Shown: in pieces, positions 1-45,903 of the stretch
How positions within the stretch are numbered: the stretch's first letter is position 1
Layout: each line of letters begins with the position of its first letter
The notes under the pieces: model-generated
Database searches by the model: none
What the model saw: only the letters and a program-made list of their open reading frames with translations
What the model was told of the DNA's origin: nothing
Source: Candidatus Falkowbacteria bacterium LH_S3
GTDB lineage: Bacteria > Patescibacteriota > Patescibacteriia > Patescibacteriales > JAGXOH01
Direction of reading: 5' to 3'
DNA length: 45,903 nt
Assembly (NCBI GenBank): GCA_023659985.1
Contig: JAGXOH010000002.1
Span: 1-45,903 of the forward strand
Translations under genes and position numbers: made by a program

Positions 1-142
1 TCTTACTTCTTACTTTTTACTTCTTACCTCTTACTTTTTATTTGACATTTGAGCTTTGGATTTTGGATTTCATTTAAATTTTGGTTTTGCGTTTTTAACT
101 TTGAGTTTTGCGTTTCAACTATATTTCATTTAATTTTTGGTT
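1..142. repeat. Window-truncated copy of the dispersed low-complexity palindromic repeat family (TCTTAC-type centre plus T-rich arm)
   Basis: Starts tcttacttcttactttttacttcttacctcttac, then ggattttggatttcattt, ggttttgcgttttt and gagttttgcgtttcaactatatttcattt. The same words in the same order occur at 18950-19090 and 34085-34173, and as reverse complement at 38079-38460. Confidence 0.8.
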
Positions 143-1855
143 TTACCTCCCTATCCCTTTATAAACAATCCCCGCTTCAATAAATTTTTCCTTAGGCAGG
201 CAATTGCGGCCGTCAATCACGACCTTGACTCCATTTTTCAAAAAATAATCTGGCGTTAATTCTTTAAATACTTTATGCGCTGTAGCGATAATAATCGCTT
301 CCGCTCCTTTAATCGCTTCGTCTAGACTCTTTGTTGTTGATTTTTCCAAAATAAACGGGTCATAAGAAATAACTTCTGCTCCGTAATCTTTTAGAGATTT
401 TATAATTTCAAACGAGGAACTTTCACGACAATCGTCAATTTCCGGCTTGTAGGAAAGACCAAGAACCGCAACCCGCGCGCCGTTTATGGCGATTTTTTTC
501 TCATTTAATCCTTTTGCCGCTATTCCTGCGGTAAATTTTGGCATTTTATCGTTAATTCTCCTGGCTAAAGCCAAAAAATCATGCTCAAAGCCATTTTTCT
601 TAGCATGTTCAATTAAATAATAAGGATCAATTGGTATGCAATGTCCGCCAACGCCACAACCGGGAAAATAAGTCATAAAACCAAATGGTTTTGTTGCGGC
701 GCCATCAATGACATTTGCGACATCAATACCAAGGCGCGAAAAAGACATTGCCAATTCATTCACAAAAGCGATATTTATATCGATAAAAGTGTTTTCAACG
801 ATTTTAGTTGCCTCTGCTTCTTTAAGCGATGACATCGGTTTCACTTCGCCGGAAATGATTGATTGATAAAATTCAATTGCTTTTTGAAGACCAATTTTAT
901 CAAAACTGCCGACAACGCGGGGAGTATTTTCTACATTCCATTTTTTGTTTCCTGGCTGTATCCGTTCTGGACAATGCGCAAGATAAAAATCTTTTCCGCA
1001 TTTTAATCCAGACTCTTTTTCCAAAATAGGCAAAACAATGTTTTCGCAAACGCTCGGATTGACAGTTGATTCTAAAATTACAAGTTGGTCTTTTTGGATA
1101 AATGGTGCTATGTTGTCGCAGGCATTCTTAACCGGTTCAAGATTAGGCGTATGATTTTTATAAACAGGCGTCGGAACACAAATAATAATGACTGAGGTGT
1201 CTTTTATTCTGCTGACATCTGTTGTTGCTTCCAAAGATGAATTTTTTAACTGTTCGGCTATTTCTTGTTCAGCAAATGGAGAGATGCGATTATTTAACAA
1301 TTTTGCTTTTTCAGAATCAACATCTATGCCAATGACTTTATGTCCTTTTCTATTGGTTAATAAAGCCAAAGGAAGCCCCATATATCCGAGTCCGATTATT
1401 GAAATTATTTTTTCGCTTTGAATTTGACTTAAAAGTTTTTCATATCTTTGTTTATGGTGCTCTTCAGTCTTGGCAATAGATTTTAATATAGCCGCGACAT
1501 GAGTTAAGCCCTCTTCTTCAGCCTTGGTAGCAAAAGAAGGATACATATCAGAGTGTTCACAGTTTTCACCCGCTATAGCTGCTTTTAAGTTTTTTTCAGT
1601 TGTTCCATATTCAGTCAGGGCTTCAGCTTCAACGGTTATATGTTCCATGTTTTCGTTAATTTCCTTCTTAAGTTCTTGAATGTGTTTGAATAATCTTTTG
1701 GCATGGGTTTTTTCTTGTTCGGCTGTTTCTATAAAAATCCCTGATATTTGTTCATAGCCTTCTTTTTTCGCCACTTTAGCATAATAAGTATATCGGTTTA
1801 TGGCTTGGCTTTTTCCAATAAAAGCTTTTGTTAAATTTTTAATAGTTTCCTTCAT
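143..1855 (-). CDS. Rubrerythrin-like (ferritin-like diiron) domain fused in frame to a UDP-glucose/GDP-mannose dehydrogenase-family nucleotide-sugar dehydrogenase
   Basis: 570-aa ORF. Residues 1 to about 145 carry rubrerythrin motifs: AFIGKSQAINRYTYY, EQEKTH (ExxH), GENCEH and TEEHH. Residues about 150-570 carry the Rossmann motif IISIIGLGYMGLP and the catalytic-Cys motif GVGGHCIPIDPYY. The junction (QIQSEKIISIIGLGY) has no stop and no internal Met. Confidence 0.8.
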   Translation of the reverse strand: MKETIKNLTKAFIGKSQAINRYTYYAKVAKKEGYEQISGIFIETAEQEKTHAKRLFKHIQELKKEINENMEHITVEAEALTEYGTTEKNLKAAIAGENCEHSDMYPSFATKAEEEGLTHVAAILKSIAKTEEHHKQRYEKLLSQIQSEKIISIIGLGYMGLPLALLTNRKGHKVIGIDVDSEKAKLLNNRISPFAEQEIAEQLKNSSLEATTDVSRIKDTSVIIICVPTPVYKNHTPNLEPVKNACDNIAPFIQKDQLVILESTVNPSVCENIVLPILEKESGLKCGKDFYLAHCPERIQPGNKKWNVENTPRVVGSFDKIGLQKAIEFYQSIISGEVKPMSSLKEAEATKIVENTFIDINIAFVNELAMSFSRLGIDVANVIDGAATKPFGFMTYFPGCGVGGHCIPIDPYYLIEHAKKNGFEHDFLALARRINDKMPKFTAGIAAKGLNEKKIAINGARVAVLGLSYKPEIDDCRESSSFEIIKSLKDYGAEVISYDPFILEKSTTKSLDEAIKGAEAIIIATAHKVFKELTPDYFLKNGVKVVIDGRNCLPKEKFIEAGIVYKGIGR

Positions 1856-1922
1856 AAGTTTTAAAAAGTTTGATAGCTTTGTTTTACTATTTAAACTTTA
1901 ATTAATTTTTTAGGAATTAATA

Positions 1923-2690
1923 TTATACAGTTAAGTTTCTGTTTTTGCCAACAATAAAAGATAATTTTTGTGAAGACAAGGTGATGTGGGCCGGTGTAGC
2001 CAGTTGAACGCAGTTATCAATTAATAATTTGGCTTTTTTGTTATGAGTATTTAGCTTTTTAAACTCAAAATAACTTTTATTAGTTTCAAAAGAAGAAGCA
2101 AATGAAAATAAGTGTTTGTTTTTTGAAAAAATATATAGATCTAAAGAGTTGTTTGTGGGATTTGTTTTAATGTCATAACTAAAATTAATAATTCTTATAG
2201 TTCCGGATCGTTTTAATTTTACTGAATATTCTTTATTTATTTCCAGGTATTCATTAGGATTTTCTATTTTTATTTCTGATAAAAAGTAAGAGTTATTAAT
2301 TTGTCCAATATTAATCTTTAAGGTTCTTCTTGCCAACAATATTTCGCACGCACCCTCCCAATCATTCACCCCTAAAGTTGAGGACATTTTATTATTATTC
2401 TTTTCTCCTAAGGGGATAATTCCTAGTGTGAACCCTTGGTTTATGTTTTTAGTTTTGGCAATAGCAATAGAATTAATCACTTTGTGGACAGTAGAATCAT
2501 CTCCCACCACTACTACATTTTTAAGGCCAGTTTCGGCTTTTTTTTGAAGTTCGTAGGGTATATTTTTTATTTCTTTCAATTTTAAAATTTTACCGTTAAT
2601 TCCTATATCAGTAAGTCTTTTTTCAATATTAGTAATGGTTTTGAGGTGCTTTTTTTTATTAACAAAAGCATCATATATATAAAGATACAT
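1923..2690 (-). CDS. Divergent diacylglycerol/lipid-kinase catalytic-domain protein (YegS/BmrU-like)
   Basis: VVVVGDDSTVHKVINS sits where GGDGT is expected, and GIIPLGEKNN sits where GxxPxGTxN is expected. The size (255 aa) fits the family. The motifs are degenerate. Confidence 0.5.
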   Translation of the reverse strand: MYLYIYDAFVNKKKHLKTITNIEKRLTDIGINGKILKLKEIKNIPYELQKKAETGLKNVVVVGDDSTVHKVINSIAIAKTKNINQGFTLGIIPLGEKNNNKMSSTLGVNDWEGACEILLARRTLKINIGQINNSYFLSEIKIENPNEYLEINKEYSVKLKRSGTIRIINFSYDIKTNPTNNSLDLYIFSKNKHLFSFASSFETNKSYFEFKKLNTHNKKAKLLIDNCVQLATPAHITLSSQKLSFIVGKNRNLTV

Positions 2691-2739
2691 AAAACAAAAG
2701 AGTTAAAAGCACTCTTTTTTTGGGTGCCATTTAAGAAAG

Positions 2740-3147
2740 TTAGCTTTGTCCTTGGTTCTCTTTTTGCTTAACTTCTTTTTTAGCAGGTTGCCCCATGCTA
2801 CATTTTCCGTTTAAGAGGGCGCCCTTTTCCACTGACAAGGAAGAGCATTGAATATTTCCGTTTATTTTAGCAGAAGCTGTGATTTCCAGATGTCCATCTA
2901 TTGTTACGTTTCCTTCAACTACCCCGCCAATACGAGATGTTTGAGCCTCAATGTTGGCGGTTATTTTGGCTTTATCTCCGATAAGAATGTAATTATCGGT
3001 TTTTAAGGAGCCCACCACTTCTCCTTCTACTATAATATTACCTTTTCCTTGAAAATTACCCTTAACTTTAAGGCCAGATCCGATAATTGTTTCAGCTGAT
3101 TTTTTAGTTTCTTCGGCTTCATTGTTTTTAAACATATTGTTGCCCAA
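2740..3147 (-). CDS. Bactofilin-family polymer-forming cytoskeletal protein
   Basis: Repetitive beta-helix pattern: KVKGNFQGKGNIIVEGEVVGSLKTDNYILIGDKAKITANIEAQTSRIGGVVEGNVTIDGHLEITASAKINGNIQ. It has disordered N- and C-terminal tails. Confidence 0.8.
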   Translation of the reverse strand: MGNNMFKNNEAEETKKSAETIIGSGLKVKGNFQGKGNIIVEGEVVGSLKTDNYILIGDKAKITANIEAQTSRIGGVVEGNVTIDGHLEITASAKINGNIQCSSLSVEKGALLNGKCSMGQPAKKEVKQKENQGQS

Positions 3148-3353
3148 TTTTAAAATAATTTTATAAAATTATTGTTTATTTATGTTACTCTATGATTGAC
3201 ATACTGTCAAAACAAAGGTAATGTATTTTTTAGTGTAATGATAATTTATTAAATTAGTTAAATTAAATAGAGTAAGTTTACTAAATTGTTAAAATAAAAA
3301 TATAAATTTAAAACAGAGTTTAGTTTTAATATTGTTATTCATCAATAAATTAA

Positions 3354-3550
3354 AAATAAGACTTTAGTCTACGCATACGTGGACTAAAGTTAAGAGAATA
3401 AACTAGAAATAAGACTTTAGTCCAGGGTGTCGTAGACTAAAGTTAAGAGAATAAACTAGAAATAGGACTTTAGTCTACGCATACGTGGACTTAAGTTGTG
3501 GATAAATTAAAAATTAAAATTTTAGTCCAGGATGTCGTGGACTTAAGTTA
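3354..3550. repeat. Tandem array of four ~53-bp units, each carrying a hairpin (ACTTTAGTC..GACTAAAGT / TTAGTCCA..TGGACTTAA), upstream of tRNA-Ala(GGC)
   Basis: Hairpins at about 3361-3390, 3414-3443, 3467-3496 and 3519-3546. The inter-hairpin spacer ttaagagaataaactagaaata is itself repeated. The third unit is followed by a perfect DnaA-box complement TGTGGATAA at 3497-3505. Confidence 0.85.
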
Positions 3551-3578
3551 ATAGTAAAAATTCATTCTATTTTTAAAA

Positions 3579-3652
3579 GGGCCTATAGCTCAGTTGGTTA
3601 GAGCGCCTGCATGGCATGCAGGAGGTCACCGGTTCGAGTCCGGTTAGGTCCA
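3579..3652 (+). tRNA. tRNA-Ala(GGC)
   Basis: Hand fold: acceptor GGGCCTA/TAGGTCC with the G3:U70 alanine identity pair, anticodon stem CCTGC/GCAGG, loop ATGGCAT (anticodon GGC), and T-arm CCGGTTCGAGTCCGG. No encoded CCA. Confidence 0.85.
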
Positions 3653-3924
3653 CAGTGCGATTAATTACTATTATTTTTAAAGTTTTTGTATAGTTTTATG
3701 TAATGATTAATATTAACCATTACATTGATAAGCCGTTTCTTTATAAACCCAAAATCAAGTATACAAGGGCTTTTAGTAGACGTTTTTATAAATTTAAGAC
3801 AAAAATATAAACAATAAAAGTATAAAAAATAGGGAAACAAAAAAATACAGTTTTTAATTTCCCTATATTAAATTTTATTTTTAGAATCAATCAAACTAAT
3901 CTTGTTTTACTTTAAAAATAAAGT

Positions 3925-4302
3925 TTACATAATATCTTTATAATGGCTAATCGTTATAATTTCCTTAACTTTTTTGTAGGTTAATTGGAGGAGATCTATT
4001 CTTGTATCATTAAACACTATTTTTTTTTGGTGGCAGTATCTTCCCACTCCTTTTTTTATGTTTTTTATTTGTTTTCTCGTTAATAATATTTCGGATTTGT
4101 TAAAAGGTTTTTCCAAATTAGTTTTTACTTCTATAAAAACAATGCTCGATTTTTGTTGAGCTATGATATCCAACTCATAATAACCAAGTTTTATGTTACT
4201 TCCAATTATTTTATAATTATGTTTTTGTAAATAATATTTGGCAACAATTTCTCCTTTTTTGCCTAATTGGTAATAAAAATGTGAAGACATATAAAAAACC
4301 AC
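3925..4302 (-). CDS. YraN-family (UPF0102) endonuclease-like protein
   Basis: GKKGEIVAKYYLQKHNYKIIGSNIKLGYYELDIIAQQKSSIVFIEVKT matches the YraN pattern G..GE..A..YL...GY.I...N.....ELD.IA......FVEVKTR. Confidence 0.65.
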   Translation of the reverse strand: MVFYMSSHFYYQLGKKGEIVAKYYLQKHNYKIIGSNIKLGYYELDIIAQQKSSIVFIEVKTNLEKPFNKSEILLTRKQIKNIKKGVGRYCHQKKIVFNDTRIDLLQLTYKKVKEIITISHYKDIM

Positions 4303-4326
4303 TGTTAGGCAAACATTATGCTAATG

Positions 4327-4731
4327 TTAGGAAATATATTTACTGTATTGCTCTTTTTCTTTACGAATTTCAATGCGTTTAGATAGAGTTTTAAAAAGCT
4401 TGATTATAAAAAATAACCATATTGCCATTTCTAAAAACCATATCACAAACCAAAAACGAGACGAGAAAAAGGGGATTGTTTGGTAATTAAAAAACCAAAT
4501 CAACCCCCCTAAAACAGTATTGGTTATAGAAAAATAGTAAAGTTGCCTCCAGGCTAGTAAGAATTGATTTTTCTTTCTTTTTTTATTTTTCTTTTTTAAA
4601 TAAAATAAAGAGGTGAAAATTAAAAATAAAACAATTAAAATTATAAGCGTATATTCATAAATATTCATTAATTGTCCCGTTCTCATATCTAACCAAAAGT
4701 TCCAACTAATCAATTTGTCAACAATCTCCAT
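4327..4731 (-). CDS. Hypothetical membrane protein
   Basis: 134-aa ORF with several hydrophobic helices and a basic loop (KKKNKKRKKN). No recognisable family. Confidence 0.5.
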   Translation of the reverse strand: MEIVDKLISWNFWLDMRTGQLMNIYEYTLIILIVLFLIFTSLFYLKKKNKKRKKNQFLLAWRQLYYFSITNTVLGGLIWFFNYQTIPFFSSRFWFVIWFLEMAIWLFFIIKLFKTLSKRIEIRKEKEQYSKYIS

Positions 4732-4767
4732 AAAATTTGAATTTTGAAATTATAAGCACTTAACTAT

Positions 4768-5319
4768 TTATTTAATAAATAAGGCTCCATAATGATATGT
4801 TCCTGCCTCAAATTCTTCTTCTAAGGACAACCCTAACTTTTGAATACTTTGTTTTAAGGATTCTTTTTTAACCTTAGCTTCGGCAGGTGGTCCAATAGGA
4901 GTTGCAACATTCTTCCATTCCACGATCAGTAAATAGCAACCCTTTTTGATTAATCTTATGCTTTCTCGTAGTAATGCAGCTCTTTGCTCTGATTGATATA
5001 AAGTATTTATTAGCAAGCCAACATCTAATGATTCTGATTCAATTTTGGTTGCTTTAAATATTTCTAGGTCACTCCATACAGTTTCTATATTAGTATATCC
5101 TTCTTGCTCAATCCTTTTATTTAGATTAGTTAATACACTTTTCATTATATCCACTGCATACACTTTACCTTTATTTCCAACAATTCTGGCTGCTGGGAAT
5201 ACAAATTGTCCGGCAGAGCCGCAACCCAAGCCAGCTATTGAGTTACCTTCTTTTACTTGAGCCTTTTCTAAAATAAAATCTGGGTTTAGCAAATAGGCTC
5301 CACCTGTTTTTTCGTTCAT
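4768..5319 (-). CDS. Class I SAM-dependent methyltransferase
   Basis: Motif I-like GLGCGSAGQFVFPAA followed by VYAVDI (acidic post-I residue). The size is typical. Confidence 0.7.
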   Translation of the reverse strand: MNEKTGGAYLLNPDFILEKAQVKEGNSIAGLGCGSAGQFVFPAARIVGNKGKVYAVDIMKSVLTNLNKRIEQEGYTNIETVWSDLEIFKATKIESESLDVGLLINTLYQSEQRAALLRESIRLIKKGCYLLIVEWKNVATPIGPPAEAKVKKESLKQSIQKLGLSLEEEFEAGTYHYGALFIK

Positions 5320-5378
5320 ATTTATTAAGAATTATTAATATTATTATATTATAATTATTTTTCTAAGTAAATAAGACT

Positions 5379-6056
5379 TTATTTCACCAAGATTTGTTTT
5401 TTTACTATATTTTTTTTACTATATTTTTTTTGCGCTGTTATGGTTATGGTATTAACACCTTTTTTTAAAGCAATTTTTTCCGTAAAATCTCCATTATTAT
5501 TAGTAAGAACAGAGTTGCCGTTTATATAAATTTGAGAATCCGATTCGGTTTCACCTATAATAGATATCTGCCTTTCATTGGTTATAAAATCATTTTTTGG
5601 TTTTTGTATACTCAGATCAGGAGGAGAAACAAAACTTTTTATACAATACCCAAGATAACCAAAACAAACAATAACCACTGCAACAATTATAATATTTTTT
5701 ATAATATGCGGGAAAATTATAAAATTGATTCTTTTTAATTTATTTTTTGAAAAAATAGAAATATTAGATATACCGTTTTGAGGCGCTACTTGCTTCTCTT
5801 TTTGAAAATCATTTAGCAGCTCATCTTTATCTAATCCCAAGAAATTAGTGTATACTTTTAAATATTTTTTTTCATACATCCCGCTGGGCAATTTATTGTA
5901 ATTACCTAACTCTAAAGCTTTCAAATATTCTAATTTTATCTTTGTTTTTTTAGAAGCTTTTTTTAAGGATATGTTTTGTTTAGTTCTTGCTAAATAAAAT
6001 TGTTCTCCAACTGTTTTATTTTCTGTTTGTATTTTATTTTTTTTAAAACCAATCAT
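5379..6056 (-). CDS. RodZ-like HTH protein with a single membrane anchor
   Basis: N-terminal XRE-type HTH (VGEQFYLARTKQNISLKKASKKTKIKLEYLKALELGNY), one TM helix (IIKNIIIVAVVIVCFGYLGYCI) and an extracytoplasmic beta-rich C-terminus. Confidence 0.55.
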   Translation of the reverse strand: MIGFKKNKIQTENKTVGEQFYLARTKQNISLKKASKKTKIKLEYLKALELGNYNKLPSGMYEKKYLKVYTNFLGLDKDELLNDFQKEKQVAPQNGISNISIFSKNKLKRINFIIFPHIIKNIIIVAVVIVCFGYLGYCIKSFVSPPDLSIQKPKNDFITNERQISIIGETESDSQIYINGNSVLTNNNGDFTEKIALKKGVNTITITAQKKYSKKNIVKKQILVK

Positions 6057-6079
6057 ATTTTGAAAACTAATAAGATTAA

Positions 6080-6544
6080 TTATTTATTCCAGTCCGTGTT
6101 TAAGATATCACTATTCTTGGCTCCTAAGGATTGAGCTGTAAAATTAACTATTATGTAGCTGGAAAAAATAATAACTAAACCAATCACGGCGCCAACCAAT
6201 GCTTTTTTACCGTTTTCTATTGTTTCAGAATTACCACCAGATAACAAAAGCAAAAAACCGCCGTACATAAAAGCCAATAAAGCAAGAGCGCCAACAATAG
6301 CTAAAACAAAGTTAAAAATATTGACTCCTAACCGAATAAAATCATTAAGTTCACAATCACCACAGGCGCGACACTTTTGCATATCGGCCCAAATACTATT
6401 TTCTGAAGTTTCTATAGTTCTTTTTTTTCCTCCTTCCACGCACGTTTTTGTTGTTTCTCCGGCTATTGTTTTTTCAGGAGATCCTATTAATATTAACATT
6501 AGAATTACTCCTAAAATAAGGATTTTATTTATTTTGCTAAACAT
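6080..6544 (-). CDS. Cys-rich TrbC/VirB2-like (Patescibacteria T4SS-pilin-like) small membrane protein
   Basis: Signal peptide, then a Cys-rich segment (CVEGG...CRACGDCE), then two hydrophobic helices separated by GGNSETIENGKKA. This is the same topology as the six paralogues at 24.6-27.4 kb. Confidence 0.55.
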   Translation of the reverse strand: MFSKINKILILGVILMLILIGSPEKTIAGETTKTCVEGGKKRTIETSENSIWADMQKCRACGDCELNDFIRLGVNIFNFVLAIVGALALLAFMYGGFLLLLSGGNSETIENGKKALVGAVIGLVIIFSSYIIVNFTAQSLGAKNSDILNTDWNK

Positions 6545-6588
6545 AAGACTGAATTAGAAAAAATAACAGCTTGGTTATTCTTAGTTTT

Positions 6589-7989
6589 TTATTCGTATAT
6601 AGTTTGTTGTACTCTATTTGCTCCGGTTTGAATTATCTCTTTTAGTTTTTTATTCTTTTTATTAGCAGAATCAATCATGTTTTTTATCGCTTTTTCTGCA
6701 GCTAAAGGTCTGGTTCCTTTATACCAGCTTTTGGCTGTTAAAATCTGTTCTGCAAAGGTGCCTATGTCAATATCACTGATCTGTTCGTTTACGAGCGATC
6801 TTAAGGCAGTTGGTTTTTTAGTTTTTTCAAGATATGTTTTAGCCATTTCCGGATTTGTGGTGGCAAAATGAATGAAATCCCAGGCTTCTTGAACGTGTTT
6901 GCTTTTTTGAGAAACAACTTCTACCCAATAGTTGGCATAATTTATTTTTTGAGAACTTTTTTCTATTTGTGGCATATTGGTGACGGAAAAATTTAATTTA
7001 GGTGATTGTGCCTTTATCATGGGTACATGATAGGAATATCCAAATATTATAGCAAGCTTTCCTTGAGCAAATAAATTTAAAGAATTATCAAGAGTATTAT
7101 TCCAACAATAAACTTCTTTTGCCGGATTAGAAAAATCAGTATAAAATCTTAGAGCCTCAAGTCCTGGGTTGTAGTTTTGTTTCTCAAGATAAGAAGGAAC
7201 TATATGAAAACTAACGTTTTGATCTTCCATCATTATAGCTCCGTTTTGCATCATAAGAAGAGAGAGGATATCAGAAGACCTTTGTATATTTTCACTTCCT
7301 CCTAAGGCAACCCCGGATTGAATTAATCTTCCTTTCCTGTCTTGTTTGCTTAGTTTTTTAACAGCTTCTTGAAACTCCCTGTTCCAATATTTAGGCGGAG
7401 TGGCGATCCCGGCATTATTTAAAAGATCTCGATTATAAAACATAGCAAGAGTATCCATATATAGGGGTAGTCCGTAGATCTTATTTTCTTCTTGATCGTT
7501 ATTTTTTACTTTTATAACCACATCATGATAGACAGCATCTACAAATTTTTCTTTAAGTCCTTTTAAGGTAATAGTATTTTTGATTTTAAGAGTAGGGACA
7601 GTTCTTTTTTTTATAGCTCCTTTTTCAACCGGATAAGCCAGATCCAGTTTTTCAGGTAAAGGAGTTATTTTATTTTGGTATTTTTTTACCCATGTATTTT
7701 GAATAGAAAATATATCTGGCCCTCTATCTTCAGCCATAGCGTTTATTAATTTTTCTTCGTATTCATCATACCTAATTTTTCTATAGTTTATAGTGATATT
7801 AGGGTGAATTTTATTATATTTGTTTATAATTTCTTGAAAGGCATCTGCACTATCAAAGGGTCGCCAATAATCAATAGTTATTGGCTCCATTTTTTGTTGA
7901 GCCTCTTTATCTACGGATTTACACCCAAAGCCAGAAGAAAGCAGTCCCACTGCGACCAGGACGATAATAACTATTTTTGTTTTATGCAT
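6589..7989 (-). CDS. ABC transporter extracellular solute-binding protein (family 1, sugar-type)
   Basis: 466 aa with an N-terminal signal/anchor ending GFGC. General SBP_bac_1-like pattern (ITIDYWRPFD..., GLPLYMDTLAMFYNRDLL). Confidence 0.75.
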   Translation of the reverse strand: MHKTKIVIIVLVAVGLLSSGFGCKSVDKEAQQKMEPITIDYWRPFDSADAFQEIINKYNKIHPNITINYRKIRYDEYEEKLINAMAEDRGPDIFSIQNTWVKKYQNKITPLPEKLDLAYPVEKGAIKKRTVPTLKIKNTITLKGLKEKFVDAVYHDVVIKVKNNDQEENKIYGLPLYMDTLAMFYNRDLLNNAGIATPPKYWNREFQEAVKKLSKQDRKGRLIQSGVALGGSENIQRSSDILSLLMMQNGAIMMEDQNVSFHIVPSYLEKQNYNPGLEALRFYTDFSNPAKEVYCWNNTLDNSLNLFAQGKLAIIFGYSYHVPMIKAQSPKLNFSVTNMPQIEKSSQKINYANYWVEVVSQKSKHVQEAWDFIHFATTNPEMAKTYLEKTKKPTALRSLVNEQISDIDIGTFAEQILTAKSWYKGTRPLAAEKAIKNMIDSANKKNKKLKEIIQTGANRVQQTIYE

Positions 7990-8105
7990 AAGTTAAAAAA
8001 TTATTTGTAAACAAGTTTAATATAAAAATACCAAATCTATCTGGATTTTAGCTACTCTTAGAAGTATTTGTTTTTATTATAACACAAGAGCCTTTTTATC
8101 AAAAA

Positions 8106-9800
8106 CTAAAACTTATTTTTTATAAACTCCATATGTTTTAAAAAATATAAAGCAATATAAATTAGCCAGATCGTGCCAATAAAAGAAAGAATCAAAAATA
8201 AACATATGGGCCAAAATATATTTGCGGTAAGATTTTGAAATAATAACCAAGCTCCAATAGAGCCGTAAGATAGAGATCCAATAGTAAATCCTATTCCTGG
8301 CAAAGATGTGCTTAAAACCGAAGGATCGTCGGTTTCAAAATTAGGGAAAATAGCTCCAAGGGATAACCCTAAAACTACAATAAATATAATAGTGCTAAAA
8401 AAAAGAATAAAAGTAATAACAGAAGCTGTTAATGACAGATTTAATATTAATAAATTTGTGTATCCGATGAGAATTCCTATTGTTAAAAAAAGAGGAAGAT
8501 AAAATAACAATTTTGACCAAAAAATTTTACTTTTTTTCATAGGAGAACTGCTCAGTATCCAAGAAGTATCCTTTTCCATACTAAAACAAGGAAAAACAAA
8601 CCTTAAAACAAAAGCGCTAATAAAGAAGATTCCGGTTAAAAATTGAAGGATATAAGCTATTATGGGAAATAAATCTATATTTATACTGTATTTGGCGATA
8701 TTTTTGCTTAACATCAGATTAACTCCGACTTGTATCATCCAAATAAACATCAAAAAACCAAACCACAAAAGACCGCGCGTATTTCTACTTGACACTAAGA
8801 ATTCTTTTTTCAGTAGTGTCGTAGAAACGTTTTTTCCCCAAATAAAAGAATCTTTTTTTGTGTTTTTGTTTTTAATTTTGGTTCTTGCTGTAAAAAGTCC
8901 TTCTTGTAATTTTTGCCAAATAGGTAAAAACCATTCAGTAGCTAACCACAAAAAACTTAAGACAATGATAGTCATTAAAAACATAATAGTGGTGTAGTAA
9001 TATCCTCCAATCACATTTCCTGCTTGAAATTCAAATATGGCCTTTGCCACTGGATGAGTTGGTGAATATGTGAAATTTTCACTAATCCTGGACACCACGG
9101 ATTCGGATGTTTGCAGATCCTGGGCATTAAATAAAGAGATTAGATCTATGGAAAAATTTTGATGCCAGATTAAAATACCCCCAAAAAAAACAAAAATCAA
9201 TAAGCAAATAGCTAAATTTTTAAGGTTAAGAAAATTTTTATTTATTAAAGAAGATAATCCTTGCAACATCCGACCCGTAATCAATATGGCTAACAACATT
9301 AAGGATGTCGCAAAGATGGTTAAAAAAACAATTGATAACAAAGAGACCAGAAGAGGAATTAGCTTTAAACCGAATACGCTGTGAGCGGCTAGTAAGCTGG
9401 GTAAAACTATTATTATCAGAGGCCATAGCGAGGCAAAAAAAGCATTAACAAGCACTACTCCGGGTAAGATTTTATAAGACGGGGTTGCCAGTAGCCAGTC
9501 ATTTTTTTCTTTTTTAAATAAAGAAAATAGGCTGGAAATAAAAGAGCTGATAGCAATAAGAAGAAAAATAAACAATAAATAAACTTCATAGCTATACAAT
9601 GTAACAGCTTGCGCAAAAAAGGGATAGGATTGTATATAAGAAAATCCTTTAACAAAAAAGAAGTAAACAGCTACGCCTAAACCTGTAAAAATAGCTATAA
9701 AACAAGCTAAAACTATTAATTTAGCTGTTTTTCTGCTTAGGAAAATTTTTTTTATTTTTTGTAATTGGTAACGTAAAAGCAGCTTTATCATAATAAGCAA
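8106..9800 (-). CDS. Polytopic membrane protein, probable permease partner of the adjacent ABC ATPase
   Basis: 564 aa with more than 10 hydrophobic helices. It lies 6 nt downstream of the ABC ATPase gene on the same strand. Confidence 0.5.
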   Translation of the reverse strand: MLIMIKLLLRYQLQKIKKIFLSRKTAKLIVLACFIAIFTGLGVAVYFFFVKGFSYIQSYPFFAQAVTLYSYEVYLLFIFLLIAISSFISSLFSLFKKEKNDWLLATPSYKILPGVVLVNAFFASLWPLIIIVLPSLLAAHSVFGLKLIPLLVSLLSIVFLTIFATSLMLLAILITGRMLQGLSSLINKNFLNLKNLAICLLIFVFFGGILIWHQNFSIDLISLFNAQDLQTSESVVSRISENFTYSPTHPVAKAIFEFQAGNVIGGYYYTTIMFLMTIIVLSFLWLATEWFLPIWQKLQEGLFTARTKIKNKNTKKDSFIWGKNVSTTLLKKEFLVSSRNTRGLLWFGFLMFIWMIQVGVNLMLSKNIAKYSINIDLFPIIAYILQFLTGIFFISAFVLRFVFPCFSMEKDTSWILSSSPMKKSKIFWSKLLFYLPLFLTIGILIGYTNLLILNLSLTASVITFILFFSTIIFIVVLGLSLGAIFPNFETDDPSVLSTSLPGIGFTIGSLSYGSIGAWLLFQNLTANIFWPICLFLILSFIGTIWLIYIALYFLKHMEFIKNKF

Positions 9801-9806
9801 ATATTA

Positions 9807-10535
9807 TTAAGTCAATTTTTTATAAACATCTTTTAATTTGGCATTTTTGGACAGTTTCGCTTTATTTTTAAGTTCTTTAAAAGAGCCTGTTGTTATTAAC
9901 TTACCCTGACTTAAAACTCCAATAGTTTTGCTTATATTTGTAGCTACCGAAAGGTCATGAGTGGCAAGAAGTATAGCGCCTCCGTTTTTAGTAAAATTTA
10001 AGAATTTATTTTGAGCTATTTCAGCACTTACAGGATCTAAACCCACGATTGGTTCGTCTACTAAAAGAAGCTTTGGCTGGTGTAATAGTGCGGATAAAAT
10101 GGTAAATTTTTGCTTATTTCCTCTGGAATAGTCTTCATAATAGTTTTTTTCAATGCCAGCAAGATTAAATATTTTTAAAGAGAGGGGGATATTTTTTTGA
10201 ATGGTTTCTTTTTTCATGCCGTATAAAGAACCCATAAGATACAAAAATTCTTCTCCAGTTATAGAAGACCAAATTTCAGGTTTATCAGGTATGTATCCTA
10301 TGTTAGATTTGGTTTTGATCGGATGGTGGGTGGTGTCTAAGCCGTTAATGGTTATATTTCCCTTATCCTGGCGTAATAACCCGGCAATGGATTTTATGAT
10401 AGTGGTTTTACCTGAGCCGTTGGGTCCGATTATGGAAAAGATCCCTCCTTCTTCTATTTTAAGATTAATATTGTTAACAGCCTTAATAGAATTAAAATAT
10501 TTAGTTAAATTTGTAATTTTAAGGATAGCGGACAT
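9807..10535 (-). CDS. ABC transporter ATP-binding protein
   Basis: Walker A GPNGSGKTT, signature-like YSRGNKQK and Walker B LLLVDEPIVGLD. Confidence 0.9.
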   Translation of the reverse strand: MSAILKITNLTKYFNSIKAVNNINLKIEEGGIFSIIGPNGSGKTTIIKSIAGLLRQDKGNITINGLDTTHHPIKTKSNIGYIPDKPEIWSSITGEEFLYLMGSLYGMKKETIQKNIPLSLKIFNLAGIEKNYYEDYSRGNKQKFTILSALLHQPKLLLVDEPIVGLDPVSAEIAQNKFLNFTKNGGAILLATHDLSVATNISKTIGVLSQGKLITTGSFKELKNKAKLSKNAKLKDVYKKLT

Positions 10536-10583
10536 AAGTGGGAGTTTATTATTAATTTTATTAAATTTTACCTTGTTTTGTTT

Positions 10584-12104
10584 TTATTGACCAGGTTTAT
10601 TATATTGAAGAGCCTCGGCTAAGTGTCTGGTTTGAATGTTTGAATTATTTTCTATATCAGCTATAGTGCGAGCTATTTTTAATATGCGAAAATAAGAACG
10701 AGGACTAATCCCTAATTTTTCTATGGCATCTTTTAATATTTGTTGACCTTGTTCTGTTACTTGGCAAAAATTTTTCGTTGCTTCTGAAGACATTTCTGAA
10801 TTAGTAAGGATTGAAAAATTTTTAAATCTTTTTGTTTGTATATATCTGGCTTGTTGGACTCGCTTTTTTATATCCCCTGATTTTTCTTTTTGTTTCTTAG
10901 ATGATAGTTTTTCAAATTTAATTCTTGGGACTTCAATATGAATATCAATTCGATCCAGTAGTGCACCTGATATTTTCTTGCCATAATTAGCTATTTGAGT
11001 GGCCGCGCATATACATTCCTTGTATTCGTCTCCATAGTATCCGCAAGGGCAAGGATTCATAGCCGCCACTAAGATAAAATCGGCTGGGAAAGAAATGCTT
11101 TTGTTGATCCTGGAAACATTAATTGTTCCATCTTCTAATGGTTGCCTAAGATTTTCCAAGATTTGTTTAGGAAATTCAGTTAATTCATCCAGAAATAATA
11201 CTCCACGATGAGCCAGAGATATTTCTCCTGGCTTTGGATAAGTGCCTCCTCCTATCAATGCTACAGCTGAAGCGGAATGATGAGGAGCTCTAAATGGTCT
11301 TTGGGCTATTAACCCCATATTTAGATTTTTAAGTTCCCCTGCCGCGCTATGTATTTTGGTTATTTCTAAGGCTTCATCTATAATTAAATCAGGTAGGATA
11401 GAAGGAAAAGAGCGGGCTAATAAAGTTTTACCTGAACCTGGAGGTCCGGTCATAGCTATATTATGATTTCCTGCTGCAGCTATTTCTAAGGCTCTTTTAG
11501 CATGTTCTTGTCCTTTAATATGGGCCATATCAAAGACATGCTCGTTATTAGACAAATCAAAGTCTGTAGAAGGTGTCTGGTTTAAAACTTGTTCTCCGTT
11601 AATATGTTTTAGAGCTTGACTTAAGCTATCCAAAGCATAAATCTCTATTCCTTTTATCAAGCCGGCTTCAGATGCGTTAGAAGAGGGGACAAACAGTGTG
11701 GATATGCCTTGTTCTTTAGCTTTTATAGCCATAGACAATATTCCGTTTATAGGCCTAATATTTCCATTCAAAGCAAGTTCTCCTATAAAAAGTTTGTTTT
11801 TTATTTGCTCGGCATTTATATGGTGGGTGGCACACAAAATGCTTATAGCTATGGGCAAATCTAAACTTGGACCATGCTTTTTAATATAAGCAGGGGCTAA
11901 ATTAATAGTTATTTTTAATCTGGGAAAACGAAGGTCGGAGTTTTTAATAGCGCTACGCACTCTTTCTTTAGCCTCGGAAACTGCAGTGTCAGGTAGTCCC
12001 ACAATGGAAACTACTCCATATTCCCCACCTCCGGTATCCGCTTCTACTTCTAATAACTCTGCGTCTACGCCTAATACTGTAGCTGATATTATTTTAGAAG
12101 ACAT
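10584..12104 (-). CDS. YifB/ComM-family Mg-chelatase-like AAA+ ATPase
   Basis: N-terminal ChlI/Lon-like domain (GLPDTAVSEAKERV), Walker A GPPGSGKT, Walker B VLFLDEL, and C-terminal RSYFRILKIARTIADI. Confidence 0.9.
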   Translation of the reverse strand: MSSKIISATVLGVDAELLEVEADTGGGEYGVVSIVGLPDTAVSEAKERVRSAIKNSDLRFPRLKITINLAPAYIKKHGPSLDLPIAISILCATHHINAEQIKNKLFIGELALNGNIRPINGILSMAIKAKEQGISTLFVPSSNASEAGLIKGIEIYALDSLSQALKHINGEQVLNQTPSTDFDLSNNEHVFDMAHIKGQEHAKRALEIAAAGNHNIAMTGPPGSGKTLLARSFPSILPDLIIDEALEITKIHSAAGELKNLNMGLIAQRPFRAPHHSASAVALIGGGTYPKPGEISLAHRGVLFLDELTEFPKQILENLRQPLEDGTINVSRINKSISFPADFILVAAMNPCPCGYYGDEYKECICAATQIANYGKKISGALLDRIDIHIEVPRIKFEKLSSKKQKEKSGDIKKRVQQARYIQTKRFKNFSILTNSEMSSEATKNFCQVTEQGQQILKDAIEKLGISPRSYFRILKIARTIADIENNSNIQTRHLAEALQYNKPGQ

Positions 12105-12179
12105 AATAATTGTTGAATTATAGTTCTTGGGCTGGAAAAAACATAAATTTTATTATTAAATGGCTTGTAAGAACCTAAA

Positions 12180-14795
12180 TTATTTAGTCACTTTTTCCGC
12201 TTCTTCCATTTTTAAACTTAATAATTTAGTGATACCGTTTTCACTCATAGTTGTGCCGTATAAAATATTAGCTTTATGCATAGAAGAACGATCATGTGTT
12301 ATAATGATAAATTGGGTTTTATGAGAGATCTCTTCCAATATTTGCGCAAATTTTTTGGAGTTAGCTTCATCTAAGGTGGCATCAACCTCGTCTAAGACCA
12401 CAAAAGGGGCAGGATTGGCTTTTATTATGGCGCAAATTAAAGCTATGGAGGTAAGAGCCTTCTCTCCTCTGGATAGCATAGATAAGGAGGTTATTTTTTT
12501 GCCCGGAGGAGTAGCTTGAATATCTATTCCTGCTAAACCTGTAGAATTATATTTAGTCAATTTTTTAATATAAGATTCTTCTGTATTAGAGCTCTCTTCC
12601 TCTTCCGCATCTAATTGTTGTTGAGGAATTTTAATAATTTTAGCATATCCGCCTCCAAATAAAGATTTAAAATATTCTTCAAACTTTTGAGAAATAATCT
12701 TAAATTCCTTTTCAAATTTCTTTTTAATAGTGTTATCTAAATTTTTAATTATATCATTTAAATTTTTAATACCTTTACTTAAATCAGTGGTTTGGCTCTG
12801 TAGAAAATCATATTTTTGTTTAGTGGTTTCATATTCATTTTCCACTTCAGGGTCTATACCTCCTATAAGGTCTAATTGATTTTTAATTTTGTCTATTCTT
12901 TTTTTAACCTCATCTACGTTAATTGATTGTTGCGGTTTTTTCTCTTTAATTTCCTTCACTTTTCCCAACTCCTCTCTAATTTCAGATTCTAATTCCTGTA
13001 AAAGAGTTTCATATTTAGTGGCTGAGGTTTTTACTTGATTTAGTTCATTGTTTATATTGTTGATTTCTTGTTGGACACCTTGAATCTGCCTTTGAAAAGA
13101 AAAAAGTTTTTGGTTTTTTTCTTCTTTTTCTTGATGAATTTTTTCTATTTCATTTTTTAATTTTTTTATATCTTCATCTATTTTATTTAGCTCTTTCTCT
13201 ACTTTGTTTTTTTGTTTTAAAGTTTGTTCTTGCTCTTTTCCGCCTTGGTTCTTCTTAATTTTTTCATTTATATTTTCTTGTTCTTGTGTTTGTTTTTCCA
13301 AATTATCTTTTTGCCACTGCAGCTGTTGGCTTAATGAATCTTTTTCTACGGTTAGTTTGTTTGTAATTTTTAGAATTTCTTCTTTTTTATTTTGCCACTC
13401 TCTTAGATTTTTCTTGATCGTTTCTTGCTTTTCCGCTATATGACTAAAAGAGGATTGGTTTTTGTTGGTAACCAATTGAGATATTTGTTTAATAGTTTTC
13501 TCTATTGTTTGTATCAATGTGTTTCTTTTTTGCTGATCGTGTTCTTGTTTTAGCTTTTTTAGCTTTTCGTTTATATGTTCCACCTTTTGTTTTATCTGTT
13601 TTGTTGCAGGGGTTTGTTCTTGAGGTTCGGTTAAAGTTAATAGATCATTGTTTAATTTATCAATACTTTTATCTATTTCCTCTTTTTCTTCTTCAGCGTT
13701 TTTTAATTTATCCTTTTTTTCTTTTATATTGGAGTTTAGCGCTGATATTTCTTGTTCAGTCTGTTTTATTTGTTTTTTAAGCTCGCTTTCTTTGGAGTAA
13801 AGCCAAGAAAGATTAAATTTTCCTTTAGAATCCAAGTTAACTTCAATCTCCGCGTCTATGGTAGCCAGTTTTTTAACAACCGCTTCCCTTTGTTCTTGTC
13901 CTTTTTTAAGGTCTTGATTTTTAAGCACGATTTCTTGGGAGGCACTGTTGTCATACTCCATTTTATTAAGGTCTTGGTTGAGTTTATTGATTTTTTCTAC
14001 CAGATTTCCCTTTTTTTTATCTAAATTTAGGTATTTTTGATTATATTTTTGAAATTCATTATTAAGTTGATGCCAGCGGGTTTGATAATAAATATCTTGT
14101 TTTTCTTGCAATTCTTTTTTTATTTCTTTTTTTTGTTTAAGTTTATTGACTTGTTTAGTTAATGATTTTAGTCTGGGTTCTATTTCCTTAAGCAACATCT
14201 GAGCTTGGTTTAAATTTTCTTGGCTAGTGATTAATTTGTTCAAAGATCTTTCTCGTTTGATTTGATATTGCTTAACTCCAGTAGCTTCATCAAAAAAGTT
14301 TTTTTTCTCAGACGGAGTGGTTTTTAAAAATTCTTCCACCATCCCTTGGCCAATGACACTATAGGTTTTTTGTCCAAAATTAGCTTTAGCTAAAAGTATT
14401 TGTATGTCACTCAATTTGGTTTTGTTGTTGTTTATCAAATATTCGTTTTCTCCATTCCTATATAAACGTCTGCTTATAATTAATTCAGAGTAATCAATAG
14501 GTATTTGTTTATCTTCATTGTTTAGATAAAGAGAAACCTCAGCTATGCCCAGCCTGCCTTTTTTTGAAGAGCCGGAAAAAATAACATCTTCGTTGTTTTT
14601 GGCTCTTAAAGTTTTCATGCTTTGCTCACCCAGTGTCCATCTTATTGCGTCAGCAATATTTGATTTTCCTGAGCCGTTAGGCCCGACTATAGCGGCAACT
14701 CCCTTTTTGTCAGAATCTGCTCCCTTGGGAAAATATAAAACATTTTTATTGGCAAAAGATTTAAACCCCTGAATTTCAAGTTTTTCTAAAAACAT
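12180..14795 (-). CDS. smc: SMC-like chromosome-segregation ATPase, short form without a recognisable hinge
   Basis: N-head MFLEKLEIQGFKSF...GPNGSGKSNIADAIRWTLGEQS. C-head LSRGEKALTSIALICAI...FVVLDEVDATLDE...IIITH. The roughly 550 residues in between read as continuous K/E/Q-rich heptad-like sequence. Confidence 0.8.
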   Translation of the reverse strand: MFLEKLEIQGFKSFANKNVLYFPKGADSDKKGVAAIVGPNGSGKSNIADAIRWTLGEQSMKTLRAKNNEDVIFSGSSKKGRLGIAEVSLYLNNEDKQIPIDYSELIISRRLYRNGENEYLINNNKTKLSDIQILLAKANFGQKTYSVIGQGMVEEFLKTTPSEKKNFFDEATGVKQYQIKRERSLNKLITSQENLNQAQMLLKEIEPRLKSLTKQVNKLKQKKEIKKELQEKQDIYYQTRWHQLNNEFQKYNQKYLNLDKKKGNLVEKINKLNQDLNKMEYDNSASQEIVLKNQDLKKGQEQREAVVKKLATIDAEIEVNLDSKGKFNLSWLYSKESELKKQIKQTEQEISALNSNIKEKKDKLKNAEEEKEEIDKSIDKLNNDLLTLTEPQEQTPATKQIKQKVEHINEKLKKLKQEHDQQKRNTLIQTIEKTIKQISQLVTNKNQSSFSHIAEKQETIKKNLREWQNKKEEILKITNKLTVEKDSLSQQLQWQKDNLEKQTQEQENINEKIKKNQGGKEQEQTLKQKNKVEKELNKIDEDIKKLKNEIEKIHQEKEEKNQKLFSFQRQIQGVQQEINNINNELNQVKTSATKYETLLQELESEIREELGKVKEIKEKKPQQSINVDEVKKRIDKIKNQLDLIGGIDPEVENEYETTKQKYDFLQSQTTDLSKGIKNLNDIIKNLDNTIKKKFEKEFKIISQKFEEYFKSLFGGGYAKIIKIPQQQLDAEEEESSNTEESYIKKLTKYNSTGLAGIDIQATPPGKKITSLSMLSRGEKALTSIALICAIIKANPAPFVVLDEVDATLDEANSKKFAQILEEISHKTQFIIITHDRSSMHKANILYGTTMSENGITKLLSLKMEEAEKVTK

Positions 14796-15029
14796 GGTTA
14801 AAAGATTAAAAGTTCATTTTATACGCCTTATTATATAAAAAAATATGCTATTTAGTTGCTTGATAGCACATTTTTAAACAGTGGAACAGTTAAAGTGTTC
14901 TTGATTTTTATTATACATTATTTATAATAAATTTAAAAATAAATTTCATTGCCACATTATTGCATTGTCTTCTCTTTGTATCAAATGAATATAAATGGAA
15001 TAATTTAGTAATGGGACGATAAATATTTT

Positions 15030-15581
15030 ATGATAATTTCATTTAGTGGAGTGCCGGGAGCGGGCAAGAGTACTATAGCTAAAATGTTAGCCCAAAAATT
15101 GGGGTGGCCTCGTTATTATATGGGTAATCTTAGAAGACAAAAGGCGAAAGAAAGGGGTATGACATTAGAAGAGTATAATAAATTAGGAGAAACTGATCCT
15201 TCTACTGATTTAGAAGTGGATAGATATCAAGAAAAACTTGGAAAGGAAAAAGACGATTTTATTATAGAAGGAAGAACATCTTGGTATTTTATACCCCATT
15301 CCTTAAAAATATATTTGGATGTGGATTTAAATAAGGGATCAGAACGGATTTACTGGCAGTTAAAAGATAAAAATAATAAAAACAAAGGAGAAAAGCTAAA
15401 AACTCTGGAGCAAGCAAAAGAAACTACAATAAAAAGAATAGAAAGCGACAATAAAAGATACAATAAATATTTTGGTATAGATGTCTATAATAAAAACAAT
15501 TATAATATAGTTATAGATACAACTGATCTTGATACAGATCAAGTTTTCAAGAAGATTTGGGAAAAAATTGATTTAAAATAA
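15030..15581 (+). CDS. Cytidylate kinase-like (archaeal-type CMP kinase family) P-loop kinase
   Basis: P-loop SGVPGAGKSTIAKMLA, then YYMGNLRRQKAKERGMTLEEY and IIEGRTSWY. Confidence 0.6.
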   Translation: MIISFSGVPGAGKSTIAKMLAQKLGWPRYYMGNLRRQKAKERGMTLEEYNKLGETDPSTDLEVDRYQEKLGKEKDDFIIEGRTSWYFIPHSLKIYLDVDLNKGSERIYWQLKDKNNKNKGEKLKTLEQAKETTIKRIESDNKRYNKYFGIDVYNKNNYNIVIDTTDLDTDQVFKKIWEKIDLK

Positions 15582-15585
15582 ACGG

Positions 15586-15614
15586 TTGACCTAAGGCCGT
15601 ATTTATTATAAAAT
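15586..15614 (+). promoter_or_regulatory. Sigma70-like promoter candidate for rplS
   Basis: TTGACC (15586-15591), 17-nt spacer, TAAAAT (15609-15614). A ~46-nt hairpin (ttgtttgt...acaaacaa, about 15667-15712) lies in the putative leader. Confidence 0.4.
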
Positions 15615-15767
15615 TATTAAGCTTATATTTTAAAAACTAATCTTTAAAGATAGTTATTTAAATATTTGTTTGTTACCGGGTATATTATGTGTGATATATA
15701 GGGACAAACAATAAATTTAAATTTCCTTTTGGAGGTTTAAAAGATAATTCATAAAAATTTGTAAGAT

Positions 15768-16133
15768 ATGACTGAAGACAAAATAAACCAACAACCAGAA
15801 CAAAAAAAGGTTAATATGGTTGATTTAAAAACCGGAATGACGGTTAGGATCTACCAAAAAATAAAAGAACTTAATATGAAAAAGGAGGAAAGAGAAAGAA
15901 TTCAATATTTTGAAGGAATTGTTATTGGTAGAAAACATAATAAAGAAACAGGTGGCACTGTAACGGTTAGGCGTGTTTCCGGAGGAGTGGGAGTGGAAAA
16001 GATTTTCCCTATCAATTTACCCACTATTAATAAAGTGGAAATATTGAAACAAGCAAAAGTCAGACGCGCTAAATTATACTTCTTAAAACAAGGATATAAG
16101 AAAAAATTAAAAGAAACTTATTATAAACAATAA
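15768..16133 (+). CDS. rplS: 50S ribosomal protein L19
   Basis: GMTVRIYQKIKE...RIQYFEGIVIGRKHNKETGGTVTVRRVSGGVGVEKIFPINLPTINKVEI. Confidence 0.9.
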   Translation: MTEDKINQQPEQKKVNMVDLKTGMTVRIYQKIKELNMKKEERERIQYFEGIVIGRKHNKETGGTVTVRRVSGGVGVEKIFPINLPTINKVEILKQAKVRRAKLYFLKQGYKKKLKETYYKQ

Positions 16134-16148
16134 GAAATATCCAGGCGT

Positions 16149-16236
16149 GGGCGAGTGGTGGAATTGGTAGACACACAAGCTTGAGGGGCTTGGGGGAGAA
16201 GCTCCCGTGGAGGTTCAAGTCCTCTCTCGCCCACCA
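16149..16236 (+). tRNA. tRNA-Leu(GAG), class II with long variable arm, CCA encoded
   Basis: Acceptor GGGCGAG/CTCGCCC, discriminator A, CCA. Anticodon stem CAAGC/GCTTG with loop TTGAGGG. Variable arm GGGGAGAAGCTCCC. Confidence 0.85.
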
Positions 16237-16289
16237 TTCAATTATTGATAATAAATCAAGTTTTTTTGAGTCAAATTCGTAATTAAACC

Positions 16290-16366
16290 GGACGCGTGGC
16301 TCAGTTGGTTAGAGTGCTTGGTTTACACCCAAGAGGTCCTAGGTTCAAATCCTAGCGCGTCCACCA
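16290..16366 (+). tRNA. tRNA-Val(TAC), CCA encoded
   Basis: Acceptor GGACGCG/CGCGTCC. Anticodon stem CTTGG/CCAAG with loop TTTACAC. T-arm CTAGGTTCAAATCCTAG. Confidence 0.9.
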
Positions 16367-16390
16367 GTTGAAAACTTTTTAATTATTATA

Positions 16391-16864
16391 ATGTTTGATT
16401 TAGAATGTAAAGCTATAGAAGAGCATGCAACTTACAGCCCAGAACAAACCCAAAAATTGGCTGCCAAATTCACCTCTTCTTTAAAGCTGGGAGATGTGGT
16501 AGGCTTGGTAGGCCAGTTAGGAGCTGGCAAAACTCAATTCGTTAAAGGGATGGCTCAGTACTTTGGGTATACTGAGAACGTGAATAGCCCCACTTTTGTG
16601 TTGATGCAGATCTATTCCATAGAAGGTAAAGATCAGTCCATAAAACAGCTTTGTCACGTTGATGCTTACAGAATTGTCTCATCCACTGATATTTTAAATA
16701 TTGGCATAGAAGAATACTTAGGGAGACAAGATACCCTAGTAGTGGTAGAGTGGCCGGAAAAGATTGTTAATATAATGCCTCAAAACACTATTTATATAGA
16801 ATTTTCTTTGGGTATGGAAAATGAAAATAAACGACTCATAACCATAAAAAAACCAGAAAAATAG
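16391..16864 (+). CDS. tsaE: tRNA t6A37 biosynthesis ATPase TsaE (YjeE)
   Basis: GQLGAGKTQFVKG (P-loop), SPTFVLMQIY, HVDAYRI, and VVVEWPE. Confidence 0.85.
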   Translation: MFDLECKAIEEHATYSPEQTQKLAAKFTSSLKLGDVVGLVGQLGAGKTQFVKGMAQYFGYTENVNSPTFVLMQIYSIEGKDQSIKQLCHVDAYRIVSSTDILNIGIEEYLGRQDTLVVVEWPEKIVNIMPQNTIYIEFSLGMENENKRLITIKKPEK

Positions 16865-17192
16865 CTTTCTCTGGTTTGCTTTTTATGTCTTCACATCTTT
16901 TTTGGTAGATGCAACAGATATGGTTTTTAATGATCGTTTTGTCAATATAGAAACCATCCTGTGATTCTTGCGACGCTTCGGCTGCTATTACGAAAAAGTT
17001 GGATTTTAGATCCTTTTGATGGAGACTTTCTTGCAACGTTTTTAATGCGTCGCTTCTAGCCAATTCCTGTAAGTAATTAGAAGTTCTTATCATGTTATAT
17101 TTAGCACGTTCCAATAATTGGTTTGCAGTCTCTTCTCTTTCTAAAAATCTTTTTCTAAGTTCTTTCTGATTTTTTAAAGGTAAGATTGCCAC
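16836..17192 (-). CDS. Hypothetical protein (GTG start; possibly the remnant of a frameshifted longer gene)
   Basis: 118-aa ORF overlapping the tsaE 3' end by 29 nt. A ~46-codon ATG ORF lies immediately upstream in another frame. No family recognised. Confidence 0.35.
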   Translation of the reverse strand: MAILPLKNQKELRKRFLEREETANQLLERAKYNMIRTSNYLQELARSDALKTLQESLHQKDLKSNFFVIAAEASQESQDGFYIDKTIIKNHICCIYQKRCEDIKSKPEKAIFLVFLWL

Positions 17193-17303
17193 TTTCCAGT
17201 ATTTCTTGCAATTCCTCTTTTAGGAGCTGTTTGTTGTTTTTAGTAATATTTAGGTTTTTGGGCTTGGCTTGATTTGGCATTTTTTCTATAGACATATTCA
17301 AAG

Positions 17304-17765
17304 TTAATATTTTCGAGATACCAGAAAATAGAATAGTATTAAAATACCACTCACTATCATCACATCTGCAAGGTTTAAGACAGTTATATATTTTATGTGA
17401 ATGTAATCTATAACACCTCCAGTCAAAAAACGATCATAAAGATTACTAGCCGCTCCCAGTATTAATATTAATAAAGCAAAAAAATAATGATAATATTTTT
17501 TTTGTGCTAACCATAATAAATAGTATAGCAGGCCAAGCAATATAATACTTATCCCTGCTTCCAACCATTTACCCTGTAAGGGTATAGAGAAAGCAACATT
17601 GGTATTAATATGAGACTCAAAGGTGAGAATGTTTTTTATTATCGGAACTGATTCCTGAAAGTATTTTTTAACAATGAGAAATTTAAAAAAGCGATCTAAT
17701 GTAAAAAACAAAATTATTATTCCGCCACATACAATCTTTGTTTTGTTTATTTTGAGGCCGCCCAT
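17304..17765 (-). CDS. lspA: Lipoprotein signal peptidase (signal peptidase II)
   Basis: NTNVAFSIPL, GAASNLYDRF, GGVIDYIHI and LNLADVMIVSG in a four-TM frame. Confidence 0.8.
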   Translation of the reverse strand: MGGLKINKTKIVCGGIIILFFTLDRFFKFLIVKKYFQESVPIIKNILTFESHINTNVAFSIPLQGKWLEAGISIILLGLLYYLLWLAQKKYYHYFFALLILILGAASNLYDRFLTGGVIDYIHIKYITVLNLADVMIVSGILILFYFLVSRKY

Positions 17766-17779
17766 AAATTTTTAAAAAA

Positions 17780-18184
17780 CTAGCTCTGATTTTGCAATTT
17801 GGTTTTGCATTCAATACAAGCACTAGCTGTGGGGCGTGCCAATAATCTTTTTTCTTTTATAGTTCCTCCGCAATATTTACAGGTTCCGTAAGTGTCTTTC
17901 TCTATTCTATTCAGGGCATTATTAATATCTCGCAATTTTTTTTCTAGCACTTGTTCTGTGGCCAAGTTAGTTGTATATTCGCTTATTTCTTGAGCATTCT
18001 CATCTGGCTTATCTCCAAACTCCGGAAATTTAACCTTATATTCATCAGGATTATCTTCTTCTCTTTGACTTATGTCAGCTAAATCTTCTTCTAGTTGGCT
18101 TTTTCTTTTTAAGAGATCTTTTTTGATTTGCTCTACTGATTCAGGATTTAGCTTTTCAGTTGTGTTTTTTTCAGTGTTTGTCAT
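17780..18184 (-). CDS. DksA/TraR-family C4-type zinc-finger protein
   Basis: Coiled-coil N-terminus and C-terminal CKYCGGTIKEKRLLARPTASACIEC (CxxC-N17-CxxC). Confidence 0.8.
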   Translation of the reverse strand: MTNTEKNTTEKLNPESVEQIKKDLLKRKSQLEEDLADISQREEDNPDEYKVKFPEFGDKPDENAQEISEYTTNLATEQVLEKKLRDINNALNRIEKDTYGTCKYCGGTIKEKRLLARPTASACIECKTKLQNQS

Positions 18185-18348
18185 AAAAATATGGACTAAA
18201 ATTAAATAAAACCAAAATATTTTTGGTGATTAAAGTAGTAATTTCAATTATAGGCAATAAAAATTATTTTGGCAAGCTGACGTTTTAGAAACATCTTTAT
18301 TCATAAAAAATAGTACTTACTATAGTACTTACTATAGTATGCACTAAA

Positions 18349-18512
18349 TTAAGCAGAGCTTAATTGTTGAAAGTTGAAAGTTGAACGTTGAAAGAATAAT
18401 TTGCCTTCAGCAAATTGTTGAACGTTGAACGCCTAATGCCGAAAGCATTCTTACAGCTTACAGCTTTTGGCAATTTGCTGAAAGCAAATTTTCTAGCCTC
18501 TGCTTAATTTAA
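18349..18512. other. Inverted-repeat-bounded multi-hairpin element (candidate structured RNA or MITE) upstream of rpmH
   Basis: Closing IR taaattaagcagag / ctctgcttaattta. Three internal hairpins: aatttgc-cttca-gcaaatt, aatgc-cgaaa-gcatt and aatttgc-tgaaa-gcaaatt. GTTGAA(A/C) word repeats. A related half-element lies at 38700-38770. Confidence 0.4.
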
Positions 18513-18588
18513 GGATGCTTGCTTAATTCAATAAACCATGTTATTGTTATAAAAATGTTTTAAAAATAAGATAATTTAAATATAATAT

Positions 18589-18726
18589 ATGCCTAAAAGA
18601 ACTTATCAGCCCAAAATTAGGCGAGGAAAGAGAAAACACGGTTTTTTGAAGCGAATGCGAAGCAAAGCTGGTAGACTTGTGCTTAAAAACAGAAGGCAAA
18701 AACAAAGAAAAAGGCTTTCCATATAG
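18589..18726 (+). CDS. rpmH: 50S ribosomal protein L34 (not in the supplied ORF track)
   Basis: Hand translation: [45 protein letters not shown], then TAG. The L34 consensus MKRTYQP...HGF..RM....GR.VL..RR.KGR..L is evident. The gene lies upstream of rnpA-yidD-yidC, as in most bacteria. Confidence 0.9.
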
Positions 18727-18820
18727 TTCAATCGCAAATATAAAGCTTTTTAAAAACGTAATATTACGTTTTTTATTTTTTGTCATAGCAACATGATAAT
18801 TTTATGGCCCGCGCAATATA

Positions 18821-19150
18821 GAAATGTCATACAATAAAATCCAAATGACAAAGTCCTAATGTCAAATATCAAAGCTTAAAACTTAAAGCTAAAAACTAAA
18901 AACTACAACTTAAAATTAAAAATTAAAAACTACAACTTAAAACTTCTTACTTTTTACTTCTTACCTCTTACTTTTTAACAATGTTTTAATTCAGTTTTGA
19001 ATTTTGAGTTTTGGTTTTGCGTTTTGCGTTTTGAGCTTTGAATTTCAACTATATTTCATTTATCATTAGGATTTTGGATTTCATTTGTCATTAGGATTTG
19101 GTCATTGGTCATTTATTTTAATAAAGTCCTAATGTCAAATGTTGTAACCT
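18821..19150. repeat. Full copy of the long palindromic low-complexity repeat: A-rich arm, TCTTAC-type centre, T-rich arm
   Basis: Left arm aaatccaaatgacaaagtcctaatgtcaaat...aaaacttaaagctaaaaactaaaaactacaac. Centre ttcttactttttacttcttacctcttactttttaacaatgttttaattca. Right arm gttttgaattttgagttttggttttgcgttttg...ggattttggatttcattt, roughly the reverse complement of the left arm. An 18-nt direct repeat aaagtcctaatgtcaaat occurs at 18850-18867 and 19123-19140. Confidence 0.85.
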
Positions 19151-19287
19151 TGTAAATTATAAATTATAAATTAATGGTAATCAGAGAATAAATCCAAAAA
19201 TTAATTAAAATTCATCGGTATGAAATTTCTAAATTGCCTTGACAACGTTTTTTATTTTTTAGTTAATTGGTATATAATGGATTATGA

Positions 19288-19659
19288 GTGATAGGTCAGT
19301 TATTGTTTTTAAATATGTTAAATAAAAAAAATAGGTTAACCAAAAAAAAAGAGATAGATTTGGTTTTTAACAAGGGTAAGAGTGGTTACAATAAGTATTT
19401 CGGAATAAAGATTGTGGAAAACAGATTAGGGTTTAGCAGGGTGGCTATAATTATTGGTTTAAGAGTAAGCAGAAAAGCTGTAACAAGAAATAAGGTCAAG
19501 AGAATAATAACCCACATATTAAAACAAGAATTTCCTGACTTAAAATCCACTTATGATATAGTAGTTGTGGTGTTGCCTCCGACTGTCAATCTTAGTTTTC
19601 AAGAATTAAAATATTCCATCCATTCCAACTTTTCTAAATTAGGGGTTTTTGAATTTTGA
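19288..19659 (+). CDS. rnpA: Ribonuclease P protein component (likely true start ATG at 19315)
   Basis: KKNRLTKKKEIDLVFNKGKS...SRKAVTRNKVKRIITHIL (RNase P protein RNR-like basic motif). Synteny rpmH-rnpA-yidD-yidC. The track start is GTG. Confidence 0.8.
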   Translation: MIGQLLFLNMLNKKNRLTKKKEIDLVFNKGKSGYNKYFGIKIVENRLGFSRVAIIIGLRVSRKAVTRNKVKRIITHILKQEFPDLKSTYDIVVVVLPPTVNLSFQELKYSIHSNFSKLGVFEF

Positions 19660-19662
19660 TAT

Positions 19663-19917
19663 ATGATTAAATTTAAATATTACCCTAGATATATGGTTGT
19701 GGAAGTATTGCGTTTATATCAAAAGACGTTTTCCTTTGATTATGGTATTTTTAAGTACCTTTTTCCTTACGGACATTGCCGTTTTCATCCTACTTGTTCA
19801 CAATATGCTATTCAGGCCATTACTAAATACGGAATTATTAAAGGAGGCATAAAGGCTTGTTGGCGAGTTTTGAGATGCAATCCGTTCAATAAAGGCGGTT
19901 TTGATCCTCTTAAATAA
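19663..19917 (+). CDS. yidD: Membrane protein insertion efficiency factor YidD
   Basis: [44 protein letters not shown]. Confidence 0.9.
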
Positions 19918-19940
19918 TTAAATGATTTAATTCAATTATT

Positions 19941-20714
19941 ATGGTTAATTTTTTTACAATTATTTTTTATCAACCCATATTAAATTTATTGATTTTTCTT
20001 TATAATGTTGTTCCAGGATCTGATTTAGCTATTGCCATAATTCTTCTTACGATTATTATTAAGTTAATTTTATATCCTTTATCTAAGCAGTCTATAAAAG
20101 GTCAAAAATCATTACAAGAAATCCAGCCCAAAATGGAAGAAGTAAAGAAAAAATATGCTAATGACAGAGAAAAAATGGGAAAGGAAATGATGCAACTTTA
20201 TAAAGATCACAAAGTAAATCCATTGTCTTCATGCTTTCCTCTTTTGTTGCAATTGCCTTTTTTAATAGCTGTTTTTCATGTGTTCAGAAACGGATTTAAC
20301 TCTAAAGTATTAGATCTGATATATCCTTTTATCTCTACTCCGGAAACGGTTACTAGTATTATTGAATTGTCTCAGCCAAATTGGTATTTGGCTCTTTTAG
20401 CTGGAGCCGCTCAATTTTGGCAGGCTAAGATGATGATGGTTAAAAAACCTGAAGTTCAGAGTAAGGGTTCCAAAGATGAAGGCATGGCTGCTATCATGAA
20501 TAAACAGATGGTTTATTTTATGCCCTTAATAACTGTTTTTATTGGTTTAACCCTACCCGGTGGTGTAACTTTGTATCTTTTTGTGGTTACTATTTTAACA
20601 GCTTTACAACAAAAAATAATGTTTAAAAGCAGTGATAGTAATTCCGGAGATAACAACAATCATAAAAATATTTCTTCTAAAGAAGGTTCAGTAGAAGGGG
20701 AGATAGTAAAATAG
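19941..20714 (+). CDS. yidC: Membrane protein insertase YidC (short Oxa1/YidC2-type)
   Basis: LAIAIILLTIIIKLILYPLSKQS, QPKMEEVKKKY, NPLSSCFPLLLQLPFLIAVF and GVTLYLFVVTILTALQQ. Confidence 0.85.
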   Translation: MVNFFTIIFYQPILNLLIFLYNVVPGSDLAIAIILLTIIIKLILYPLSKQSIKGQKSLQEIQPKMEEVKKKYANDREKMGKEMMQLYKDHKVNPLSSCFPLLLQLPFLIAVFHVFRNGFNSKVLDLIYPFISTPETVTSIIELSQPNWYLALLAGAAQFWQAKMMMVKKPEVQSKGSKDEGMAAIMNKQMVYFMPLITVFIGLTLPGGVTLYLFVVTILTALQQKIMFKSSDSNSGDNNNHKNISSKEGSVEGEIVK

Positions 20715-20716
20715 AT

Positions 20717-22150
20717 GTGAAAAAGTTATGATAATGTCCTAGTACGGTGAAGTAGAAATGTCCTACCTAATGTGATAAGGTATTTAGTTATTTACTAAAT
20801 ATTTAAATCACTATGGATAATTACATCACTATGTCACAAAAAGAAATCAACAAATATGATATTATTAAAAAATTAATAAATAAAGAGTTGAATGGTACAG
20901 AGGTTTCTAAAATTCTAAATCTATCCACTCGTCAAATCAGACGGTTAAAAAGAAAAGTACAAGACCAGGGAGCTAAAGGATTAGTCCATGGTAGTCGAGG
21001 GAGGTCTAGTAATAGAGCTACGCCAGAAAAAGAAAAAGACAAAATAATCAAACTATTACATAAACACTATCATGATTTCGGACCGTTGCTTGCTTCAGAA
21101 AAACTAGAGAGAATACACAGCATAAAAAAAGACAAAACAACTATTAGGGCTATTATGATCAGTGAGGGTCTCTGGAAGCCAAAACGAAAGAAAAAAGAAA
21201 CTCATAGATCATGGCGACAAAGAAAAGCAAGTAGCGGTGAGTTGTTGCAATATGATGGTTCATATGAATACTGGTTTGAAAATAGAGGTAAAAAATGTTG
21301 TCTACTATCCTGTGTAGACGATGCTACGGGCAAAGTATATGCCAAGTTCGATGAACATGAAGGCGTAGAGCCGACATTTAACTTCTGGCGTGATTATATC
21401 ACAGAGAACGGCAAGCCATATGCTATATATGTTGATAGATTCAGTACATATTCAATGAATCACAAGCTAGCCAGTGAAAACGAAGATACTCTAACTCAGT
21501 TCCAAAGAGCAATGGAAACAGATTTAAATGTAGAAATAATTCATGCTAAAAGCCCAGAGGCCAAAGGAAGAGTGGAGGTATTATTTAAAACATTACAAGA
21601 CAGATTAATTAAGGAACTTAGACTACAAAATATATCAACACCAGACAAAGCAAATGAATTTCTGAAAAATATATACCTAGAAGAGTTTAATCAAATGTTT
21701 AATGTCGAACCCAGAACAAATGCAAATTTACATAAAAAATTAATCAAACAAGAATTAGACAAATTAGATTCAATATTTTCTAGACAATATCAACGAGTAG
21801 TTAGGAATGATTTTACTATCCATCACAAAAAAGAACGGTACCAGTTATTAAAAGAACAGTCAGTAACGATATGCAAAAAAGATAAAATAACCGTGGAAGA
21901 GCGGATGGATAACACTATTCAGTTTCGTCTCAGGGGAAAGTATTTAAACTATTCAGTATTACCAGAAAATCAACAAAAAGTATCTCAAGAGAAAATATGG
22001 GTATTACCGAAAACAACTGCACATACACCGCCATCTAATCACCCATGGCGATAAGCAGCTAAATTAGAATATCTTAAAAAATTAACAAAAATGTCCAGGT
22101 AGGACATTTCTAAATCACCCAAAGTAGGACATTTCTACTTCACCTTTACA
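20717..22150 (+). mobile_element. ISNCY (IS1202-group)-like insertion sequence at the yidC stop codon
   Basis: A single transposase ORF. Perfect 21-bp inverted repeat ggtgaagtagaaatgtcctac (20746-20766) / gtaggacatttctacttcacc (22124-22144). The extra subterminal motif aatgtcc / ggacatt is repeated. Flanked by a 17-bp direct repeat gagatagtaaaatagat at 20700-20716 and 22151-22167. Confidence 0.75.
20813..22054 (+). CDS. ISNCY/IS1202-group DDE (rve-type) transposase
   Basis: N-terminal HTH LNGTEVSKILNLSTRQIRRLKRKVQDQGAKGLVHGSRGRSSNR. DDE region YDGSYEYWF ... IYVDRFSTY ... SPEAKGRVEVLFKTLQDRLIKELRLQNIST. Confidence 0.85.
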   Translation: MDNYITMSQKEINKYDIIKKLINKELNGTEVSKILNLSTRQIRRLKRKVQDQGAKGLVHGSRGRSSNRATPEKEKDKIIKLLHKHYHDFGPLLASEKLERIHSIKKDKTTIRAIMISEGLWKPKRKKKETHRSWRQRKASSGELLQYDGSYEYWFENRGKKCCLLSCVDDATGKVYAKFDEHEGVEPTFNFWRDYITENGKPYAIYVDRFSTYSMNHKLASENEDTLTQFQRAMETDLNVEIIHAKSPEAKGRVEVLFKTLQDRLIKELRLQNISTPDKANEFLKNIYLEEFNQMFNVEPRTNANLHKKLIKQELDKLDSIFSRQYQRVVRNDFTIHHKKERYQLLKEQSVTICKKDKITVEERMDNTIQFRLRGKYLNYSVLPENQQKVSQEKIWVLPKTTAHTPPSNHPWR

Positions 22151-22283
22151 GAGATAGTAAAATAGATTGACAAATAAAAATAGACATGCTATCACAGTAC
22201 TTAGAATTAGTAAATAATAGGATTCTTAAATTCCAAAAAATAAAAATAAAAATAAAAAAGCGTTACTTATTTTTGACAAAAAT

Positions 22284-22865
22284 TTGAAAAAAGGAAGCGC
22301 TGCATTCATTAAAATGAACATTTTAAAATGTGATTGGAATAGCTTATTTTGGGTTCTGGCAAGTAGAATAATAGCTTTTGTGGTTTTGTTTATATTTGTT
22401 TTTGATATGTTATTTTTCCCCATACCTTCCATAGCTGGGGCTCAATCAAGCATACAATCAAATATTGCCCTAAAAGCCCGTATTGTTGAAAAAACTGAAA
22501 AACAAGACAGGGAAGTTGCGCAAACAAAGTACTTGCCTTTAAATAAAGATATAAAAACTCAAAAAGCCATTAGAATCTCTTTAACTGCTTATACCTCTAG
22601 TATAGAAGAGTGCCAAGGAGATCCATGTATCACCGCTAATGGTTTTAATTTATGTAGACAGGACCAAGAAGACACTATCGCCACCAATAGATTGCCACTG
22701 GGAACCAAAGTGAAAATCCCGGAATTATATGAGGATAAGGTGTTTGTGGTTAGAGATAGAATGAATAAGCGTTACTACAATAGGGCCGATATTTGGATGC
22801 AAGAAAAAGAAAAGGCTATACAATTTGGAATTAAAAGAAATGTAAAGCTGATAATAGTTGAATAA
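22284..22865 (+). CDS. Secreted or membrane-anchored 3D-domain (MltA/RlpA-like fold) protein
   Basis: C-terminal AYTSSIEECQGDPCITANGF...IATNRLPLGTKVKIPELYEDKVFVVRDRMNKRYYNRADIWM. The true start may be an internal Met. Confidence 0.65.
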   Translation: MKKGSAAFIKMNILKCDWNSLFWVLASRIIAFVVLFIFVFDMLFFPIPSIAGAQSSIQSNIALKARIVEKTEKQDREVAQTKYLPLNKDIKTQKAIRISLTAYTSSIEECQGDPCITANGFNLCRQDQEDTIATNRLPLGTKVKIPELYEDKVFVVRDRMNKRYYNRADIWMQEKEKAIQFGIKRNVKLIIVE

Positions 22866-22891
22866 GTTGATTTATATTATATAAAAAGTAA

Positions 22892-22917
22892 AACAGATCT
22901 TAAGGTCTGTTTTTTTG
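22892..22917 (+). terminator. Rho-independent terminator candidate after the 3D-domain gene
   Basis: acagatc-ttaa-ggtctgt stem-loop followed by a T7 run. Confidence 0.5.
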
Positions 22918-22989
22918 TCCTTTTTTATTAACAAATTATAAAAAGTTGATAAAATTGTAAAATGGTTTACAATAAGTAAATAGACAATC

Positions 22990-23061
<72 letters not shown>

Positions 23062-23108
23062 CCTTATTGAAAAATTGTAAGAGTTTATTGTTTTAGTATA
23101 AAAAATTA

Positions 23109-23372
23109 TTTAAGTCTAGGCATACCTGGACTTAAATAGAGAATTTTAAGTTAAAGCTTTAATTTTTATAATTAAAGATGATTAAGAGTGAATATTTATG
23201 TTTTGATTTTAACTTAGTCTAGGTAAAAGTGGACTAAAGTTAGGAGCCGTAAAAAAGAAAAATTATTTATAATATACTTAAGTCCACATTTATGTGGACT
23301 TAAATTGTGGAAAACTTGTGATTTATGTGAATAAAAATACTAGTTAAGTCCACGCATATCTGGACTTAAGTT
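23109..23372. repeat. Four dispersed copies of the TTAAGTCCA..TGGACTTAA hairpin family, downstream of tRNA-Cys
   Basis: Hairpins at 23109-23136, 23211-23241, 23277-23304 and 23343-23372. The stem core AGTC(C/T)A / TGGACT is the same as in the array at 3354-3550. Confidence 0.8.
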
Positions 23373-23393
23373 GTGGATAAAATTGTGGATAAA
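23307..23393 (+). promoter_or_regulatory. Cluster of co-oriented DnaA-box-like 9-mers
   Basis: Perfect TGTGGATAA (complement of TTATCCACA) at 23373-23381 and 23385-23393. One-mismatch versions TGTGGAAAA (23307-23315) and TGTGAATAA (23327-23335). Confidence 0.4.
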
Positions 23394-23463
23394 AATATTT
23401 TTATTGTAAAATTGCCTAATATTAGATAAATTGTTTTAATAGTTTTGCACAATAAAAAAGGGG

Positions 23464-23492
23464 TTGACTTGATTGTAAAGATGTGGTATCAT
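23464..23492 (+). promoter_or_regulatory. Sigma70-like promoter candidate in the long intergenic region
   Basis: TTGACT, 17-nt spacer, TATCAT. Confidence 0.35.
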
Positions 23493-23771
23493 AATAATAG
23501 AAGTTTCAAAATTTGTTCTTTTCATCCTAAGTTTTAAAAGGAAGTTTTCTAATTTTTATTAGAGATCCTCCCTTGCTTTCTACTAATTTTCTACTAATCT
23601 TTTAGATTAGTAAATTAAATAAAAAAATAAAAATAAAAATAAAAAAGAGCTGGGTAAAAAAGCTCAGTGCAGATTGGTAGAAAGCCAATTTTGAACAAAG
23701 GTATCCGGAGCTCAAAAAACGGATATCTTAGTTCAATAAAAGAGGGTAAAACCTAAAAATTATAAAAAAGT

Positions 23772-23822
23772 CCGGGTAAAGCCACAAAAATCAAAAAAAA
23801 AGCGGCTACCCGGGTTTTTTAT
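23772..23822 (+). terminator. Terminator-like hairpin with T-run
   Basis: ccgggtaaagcc ... ggctacccgg stem (7 bp, AA bulge, 3 bp) around an A-rich ~20-nt loop, followed by gtttttt. Confidence 0.4.
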
Positions 23823-23833
23823 TGGTTTTAAGA

Positions 23834-23862
23834 TTGACAAGTTTTAATATTTGTGCTATATT
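23834..23862 (+). promoter_or_regulatory. Strong sigma70-like promoter candidate ~265 nt upstream of the lipoprotein ORF
   Basis: TTGACA (23834-23839), 17-nt spacer, TATATT (23857-23862). Confidence 0.45.
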
Positions 23863-24126
23863 AAAATATCAATTGAAAATGAAATTATTTCATTATTTAA
23901 TTGTTCAGAATGGTTCTTTGATAAAACAAAATTGGTGGAAAATTCAGTTTTGCCACTTCTTCTATAAAGAGTGCAGAGGATATTTCTAGTAGAAGTATCT
24001 TGCGCTCTCTTTATATAAGATAGAGATGGTGAAATCAGCGGCCAAAGAACTGCTGGTATTCCACGCTCTTGAGACTATGCTTTGGGATAAATCCAAGTCT
24101 CTTGGGCAAAAAACAAGGAGGGAAAA

Positions 24127-24576
24127 ATGAGAATAAAATATTTTATTTTAGTTGCAATGGTAATGTTTATTGCCTCAGGATGCGCGACTAATGCGCGTCT
24201 GTGGCAGTTAGACAACGGAGCTACATTCAGTTCCAATGGGTTCATAGGACCTAAGGAAATGAGTGAGGCACAGATAAACATGGCTATTGCTGAGCAGATC
24301 AGCAATAATAGCCAAGTAGCTGAATTTGCCGGTGAACATACCGGAGTGATAATAAATTTAGAAACTGAGAAGAGTTTCTATTTTTATCATCCGAACCGGA
24401 GCGAGATGATAAAGATACAACCCAAAGGTTGTAGATTTATAAAAAGCCCTGATATTCCTGATCGCATCTTCGGTAAGTTTAGCAACGAAGAAGGAATAGA
24501 GGAGTTCAAAATCTACAAAAAAAGCAAAGTCTATGATAGTATTAAAATCGACTTTGGTTGTAGAGTAAAAAATTAG
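24127..24576 (+). CDS. Hypothetical lipoprotein
   Basis: Signal peptide ending in a lipobox-like IASGC. AGGAGG Shine-Dalgarno sequence 6 nt upstream. No family recognised. Confidence 0.6.
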   Translation: MRIKYFILVAMVMFIASGCATNARLWQLDNGATFSSNGFIGPKEMSEAQINMAIAEQISNNSQVAEFAGEHTGVIINLETEKSFYFYHPNRSEMIKIQPKGCRFIKSPDIPDRIFGKFSNEEGIEEFKIYKKSKVYDSIKIDFGCRVKN

Positions 24577-24603
24577 AACTATCAATTACCATTTAGAACT
24601 TTA

Positions 24604-24631
24604 AGAGCTGACTTAAGTCAGCTCTTTTTTT
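24604..24631. terminator. Bidirectional terminator between convergent genes
   Basis: Near-perfect palindrome agagctgactt/aagtcagctct followed by a T-run. An A-run precedes it for the opposite strand. Confidence 0.6.
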
Positions 24632-24633
24632 AT

Positions 24634-25047
24634 TTATGGGGGATAGCTTTGTCCCCCTCCGTTTGTGGTGCTATGATGCAGAGCTCCAAGCACGAAAGAG
24701 GTTATGGCATAAGCCATCATTATTATTACTAAACCTATTATTGCGTGTTTAATTTGGCTTTTTGCTTTATTTAGTTCTTCTTCATTGCCTCCAGCTGTCA
24801 TCCATCTATAACCGGCAATTAAAATTAAAATTATGAAAATAATACCCAGTAAAGACAGAATCGCCCCTATTGCGGTAGCTATTATCCCACCAACAGTGGT
24901 ATCATTGAAGCCGGATTTGGTTTTAAAACTTTCGGTTTGGTTATTAAGCTCGGTAGTGTTAATAAGATTGGCTTGGGCACAAGAAAGAAATCCGCCTGAA
25001 GCAAGAACGATTGCAGTTATAAGAAAAAATTTTTTAAGAAAATTCAT
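24634..25047 (-). CDS. VirB2/TrbC-like pilin paralogue 6 (Patescibacteria T4SS-pilin-like)
   Basis: Signal peptide, N/T-rich variable segment, then GGIIATAIGAILSLLGIIFIILILIAGYRWMTAGGNEEELNKAKSQIKHAIIGLVIIMMAYAITSF. Confidence 0.7.
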   Translation of the reverse strand: MNFLKKFFLITAIVLASGGFLSCAQANLINTTELNNQTESFKTKSGFNDTTVGGIIATAIGAILSLLGIIFIILILIAGYRWMTAGGNEEELNKAKSQIKHAIIGLVIIMMAYAITSFVLGALHHSTTNGGGQSYPP

Positions 25048-25066
25048 ATTAATTTTTGCTAAAATA

Positions 25067-25513
25067 TTAACTTCCTAAAATCAGGTTTTCTAAAATAAAA
25101 GTCCATATAGCGTAAGAGCCGACTACTATGATAAGACCGATTATAGCATGCCTGATTATACTTAGACCTTCTTTTGCCCTTTCTTCATTGCCTGAAGCTG
25201 TCATATATTTAGTTCCTCCTGTAATAGTTAAGATAATAAATATAATTCCAAGTAAGCTTAAAAATCCCTTGACAGCAGTACCTAAAATTTCTGAAACAGT
25301 GGTTTGGTCATTTTTCTTATAACCTCCTTCTGAGCCAGAACCGACATTTTCCAATCTTGTCGAGGCAGAGGGCATACTTTCCGAGGCAGGGGACTCATCG
25401 TTGCTCCCCCTGGCTGTATTAATAAACAAAAAAGATGGAGCAATTAAAACCCCTACTAAAGATACTAAAACAAGAAAATGTTTCAAGTGTTGTTTCTTTT
25501 CAAGAATAGACAT
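25067..25513 (-). CDS. VirB2/TrbC-like pilin paralogue 5
   Basis: Signal peptide, S/E/G-rich variable segment, then LGTAVKGFLSLLGIIFIILTITGGTKYMTASGNEERAKEGLSIIRHAIIGLIIVVGSYAIWTF. Confidence 0.7.
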   Translation of the reverse strand: MSILEKKQHLKHFLVLVSLVGVLIAPSFLFINTARGSNDESPASESMPSASTRLENVGSGSEGGYKKNDQTTVSEILGTAVKGFLSLLGIIFIILTITGGTKYMTASGNEERAKEGLSIIRHAIIGLIIVVGSYAIWTFILENLILGS

Positions 25514-25527
25514 GTGGTTTAATATTT

Positions 25528-25989
25528 TTATTTTAAAGTGTTCTCTCCTAGTTGTTCTATGACTAACACGCTAATAGCATAGGCGGCAACTACTATAATA
25601 AGGCCGATGGTGGCTTCAGTTAATATTTTTTTGGCTTCGTCTACTTTTTCTTCATTGCCTCTGGCTATCATCCATAAAAATCCGCCATAGATCATGAGTA
25701 TAAGGAAAATAACACCTAAAAAAGATAAAGCGGCTTGAATAGCAGTTTGTATAATTGGATTAGGGGATGTTTTGGAAGTATCATAACCAGCCTTTTTGGC
25801 AGCGCTATCAAGAGGGTCATTGTTACTTCCATCACTTATTTGAAAGGCATTTTGGAGACTATCTCCCCCATTATCTCCCCCATTATCTGCATTAACAGAA
25901 TTCAAAGGAAAAATTAAAGATATTGCTATAATAGTAATAAGAATCGGGAATAAAAAAATTTTTTTTGGGAGTTGGTGCTTTGAAAACAT
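25528..25989 (-). CDS. VirB2/TrbC-like pilin paralogue 4
   Basis: Signal peptide, DNGGDNGGDS repeat-containing variable segment, then ALSFLGVIFLILMIYGGFLWMIARGNEEKVDEAKKILTEATIGLIIVVAAYAISVL. Confidence 0.7.
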   Translation of the reverse strand: MFSKHQLPKKIFLFPILITIIAISLIFPLNSVNADNGGDNGGDSLQNAFQISDGSNNDPLDSAAKKAGYDTSKTSPNPIIQTAIQAALSFLGVIFLILMIYGGFLWMIARGNEEKVDEAKKILTEATIGLIIVVAAYAISVLVIEQLGENTLK

Positions 25990-25999
25990 ATATTTAATA

Positions 26000-26389
26000 T
26001 TAAATAAAATTCTTTCCTATAAAAGCTGTTATAGCATAGGCGGCAACTACTATAACAAGGCCGACAATGGCACCAGTTAATATTTCTTTGGCTTTGCCTA
26101 TTTTTTCTTGATTTCCAGCAGCTGTCATCCATAAAAATCCACCATAGATCGTGAGCAACAGAAAAATAACTCCTATAAAAGATAAAATTGCGCCAATTAT
26201 AGAACCTATTGCTCCTGGAAGTTTTCCTGGGCTGAATATTTCCATCTCTTCATGACCAGTACTTTTTGCAGTAGATTTTATTCCGCTGTCTTTTGTAAAA
26301 TCAAAACTTTGAGCAAAAAGAGGCATTACCAATAAAATACCTGTTAGTGTTGAGAAACACATTAAGCGAAGTTTTGCCTTTAAAAACAT
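26000..26389 (-). CDS. VirB2/TrbC-like pilin paralogue 3
   Basis: ILSFIGVIFLLLTIYGGFLWMTAAGNQEKIGKAKEILTGAIVGLVIVVAAYAITAF. Confidence 0.7.
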   Translation of the reverse strand: MFLKAKLRLMCFSTLTGILLVMPLFAQSFDFTKDSGIKSTAKSTGHEEMEIFSPGKLPGAIGSIIGAILSFIGVIFLLLTIYGGFLWMTAAGNQEKIGKAKEILTGAIVGLVIVVAAYAITAFIGKNFI

Positions 26390-26429
26390 AGGATTATCTG
26401 TCTTTTAAAATATTAGTCAAACAACAACT

Positions 26430-26837
26430 TTAGGTAAGTGCGCCTCCGATAAAGGAAGTAATAGCATAGGCAGCTAAAACTATAATAAGGCCGATGATGG
26501 CTGATATTATTAAATTTTTAGCTTTACTGATTTGGGTCTCATTGCCGGCAGCTGTCATCCAGGTGATACCTCCGTAAATTATTAATACAAAAAATAATAT
26601 TCCGATAAAAGATAAGGCTGCACCCACTACGGTTCCTATTATATCAGGCACCTCCTGGTTTTTAAAGTGAGCAAGATCTCCGAAAGCTTTTTGGGCTGCC
26701 TTGTCCAAGCCGTGATTTTCGTTTCCACCGTCTTTAGCACTTTCTTGAGCTTTTGATATTAAAGGAGAAAAGCTAAAAATTACCGCAAATAAAGGTAGGA
26801 GCGATTTTATTTTTTTAACAAAATAATCCGTGTTCAT
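26430..26837 (-). CDS. VirB2/TrbC-like pilin paralogue 2
   Basis: ALSFIGILFFVLIIYGGITWMTAAGNETQISKAKNLIISAIIGLIIVLAAYAITSF. Confidence 0.7.
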   Translation of the reverse strand: MNTDYFVKKIKSLLPLFAVIFSFSPLISKAQESAKDGGNENHGLDKAAQKAFGDLAHFKNQEVPDIIGTVVGAALSFIGILFFVLIIYGGITWMTAAGNETQISKAKNLIISAIIGLIIVLAAYAITSFIGGALT

Positions 26838-26850
26838 ACTATGTTTTTAT

Positions 26851-26916
26851 CAGCTCTTTTCACTGCCGGAACAGGTAAAATTTATCTGCTCAGGCAGTGA
26901 AGCCTTGTTTTCCCCC
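26851..26916 (-). other. Two adjacent strong stem-loops in the 131-nt spacer between pilin paralogues 1 and 2
   Basis: cactgcc...ggcagtg (26851-26889, extendable) and the perfect 10-bp stem gtgaagcctt/aaggcttcac (26887-26916). Neither strand has a following U-run. Confidence 0.5.
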
Positions 26917-26968
26917 AAGGCTTCACCAATTTTACTAACAGTAATTAGACTAGAGGTGATAGCATTCA

Positions 26969-27373
26969 TTAGGTGGTGGTAGCATTCATTAATTGACTGA
27001 GCACGAATTTGGCTATACCCCAGGCCGCTAAAATGATAACCAAGCCAACGACTCCGGCTATAATAATTTGTTTAGCTTCTCCAACTTTCTCGTCATTGCC
27101 GGCTGCTGTCATCCATTTAAACCCTCCGATTAAAATGATAACAACCGCTAAGATAGCCAAAAAACCTAAGGCAATATTGATAATACTGGCGATAATATCT
27201 CTGGGATCCCTTTCACCCAATTCGGTTGCTTCTCCATAGGGCATACCGACATCATTCTCGTTTAGGGCCAGTGCCTCCGGAGTTTGTCCTGTCGGTATAG
27301 TGGCTAATACCGGAGTGATAATCAGCAAAGCCATTGCTAAGCCTATTAGTTTTTTTACCATTTTTTCTTTCAT
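26969..27373 (-). CDS. VirB2/TrbC-like pilin paralogue 1 (first gene of the array)
   Basis: ALGFLAILAVVIILIGGFKWMTAAGNDEKVGEAKQIIIAGVVGLVIILAAWGIAKF. Confidence 0.7.
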   Translation of the reverse strand: MKEKMVKKLIGLAMALLIITPVLATIPTGQTPEALALNENDVGMPYGEATELGERDPRDIIASIINIALGFLAILAVVIILIGGFKWMTAAGNDEKVGEAKQIIIAGVVGLVIILAAWGIAKFVLSQLMNATTT

Positions 27374-27557
27374 AATGTTTTTAAATTTACCCCTTAGCCG
27401 AGTATTTTACTCGAGAGAGATTAATTTTTATTATAATTTATTATATTAAAGAAAATAACTTTTATATATTTTAACATATTATATCATCTATCACAATATC
27501 ACACAATTTGATAAAATATTTACATATTCTTAATTTGCGTTAAATATTTTATTTGAT

Positions 27558-29192
27558 ATGAAAAGTCGGATAAACAATTTTTTTTCTACATTCTTTATTC
27601 TTTTTTGGATATTTCTTTTTGTTTTATTGCTTTACAATTCTTTTAGTTATTTGGATCCGGATTTTGGTTGGCATTTACGTGCCGGTCAATATGCGATTAA
27701 CAACCAAAAAGCTCCCATAGTCAATCAGTATAATTATACTTTAGCTGGAGAAGAATGGGTTAATCATGAGTGGCTTATAGATGCTTGGACTTATTTATTA
27801 TATAACAATATCGGCTATATCGGAATTAATGTTTTTTTTGCTTTATTGGTGGTTGTGGTTTTATTCCTTGTTTATAATTTTACAAAGTGGTCAAACAACA
27901 ATAATGAAGGTAGTGAAATACTTATGATGATATTAATGCTTTTGGGAGTGGTGGCTATGCTTCCGCATTTAGGGGTGAGAATGCAAGAAGTTACGCTTTT
28001 GGGTTTGTTTTTGTTATTGTTCTTGTTATATAAATTTGAACAAACAAAAAAATTAAAAATATTATTATGGCTTATCCCTTTGTTTTTCTTATGGGCAAAT
28101 ATTCATGCCGGTTTTTTGATCGGCTTGTTTTTAATGTTCTCTTATGGGGTGATTAAAGCAGTGGAATTACTATTATTTAATAAGGACAAGGATAAATGGC
28201 ATTTTATTGATTTTAAAAATGTTTTGAAGGCTGAGATGATTATTAAGTATTTTATAGTAGCGTTTTTGGGATGGTTGGTGACTTTGTTTACCCCTTACGG
28301 GTGGAAGCTTTATGAGTTTTTAAGCGGATATACTAATTCTTTTTATTTAACCCATATCAATGAATGGTTGCCTCAATATTTTCTCCCCCTACGTTATGGA
28401 CAGATTTTTTATTTAGCTGTGGTGGTTGCTATTTTATTTTTATTTTTTATTCACGCTTTGTCCACAAAGGAAAAAAAATATAAGATTAATTTATGGCAAA
28501 TTTTTTTGGTGGTATTATTTACTGCTTTGGCTTACAAATCTAGGCGGCACTTTCCCTTGCTTTTTATCGTGTCTTTTCCTTTTGTAATTAATTTTTGTTT
28601 GGTTTTCTTTGATTTACGTACCAATGTTTTGAAAACACGGATATCTAAACCGCTAAAGATATTTTTATTAACGGTTATTATTTTATCTTCGGCTCAGGTG
28701 GTGTTGGCTACAAACTTTAGCACAAAACCTTTTTCAAATTATTGTTCTGAATATCCTTGCCAAGCTGTTTCTTTTCTAAAGCAAAAACGCGATCTTCACA
28801 ACTTAAAAATGTTTAATTATTATGGATGGGGAGGTTATTTGATTTGGACATATCCCCAAGGACGTTTGTTTATTGACGGCAGGTTGCCTCAGTACCAAAT
28901 AAATAATAGTACAATGCTTGAAGAATATTATAAGTTTTTTAAAGAAAATATGGCCAAAACAATGTTGGATAAATACGATGTGGATATAGTATTATTTAAA
29001 AAGAGTTCAAAAGATGTTAAATATGATTGGTTTGAAAGGTTTGTTTTTCTTATTAACAAAAGAGAAGTGGCTAATAAAAATAATAAATTATTGGATTTTT
29101 TGCGCGCTAACAATAAATGGGAGAATATTTTTGAAAATGAGCTTTCTTTGGTGTTTATCAAGAAGCAAGTAAAAACGATTGCCGACTACTAA
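27558..29192 (+). CDS. Large polytopic membrane protein, possible GT-C-type glycosyltransferase
   Basis: 544 aa with about 12 hydrophobic helices. An acidic/aromatic first extracytoplasmic loop (LDPDFGWHLRAGQ ... WVNHEWL) and a soluble C-terminal domain. The functional call is tentative. Confidence 0.45.
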   Translation: MKSRINNFFSTFFILFWIFLFVLLLYNSFSYLDPDFGWHLRAGQYAINNQKAPIVNQYNYTLAGEEWVNHEWLIDAWTYLLYNNIGYIGINVFFALLVVVVLFLVYNFTKWSNNNNEGSEILMMILMLLGVVAMLPHLGVRMQEVTLLGLFLLLFLLYKFEQTKKLKILLWLIPLFFLWANIHAGFLIGLFLMFSYGVIKAVELLLFNKDKDKWHFIDFKNVLKAEMIIKYFIVAFLGWLVTLFTPYGWKLYEFLSGYTNSFYLTHINEWLPQYFLPLRYGQIFYLAVVVAILFLFFIHALSTKEKKYKINLWQIFLVVLFTALAYKSRRHFPLLFIVSFPFVINFCLVFFDLRTNVLKTRISKPLKIFLLTVIILSSAQVVLATNFSTKPFSNYCSEYPCQAVSFLKQKRDLHNLKMFNYYGWGGYLIWTYPQGRLFIDGRLPQYQINNSTMLEEYYKFFKENMAKTMLDKYDVDIVLFKKSSKDVKYDWFERFVFLINKREVANKNNKLLDFLRANNKWENIFENELSLVFIKKQVKTIADY

Positions 29193-29221
29193 AAAATCAA
29201 TAAAGCGCCGTAGATCGTTTA

Positions 29222-29974
29222 TTGTTTTATATTTATAATTTTATGTTTGTTGAATTTTGCATTCCAGTTTATAATGAAGAACAACTATTAAAAGATAATA
29301 TTTTAAAACTTTTACGATTTTGTCAGGCGCAAAAATATATTTTTGATTGGCAGATAGTAATTATAGTTAATGGTTCTACTGACAATTCTTTGTCTATAGC
29401 TCGGTCCTTAGCTAACAGAGAGGACAAAAAAATTAAATATGTAAAGATAGAAAAACCTGGCAGAGGAAGAGCTATAAAAGAATATATTAAGCAAAGCCAA
29501 GCCGAGATTGTGGTTTATATGGATATTGATTTGGCTGTTTCGTTAAAGAACATTAAAGACGTTCTCACCCCCTTGCTTAGAAAAGAATATCATTTAGTGA
29601 TCGGCTCCAGGCTTTTGCCAGGGTCTAGCATAAAAAGAAGCTTTCTAAGAGAGTTGAGTTCCAGAATATACAATGTTTTTGCCAGCCAGATATTAAAAGA
29701 TGGAATTAAAGATCATCAGTGTGGTTTTAAAGCTGTAAGATTAAACGTTTTTAAAAATGTGGACAACCGTCTTTTAGACAATGATTGGTTTTTTGATACA
29801 GAATTAATAGCTGTTTTTGTTTTGCAAGGATATAGGGTTAAAGAAGTCCCGATTAATTGGAAGGAAAATCGGTATGATAAAAGAAAAAGTAAAGTTAATC
29901 TTTTTAATGACAGCATAAAGTTTATAATAAAATTATTGCAACTTAAAACCAGGATAAAAAAAGAAAAATTTTAA
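29222..29974 (+). CDS. GT2-family glycosyltransferase (polyprenyl-phosphate sugar synthase-like)
   Basis: CIPVYNEEQLL, VIIVNGSTDNS, VVYMDIDLA (DxD) and HQCGFKA. The likely true start is the Met at MFVEF. Confidence 0.85.
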   Translation: MFYIYNFMFVEFCIPVYNEEQLLKDNILKLLRFCQAQKYIFDWQIVIIVNGSTDNSLSIARSLANREDKKIKYVKIEKPGRGRAIKEYIKQSQAEIVVYMDIDLAVSLKNIKDVLTPLLRKEYHLVIGSRLLPGSSIKRSFLRELSSRIYNVFASQILKDGIKDHQCGFKAVRLNVFKNVDNRLLDNDWFFDTELIAVFVLQGYRVKEVPINWKENRYDKRKSKVNLFNDSIKFIIKLLQLKTRIKKEKF

Positions 29975-30007
29975 AAAAGGAAATTGTATTGACTGGCTGG
30001 CCAAGTC

Positions 30008-31459
30008 GTGATATTTTTAAGGTCGCTTTTAAAATGGGCAAGAAAGATCAGTATTGGTATGAAAATTAAAAAATTTTTAGTTAATTTCTTGATTTTTTTA
30101 TTTAAGACTTTGGCAATAGTAAAAAATATATTTGTCGCTATTTTTTATATTGTCGGCAAGCCTTTTTATGTATTTTTCAGAATAATTTTTTATAAGTTTT
30201 TGGTTAAAATTTATTGCTCTTATATTTCAATTTTAAAGAAAATAGGTTGGTATAAGTTTAAAGGAAATTTTATTTCTTTTTTAATAAATTATAGAACAGT
30301 CCATTTTGTGGTTGTCGGATTAACTTTGGTAATGGTCCTTATGAATTTAATTACTGACACTCAAATGGTCAGTGCTTCTGAACAAGCTCAGAAAACAATG
30401 ATGTCCAAATTAATATCTAGCGAATTTGGTGATAATGGCAGAGAAGAGGAGTTAACAGAGAAAACAGTGGTAGATAGTTCCCTTAATTATAATATTGATC
30501 AAAGATATTTGAATGATAGGGCTGTCTTGAAAAATCAAGGAGGTGTGGATATTGAAGCTGACCAACAATCCCAGGTTAACGAATTTGCCGGTCAAATGAT
30601 TCCGGAACAAGGAGTAATAGCCAATTCTGAAATACCGCCTTCTGATTCTGATCGAGATTTTGAACAACAACAAACAGAAAGGGATGAAGTGATAATTTAT
30701 ACAGTAAAGTCTGGGGATACGATAAGCACCATTGCTTCAAATTTCGGAATCAGTGTTAATACGATTTTATGGGAGAATAATTTAAGCGCTTATGATTTAA
30801 TTAGGCCAGGGGATGATCTTAGAATATTGCCTACTAGCGGTGTTATTCATAAAATTTCAAGTGGAGAAACTCTAAGCTATGTATCTAACAAATATGATAT
30901 ATCCGAAGATAAAATAGTTAAAGCTAACAATATAAAAGAAGCCGGTTCTTTGCAAATAGGACAAGAATTGATAATTCCAGGAGGAGAAAAGACCACCACC
31001 AAAGATAGTTCCGGGACAACTGCGAGTCAAGAAAAAAGTAATCGAGGTATTTCTGTTCTTTCTGATATAGTAAAATCGAATGATAAAAAGCAAGTTGCCA
31101 GCAACAAAATGGCTTGGCCCACTCAGGGGCATCGTATAACCCAATATTATTCTTGGCGCCATCATGGCTTGGATATAGCCAATAATGTAGGGACACCGAT
31201 TTACAGTTCAGATGCCGGTACGGTTCAATATGTGGGATGGAGTAATGGATATGGAAATAATATTATAGTTAACCATGGTGGAGGTAAGCAAACAAGATAC
31301 GCTCATTTGTCTAAATTTTATTGCAGTAAGGGAGATAGGGTTGCCAAAGGAGAAAACATCGGAGCTATGGGTAGTACTGGTTGGTCTACTGGACCCCATG
31401 TTCACTTTGAGGTTATAATAAATGGCAAAAGGTATAATCCTTTAAATTATATAAGATAG
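30008..31459 (+). CDS. Membrane-anchored LysM-domain M23 peptidoglycan metalloendopeptidase
   Basis: Two LysM repeats (YTVKSGDTISTIASNFGISVNTILWENNL; HKISSGETLSYVSNKYDISEDKIVKANNI). M23 motifs HHGLDIA and GSTGWSTGPHVHFEV. Confidence 0.9.
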   Translation: MIFLRSLLKWARKISIGMKIKKFLVNFLIFLFKTLAIVKNIFVAIFYIVGKPFYVFFRIIFYKFLVKIYCSYISILKKIGWYKFKGNFISFLINYRTVHFVVVGLTLVMVLMNLITDTQMVSASEQAQKTMMSKLISSEFGDNGREEELTEKTVVDSSLNYNIDQRYLNDRAVLKNQGGVDIEADQQSQVNEFAGQMIPEQGVIANSEIPPSDSDRDFEQQQTERDEVIIYTVKSGDTISTIASNFGISVNTILWENNLSAYDLIRPGDDLRILPTSGVIHKISSGETLSYVSNKYDISEDKIVKANNIKEAGSLQIGQELIIPGGEKTTTKDSSGTTASQEKSNRGISVLSDIVKSNDKKQVASNKMAWPTQGHRITQYYSWRHHGLDIANNVGTPIYSSDAGTVQYVGWSNGYGNNIIVNHGGGKQTRYAHLSKFYCSKGDRVAKGENIGAMGSTGWSTGPHVHFEVIINGKRYNPLNYIR

Positions 31460-31641
31460 AAGCTTTGAAAATCTTTTTTAGAAAAAGGTTTTCGTGTCAA
31501 CAGTTTTTTCAAAAACCTTTGATTGATTTGAATAAATATTATTTTGTTACCTTGTTGTTCTATTGCTCCATTGTTATTTTTTGGAAGCAAGCTAAGAATC
31601 CTTAGGATCAGAACAATGCGGTAATGCGGTAATAGAATTTT

Positions 31642-31881
31642 ATGAAGATAATTATCGGAGCAATTGTTATCGTATCAGGCGTTTTTCTTGTTATTAAGTC
31701 TGAGGCTATGCTAAGAATTTTTGGTAGAATTTCCTTTTTTGAAAAACATTTGGGATCAGAAGGTGGCTCCAGATTAGGGTATAAAGTCATAGGCTTTTTA
31801 GGAATTGTAATTGGATTATTGGTTATGACCAATTCTCTCAGAGGGATTATCAGAGCTATTTTCTCTTCTGTGTTCGGATAG
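31642..31881 (+). CDS. Hypothetical small two-TM membrane protein
   Basis: 79-aa ORF with two hydrophobic helices. No family recognised. Confidence 0.4.
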   Translation: MKIIIGAIVIVSGVFLVIKSEAMLRIFGRISFFEKHLGSEGGSRLGYKVIGFLGIVIGLLVMTNSLRGIIRAIFSSVFG

Positions 31882-31979
31882 CCGTTTATATAGTAATAAG
31901 TGGTTTGTATTTAGAGAATATTTTAGTTAATGTAGTGTATGTAGTGGATAATGCAAGACAAGAGATTAATTTTTAAAAT

Positions 31980-32056
31980 GGGCCGTTAGCTCAGTTGGCT
32001 AGAGCACCTGCTTTGCACGCAGGAGGTCAAGGGTTCGAGCCCCTTACGGTCCACCA
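31980..32056 (+). tRNA. tRNA-Ala(TGC), CCA encoded
   Basis: Acceptor GGGCCGT/ACGGTCC with G3:U70. Anticodon stem CCTGC/GCAGG with loop TTTGCAC. T-arm AGGGTTCGAGCCCCT. Confidence 0.9.
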
Positions 32057-32101
32057 ATCGCAATTTTCGCCGTTTTGGGAAAGGATTGTCTCATGGTTTT
32101 G
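32051..32101 (+). repeat. Direct repeat copy 1 (last 6 nt of tRNA-Ala plus 45 nt of 3' flank)
   Basis: ccaccaatcgcaattttcgccgttttgggaaaggattgtctcatggttttg. Copy 2 at 33787-33837 differs at 2 of 51 positions by hand alignment. Confidence 0.85.
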
Positions 32102-32215
32102 AGCTTTAAGCTTTGACATTTAAACTTTGAAATCCAAAATCCAAAATCCTAATGCCAAATGAAATCCAAAATCCAAATGTTGTCAAACTTAAAGGCTGAA
32201 TTAACGCTTGAAATG
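32102..32215. repeat. Short copy of the low-complexity palindromic repeat family
   Basis: agctttaagctttgacatttaaactttg followed by aaatccaaaatccaaaatcctaatgccaaatgaaatccaaaatccaaatgttgtcaaacttaaag. The final 27 nt (32168-32194) are repeated at 33877-33903. Confidence 0.7.
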
Positions 32216-32268
32216 CAACATACCTGTGGTATAAATAGTTTATTAACAATTAACCATATATCACGGGT

Positions 32269-32994
32269 ATGTATAAACATATTAAACAAAATGATCGTGT
32301 TTGTATAGCTCTAATGTTAAGACAAGCACACACAAAAACACAAATAGGTAAAGAATTGGGTTTTGATAGAAGTACAATCTCAAGAGAGATAAAGAGAAAT
32401 AGTAAAGGTAAAGATAGAATATATAAAGTTTCTTGGGCCAACAAACAAGCCAAAGATAGAAGGAAATTATCTAAAGTTAATTATCGAATAATTGATAACG
32501 ATTTAAAACTTCAACTTTCGAAAGAAGAAATAATCTCATTGATTTATGAGTATCGAAAAGCGAGCAGGGGCTGGCTTCGTTTGTATCCAGGAGTTTTCGA
32601 TGTCCTTTCAAGGCTTTCGAAAGAATATATATTGTCAACAGCAAGCCATACGCAAGGTTGTTTTACACAAATAGAATTGCAAGAGATGGATATTGAGCAA
32701 TTTTTCTCTCACTTTATATACACTTCGGATATCGGATTCCGTAAAGAGTCTGTTGATTTTTATAAAAGCGCTCTAGAAATTGTCGGAAAAAAGCCAACAG
32801 ATTGTTGGATGATTGGAGATAATTACGATGTGGATGTGCTCGTTCCGCAATCGTTAGGAATAAAAGCGGTTTGGTTAAAAAATCCCGCCACGAGCGATAG
32901 ATACGCCGAATATATTAAGGGGCGAAAACCGCAAAATAGTATTGACCTTGAGAATATTAGAGAGCTACCGGATTTAATTGACTCCATAGTATAA
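32269..32994 (+). pseudogene. Chimeric ORF: IS30-family transposase N-terminal HTH fused to the C-terminal part of a HAD-superfamily hydrolase
   Basis: Residues 1 to about 83 (IALMLRQAHTKTQIGKELGFDRSTISREIKRNSKG...WANKQAKDRRK) match the IS30 transposase N-terminus and resemble the IS30-like N-terminus at 45550. The remainder (YILSTASHT..., GFRKES, WMIGDNYDVDV) carries HAD motifs II-IV but no motif I DxD. Confidence 0.6.
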
Positions 32995-33026
32995 TTAATT
33001 TACCGACAATGGGAATATAAAATAAA

Positions 33027-33614
33027 ATGATTGATTTCAAAAATATAAAAGCAATTGCGTTCGACTTCTGGGGAGTATTTGCCGAAATGAATCCACCCAT
33101 GTACGAATATATGAAGCAACACAACATTTTACTGGAGAAATATTCGGAAAAAATTCACGAGCTTATTGTAGCGTATGACCTTAACAATCTTACCGAACAA
33201 CAGTTCCTGAAAGAATGTTCGAAAATAATAGGACTTGAAATTCCATATCCATTATGCCGTTATATATATCATGAAGACGTTTTGAACGAAAATTTAATCG
33301 CCGTTGTTAAAAAATTAAAAGAAAGATTTAAGATTGCTCTATTGTCAAATAACAACAAAGAATATTGCGAGGAGTATTTGTTTCGGCCTGGGCTCGATAA
33401 GTTTTTTGATATTATGGTTATTTCATACCAAGTTGGCTATCGCAAGCCGGCTCCGGAAATTTATCAGATTTTAATCAAAAAGCTAAATCTAAGACCAGAA
33501 GAAATTTTATTCGTTGATGACGACCCAACGAAACTTCCAGCTGCGGAGGCACAAGGAATTAAAACGCTTGTTTACAAATGCGGAGAAACAGATAGAATAT
33601 TGTTGAGTTTGTAA
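33027..33614 (+). CDS. HAD-superfamily hydrolase (subfamily IA-like)
   Basis: Motif I-like AIAFDFWGVF (second Asp replaced by Trp), motif II ALLSNN, motif III GYRKP, and motif IV LFVDDD. Confidence 0.8.
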   Translation: MIDFKNIKAIAFDFWGVFAEMNPPMYEYMKQHNILLEKYSEKIHELIVAYDLNNLTEQQFLKECSKIIGLEIPYPLCRYIYHEDVLNENLIAVVKKLKERFKIALLSNNNKEYCEEYLFRPGLDKFFDIMVISYQVGYRKPAPEIYQILIKKLNLRPEEILFVDDDPTKLPAAEAQGIKTLVYKCGETDRILLSL

Positions 33615-33786
33615 CGGCGCGCCCGCGAAGCGGGTCGAAAGCGAGGGCGGGCAAAAATTCCTTCCCCTCAACCCCCTTCCTTTTTGTCCGCCCGAGCGTT
33701 CAGTTTCGGTTCTGCCGTCCCGCCAAAGGCAGGAGCAATCAGTCGGGATTTTGTTCAAAATGAGTTCTGACTTTTTCCAACAAACA

Positions 33787-33837
33787 CCACCAATCGCAAT
33801 TTTCGCCGTTTTGGGAAAGGATTGCCTCGTGGTTTTG
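33787..33837 (+). repeat. Direct repeat copy 2 of the tRNA-Ala 3' end/flank
   Basis: ccaccaatcgcaattttcgccgttttgggaaaggattgcctcgtggttttg. Confidence 0.85.
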
Positions 33838-33873
33838 CCGCTCGGCATTCGGTCTTTACGCCTTGCGCAAAGC

Positions 33874-34173
33874 CATAAAATCCAAATGTTGTCAAACTTA
33901 AAGCTTAAAATTAAAAGCTAAAAATTACAACTTAAATCTTAAAATTAAAAGTTCAAATACTTAATAAAATCCTAATGTCAAATGTCAAAGCTCAAATGTC
34001 AAATGAAGATCAAATGACTAAATGTCATATTTAATGTCAAAACTTAAAGCTAAAAACTAAAAACTACAACTCAAAACTTAAAATTTCTTACTTCTTACTT
34101 CTTACTTTTTATCTCTTATTTCTTAACAATGTTTTAATTCAGTTTTAAATTTTGACTTTTGGTTTTGCGTTTT
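33874..34173. repeat. Full copy of the long palindromic low-complexity repeat (A-rich arm, TCTTAC centre, short T-rich arm)
   Basis: aaaatccaaatgttgtcaaacttaaagcttaaaattaaaagc ... aaaacttaaagctaaaaactaaaaactacaactcaaaac, then tttcttacttcttacttcttactttttatctcttatttcttaacaatgttttaattca, then gttttaaattttgacttttggttttgcgttttg. Confidence 0.85.
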
Positions 34174-34280
34174 GAACGGCGATTCCCTTTCCCCTTGAGT
34201 CCCTTTTCCTCGCCGCAGCCGCCTTCGCATTGCTCGCCCCGCCATTCGGCGGGGCTCGCTCTTTTTCAAAAAATTCCTTC
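34174..34280 (+). repeat. GC-rich inverted repeat, left copy (IR-L), bounding the hydrogenase cassette
   Basis: gaacggcgattccctttccccttgagtccc...gccccgccattcggcggggc...ctttttcaaaaaattccttc. Its reverse complement matches 37972-38078 with about 5 mismatches in 107 nt by hand alignment. It contains a terminator-like hairpin at 34236-34255 followed by a T-run. Confidence 0.9.
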
Positions 34281-34360
34281 AGGGATTTCTTAATCTATTT
34301 ACTATTTCTTCATTTTTTAATATACTCTAAGAAATAGAGTAAATATTTATTAACTTTTAT

Positions 34361-34597
34361 ATGTGTATTAATATTCCGGGTAAAGTTATTTTAATAAAAG
34401 AGGAAAATGCCAAAATAAAACAAAGGGGGCATTTTCATTGGGTAGACATCTCTTCACTTAAAGATGAGGTTAAAAAAGGAGATTATTTGCTTACTTATCA
34501 AGAGGCAGCAATTAACAAAATCTCTCCAAAAAATGCCAAGGAGATTTTAAGACTAATGGACAGCACAAGTGATGCAGGGGTCAAATGCTCTAATTAA
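34361..34597 (+). CDS. hypC: HypC/HupF-like hydrogenase maturation chaperone
   Basis: N-terminal MCINIPGKV (HypC signature MC[LI]xxPG with Cys2) and C-terminal GDYLLTYQEAAINKISPKNAKEIL (GDxVLVHxGxAI..I-like). The 3' end overlaps the convergent hydrogenase gene by 45 nt. Confidence 0.7.
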   Translation: MCINIPGKVILIKEENAKIKQRGHFHWVDISSLKDEVKKGDYLLTYQEAAINKISPKNAKEILRLMDSTSDAGVKCSN

Positions 34598-36250
34598 TTG
34601 CTCAACTTGCTTTTTTATTTGCAGAGGTGGAACTCCTTCTCTTTTTTTAACCAATTCTTGAGTCTCTTTCTCTAAAGAAGCTAAGTTAATTTGGGTTGGG
34701 GGGATAATATTGTAATCAATTATTTTTCCTTGAGAATCAATCTTTATTTGGTGGAATAGAATACCTCTGGGAGCTTCCAAACATGCACTACCAGAAAGCT
34801 TTTTTGATGGAAGGTTTTCTTTTTCAATTCCTTTTGATTTTTTCAAATCTTTTTCTGATATTTCTTCAATCAAATTTATTGTTTCCTCGAGGAAATGCAA
34901 AATCTCAATTGCTTGGGCTAAATTATTGTTAAAAGGATTATTGAGGTCAGGTTGAAGTTCTTGGAAGGCCTTCTTAGCTTTTGGGTTAAGAACTTTAGAA
35001 AAATGGCTGAGTCGGGATAGGGCTCCAACTTTTATTATTTCTCCTTTTTTTAAAATTCCTAGTTTTGCGGAAGAATCTTTTCTTACAATTTCTTTAATTG
35101 ATTTGGAAAAATTGCCAGGGTAAGAGGGGTAAAAACCTTGGACGGGAGTAATAGTTTCAAGCCGGCTATTAACCTTTAAGCTTGGAGTTTCAAGAGTTGA
35201 GAAAAGCTTTATTAAATCTTGGGCTTCATCAATAACTTCAAAAATTGAATTTCTAATTACTAAAAGCTCATCCATTTTTGGGGGAGTCCTAAATCCTCCT
35301 AATATTGTATTGGAGGGAAAAGCAGAAGATCCGCCAACAACTTCTAATATATTATCGGACACTTTTTTTAAGTTCAGCATTAAATGAAATTCAGCTGGAT
35401 ACTTTTTACAGAGTTCAACTGAGCCTTTAACGCCAGCATAATCTGGCAGAACTAAAAAGAAAAGATGTAAAAGGTGGCTTTTGAGAATTTGACTAGCCAG
35501 AAGAATTTTTCTTAAAATTGTTGTTTCTTGGGAAATTTTAACTCCTAAGGCGTCCTCCAGAGCAGACCAAGAACAAAGATTGTGAGCTACTGGACAAATC
35601 CCACAGATGCGAGAAGTATTAAAAGGAGCTTGTTGAAAATTCTGGCCCAAAACTAATCCCTCAACCAATCTTTCGCTTTCCTCGACTTCAAACTTAACCC
35701 TTTGTTCTTTAAAATTAATCTTTAAAACTCCGTGCCCTTCAATTTTAGCAGTGAAGTCAGGAAGAGTAATTTTTTTGATTTTTGAAACATTTTTTTCTTT
35801 CTTAATTTTTTCTAAAAGTTTTTTAACGAGTTCAATATCCGGCGGGCATCCAGGAATTTTTTCATCTACTCTAATAAATTTTTCTACTGGTTCTAAAAAT
35901 TTTGCCTTTAACTGGTAATTTTTATCATAGATTTTTGCAGCAAGTTTTTTTCTTTTTCCTTTGGATAATTGGGCAAAAATATTTCCAGAAATTGCGCAAG
36001 CTCCTAAAGCGACAACAATTTTTGAAGTTTCTCTAATTTGCTTGAGTAAATTAATCTGCTCTTTGGTAGTAACTGCTCCTTCTATAAAAGCAATGTCAAA
36101 ATTAGCGGGTTTTTTTTCTGAAAGCAATCGCCAATTAGTTATTTCAAAATCCTGAAAGAATTCGAGTAAAAGTTCGTCTAAGGAAAGAAGATGAAATTCA
36201 CATCCCTCACATCCAGTAAGGTCAAAAATTGCGATTTTTGTCTTTGTCAT
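34553..36250 (-). CDS. Single-polypeptide [NiFe]-hydrogenase: NuoB-like small-subunit domain (one proximal-cluster Cys set) fused to the large catalytic subunit
   Basis: Residues 1 to about 150: DLTGCEGCE, ALGACAISGN and IPGCPPD (four Cys of a proximal 4Fe-4S site). Residues about 165-565: KIEGHGVLKI, L1 motif RICGICPVAH, and C-terminal L2 motif DPCITCAVH immediately followed by the stop codon. Confidence 0.85.
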   Translation of the reverse strand: MTKTKIAIFDLTGCEGCEFHLLSLDELLLEFFQDFEITNWRLLSEKKPANFDIAFIEGAVTTKEQINLLKQIRETSKIVVALGACAISGNIFAQLSKGKRKKLAAKIYDKNYQLKAKFLEPVEKFIRVDEKIPGCPPDIELVKKLLEKIKKEKNVSKIKKITLPDFTAKIEGHGVLKINFKEQRVKFEVEESERLVEGLVLGQNFQQAPFNTSRICGICPVAHNLCSWSALEDALGVKISQETTILRKILLASQILKSHLLHLFFLVLPDYAGVKGSVELCKKYPAEFHLMLNLKKVSDNILEVVGGSSAFPSNTILGGFRTPPKMDELLVIRNSIFEVIDEAQDLIKLFSTLETPSLKVNSRLETITPVQGFYPSYPGNFSKSIKEIVRKDSSAKLGILKKGEIIKVGALSRLSHFSKVLNPKAKKAFQELQPDLNNPFNNNLAQAIEILHFLEETINLIEEISEKDLKKSKGIEKENLPSKKLSGSACLEAPRGILFHQIKIDSQGKIIDYNIIPPTQINLASLEKETQELVKKREGVPPLQIKKQVEQLIRAFDPCITCAVH

Positions 36251-36336
36251 ATTATATTCATTTTATCATCTATGGAGATATTTTTCCAACTTTGCTATAC
36301 TAAAAAAAGAAGTGAAATTTAATCGAAAATAAACTT

Positions 36337-37245
36337 ATGAGAAAAGGCTATTTTTTAGTTTTTGTAACCGCCCTTATTTCCGGATTTGCTATTTTTATTA
36401 ATAAATTTGGAGTAAGTGTAGTTAATCCTGATATTTACACTTTCTTGAGAGTCTTAACTGTTGCTATTTTCTTAACCGGCTTGCTTTTATTTTTGAAAGA
36501 TTGGCAGACATTAAAGAATCTAACTGGAAAACAATGGCTCTTATTAATTACAATTGGTTTGGTTGGTGGAAGCATTCCTTTTTTACTCTTCTTCAAAGGG
36601 ATTTCTATAACCAATGCTGCTCAAGGCTCCTTTATTCATAAAACAATGTTTATTTGGGTGGCAATTTTAGCAACTTTGTTTTTGAAGGAAAAAATTGAAA
36701 AAAAATTCTTGTTGGGCGGATTGTTCTTACTCTTGGGGAATCTAATCTTATTAGAAAAATTACCTCATTCATTTAATCAAGGAGATTTATTAGTTTTTTT
36801 AGCTAGTTTGCTTTGGGCTACAGAAAATACGATTTCAAAATATGTCTTAAGAGATTTGGGAGGCAGAATTGTTGCCTGGGCAAGGATGTTTTTCGGCGCT
36901 TTATTTATTTTGATATTCTTGTTGGCAACCAATCAATTTCCTTTAATTTCTGGTCTTACATTAGGACAGATTAATTGGGTTTTAATAACAGCAGTTATTC
37001 TATTTGGTTATGTAATGACCTGGTATAGTGGTTTGAAATTTATCCCGGTTTCTCAGGCAACAGCAATTTTACTCCTTGGTTCCCCGATAACCACTTTATT
37101 GTCATTTATTCAGACGGGGCAAGTAAGTTTTCAAGAAATTTTTTCCGGCTTCTTCATTATTTTAGGAATACTTCTAGTTTTTGGATTAAAAGAAGTGTGG
37201 CGTTTATTCAAGGAATTTAAAAAACTATTTTATGTCTGGACTTAA
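36337..37245 (+). CDS. EamA/DMT-superfamily transporter
   Basis: 302 aa, about 10 TM helices in two similar halves, typical of the EamA duplication. Overlaps the next ORF by 14 nt. Confidence 0.75.
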   Translation: MRKGYFLVFVTALISGFAIFINKFGVSVVNPDIYTFLRVLTVAIFLTGLLLFLKDWQTLKNLTGKQWLLLITIGLVGGSIPFLLFFKGISITNAAQGSFIHKTMFIWVAILATLFLKEKIEKKFLLGGLFLLLGNLILLEKLPHSFNQGDLLVFLASLLWATENTISKYVLRDLGGRIVAWARMFFGALFILIFLLATNQFPLISGLTLGQINWVLITAVILFGYVMTWYSGLKFIPVSQATAILLLGSPITTLLSFIQTGQVSFQEIFSGFFIILGILLVFGLKEVWRLFKEFKKLFYVWT

Positions 37246-37972
37246 GTTGGCAGCTCTTTGTGGATTTTATCCCCACAAACTTGGTTTTTGCGGACTTCAA
37301 GAAAACTCAGCGAAGAAAAACCTTTTGAGTTATCTTTCTGGAGAAAAAATCCCTGAGCAAAAAATCAGAAAAATTTTAGAAACTTTTAAAGGAGCTTTTT
37401 CTTATTATAAATTAATTGCTAAAAGTAATGGAATTGAAGACCCTTTTGATGAAAAAGTAGTTAAGGCTTACTGGTTTGGCAATCAACTTTTAGAAAAGGT
37501 TCCGGTTGATTCCCTAAAAGAGATGATTATCAAAGAGTTCGTCGGACCTGGTTTTCTTTCAAAAAAAATGGCTGAGAAAAAAGCCAGAGAAATCTCTTTT
37601 ACCTCAAAAGCCCATCACAGTTTCCATGTTCTAGTTATAGGTTCGGTGAGTGGTCGGATAATGCTTGAGGGTAAGTTGTTAGATCTTTGTCGGATTGCTT
37701 GGGGAAAGGTAATAGGATACAAAAAGGGGGAAACAGAAAATGCAAATAAGATAATTATTGAATATCACCCCCTCCAAAAGAAAAGAGGGAAATATTCTTT
37801 AGGAGGACCAATCCATAAAATTGTGTTTTGGGAGAAAAAATTTATACCAGAGATTAAAATCGGAGATAAAGTGGCGATTCATTGGAATCATATTGTGCAA
37901 ATTCTTGATGCAAAAGATTTAATCAATCTCAAAAAATACACTCAAATTACAATAGATTCTCTAAATAGTTAG
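37232..37972 (+). CDS. Conserved-looking hypothetical protein with a HypC-like C-terminal segment
   Basis: 246 aa. The N-terminus has LAALCGFYPHKLGFCG. The C-terminus IGDKVAIHWNHIVQILDAKDLINLKKY resembles the HypC GDxVLVHxGFAI..ID..EA motif. Translationally coupled to the EamA gene. Confidence 0.6.
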   Translation: MSGLKLAALCGFYPHKLGFCGLQENSAKKNLLSYLSGEKIPEQKIRKILETFKGAFSYYKLIAKSNGIEDPFDEKVVKAYWFGNQLLEKVPVDSLKEMIIKEFVGPGFLSKKMAEKKAREISFTSKAHHSFHVLVIGSVSGRIMLEGKLLDLCRIAWGKVIGYKKGETENANKIIIEYHPLQKKRGKYSLGGPIHKIVFWEKKFIPEIKIGDKVAIHWNHIVQILDAKDLINLKKYTQITIDSLNS

Positions 37973-38078
37973 AAGGAATTTTTTGAAAAAGAGTGAGCCC
38001 AGCCGAATGGCGGGGCGAGCAATGCGGAGGCGGCTGCGGCGAGGAAAAGGGGTTCAAGGGGAAAGGGAATCGCCGTTC
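37972..38078 (-). repeat. GC-rich inverted repeat, right copy (IR-R)
   Basis: gaaggaattttttgaaaaagagtgagcccagccgaatggcggggcgagcaatgcggaggcggctgcggcgaggaaaaggggttcaaggggaaagggaatcgccgttc. It begins at the last base of the upstream stop codon. Confidence 0.9.
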
Positions 38079-38495
38079 AAAACGCAAAACTCAAAGTTAA
38101 AAACGCAAAACCAAAAATTAAATGAAATCCAAAATCCAAAAAATATGATTGAAACGCAAAACTCAAAGTTAAAAACGCAAAACCAAAAGTCAAAACTTAA
38201 AACCAAAAATTAAATGAAATCCAAAATCCAAATGCCAAATGAAATCCAAATGACAAAGCTCAAATACTTAATAAAATCCAAATGACATACAATAAAATCC
38301 TAATGACAAAATCCTAATGTCAAATGAAGGTCAAATGACTAAATGACAAATGACAAAGCTTAAAACTTAAAGCTCAAAATTTAAAACCAAAAATTAAATG
38401 AAATCCAAAATCCAAATGCCAAATGAAATATAGTTGAAACTCAAAGCTTAAAATTAAAAGCTCAAAATTTAAAACTGAATTAAAATATCGTTCAG
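38079..38495. repeat. Expanded A-rich arm of the palindromic repeat family (inverted relative to 34120-34173)
   Basis: aaaacgcaaaactcaaagttaaaaacgcaaaaccaaaa...aaatgaaatccaaaatccaaa occurs twice in tandem, followed by further AAATCCAAA / CAAATGAC / CTTAAAGCT words. It ends aaaactgaattaaaatatcgtt, the reverse complement of the centre motif aacaatgttttaattcagtttt. Confidence 0.85.
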
Positions 38496-38607
38496 AAATT
38501 TTAAGATTTAAGTGTTACAATTGAAACTAAATAGATATATTGAACGCAAAAAAATTAATAATTTTGTATCATCAACCATACATATATAAAATAATTAGAA
38601 AAAATAG

Positions 38608-38694
38608 GCCCAGGTGGCGGAATTGGTATACGCGCATGGTTTAGGACCATGTGCCTTTATAGGCTTGGGAGTTCAAATCTCCCCTCGCCCACCA
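38608..38694 (+). tRNA. tRNA-Leu(TAG)-like gene with a poorly paired acceptor stem (possible pseudo- or chimeric tRNA)
   Basis: The D-arm, anticodon arm (CATGG-TTTAGGA-CCATG), variable arm (GCCT/AGGC) and T-arm (GGGAG-TTCAAAT-CTCCC) are good, and ACCA is encoded. The 5' strand GCCCAGG against the 3' strand CTCGCCC gives only 3 Watson-Crick pairs plus 1 GU out of 7 in my hand fold. Confidence 0.6.
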
Positions 38695-38777
38695 AAATAA
38701 TTAAGCGAAGTTTATTAAATCAGAGCTTTGCTTAATTGCTGAAGATTAAAGTTGAAAGCTAAAAGAATACCTAAATT

Positions 38778-40367
38778 ATGCAGACACAAAAACAATTAGT
38801 TACAATCAAAGAAGCAAGTCGGTGGGCTACTGATCATCTTAACAGAGACGTGAGTGAGTCCAATATTTCGTACTTGATTCAATATGGAAATGTCAGAAAG
38901 TATAATAGTGACAGTTCAACCTTAGTAAATCTTGACGATTTGCAAAAATACTACCAACCCTATCATAGCAAAAGAGAAATAAGTTGGAAAAAACGCCTTG
39001 GAGATGATTTGAATTGGGCTTTATCCTTTGATCATCTTCGAGAAAAAGATACAACAAAACATGTTCATCGCCTTCATCCATACAAAGGGAAATTCATTCC
39101 TCAGCTTGTTCAATATTTTATTGATGATCACACTGATAATTTTAAAAAAAATACATATTTCAAACAAGGAGATATTATCCTTGATCCATTCTCTGGTTCT
39201 GGGACCACTTTAGTTCAAGCAAGTGAAATGGGTATTCATTCAATTGGAATTGATATTTCACAATTCAATTGTATGATTACTGATGCTAAGCTACACAAAT
39301 ATGATTTTGACTCATTAAATCAAGAGATAAAGTGTGTCAAAAAAGCGCTTGCAGATTTTGAATATGATAGCAATGTTTCTACTTTTGAATCAGAGCTTCT
39401 GCAAAAAATGAATAAGTTTAATTATGAGTATTTTCCAAGCCCAGATTTTAAGTATCAAATACAACAAGGAAAGATTGATGAAAATAGTTATTCCAAAAAT
39501 AAAGAAAAAGAATTTTTAAAAATTTATAATAGTTTGGTAAAAAAATATGAGATTGAGCTGAATCATAGAGTCAGCGAGTCGTTCCTAGATGAGTGGTATA
39601 TAAAAAATGTTAGAAAAGAAATTAATTTTACATTTGATTTAATAAAACAAATTAAAGATATCAAGAATAAAAAAGTTCTTGCTGTAATTTTAAGTCGAAC
39701 TATTAGATCTTGTCGGGCCACTACCCATTCTGATCTTGCAACTCTAAAAGAACCCCAACTTACCACTTATTATTGTTTTAAGCATAAGAAAATTTGTAAG
39801 CCACTTTTTTCTATCAAATACTGGTTTGAAAGATACGCAAATGATACGCTAAAACGTCTTAGAGATTTCGAGCGTTTAAGAACACAAGCGCATTTTTCTG
39901 TTTTGTCAACAGATTCTCGCGCAGTAGATATTTTTACAGAAATAAAGAAACGAAATAAAAAATTGTATGAACAATTAAAGAAGCAGAAAATCCGCGGCAT
40001 CTTCACTTCGCCTCCGTATGTAGGACAAATTGATTATCACGAACAACATGCTTACGCCTATGATCTTTTCGGTTTTGATCGTCAAGATAATTTAGAGATT
40101 GGCCCTTTGTATAAAGGACAAGGCAAAGAGGCTCGCAATTCGTATGTTAAGGGAGTTTCAGATGTTTTACTCAATTGCAAAAAATATTTAACGGATAATT
40201 TTGATATATTTCTTGTTGCAAATGATAAATACAATCTTTATCCGATTATAGCAGAGCGATCGGGTATGCAGATTGTTAATAAATTTAAACGGCCAGTTCT
40301 AAATAGAACCGAACGAGATAGGTTGCCCTATTCGGAAATAATTTTTCACATAAAAAATACAAAATAA
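38778..40367 (+). CDS. Type II DNA amino-methyltransferase (SPPY-type, possibly N4-cytosine) with motif I upstream of motif IV
   Basis: AdoMet motif GDIILDPFSGSGTTLVQASEMGIHSIGIDI near residue 130. Catalytic motif IFTSPPYVGQIDY near residue 410. N-terminal HTH-like LVTIKEASRWA. Confidence 0.85.
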   Translation: MQTQKQLVTIKEASRWATDHLNRDVSESNISYLIQYGNVRKYNSDSSTLVNLDDLQKYYQPYHSKREISWKKRLGDDLNWALSFDHLREKDTTKHVHRLHPYKGKFIPQLVQYFIDDHTDNFKKNTYFKQGDIILDPFSGSGTTLVQASEMGIHSIGIDISQFNCMITDAKLHKYDFDSLNQEIKCVKKALADFEYDSNVSTFESELLQKMNKFNYEYFPSPDFKYQIQQGKIDENSYSKNKEKEFLKIYNSLVKKYEIELNHRVSESFLDEWYIKNVRKEINFTFDLIKQIKDIKNKKVLAVILSRTIRSCRATTHSDLATLKEPQLTTYYCFKHKKICKPLFSIKYWFERYANDTLKRLRDFERLRTQAHFSVLSTDSRAVDIFTEIKKRNKKLYEQLKKQKIRGIFTSPPYVGQIDYHEQHAYAYDLFGFDRQDNLEIGPLYKGQGKEARNSYVKGVSDVLLNCKKYLTDNFDIFLVANDKYNLYPIIAERSGMQIVNKFKRPVLNRTERDRLPYSEIIFHIKNTK

Positions 40368-40368
40368 T

Positions 40369-41145
40369 ATGGCACTATCAAAACAGCAGAGTAAAGAAAT
40401 AAAGGAGTATCTCGTTGGAAAAATACGGTGGAAGTTAGATAATTATAATCCTGAAACAAACGCAATGCCTTTCCATTATCGCTTGCTTGGGAAAGATCGC
40501 ATAGCTTTGTTTTCTTTTATTCATTCTGTGAATACTACACTTGGGACTTCAATTTTTGAACAAGTTGGTGCAATGATAGCAAAGCCACATACAAAAAGAA
40601 CAATCGGACAATATAAAGAGTTTGAGGGATTTGTTAGTAGCGAGGTAGTACTTACGATAGACACAATCATGCGGGAATTGCGCGCGGCTTCTCGTAAGCC
40701 AAATAAGCCAAAAGAAACAGAGGAAGTACTTGCTGCGGTTAAAAAAGGAAATCAAGGAAAGAAAATGAAAAAGCGAGTGGATTTATTTGTGAAGATGAAA
40801 GACAACACTGAATACTATTTTGAATTGAAATCTGCCAAGCCGAATATCAATGAATTTACTGGAATTAAAAAACAAATGCTTGATTGGATAGCTATGCGCG
40901 GAAGCCAAAAACCAAACGCAAAAGTAAAAACTATTGTCGCTATTCCATACAATCCATATGAACCCCAGCCATACGAACGATGGACACTTCAAGGACTTTT
41001 TGATTTGAACGAGGAGGTATTAGTAGGTAAAGAATTTTGGGATTTGTTGGGTGGAAAAGATACTTATGAGGATTTATTAAAGGTGTTTGAGCAAGCAGGA
41101 TTAGAGCTTTATGACGAAATTGACCGAAAAAAAAAATTTGAATAA
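40369..41145 (+). CDS. Putative type II restriction endonuclease (PD-(D/E)xK; TdeIII-family-like by recollection)
   Basis: Starts 1 nt after the methyltransferase stop codon. Candidate catalytic triad RVDLFV ... YFELKSAKPN (D ... ExK). The N-terminal HSVNTTLGTSIFEQV segment resembles proteins annotated as the TdeIII family. Confidence 0.55.
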   Translation: MALSKQQSKEIKEYLVGKIRWKLDNYNPETNAMPFHYRLLGKDRIALFSFIHSVNTTLGTSIFEQVGAMIAKPHTKRTIGQYKEFEGFVSSEVVLTIDTIMRELRAASRKPNKPKETEEVLAAVKKGNQGKKMKKRVDLFVKMKDNTEYYFELKSAKPNINEFTGIKKQMLDWIAMRGSQKPNAKVKTIVAIPYNPYEPQPYERWTLQGLFDLNEEVLVGKEFWDLLGGKDTYEDLLKVFEQAGLELYDEIDRKKKFE

Positions 41146-41490
41146 CGGAAATTAGTATTTTGTTATGTATTTTTTATATGCTCTCACAAATAATTCAATT
41201 CGTCTTGATCTAAAATGAAAGTAGGGACTTTCCGACTTTTTAAGAATCTGTTAAAAATATATAGTAGAGATATAATAATACAATTAAAAAGGGGGAACCA
41301 AACTATTATACTTTATTATTGAGATTATGTTTGGATAATCCACGCAAATTTATTGAATATTTATCTAACAAAGGAATCCCATCAGATATAATTAGGTATA
41401 ATTGCAAGCCATTAGACCTGTTGTTTAATAACAAAAATATTGTAAAATAATGATATAAAAAGTGTTTTTAAAAGTTAATTTTTAATTATT

Positions 41491-42409
41491 ATGATGAATA
41501 TTAATAAAATATTAAAGAATAAACGTTTAACATTAGCCTTAACCGGGCTTACTCCACAAGAATTTTTAAATCTGTTATCACCCTTTGCTCAAACTTGGCA
41601 AGATTTAAAGCAAGAAGATTATCAAAAAAATAGAAAACAGAGGAAACGTAAACTAAGTGGAGGCAGAAAGGGCTCTTTAAGAGAGATGGAAGACAAATTA
41701 TTGTTTATTCTATTCTATTATAAATGTTATCCAACTTATGGAGTGCTAAGTTTTCTCTATGGTTTTGATAGAGCGAACGGGTTTAGAAGACAAGAGCAAA
41801 TAACCAAAGTATTGGAAAAAACTCCCCGCAGAAAGCTGTTTTACCTGAAAGGAAATTAGAGAAAGCTGAAGAATTCTTTGAGACGTTCCCCGAGATCAGA
41901 GAGGTATTTATAACTGAAAGACAGACTCAGAGACTCAGAGACTCAAGGACTCAAAACAACAAAGAGATAAATACTCTGGTAAAAAGAAACGACATACTGC
42001 AAAGAATATTGTCATATCAAACAAGAAAAAACAAATATTGTTTTTGAGTAAGACCGAAGGAGAAAGACAACATAGTTTTTCAATGTTAAAAGAACACGCT
42101 CCGCCTCTGGAAAATACCAATCACGATTGAGCAGCTTTAGACTTGGGTTTTAAGGGATATCGCGCTCAGTTTCCTAACCACAAAATATCAATACCAGAGA
42201 GAAAACCTAGAACCAAGGAACTTTGCAAGACTAAAACAGAGCAAAACAAGAGAAAATCAAGAACCAGAGTTTTGGTGGAACACGCTACCCCCGCTGTAAA
42301 AAGATTCAGAATCACAACAGATGTATTTCGTAACAAAGTGAATGGCTCAGATGACAAAGCAATGTCCATTTCCTGCAGACTTTGGAATTACCATCTCTTA
42401 ATGAGTTAA
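41491..42409 (+). pseudogene. Degraded IS5/Harbinger-like (DDE_Tnp_4-type) transposase gene
   Basis: HTH_Tnp_4-like N-terminus (LTLALTGLTPQEFLNLL...KLLFILFYYKCYPTYGVLSFLYG). The middle part YSGKKKRHTAKNIVIS...GERQHSFSML lies in another frame. An in-frame TGA precedes ALDLGFKGY...RVLVEHATPAVKRFRI. Confidence 0.7.
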
Positions 42410-42728
42410 AAATTCCAAAATCTACAGGATAATTATGGAGTATAAAATATTATTAAGCAACTGGTCTAATATAAAATTGTTTCCTAACTTTAGAAAACTA
42501 ATTGAGAAGGTACTAAAATAAAGGATATAATATTTAGTTTAGATGCCTGAAAATTGATTCTCACAAAATTAGAAATTTTGCTCGGCACTTCCATGTTCAT
42601 CTAATAGCCATTTTACGGAAAATCTGCGGATTTTCTCAAATTCGCTTTCAGCAAACTTCGTAAAACGGCATATGTTACACGAAGTTGTCAGCCCTTGCAC
42701 AACCAATAATTTTATAAATATTTATTAT

Positions 42729-42869
42729 TCAATACTGAATATGACTAACTGTACTTGATGAGTACATAGGTAACACTTTAATAGAATTATTGAACTTAAT
42801 CAGCGCTTTGTAGTTCAATGTCTGATGAGGTCTTCTAAAATTGTATTCAATCAACCATTTAGTTGTATA
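42729..42869 (-). pseudogene. C-terminal remnant of an rve-type (IS3/IS481-like) transposase
   Basis: Hand translation of the minus strand: YTTKWLIEYNFRRPHQTLNYKALIKFNNSIKVLPMYSSSTVSHIQY. The W..YN..RPH..L motif is typical of integrase-core C-termini. There is no upstream catalytic part. Confidence 0.5.
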
Positions 42870-42893
42870 ATTAAATAATATTTATGCTTATGT

Positions 42894-44336
42894 ATGCTTA
42901 TGTTACAGTTTTACAATACCCTAACCCGAAAAAAGGACTTTTTCCAACCCATCAACAAAAATATTATTAAAATATATTCATGTGGGCCTACTGTTTACAA
43001 TTATGCTCATATTGGAAATCTAAGTGCGTATTTATTCGCGGATTTGTTAAAGAGATACTTAAGATATTCAGGCTATAAATTAATTGACGTAATGAATTTA
43101 ACGGATGTTGATGATAAAACCATAAAAGCTTCCCAAGAAAATAATCAACCACTGAGACAATATACATCGTTTTTTAGTAATGCATTATTGGAGGATTTTG
43201 AAAAATTGAATATTATACGGCCTAAAGTTTTATGCAGAGCGACAGAGCACATTAGCGAAATGATTGAATTGATTCAAAAATTAATTAATAATGGGTATGC
43301 TTACAAGGCCGATGGCGGGTCTGTTTATTATAAAATATCTAGATTTAAAGATTACGGAAAATTTGCTCGACTCAAAAAAGATCAATTAAAAAATGATGTG
43401 AGTGGTAGAATTAATAACGATGAATATAAAAAAGAAGAGGCTACTGATTTTGTCTTGTGGAAAAAGTGGAGTAATAAAGACGGAGAAGTTTATTGGGATT
43501 CCCCGTTTGGCAAAGGACGGCCTGGTTGGCATATAGAATGTTCGGCAATGAGCATGAAATACTTAGATGAAACTTTCGATATTCACACCGGAGCGGTTGA
43601 TTTGATATTTCCTCATCATCAGAATGAAATCGCTCAAAGCGAGGCCGCGACAGGGAAACAATTCGTTCGTTTTTGGTTGCATAGAGGATTCCTAAAAATT
43701 AACAGTGAGAAAATGTCAAAAAGCTTGGGAAATATATATACCCTGAAAGATATTCAAAAAGAGATTTCTAACCCGTTGGCCTTTAGATATCTAGTTTTAA
43801 CAAGCCACTATCGACGCGGTTTAAATTGTACATTTAAATCCCTTAAAATGGCCTCTAACTCGTTGAATAGGTTACAGCATTTTATTAAGAGGATATCTGA
43901 GATAAATAGTGAAATCGGCAATGTTAATAGCAAGGAGGATATTAACAAAATCAAAGTATATGTAGAAAATTCTAAAAAAAATTTCAGAAATGCCATGAAC
44001 GATGATTTGAATACGCCAAAGGCCATGGCGGATCTTTTTGATTTTTTGAAAAAAATAAATAGACTAGTCGATGAGAATAAAGTTGGTATTAAGGGGGCAA
44101 AAATGATTTTAAATTTTTTGCAAGAAATTAATCAAGTTTGGGGATTTGTAAAATTCAGCGTGGAAAAAATTGACAAAGATTTTAAAAATAAGATAGAGGA
44201 TCTAATTAAAAAACGCAATGAGTATCGGCTCAAAAATGACTGGGCGAATGCCGATAGAATTAGAGAAAAATTAATAGAAATGAATGTAGTTATTAGAGAT
44301 AACAATGGTTCAACTAAATGGGAGATTAAAAAATAA
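42894..44336 (+). CDS. cysS: Cysteine--tRNA ligase
   Basis: HIGH motif YAHIGNLSAY, KMSKS motif, zinc-site context CGPTVY and GWHIECSAM. Confidence 0.95.
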   Translation: MLMLQFYNTLTRKKDFFQPINKNIIKIYSCGPTVYNYAHIGNLSAYLFADLLKRYLRYSGYKLIDVMNLTDVDDKTIKASQENNQPLRQYTSFFSNALLEDFEKLNIIRPKVLCRATEHISEMIELIQKLINNGYAYKADGGSVYYKISRFKDYGKFARLKKDQLKNDVSGRINNDEYKKEEATDFVLWKKWSNKDGEVYWDSPFGKGRPGWHIECSAMSMKYLDETFDIHTGAVDLIFPHHQNEIAQSEAATGKQFVRFWLHRGFLKINSEKMSKSLGNIYTLKDIQKEISNPLAFRYLVLTSHYRRGLNCTFKSLKMASNSLNRLQHFIKRISEINSEIGNVNSKEDINKIKVYVENSKKNFRNAMNDDLNTPKAMADLFDFLKKINRLVDENKVGIKGAKMILNFLQEINQVWGFVKFSVEKIDKDFKNKIEDLIKKRNEYRLKNDWANADRIREKLIEMNVVIRDNNGSTKWEIKK

Positions 44337-44342
44337 AAACAT

Positions 44343-45442
44343 ATGATTAAATACTGTATTCCAACAAGTTTTGATGATCAGTTAATGGATAAAATTGTTG
44401 AGCTCAATAATAAATCAAATAATAAAATTTACGAACTTTATGGTTCAACAAAAGAAAGTCTTACGGGTAGCGGCAGATCGTCTAAAATTTTACAAGATGT
44501 TAGTATGGAAGGATTGAAAAAACATATAAAGAAATGTCATCAGAATGATAATTAAATTTAATTTTCTATTAAATGGTGCCTGCATGGGCGGAGAGGAGTT
44601 TAATAAGACTTATTTAAAAACAATTATTAATTTCGTCAAATTTTTCGATGATTTGCGGATCGATACTATAACAATAAGCAACCCCTATATAATCTTTGTC
44701 TTAAAAAATAAATTCCCCAAAATAAACATATGTCTCTCAATTATAGCAGGAGCGGGGAATATGCAGGAAATAAAAGTCTATGAAAAAATGGGTGTGGATT
44801 GGGTAGTCCTTGACGCCAATATTTGAGATGTTAAACTATTGAAAGCAATAAGAAAGCAAACAGATATTAAATTAGAGGTCTTGGCGAATAACCCCTGTTT
44901 GTTCAAATGTCCATTTCGAAGGTATCACCCGAAAATAGATTCTCACATCTCAATTAAAGAAAAAGAAATTCCGATATTTCCGTCTGTTATTTGTAAAAAT
45001 ATCAAATTAAATAATTTTGAGGAAATTATAAAAAGTCCATGGATTAGACCGTCCGACGTAAGCCATTATTTGGGGTTGGGGGTTGAATACGTGAAATTGG
45101 GTGGACGGGGTAAAAATACCGAATGGATCGTTAATATGGTTGATCATTATATTAATGAAAGAGACGGTGCAACTTTTCACCAGTTTGTAGAAAAAAATAG
45201 TTGGGATTTTTTTCGATGAAAAAATGAAGAAGTTAGAAGTGTCTATTCCGTCTTTCCCAAAAAATTGCATTGAATTTTTTGAGAAAAAGAATTTTGATTG
45301 CGGTGTCCAATGTGAAAAATGTGGTTATTGCAGGAAGATGTCGCAGCAGTATGTTAAAGTCAACGATCAAAAAATTAAGGAAAAAATATTCAAGAAATAT
45401 CAATTCTGTTATAAAAAAGGTTTCAAACCCTATTTAATATGA
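44343..45442 (+). pseudogene. Peptidase-U32-family-like gene broken into four ORFs (two frameshifts plus one in-frame TGA)
   Basis: ORFs at 44343-44555, 44545-44826, 44839-45219 and 44224-region successor 45224-45442 read as one protein if joined: ...HQND/IKFNFLLNGACMGG..., ...VVLDANI-TGA-DVKLLKAIRKQTDIKLEVLANNPCLFKCPFRRYH..., and a Cys-rich tail CGVQCEKCGYC. The family call is tentative. Confidence 0.5.
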
Positions 45443-45549
45443 ATTTTAAAGAGGCGATAATATTTTTAGATAATATATGCAAGTTTGAATCCAGAATCTA
45501 ACGCAACACTTTTAGCGTAAAGCGCTAATAAATGTTAAGTTAGATTCAT

Positions 45550-45903
45550 ATGAAAAATTACAAAAGATTAAATGATTTAGAGCGAGAGCATATAAGCCGG
45601 ATGCTCTCGCAAAAATGTTCTTTTCGCAATATAGCCAAAGCGATTGGCAGGAACGTAAGTACTATCAGCCGAGAAGTCAGGGCGGGTGGTTGCAACCAAT
45701 ATACCTATTGGGCCATCAAGGCGCAGAATCGAGCTAGAAGGAATTCAACCAAAAAAAAGTTGGTAAGCGTAAGCTGAATAATAATCCAAAATTGTGGGCA
45801 TATATCGTAAGGAAACTAAGAAAGAAATGGGCAGATTGCAGAAGAATTAAAAAAGGATTATCCTTTAGATATGACTATGCGCATTTCGCCTGAGGCGATA
45901 TAT
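45550..45903 (+). pseudogene. IS30-family transposase gene, 5' part, frameshifted (window-truncated)
   Basis: HTH LSQKCSFRNIAKAIGRNVSTISREVRAGG. After an A8 run the homologous reading continues in a second frame (KLNNNPKLWAYIVRKLRKKW), then a third (QIAEELKKDYPLDMTMRISPEAIY). Confidence 0.7.

Follow-up and report, generated by a model that had tools for sequence, protein, structure and literature searches.

A [NiFe]-hydrogenase cassette of Candidatus Falkowbacteria bracketed by inverted repeats apparently derived from a GC-rich intergenic element

Results

Four genes between inverted repeats

The window analysed here is the whole 45,903-nt stretch of contig JAGXOH010000002.1 (assembly GCA_023659985.1) from Candidatus Falkowbacteria bacterium LH_S3, an uncultivated member of the Patescibacteria (CPR). 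The four-gene cargo proposed in a sequence-only reading of this DNA was recovered by Pfam (HupF_HypC, Oxidored_q6 plus NiFeSe_Hases, EamA and DUF6390). The features of the locus are as follows.

31980-32056, +, tRNA-Ala(tgc), left landmark
33617-33786, +, third GC-rich element, related by homology to the hairpin portion of the CPR-wide element (matched at 33620-33725)
33787-33837, +, direct copy of the tRNA-Ala 3′ flank (32051-32101), 96% identical, opening with the terminal CCACCA of the tRNA
34089-34149, +, left outer T-rich low-complexity arm with motif AACAATGTTTTAATTCAG, inverted relative to 38457-38499
34150-34280, +, IR-L, the left arm (repeat search, self-blast, hairpin/terminator analysis)
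34150-34177, T-rich low-complexity edge of IR-L
34177-34215, truncated GC hairpin of IR-L, stem CGGCGA/TCGCCG, 27-nt C/T-rich loop
34232-34259, terminator hairpin of IR-L
34260-34280, T-run/A-run box of IR-L, TCTTTTTCAAAAAATTCCTTC
34298-34326, +, promoter-like site for hypC, TTTACT-17-TATACT, just inside IR-L and conserved in relatives
34361-34597, +, hypC-like gene, HupF/HypC, 78 aa (Pfam)
34553-36250, -, fused small-plus-large subunit [NiFe]-hydrogenase, 565 aa (Pfam)
36337-37245, +, EamA-family transporter, 302 aa (Pfam)
37232-37972, +, DUF6390 protein, 246 aa (Pfam)
37972-38102, -, IR-R, the right arm, reverse complement of IR-L (repeat search, self-blast)
37972-37992, box of IR-R
about 37993-38020, weakened terminator hairpin of IR-R
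38037-38075, truncated GC hairpin of IR-R
38076-38102, A-rich edge of IR-R
38103-38499, +, right outer A-rich low-complexity arm, ending in the reverse complement of the left motif AACAATGTTTTAATTCAG
38607-38694, +, tRNA-Leu(tag), right landmark (ARAGORN; Rfam, 37 bits)

The 3′ ends of hypC and the hydrogenase gene overlap convergently by 45 nt, and the first base of IR-R (37972) is the final base of the DUF6390 stop codon. The fused hydrogenase is most likely the CPR "hyd2" 3b-related type of Jaffe et al. 2020, and DUF6390 is found together with the hydrogenase in most related loci. Compared with the rest of the window, the cassette was indistinguishable in GC, GC3 and codon usage; its composition is native, which counts against the explanation preferred below.

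Extent and structure of the arms

A repeat search of the window returned two arms of 131 nt each that are 94% complementary and spaced 3691 nt apart, and a self-blast gave the same match (E = 1e-53) in exactly two copies. Repeats of about 107 bp with some five mismatches had been claimed from hand alignment, and computation reproduced them: 102 of 107 positions are identical in the GC-rich core, and IR-L and IR-R differ at 8 positions. The inverted repeat is not an assembly artefact and is also present in independent assemblies. GCA_023659395.1 is collinear across both arms and 99.3% identical to the window, and three further assemblies hold contigs of 3.7-3.9 kb, with contig breaks at the arms.

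Each repeat had also been credited with a terminator-like hairpin directed against read-in. This stood for IR-L, where the predicted + strand terminator is an 8-GC-pair hairpin with a T-run (-21.5 kcal/mol), whereas the copy in IR-R is present but weakened by one mismatch (-13.5 kcal/mol). Covariation in the terminator hairpin was almost nil, with 1 compensatory pair, and this again counts against the preferred explanation.

The outward continuation of the symmetry held in part. Two outer inverted matches are real, one of 43 nt (34118-34160 against 38457-38499, 88%, including AACAATGTTTTAATTCAG) and one of 36 nt (34142-34177 against 38168-38203, 94%), but the low-complexity arms are in part genome-wide satellite and not a component of the unit. 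The A/T family recurs in the window at 1-140, 18810-19160, 32100-32190, 33880-34177 and 38076-38500; the right outer arm has expanded through tandem units of about 79-92 nt, and the right arm is repeated directly, not inversely, by the A-rich run that precedes the T-rich arm on its left (families D1-D7).

Both tRNA anomalies noticed earlier are genuine, the flank of tRNA-Ala being duplicated as listed and the low-scoring tRNA-Leu(tag) carrying two C.C mismatches in its acceptor stem. Within the third GC-rich element, 33640-33700 form a GC stem enclosing the mirror-repeat loop AAAAATTCCTTCCCCTCAACCCCCTTCCTTTTT, and no significant match to the 50-nt module described below follows this element.

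The cassette was correctly said to lack a recombinase or transposase, and no serine or tyrosine recombinase was found anywhere in the 46-kb window by Pfam on 40 of the ORFs of at least 90 aa and by tblastn with the recombinase of relatives. The sole transposase-like matches in the window are a DDE_Tnp_4 remnant (about 41491-42130) and an HTH-only protein (20813-22054); the ends of the resident IS remnant did not match the arms.

Related hydrogenase loci

Nucleotide homology to 14 related loci (80-90%) covers the arms and cassette alone, running in the window from 34177/34230 to 37975/38075, and the cassette flanks are unrelated and different in every genome compared. The cassette is thus a discrete unit, as had been supposed. 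Five of the 11 complete cassettes have inverted repeats at the same inner boundaries, with lengths from 30 to over 300 nt (this window, 131 nt; L029, 304 nt; L023, at least 99 nt; L022, 86 nt; L006, 30 nt), and single arms occur at L016, L017, L024, L004/L018 and L005. The bracketing repeat is absent from the other 6 complete cassettes, which indicates that the arms are dispensable for cassette function.

Arms are 95-100% identical within a genome, compared with 60-88% between genomes, and arms of one genome share derived indels, so that they evolve in concert; the same truncation is found in both window arms, and an extra hairpin is common to both arms of L029. The tRNA neighbourhood seen in the window recurs, tRNA genes being frequent neighbours of related cassettes.

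A composite element across CPR genomes

From the inside outward, each arm consists of an A/T box, then a strong intrinsic terminator facing the cargo, and last a GC hairpin in which a polypyrimidine mirror repeat makes up the loop. The arms of relatives extend outward into a 50-nt module that is conserved across Patescibacteria and is followed, after 0-35 nt, by an outward tRNA gene or gene start. The module is missing from both window arms, which are cut at one same point, with AT-rich satellite DNA beyond. A module-pattern search of species-representative genomes found it in at least 120 CPR genomes, and the hairpin family has about 25 members, whose complementary stems are of at least 6 different kinds. 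Rare as it is, the module is associated with cassette ends: there were 10 matches in 0.48 Mb of hydrogenase loci and 0 in 1.19 Mb of control loci, and 8 of the 10 sit 77-364 nt from the cassette end. It runs ahead of co-oriented tRNAs in 12 loci, and in 13 loci it leads straight into the hairpin and a convergent tRNA. Some copies have the hairpin loop in the opposite orientation to the remainder of the arm, and this speaks against any strand-specific function of the loop. The window arms appear to derive from this GC-rich intergenic element. The sequence-only reading knew of no described element with this structure, and likewise we found no published description in the literature and none in Rfam.

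Inverted pairs of the same arm family also enclose unrelated cargo in six further CPR genomes. These pairs are 92-100% identical, whereas in one genome the copies that stand unpaired have diverged. A large serine recombinase adjoins the module in 16 of about 120 module loci, among the matches listed, and abuts bracketed cassettes in three cases (KR13, L174 and L005), of which L005 is a hydrogenase cassette with a truncated recombinase copy. The recombinase is itself enclosed by 114-147-nt inverted repeats (90-100% identity) at a tRNA 3′ end. Its putative link to the cassettes is one of neighbourhood and is absent in this window, which counts against the preferred explanation.

Discussion

The feature is best explained as a self-contained hyd2-type hydrogenase module whose ends are inverted copies of one GC-rich intergenic element. 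We give roughly even chances to the fuller proposal that paired boundary elements, kept alike by recombination, mark a gene module exchanged as a unit. As boundary elements, the arms would block read-in from both flanks and would give both outward transcripts (hydrogenase to the left, EamA-DUF6390 to the right) the same hairpin-rich 3′ end. Gene conversion between the arms would keep them alike, in line with their concerted evolution, and a crossover between them would flip the 3.7-kb cassette. The arms and cargo may form a unit common to genomes that has moved between CPR lineages as a whole. Candidate agents are the large serine recombinase that adjoins similar cassettes elsewhere or, alternatively, homologous recombination through the conserved arms.

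Mobility and inversion of the cassette are putative. The layout had suggested a composite, foldback or invertible unit; a discrete unit and an arm family around other cargo agree with this, but no empty-site variant was found and the cassette has the same orientation in both fully resolved assemblies, the opposite one not being seen there. No target-site duplications were seen at the ends of the other inverted pairs in the sequences read. The lack of the outer module in the window arms and of a recombinase nearby makes a relic more likely than an active element, and the window copy is probably fixed.

It is rather unlikely that the arms and cargo constitute a non-autonomous, transposon-like cassette, comparable to mobile insertion cassettes or to foldback/composite elements, whose long, structured terminal inverted repeats would be recognized by an enzyme acting in trans (most plausibly the CPR large serine recombinase), the entire unit being excised and then inserted near tRNA genes. 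Such an element would account for a discrete homology unit in different contexts, for accessory genes as the other cargos and for the many cassettes with tRNA gene neighbours. In 5 pairs the repeats reach exactly as far as the outer end of the 50-nt module; the module terminates in CTCCA, as a tRNA 3′ end does. Around the recombinase, the repeat junctions coincide precisely with CTCCA in the module and in a tRNA; KR13 and L174 have the recombinase alongside, and L005 has its truncated copy there. However, inversely oriented sites yield inversion, not excision, and no target-site duplication, empty site or second copy of the whole unit was seen. The repeats of L080 and L029 extend beyond the module, so the ends are not fixed, and one cargo includes the housekeeping gene for MetRS. 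The module was not found in 2.9 million viral contigs and is lacking from the window arms, and the composition of the cassette is native.

That native composition would suit a neutral by-product, in which an intergenic region with a terminator was duplicated in inverted form by accident, once or more often, the arms have no function or role in transfer, occasional gene conversion later kept the copies similar, and the duplications persisted because inverted repeats, unlike direct ones, do not delete the intervening DNA. High-identity pairs are seen only inverted, as survivorship predicts, and the 6 of 11 related cassettes without repeats fit as well. We nevertheless hold this to be improbable, given the recurrence of the same rare element at the ends of cassettes from many lineages as well as around six other cargos, the conserved inner boundaries and the high conservation of the 50-nt module.

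Each arm could instead encode a small structured RNA ending at the terminator, with a C/U-rich loop (CCUCC-like motifs) pairing with Shine-Dalgarno sequences and two copies providing gene dosage. The arms are GC-rich islands in a genome of 32% GC, stems vary between genomes yet stay complementary around a conserved loop motif, the terminator follows on the same strand, and a promoter-like TTAACA-17-TAAATT lies at 34123-34151. Still, the fold of the arms shows no advantage over shuffled sequence (z = -1.6 and -0.6), the arms have no Rfam match, the loop is on the G-rich strand in several copies, the window arms retain only a 6-bp stem, and the right arm has no promoter-like site at the equivalent distance. 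This makes RNA genes or elements very unlikely.

Finally, a programmed segment flipped between the arms by a site-specific recombinase, for example to couple or uncouple flanking promoters, is highly improbable: the repeats are inverted and evolve in concert, inverted repeats flank the recombinase gene of relatives and in a sister assembly the branch point of a contig coincides exactly with the outer edge of IR-L, but both resolved assemblies show one orientation, own promoters and inward terminators on both sides mean that flipping alters nothing obvious, the window has no recombinase, and known invertase sites are much shorter than these arms.

Several known systems share parts of this architecture. 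Mobile insertion cassettes and composite or foldback transposons carry passenger genes within inverted terminal repeats, have no transposase inside and place the same kind of ends around different cargo; here, however, the arms consist of structured GC-rich DNA, 100-300 nt long, and are not IS ends, no target-site duplication or matching autonomous IS was seen, and the sole associated enzyme is, by neighbourhood, a large serine recombinase, with transposition at most a presumed step. The Hin/Gin/Cin systems and shufflons also have a DNA segment between inverted repeats, and the recombinase of relatives is enclosed by such repeats like hin, but their sites are about 26-30 bp and their switch changes a promoter or coding end, whereas the present arms are long and enclose an entire set of genes, 3.7 kb in length, with terminators pointing inward, and a second orientation was not seen. 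In Acinetobacter plasmids, pdif sites are 28-bp XerC/D sites that, inversely oriented, bound discrete gene modules with no recombinase inside and many cargos. The cassettes are likewise bounded inversely, free of recombinases and delimited by the same boundaries around many cargos, but they are chromosomal and no XerC/D-type site was identified.

REP/BIME sequences are also GC-rich intergenic hairpins at gene ends, with possible terminator or mRNA-stabilizer roles and hairpin-mediated rearrangements; REPs differ in being 20-40 nt long, present in many copies and associated with RAYT transposases, whereas the present element is composite (100-300 nt), rare per genome and equipped with a mirror-repeat loop and a conserved 50-nt module. 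Plastid large inverted repeats similarly evolve in concert via mutual recombination, with isomerization of the segment expected, but are kilobase-sized and rRNA-bearing, unlike the 131-nt non-coding arms. The tRNA-adjacent setting and the duplicated tRNA 3′ flank recall tRNA-linked genomic islands with serine or tyrosine integrases, as does the large serine recombinase abutting a tRNA 3′ end in relatives, but the direct repeat in the window brackets two HAD genes and not the cassette, and the window has no integrase and no compositional signal.

In summary, the hydrogenase cassette would be one instance of a gene block set between paired copies of a CPR-wide element. The occurrence of such paired elements around unrelated gene blocks hints that cassette-style gene shuffling may take place among these bacteria.

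Results

An inverted repeat brackets the hydrogenase genes

The window has a GC content of 32% and comes from a Patescibacteria (CPR) population, and the relatives of its genes all lie in CPR MAGs. A single inverted repeat stands out in it, pairing 34150-34280 with 37972-38102 over 131 nt at 94% complementarity and a spacing of 3691 nt. The sequence-only reading had described near-identical inverted repeats around a hydrogenase cassette of four genes, and both parts of that description were borne out: the repeat was reproduced by a repeat search and by a self-blast of the window, in which the arm pair reached E=1e-53, and Pfam agrees with the proposed gene identities.

34150-34280, left arm of the inverted repeat (IR-L)
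34361-34597, + strand, HupF/HypC (Pfam)
34553-36250, - strand, 565-aa fusion of Oxidored_q6 (small subunit) and NiFeSe_Hases (large subunit) (Pfam)
36337-37245, + strand, EamA transporter (Pfam)
37232-37972, + strand, DUF6390 (Pfam)
37972-38102, right arm of the inverted repeat (IR-R)

IR-R starts at the final base of the DUF6390 stop codon, and a promoter-like TTTACT-17-TATACT follows the IR-L hairpin upstream of hypC. The small-subunit domain of the hydrogenase is ~150 aa long and fused to the large subunit; hypC is adjacent, there are no beta/gamma subunits, and the cluster is present in many CPR classes. The hyd2 enzyme of CPR bacteria is a 3b-related [NiFe]-hydrogenase whose small subunit is truncated; hypC lies next to it, and beta/gamma subunits are lacking (Jaffe et al. 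2020; PMC7304191). Its distribution in CPR is patchy and incongruent with the species tree. Lateral exchange of such genes was inferred, and no vehicle for the transfer was named (PMC7304191).

The GC-rich core of the arms has no third copy in the 45.9 kb searched by self-blast, and beyond both arms the self-blast matches consist of low-complexity flank only, at 18942-19026 and 1-115. Besides tRNAs, a GC content of 60% or more is reached by both arms, by a third element (33593-33751) and by a short intragenic stretch at 25351-25421. Contig JAGXPK010000001.1 (GCA_023659395.1) is 99.3% identical to the window and collinear with it across 17.2 kb. An assembly artefact can be dismissed: 8 positions distinguish IR-L from IR-R, both arms recur in a second assembly, and three more assemblies have contigs of 3.7-3.9 kb whose ends lie in the arms. 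A contig of a sister assembly, JAGXPE010000066.1 (GCA_023659555.1; L056:1725-1749), is 99.9% identical to the window until the outer edge of IR-L at 34177/34178; beyond 34177 it runs on as T-rich satellite, not GC-rich arm, and this branch could be satellite length variation or an alternative junction.

The symmetry had also been proposed to continue outward into the low-complexity flanks. This holds for stretches of 43 nt at 88% and 36 nt at 94%, whereas the A-rich run on the left side repeats the right arm in direct and not in inverted orientation. The same A/T-rich low-complexity family occurs at five places in the window. At one of these places, 18810-19160, a complete A-arm/T-arm palindrome of this family, 350 nt long with nothing inside, lies between rpmH and rnpA in an rpmH (L34, read by eye), rnpA, yidC cluster at 18590-20714.

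Neighbouring tRNAs and composition

Two tRNA features noted from the sequence were confirmed. The 3' flank of tRNA-Ala(tgc), 32051-32101, from the CCACCA end, is directly repeated 1.7 kb downstream at 33787-33837 (51 nt, 96%), immediately after the third GC-rich element; between the copies lie two genes, one for an HTH-HAD protein and one for a HAD hydrolase. The malformed tRNA-Leu(tag), 38607-38694, was called by two tools; it has two C.C mismatches in its acceptor stem, a 3-bp D stem and, at 37 bits, the lowest Rfam tRNA score in the window. The description of this interval as classic island territory was not supported: no integrase was found in the window, the direct repeat encloses 32101-33787 (the HAD genes) with the cassette outside, and composition is typical. 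A comparison of the cassette with the rest gave GC of 0.336 vs 0.329 and GC3 of 0.266 vs 0.278, and codon usage is ordinary, 23% of random gene sets being at least as distant; a foreign origin by composition is thus unsupported.

Just right of tRNA-Leu, at 38778-42130, lies a mobile-looking stretch with an N6/N4 DNA methylase and a TdeIII-type restriction enzyme, followed by a DDE_Tnp_4 transposase remnant. Elsewhere in the window, an array of six or seven similar-sized small genes occurs at 24634-27373 and 6080-6544, and all four that were scanned with Pfam match T4SS_pilin; in a single ORF at 143-1855, a rubrerythrin domain is fused with a complete UDP-glucose/GDP-mannose dehydrogenase.

The cassette in other genomes

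Scans guided by the protein sequences yielded 14 loci in species-representative genomes and another 37 in metagenomes. In many CPR classes the four genes are found side by side, either in the order of the window or in a second order, in which hypC-EamA-DUF6390 converge on the hydrogenase gene. DNA alignment to the window over 14 loci gave 80-90% identity, with every alignment starting at 34177-34360 and ending at 37975-38075, that is, at or inside the arms. No flanking genes are common to the window and the related loci. The arms and cargo are therefore the unit of homology between genomes.

Eleven distinct complete cassettes have the window's gene order and both ends within a contig. Inverted repeats surround 5 of the 11, namely those of the window (131 nt) and of the related hydrogenase loci L029 (304 nt, extending to the two ends of the contig), L023 (at least 99 nt), L022 (86 nt) and L006 (30 nt), and are absent from the other 6. 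Among cassettes of which one end alone is visible, L016, L017 and L024 have the same arm before hypC, and L004/L018 have it after DUF6390, as does L005 in partial form. Many cassette contigs are just 3.3-4.8 kb long, and contigs of ~4 kb are the expected assembler output for a unique segment between inverted copies of one repeat.

Searches for empty sites and for the opposite orientation gave neither. A CysRS-based search for synteny returned relatives of at most 78% identity with no common upstream genes, and exact-protein look-ups of the flanking HAD and methylase genes returned only short contigs that break at the repeats. HypC and DUF6390 look-ups gave no alternative junction; the orientation is the same in two resolved assemblies, and three others break at the arms.

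Three further observations concern individual loci. A MITE-like insertion of ~150 nt with 24-nt terminal inverted repeats lies in the hypC promoter region at L004:7412-7561 and likewise in L018. Contig JGI1356J14229_10000004 (621 kb) carries two apparently identical hydrogenase loci 206 kb apart (L042 and L043; 284-302 and 490-508 kb), which could be a large duplication or an assembly problem. On a Nealsonbacteria contig, a high-GC stretch (L006:148-1500) directly adjoins the AT-rich cassette and may be a chimeric join or foreign DNA.

Anatomy and concerted evolution of the arms

Read from the outside inwards, a full arm consists of a conserved outer module (...TTTTGATAAAATGAGTTCGAGC...ATACTCC), a GC stem (GTCGGCGGCTGCGGCGA), a 25-29-nt C/T-rich loop, the returning stem, and finally a terminator hairpin and an A/T box, CTCTTTTTCAAAAAATTCCTT. 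The loop is a mirror repeat (TTCCTTTTCCCC AAA CCCCTTTTCCT). The inner edge does not vary: the box directly adjoins the DUF6390 stop codon at one end of the cassette and stands ~80 nt ahead of the hypC start at the other. Both window arms are without the module and the outer stem half; they break at the same base on both sides and give way to T-rich satellite (GCGTTTTGAAC|GGCGATTCCC). As the module is lost and no recombinase is nearby, the window's copy is probably a relic.

Over the common core, the two arms of one genome are 95% identical in the window and 100% identical in L029 and in MAG KR13_S3.mb.134 (KR13), compared with 60-88% between genomes. Both L029 arms have an extra hairpin that occurs in no other genome, and the window's two arms are equally close to the L017 left arm. 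The arms thus evolve in concert, which implies that they are repeatedly copied onto each other and that recombination takes place between them. In L004 and L005 the loop has the opposite orientation to the stems and to the remainder of the arm; a hairpin flip of this kind is known from plastid genomes.

Each repeat had been proposed to carry a terminator-like hairpin. On the + strand, IR-L does have a predicted intrinsic terminator, a hairpin and T-run (stem 34236-34255, 8 GC pairs, tail TCGCTCTTTT, -21.5 kcal/mol), whereas the mirror-image hairpin on the - strand of IR-R has one stem mismatch and is weaker, at -13.5 kcal/mol. Covariation of the terminator amounts to 1 compensatory pair only. 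Rfam 15 returned nothing but tRNAs above the gathering threshold in the window, and at E up to 1 in 9 related loci it returned tRNAs and chance matches only, with none for the arms or the module. Single-sequence folds of the arm were no better than shuffles. RNAalifold predicted no structure for 18 members of the hairpin family described below, as MAFFT had not aligned their stems in register, and stem complementarity was therefore judged from a per-sequence stem list. A coding role for the arms, raised by 76- and 50-aa ORFs through IR-R, was rejected, since the differences between arms are non-synonymous and 1-nt indels in L017 break the frame (read by eye).

A CPR-wide module and hairpin family with other cargo

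An exact search with 43 nt of the arm found no match in species-representative genomes. A degenerate 31-nt stem-loop pattern found the same arm in KR13, where a 199-nt copy sits, inverted, at both ends of a 4.7-kb contig and two longer contigs begin with a copy. The cargo there is MetRS, a short-chain dehydrogenase, an AAA-like protein and a radical-SAM/SPASM protein, with no hydrogenase genes.

The outer module is far more widespread. A 22-nt pattern gave at least 120 matches in species-representative genomes of nearly all Patescibacteria classes, with a non-coding consensus of ~50 nt (T.A.GAAT TTTTGATAAAgTAaGTTCGAGC g.agTcgTAaA.ataCtCca; short form TCAGGAATTTTTGATAAAGTAGGTTCGAGC..TCGTAAAGATACTCCA) whose conservation stops abruptly past CCA. 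Among the matches listed, GC-rich hairpins always precede the module, one quarter of the copies lie at most 160 nt from a contig start, and the module stands 0-35 nt before co-oriented tRNAs in 12 loci and leads into a hairpin and convergent tRNA in 13. An HMM built from 123 copies gave 10 hits in 0.48 Mb of hydrogenase loci, 8 of them 77-364 nt from a cassette end, and 0 hits in 1.19 Mb of unrelated control loci. It also gave 0 hits in the window, so that two stretches resembling degenerate modules by eye (33737-33786 and 38482-38535) were rejected. A phage origin was discarded as the module is absent from 2.9 million viral contigs. Nor is the module a canonical promoter: it has a conserved T-A-x-A 21 nt from TTGATA and the final T is missing, and a simple sigma-70 reading was rejected. 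A promoter-like role or that of a recombination site is possible.

The mirror-loop hairpin also forms a family, with ~25 instances and at least 6 different stems that are always complementary. Its loop is a homopyrimidine mirror repeat (TTTCCTCCCC..CCCCTCC), often flanked by A5 and T5 runs and in some members on the G-rich strand. Members occur in the module loci L113, L125, L137 and L064, among others, and at 33640-33700 in the window; the third GC island there, 33620-33725, matches the family significantly, with a Smith-Waterman score of 71 vs 16 +/- 2 for shuffled sequence.

Two modules occur within one 8-kb locus in 7 cases, of which 6 are outward-facing inverted pairs and 1 is a direct pair with only the module in common. 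Leaving out L029, the five inverted pairs enclose 1.1-4 kb of unrelated genes: a class IV aminotransferase and a radical-SAM protein (L113), cysteine-rich secreted proteins (L125), a TehB-like methyltransferase (L145), DUF6282 (L080) and small membrane proteins (L174). The copies in these pairs are 92-100% identical over 107-299 nt, compared with 80% identity, or the module alone in common, for unpaired copies in one genome. In five pairs the outer end of the module is also that of the repeat; in L080 and L029 the repeat extends further.

A large serine recombinase accompanies the module

A large serine recombinase with Resolvase, Recombinase and Zn_ribbon_recom domains follows the module on the same strand in 16 of the ~120 module loci listed. 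The layout begins with the module, continues from CTCCA on with a 114-147-nt inverted copy (90-100%) of the 3' end of the recombinase gene, and ends with the gene itself, whose 3' end overlaps that of a convergent tRNA, for Cys, Thr(cgt), Tyr or Gly(tcc), by exactly 5 nt. It is identical in the eight loci in which both features are visible and the same in several CPR classes; loci with it include L060:101-1902, L106, L114, L133, L149, L174 and L104. A module directly abuts the 5' end of that tRNA in L104, so that the opposite junction, module plus segment, looks like the tRNA unit minus the tRNA.

The association between recombinase and cassette is one of neighbourhood. The gene immediately adjoins the bracketed cassettes of KR13 and L174, and a copy cut short at codon 297 lies directly against the hydrogenase cassette of L005 on its hypC side, where the arm is missing.

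Discussion

The arms are real and belong to a conserved element family that recurs at the ends of this and other cassettes. Most likely, they are the paired boundary elements of a gene module. Their inward terminators would insulate the cassette, the two outward transcripts would have a common hairpin-rich 3' end, and recombination between the arms may occasionally flip the cassette. The block may have moved among CPR lineages in one piece, whether by action of the serine recombinase or by way of homologous recombination at the conserved arms, and such passage fits the patchy, tree-incongruent distribution published for hyd2 (PMC7304191). Against this reading weigh the absence of repeats from 6 of the 11 complete cassettes, the native composition of the cassette, the slight covariation of the terminator and the searches that gave neither an opposite orientation nor an empty site nor a target duplication; the position of the module before co-oriented tRNAs in some loci and towards convergent ones in others likewise calls for care.

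The sequence-only reading had likened the structure to a composite or foldback mobile unit or to an invertible segment. This comparison stands in that the unit lies in different contexts across 14 loci, and fails in that it has no IS-type ends; the two resolved assemblies have one and the same orientation. Mobile insertion cassettes, pdif-type modules and invertible segments all have the layout seen here, with cargo between inverted sites and no enzyme inside; in agreement with the earlier statement that the cassette contains no recombinase or transposase, no serine or tyrosine recombinase was found in the window by Pfam scans of 40 of its ORFs of at least 90 aa and by tblastn with the relatives' recombinase. 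For an invertible segment, a recombinase is expected in or beside the segment, and it was not found in the 46-kb window but is present in L005 (as a remnant), KR13 and L174. A composite transposon or mobile insertion cassette would match the occurrence in different contexts, with homology stopping at the arms in 14 loci. Composite transposons are, however, expected to have IS-matching ends, and IS-derived arm ends were rejected here since the resident IS remnant (DDE_Tnp_4, ~41491-42130) has unrelated repeats. No target-site duplication was seen by eye in the five other sharp-ended pairs; those of the window have outer ends that fall within low-complexity sequence.

REP and BIME elements resemble the arms in position and GC content and differ in size, copy number and sequence: they are high-copy palindromes of 20-40 nt with a GTAG/CGTC head, whereas the window has two copies of a composite of more than 100 nt, and stems here start with GGCTCGCGGGC, GCAGGCAGGC or CGGCGA. 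For a tRNA-linked genomic island, an integrase, border repeats of the tRNA 3' end and atypical composition are expected, and none of the three was found for the window cassette. The arms, the 50-nt module, the mirror-loop hairpin and the recombinase arrangement were not found described in the literature. That no described element of such structure is known, as the sequence-only reading had noted, accords with the searches of the literature and Rfam, and the feature is therefore classed as a repeat-bounded gene module.

A broader proposal, which we put forward as a speculative and rather improbable one, is that these loci represent a CPR-wide class of cassettes not described before, in which accessory blocks of 1-4.4 kb lie between inverted, structured 130-300-nt elements ending in the module, with a CTCCA like that of a tRNA 3' end, and would be rearranged or exchanged by a dedicated large serine recombinase that sits at tRNA 3' ends within its own inverted repeats. 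If true, it would provide a physical mechanism for the patchy, tree-incongruent occurrence of metabolic genes such as hyd2.

In practical terms, the arms account for the frequent assembly of these cassettes as isolated ~4-kb contigs. If they are only duplicated terminators, the result is a minor example of concerted evolution. The genomes of CPR bacteria are tiny, and their metabolic inventories are sparse and very uneven; here a hydrogenase block is sharply bounded by an end element that also bounds other accessory blocks and accompanies a serine recombinase. If this is a real system of exchange or rearrangement, the 50-nt element and the mirror-loop hairpin would be added to the small list of CPR-specific non-coding features, and how ultra-small, host-dependent bacteria gain metabolic modules would become directly testable.

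Follow-up and report, generated by a model that had tools for sequence, protein, structure and literature searches.

The window, by which we mean the whole 45,903-nucleotide stretch of contig JAGXOH010000002.1 from Candidatus Falkowbacteria bacterium LH_S3, contains an open reading frame (ORF) predicted to encode both halves of a [NiFe]-hydrogenase in one chain. The ORF and the features around it are listed below, with residue numbers referring to the hydrogenase.

34150-34280, no strand: left arm of a 131-nt inverted repeat, containing a GC hairpin and then a T-run
34361-34597, plus strand: HypC-family chaperone, 78 aa, with an N-terminal Met-Cys (Cys2) (Pfam HupF_HypC, E 1.6e-14; TIGR00074 above cutoff)
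34553-36250, minus strand: predicted single-chain [NiFe]-hydrogenase, complete ORF, 565 aa, ATG start, stop codon at 34553-34555
34556-35755, minus strand: large (catalytic) subunit domain, aa 166-565 (ShyA/HydA and PDB alpha matches, invariant columns)
35756-35800, minus strand: Lys-rich linker, aa 151-165 (alignment with the stand-alone truncated small subunit of locus L019, 166 aa, and the full-length one of L018, 260 aa)
35801-36250, minus strand: small-subunit (delta/NuoB-like) domain, aa 1-150 (Pfam Oxidored_q6, four proximal [4Fe-4S] Cys)
36251-36336, no strand: divergent intergenic region between the hydrogenase and eamA-DUF6390, 86 nt, with promoter-like hexamers on both strands (consensus matches only)
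36337-37245, plus strand: EamA-family (DMT) membrane transporter (Pfam EamA, E 4e-36)
37232-37972, plus strand: DUF6390 protein, 246 aa (Pfam PF19927, E 2.7e-40)
37972-38102, no strand: right arm of the inverted repeat, 94% complementary to the left arm, beginning at the DUF6390 stop codon

The original prediction had described the ORF as a minimal single-chain [NiFe]-hydrogenase with one iron-sulfur cluster, a description borne out by the Pfam domains, by all of the motifs it had quoted, and by the conservation reported below. A Pfam scan placed Oxidored_q6 (PF01058; aa 14-147, E 3.8e-22, 78.8 bits against a cutoff of 27) and NiFeSe_Hases (PF00374; E 9.2e-33, 114 bits against a cutoff of 25.8) in the same 565-aa chain. 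The small domain contains CEGCE (C14 and C17), GACA (C85), and GCPP (C135), which supply the four cysteines of a proximal cluster, as expected of the flavodoxin-like domain of a PF01058 member, and those of no other cluster. The large domain contains IEGHG (171-174), RICGICPVAH (214-223; C216 and C219), and DPCITCAVH (557-565; C559 and C562); the RxCGxCxxxH and DPCxxCxxH motifs, the profile match, and the large-subunit fold of PF00374 are all present. The stop codon directly follows His565, the last residue of DPCITCAVH, exactly where the protein had been said to end. The NCBIfam ShyA/HydA match spans aa 162-565, and the alpha subunit of PDB 9e15/9nez matched the large domain (E 3e-56, about 32% identity), while the small domain was matched by the N-terminal domain of the delta subunit of P. 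furiosus soluble hydrogenase I (SHI; E 5e-27). An AlphaFold2 model of the whole chain had a mean pLDDT of 85.5 and a pTM of 0.89, with low pLDDT at residues 166-172, and Foldseek identified P. furiosus SHI alpha (9nf0_H; target-normalised TM-score 0.84) as the solved structure closest to its catalytic part. The pTM is consistent with a heterodimer-like interface formed within the single chain.

The delta subunit of P. furiosus comprises 261 aa, and only its first ~140 residues aligned, with residues 1-138 of the window protein. The match stops at about residue 139 of 261, so that the part carrying the medial and distal clusters is missing, as had been claimed from the lack of any sequence for them. 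In the small-subunit alignment, the linker stands in place of the medial/distal-cluster domain and connects the two halves. Judged from its sequence, the protein derives from a group-3b-type delta subunit whose C-terminal ferredoxin-like domain, with the medial and distal clusters, has gone and whose proximal [4Fe-4S] domain is left; ~15-25 linker residues connect this domain in frame with the N-terminal end of an alpha subunit that retains every NiFe ligand. Since the alpha part ends at the histidine, it has no maturation endopeptidase site.

Small subunits of unfused relatives are 240-280 aa long with 12 Cys, and stand-alone truncated small subunits of 154-179 aa also exist in relatives. PDB matches included one-cluster small subunits (5xf9_C, 189 aa; 7t2r_E, 179 aa), and such subunits function in group 3d HoxY, in HydS of HydABCSL, and in group 4 enzymes. 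HoxY, HydS, and the NuoB-like subunits of group 4 enzymes and complex I resemble the window protein in that the small subunit is the proximal-cluster domain only, but they are separate chains that always have a co-encoded multi-cluster partner (HoxU/F, HydABC, or a HycF/NuoI-type protein), none of which is linked here. A small-subunit homologue placed N-terminal to the large one in a single chain is also seen in the NuoB-C-D (Fqo/Nuo BCD) fusions of complex I homologues (PMC11237513; NCBIfam PRK13292 match), which differ in their intervening NuoC domain, their lack of a NiFe site, and their membrane complex.

The catalytic domain scored 214 bits with ShyA, 213 with HydA, 129 with FrhA, and 107 with VhuA (NCBIfam), its 214 bits lying below the ShyA/HydA equivalog cutoffs of 700 and 880 bits. 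Of the group 3b features, the affinity of the catalytic subunit was observed, whereas the beta/gamma subunits, whose genes are present at the related unfused locus L018, and a three-cluster delta subunit (about 250-260 aa, 12 Cys) were not. As for group 4, NuoB profiles reached at most 33 bits against cutoffs of at least 116, and the window contains no membrane (NuoH/L-like) or NuoI-like genes. The top match in both sequence and fold, for both halves, was SHI of P. furiosus and Thermococcus (group 3b; PDB 9nez, 9e15, 5yxy), which differs in consisting of separate polypeptides, in its 261-aa three-cluster delta subunit, in its beta/gamma NADPH-diaphorase subunits, and in an alpha precursor that is 4 residues longer at its C-terminus (428 aa) than the mature chain (424 aa). 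These comparisons indicated that the nearest relatives are the alpha and delta subunits of group 3b sulfhydrogenases.

Within this neighborhood, the gene appears to belong with hyd2, a CPR-specific long branch next to group 3b (Jaffe et al. 2020, BMC Biol, PMC7304191). According to that study, the hyd2 small subunit is truncated to one cluster and separately encoded (mean 164 aa), hypC lies nearby without beta/gamma genes, the function is uncertain, and the patchy distribution resembles lateral transfer. The window protein agrees with hyd2 in its small domain of about 150-160 aa with 4 Cys, the adjacent HypC, and the absence of beta/gamma. It differs in being one 565-aa polypeptide, where PMC7304191 reports separate subunits and mentions no fusion, in the linkage to DUF6390 and EamA, which was not recognised there, and in the occurrence of the fused form outside CPR, in Desulfobacterota. 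No description of a natural small-large [NiFe] fusion or of DUF6390 was found in the literature searched, which covered few subscription journals. The suggestion of a new compact hydrogenase class therefore gave way, on the group 3b best matches and the hyd2 placement, to a widespread uncharacterised variant of a known CPR branch.

More than 100 independent full-length homologues with 43-88% identity were found, and they retain all eight cysteines and the same C-terminal end. In the alignment of 109 full-length homologues, C14, C17, C85, C135, C216, C219, C559, C562, and H565 were invariant (109/109), as were the conserved Glu, Arg, and His residues, so that a misalignment of the metal-binding cysteines, named in advance as a possible refutation, did not materialise. 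The C-terminal end was the histidine in 115/115 motif-bearing sequences. These data strongly suggested that the ORF encodes a genuine single-polypeptide [NiFe]-hydrogenase under purifying selection. In the Cys-richer Desulfobacterota versions, no extra Fe-S motifs were found in the small domain, the linker, or the first ~110 residues of the large domain.

Many lineages of CPR carry the fused gene, and Desulfobacterota of the Desulfocapsa type have the same fusion. In a neighbor-joining (NJ) tree, the fused CPR and the fused Desulfobacterota sequences each formed a clade with 100% bootstrap, while their sister relationship had a bootstrap of only 54%. A second fused group (P0241, P0242, P0245, and L020) has no settled place in this tree; fused and split truncated forms share one region of it, with bootstrap values of 54% or less at the deep nodes. 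The horizontal acquisition proposed originally fits the patchy spread across CPR and Desulfobacterota, which looks like horizontal transfer; in the window, the 131-nt inverted repeats flank the four-gene cassette, with a tRNA and a restriction-modification region alongside.

The hypC gene converges on the hydrogenase gene, with 45 nt shared at the 3' end of the latter, and it adjoins the hydrogenase in 11 of the 14 loci of the first set and in many more of the later loci. On the other side, eamA is divergent from the hydrogenase and recurs at fused and unfused CPR hydrogenase loci; it probably forms an operon with the DUF6390 gene, because the two overlap by 14 nt. The DUF6390 protein consists of a new helical N-terminal domain and a HypC-like OB-fold C-terminal domain; an AlphaFold2 model of the protein (pLDDT 92) matched HypC 3vyr_A and 2z1c_B with a Foldseek probability of 1.0, and its residues C20, H128, H129, C153, and H217 were invariant in the alignment. 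All three independently sampled DUF6390 genes (3/3) lay in EamA-DUF6390-small-large clusters. Together, hypC, the hydrogenase, the EamA transporter, and DUF6390 constitute a conserved cassette, two members of which, EamA and DUF6390, had been overlooked originally, and gene linkage together with the fold makes DUF6390 a candidate hydrogenase maturation factor. The non-coding flanks matched no Rfam family, and their folding yielded only marginal z-scores.

Pfam scans of the window ORFs detected no hypA, B, D, E, or F, no beta/gamma diaphorase, and no ferredoxin, pyruvate:ferredoxin oxidoreductase (PFOR), or nickel transporter gene. Likewise, about 25 fused loci showed no beta/gamma, ferredoxin-like, or membrane subunit gene in the surrounding ~10 kb; one 63-aa Fer4 gene is located 9 kb from the fused gene in one locus. 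The original observation that no diaphorase or cytochrome partner is linked was supported. HypC, EamA, and DUF6390 were the only gene families recurring beside the hydrogenase in the first 14 related loci. The Desulfobacterota fused gene has unrelated and variable neighbors, which argues for a self-sufficient module.

As originally noted, HypC is the only Hyp protein encoded in the window; the absence of the other hyp genes is local. In locus L001, hypE, hypD, and a second hypC lie immediately upstream of an 87%-identical orthologue, suggesting that the fused hydrogenase is likely to undergo ordinary maturation. Unfused CPR relatives have hypCDE and a short hypF adjacent, and these genes, together with those at L001, weakened the view of the missing hyp genes as a true biological oddity. 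Among the genomes bearing the fusion, hypD, E, and F were found in one. A hypD single-protein scan matched only close relatives, mostly of Aenigmarchaeota, and known CPR hypD loci were not among the matches listed (at least 600) in a hypD profile scan. The missing C-terminal extension, which had been regarded as unusual and as a feature of sensory and some energy-converting hydrogenases, was found to be common: the histidine is the C-terminal end in 74/75 related large subunits from CPR, DPANN, and Desulfobacterota, including those of canonical beta-gamma-delta-alpha operons. Since the extension is absent clade-wide, four-subunit enzymes included, its absence is neither specific to the fusion nor indicative of a sensor.

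We propose that the fused protein is a soluble hydrogenase of the cytoplasm that works on its own, with ferredoxin or PFOR as its direct electron-transfer partner, and that its maturation involves the cassette HypC and probably DUF6390, a proposal to which we give about an even chance of being correct. In fermentative CPR bacteria, such an enzyme would most likely evolve H2. With the remainder of the small subunit gone, the proximal cluster would be uncovered and could then exchange electrons with a soluble low-potential 2x[4Fe-4S] ferredoxin or with PFOR itself, leaving the NAD(P)H-linked beta/gamma module of the sulfhydrogenases unused. Maturation may proceed through the HypC paralogue of the cassette, probably assisted by DUF6390, possibly as a large-subunit chaperone or nickel-delivery factor accompanying extension-less enzymes, with HypC, HypD, HypE, and a reduced HypF presumably encoded elsewhere in the genome. 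The stand-alone function is supported by the domain architecture and motifs, by the invariant cysteines and histidine, by the confident single-chain model, by the lack of a linked partner, by the one-cluster small subunits that function in other hydrogenases, and by the precedent of SHI, in which an engineered alpha-delta dimer of the P. furiosus enzyme is active and needs no ferredoxin to receive electrons straight from POR (PMC4620386). The proposed maturation is supported by the hypE, hypD, and hypC genes at L001, by the linkage of HypC and DUF6390 to the hydrogenase at fused as well as unfused loci, and by the HypC fold of the DUF6390 C-terminal domain. Counting against a stand-alone enzyme, no ferredoxin or PFOR gene is linked, and a thioredoxin-reductase-like Pyr_redox_2 flavoprotein, a possible partner, is encoded near some related loci.

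The fused chain might instead supply only the catalytic part of a bigger complex linked to NAD(P)H or thiols, with a partner encoded elsewhere, such as the Pyr_redox_2 flavoprotein or an unlinked Fe-S protein, docking on the proximal-cluster face as HoxU/HoxF or beta/gamma do. To our knowledge, every characterised group 3 hydrogenase hands its electrons to a partner module. Moreover, a Pyr_redox_2 gene directly follows the large subunit gene in L100 and is separated by about 5 kb from the fused gene of L183, and an FAD/NAD(P)-binding family ('fam013') occurs near some hyd2 genes (PMC7304191). However, the partner gene is absent from the window, the neighbors shared by the first 14 related loci do not include one, the Desulfobacterota orthologues stand among unrelated genes, and the Pyr_redox_2 proteins are without an Fe-S relay; we regard such a complex as a minority possibility.

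The stand-alone reading can be taken further, although we offer this version tentatively and as somewhat doubtful. The fused protein would be an autonomous single-chain NiFe counterpart of the minimal [FeFe]-hydrogenases, coupling H2 to ferredoxin or PFOR with the proximal cluster as its only relay. Its maturation would be reduced and protease-free, DUF6390 replacing the C-terminal-extension checkpoint or the nickel delivery by HypA/HypB, and HypF being split into separate YrdC-like and Kae1-like proteins. The minimal [FeFe] enzymes (algal M1; ultraminimal archaeal forms, PMC11216029) are comparable in having a core without accessory clusters that may take electrons straight from ferredoxin, but they belong to an unrelated enzyme superfamily, and the analogy is a functional one.

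That the protein serves to sense H2, as a regulatory hydrogenase, and not as an enzyme of metabolism, as the original prediction had also suggested, now appears very unlikely. Like group 2b sensors it has no C-terminal extension, a trait that is non-diagnostic here, its CGIC motif includes an Ile, and its redox partner is not evident. Against this, the top matches are group 3b with no group 2 affinity, the three-cluster small subunit of group 2b is lacking, and no consistent linkage to a histidine kinase, PAS, or response-regulator gene was observed. CPR genomes, in addition, have few H2-dependent pathways to regulate.

Equally slim is the chance that the protein only resembles a hydrogenase and has another or a degenerate function, perhaps without the NiFe(CN)2CO cofactor, as in Ehr-type proteins. 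The window is without hypD, E, and F, and Ehr-type group 4 relatives found in CPR have lost their metal ligands (PMC7304191), whereas here the four NiFe cysteines, the four cluster cysteines, and the conserved Glu, Arg, and His are all invariant, a dedicated HypC with Cys2 is linked, and hypCDE are adjacent in L001.

An artefact of sequencing or assembly that merged two genes, another refutation named beforehand, has a negligible probability, since two homologous contigs with two overlapping ORFs (L015/P0110 and L016/P0106) stand against over 100 independent contigs, spanning many phyla and studies, on which the fusion is uninterrupted. In L015 and L016, the break is a frameshift within the small domain, with the fourth cluster Cys (GCPP) in the second ORF, suggesting that these copies are the faulty ones, either errors or pseudogenes; they were also rejected as candidates for the ancestral unfused state.

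All characterised [NiFe]-hydrogenases that we know of consist of at least two different subunits and mature in an elaborate way, a complexity that hinders their heterologous production. If the stand-alone reading holds, the window protein would be the simplest known [NiFe]-hydrogenase, with one polypeptide, one cluster, and no protease step, and the 565-aa chain with three helper genes (hypC, DUF6390, and eamA) is an appealing candidate for expression and engineering that can be tested directly. Such an enzyme would also throw light on the use or disposal of reducing power in ultra-small CPR bacteria and some Desulfobacterota, provide a function for DUF6390, and illustrate the stepwise reduction of a redox complex from four subunits to two, then to a truncated pair, and then to a fused chain. 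In the databases, the fused form is at least as numerous as the separately encoded truncated form.

Both parts of a [NiFe]-hydrogenase were encoded by a single ORF in the window, within a four-gene cassette (L-numbers below denote homologous or related loci compared with the window).
34361-34597 (+), hypC
34553-36250 (-), [NiFe]-hydrogenase ORF, 565 aa
36337-37245 (+), eamA
37232-37972 (+), DUF6390 gene
34150-34280 and 37972-38102, arms of an inverted repeat, 131 nt, 94% complementary

All of the hydrogenase motifs listed in the original prediction were found in the ORF, and Pfam detected two domains in one chain: Oxidored_q6 (small subunit/NuoB) at residues 14-147 and the large-subunit family NiFeSe_Hases. 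The stop codon directly follows His565. The best NCBIfam matches of residues 162-565 were ShyA (214 bits) and HydA (213 bits), which are alpha subunits of group 3b sulfhydrogenases. The delta subunits HydD and ShyD matched residues 3-150, with no more than the first ~140 positions of the 261-position profile covered; all four scores were far below the equivalog cutoffs. The protein was shown to hold an intact NiFe-binding site and one cluster site in one chain without a protease site; a degenerate role for it is unlikely.

A search of 5.8 billion proteins yielded more than 110 full-length homologues with both Pfam domains (43-88% identity), whose source names included Microgenomates, Pacebacteria, Nealsonbacteria, Falkowbacteria, and other Patescibacteria. 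The proximal-cluster cysteines (C14, C17, C85, and C135), the NiFe cysteines (C216, C219, C559, and C562), and the terminal His565 were invariant across 109 aligned fused homologues, and the sequences bearing the C-terminal motif ended exactly at the histidine in 115 of 115 cases. These data argue for a real gene, and an artefactual fusion is unlikely. When 1.84 billion cluster representatives were searched exhaustively with HMMER, the fused form accounted for no more than about six clusters at 50% identity. Apparent split genes with an overlapping-ORF layout were seen in the contigs of L015 and L016. They were rejected as genuine two-gene forms and are taken to be errors or pseudogenes, since the L015 junction is a frameshift within the small domain, with the GCPP cysteine falling in the second ORF; L016 was judged from its like layout.

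The closest solved structures were the alpha subunit of P. furiosus soluble hydrogenase I (SHI; 9e15, 9nez; E 3e-56) and T. kodakarensis HyhL (5yxy), and the N-terminal 138 residues matched SHI delta residues 1-139. A structure predicted by AlphaFold2 from 59 sequences (mean pLDDT 85.5, pTM 0.89) also had SHI alpha as its top Foldseek match, with a target-normalised TM-score of 0.84. In the HMMER search, the fused clusters were followed by unfused large subunits of 415-425 aa (42-45% identity), likewise ending at the histidine, and remoter 3b enzymes had tails of 4-10 residues beyond it. Unfused small subunits have 240-280 aa and 12 Cys, whereas the fused domains have ~155-160 aa and 4 Cys, and the alignment placed the truncation point just beyond the helix next after the fourth cysteine. 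Stand-alone small subunits of 154-179 aa, about 40 in number, make up a family that fits the description by Jaffe et al. (PMC7304191). By genomic context, the loci can be arranged as a series of progressive reduction.
L018: canonical beta-gamma-delta-alpha operon, delta of 257 aa
L017, L100, L101, and L102: full-length delta and alpha, without beta/gamma
L019: separate 166-aa four-Cys small subunit and 416-aa alpha
Window: small and large subunits fused in one chain

The window protein is not the new hydrogenase class that had been suggested as one possibility, but a real and widespread single-chain variant, probably of the CPR 3b-related "hyd2"-type minimal hydrogenase. The hyd2 clade is known from Jaffe et al. 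(PMC7304191), who described a separately encoded, truncated small subunit (mean 164 aa), a hypC gene in the vicinity, and no beta/gamma subunits, and who nowhere used the words "fusion" or "fused". No description of a natural small-large [NiFe] fusion was found in the literature searched, so that, as far as searched, the single-chain form is undescribed, and we consider it of moderate to high interest for hydrogenase biochemistry and CPR physiology. Known analogues are the NuoB-C-D fusions of complex I relatives and the beta-gamma fusions of sulfhydrogenases.

The extension-less end had been regarded as an unusual mark possibly pointing to an H2 sensor. Among related large subunits of CPR, DPANN, Altiarchaeota, and Desulfobacterota, however, 74 of 75 ended at the histidine, including members of four-subunit operons, in a scan whose pattern favoured DPCITCAV-type ends. 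The absence of the extension is clade-wide and clearly not tied to the fusion, and a sensor role is unlikely. The gene neighbourhood held no linked redox partner. The proximal cluster would pass electrons to and from the NiFe site and, having no shielding medial/distal domain, could trade them directly with a soluble carrier. An engineered alpha-delta dimer of SHI, which is active and takes electrons straight from POR without ferredoxin (PMC4620386), provides the best experimental precedent. The main rival to such direct exchange is an unlinked partner, such as a Pyr_redox_2 flavoprotein, whose gene lies near some relatives.

The reported lack of hyp genes held locally, in the window, but not as an oddity of the enzyme: directly upstream of the hydrogenase in L001, a close orthologue (87% identical), lie hypE (ending PRIC), hypD (PF01924, 491 bits), and a canonical hypC, with a YrdC-family gene beside them. 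The unfused CPR loci L042, L043, and L057 also carry hypCDE. Two of them (L042 14232-15461(-) and L057 6789-7910(-)) also encode a HypF of 373-409 aa that is reduced to its Kae1-like domains, without acylphosphatase, zinc-finger, or YrdC domain. In three independent lineages, a stand-alone Sua5/YciO/YrdC protein is encoded at most ~3.5 kb from the fused hydrogenase (L001 2010-2639(-); L185 6888-7493(+); L025 7106-7753(-); L069 11780-12385(-)), which together with the Kae1-only HypF suggests a split HypF.

HypC was present in 11, DUF6390 in 8, and EamA in 5 of the first 14 loci, and the trio also occurs beside many unfused CPR enzymes. The CPR/DPANN family DUF6390 is uncharacterised; its genes show tight linkage to those of 3b-type hydrogenases and of an EamA transporter (also in L017, L100-L102, and L183-L185), and no mention of the family was found in the literature searched. 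DUF6390 genes picked independently of the hydrogenase lay within EamA-DUF6390-small-large clusters in three of three cases. The alignment showed invariant C20, H128, H129, C153, H217, and W218. In the confident structure model (pLDDT 92), the C-terminal domain is a HypC-like OB-fold matching HypC 3vyr_A and 2z1c_B (Foldseek probability 1.0), and the helical N-terminal domain had no match among solved structures. DUF6390 would thus be an accessory of hydrogenase maturation, and may either chaperone large subunits that lack the extension or deliver metal. The hypC and hydrogenase genes converge, and their 3' ends share 45 nt (34553-34597), as in L001-L004, L013, L014, and L016, a conservation that hints at antisense or translational coupling. 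Metal-handling genes (HMA P-type ATPase, cation ATPase, and CutA1) directly adjoin other cassettes (L015 2934-5171, L101 11836-14527, and L102 4492-4800) and may be connected to metal supply.

Horizontal acquisition in a reduced genome had been suggested. The same fused architecture (587-619 aa) is not confined to reduced genomes: Desulfocapsa and other Desulfobacterota carry it on contigs of up to 388 kb, as a monocistronic gene with unrelated neighbours. Neighbor-joining bootstraps were 100% each for the main CPR and the Desulfobacterota fused clades and 54% for their sister relationship, with deeper nodes unresolved. The inverted repeat frames exactly the cassette, each arm containing a GC hairpin beside a T/A run; copies adjoin the cassette of L001, L013, and L014, and are missing there in L002. 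The element may mark the boundary of a mobile cassette, serve as a substrate for inversion, or act as a bidirectional terminator. The surroundings of the cassette are variable and include tRNA genes, transposase remnants, and a restriction-modification pair; directly beside the cassette, 38607-41859 (tRNA-Leu, N6/N4 DNA methylase, TdeIII-type restriction endonuclease, and DDE-transposase HTH remnant) looks variable or island-like. The L001 HypC, HypD, and HypE proteins (2953-5321) share 79-91% identity with their counterparts in Aenigmarchaeota (DPANN archaea; L086-L088), reflecting either recent inter-domain transfer or mis-binning in a Patescibacteria MAG. Together, these features fit lateral mobility, in agreement with the patchy distribution reported in the literature (PMC7304191).

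Several intergenic regions (1-144; 18822-19120; 32051-32194; 33884-34092; 38093-38500) are filled by a satellite-like, AT-rich repeat (AAAACTTAAAGCT... type) whose period is 13-14 nt. A GC-rich non-coding stretch (33612-33880) between a HAD hydrolase gene and the repeats had no Rfam match at E<=1 and a folding z-score of only -2.4; its 51-nt piece 33787-33837 recurs at 32051-32101 with 96% identity, the copy beginning at the tRNA-Ala 3' end. Nearby, 32269-32994 (+) joins an IS30-type HTH_38 N-terminus to a HAD-hydrolase domain, followed by a second HAD hydrolase gene, and is possibly a chimeric ORF that stems from a transposase remnant. A 570-aa protein (143-1855 (-)) unusually combines an N-terminal rubrerythrin domain with a complete UDP-glucose/GDP-mannose dehydrogenase. 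Six tandem paralogues of 129-153 aa (24634-27373 (-)) and one more at 6080-6544 (-) all match the T4SS_pilin family (PF18895).
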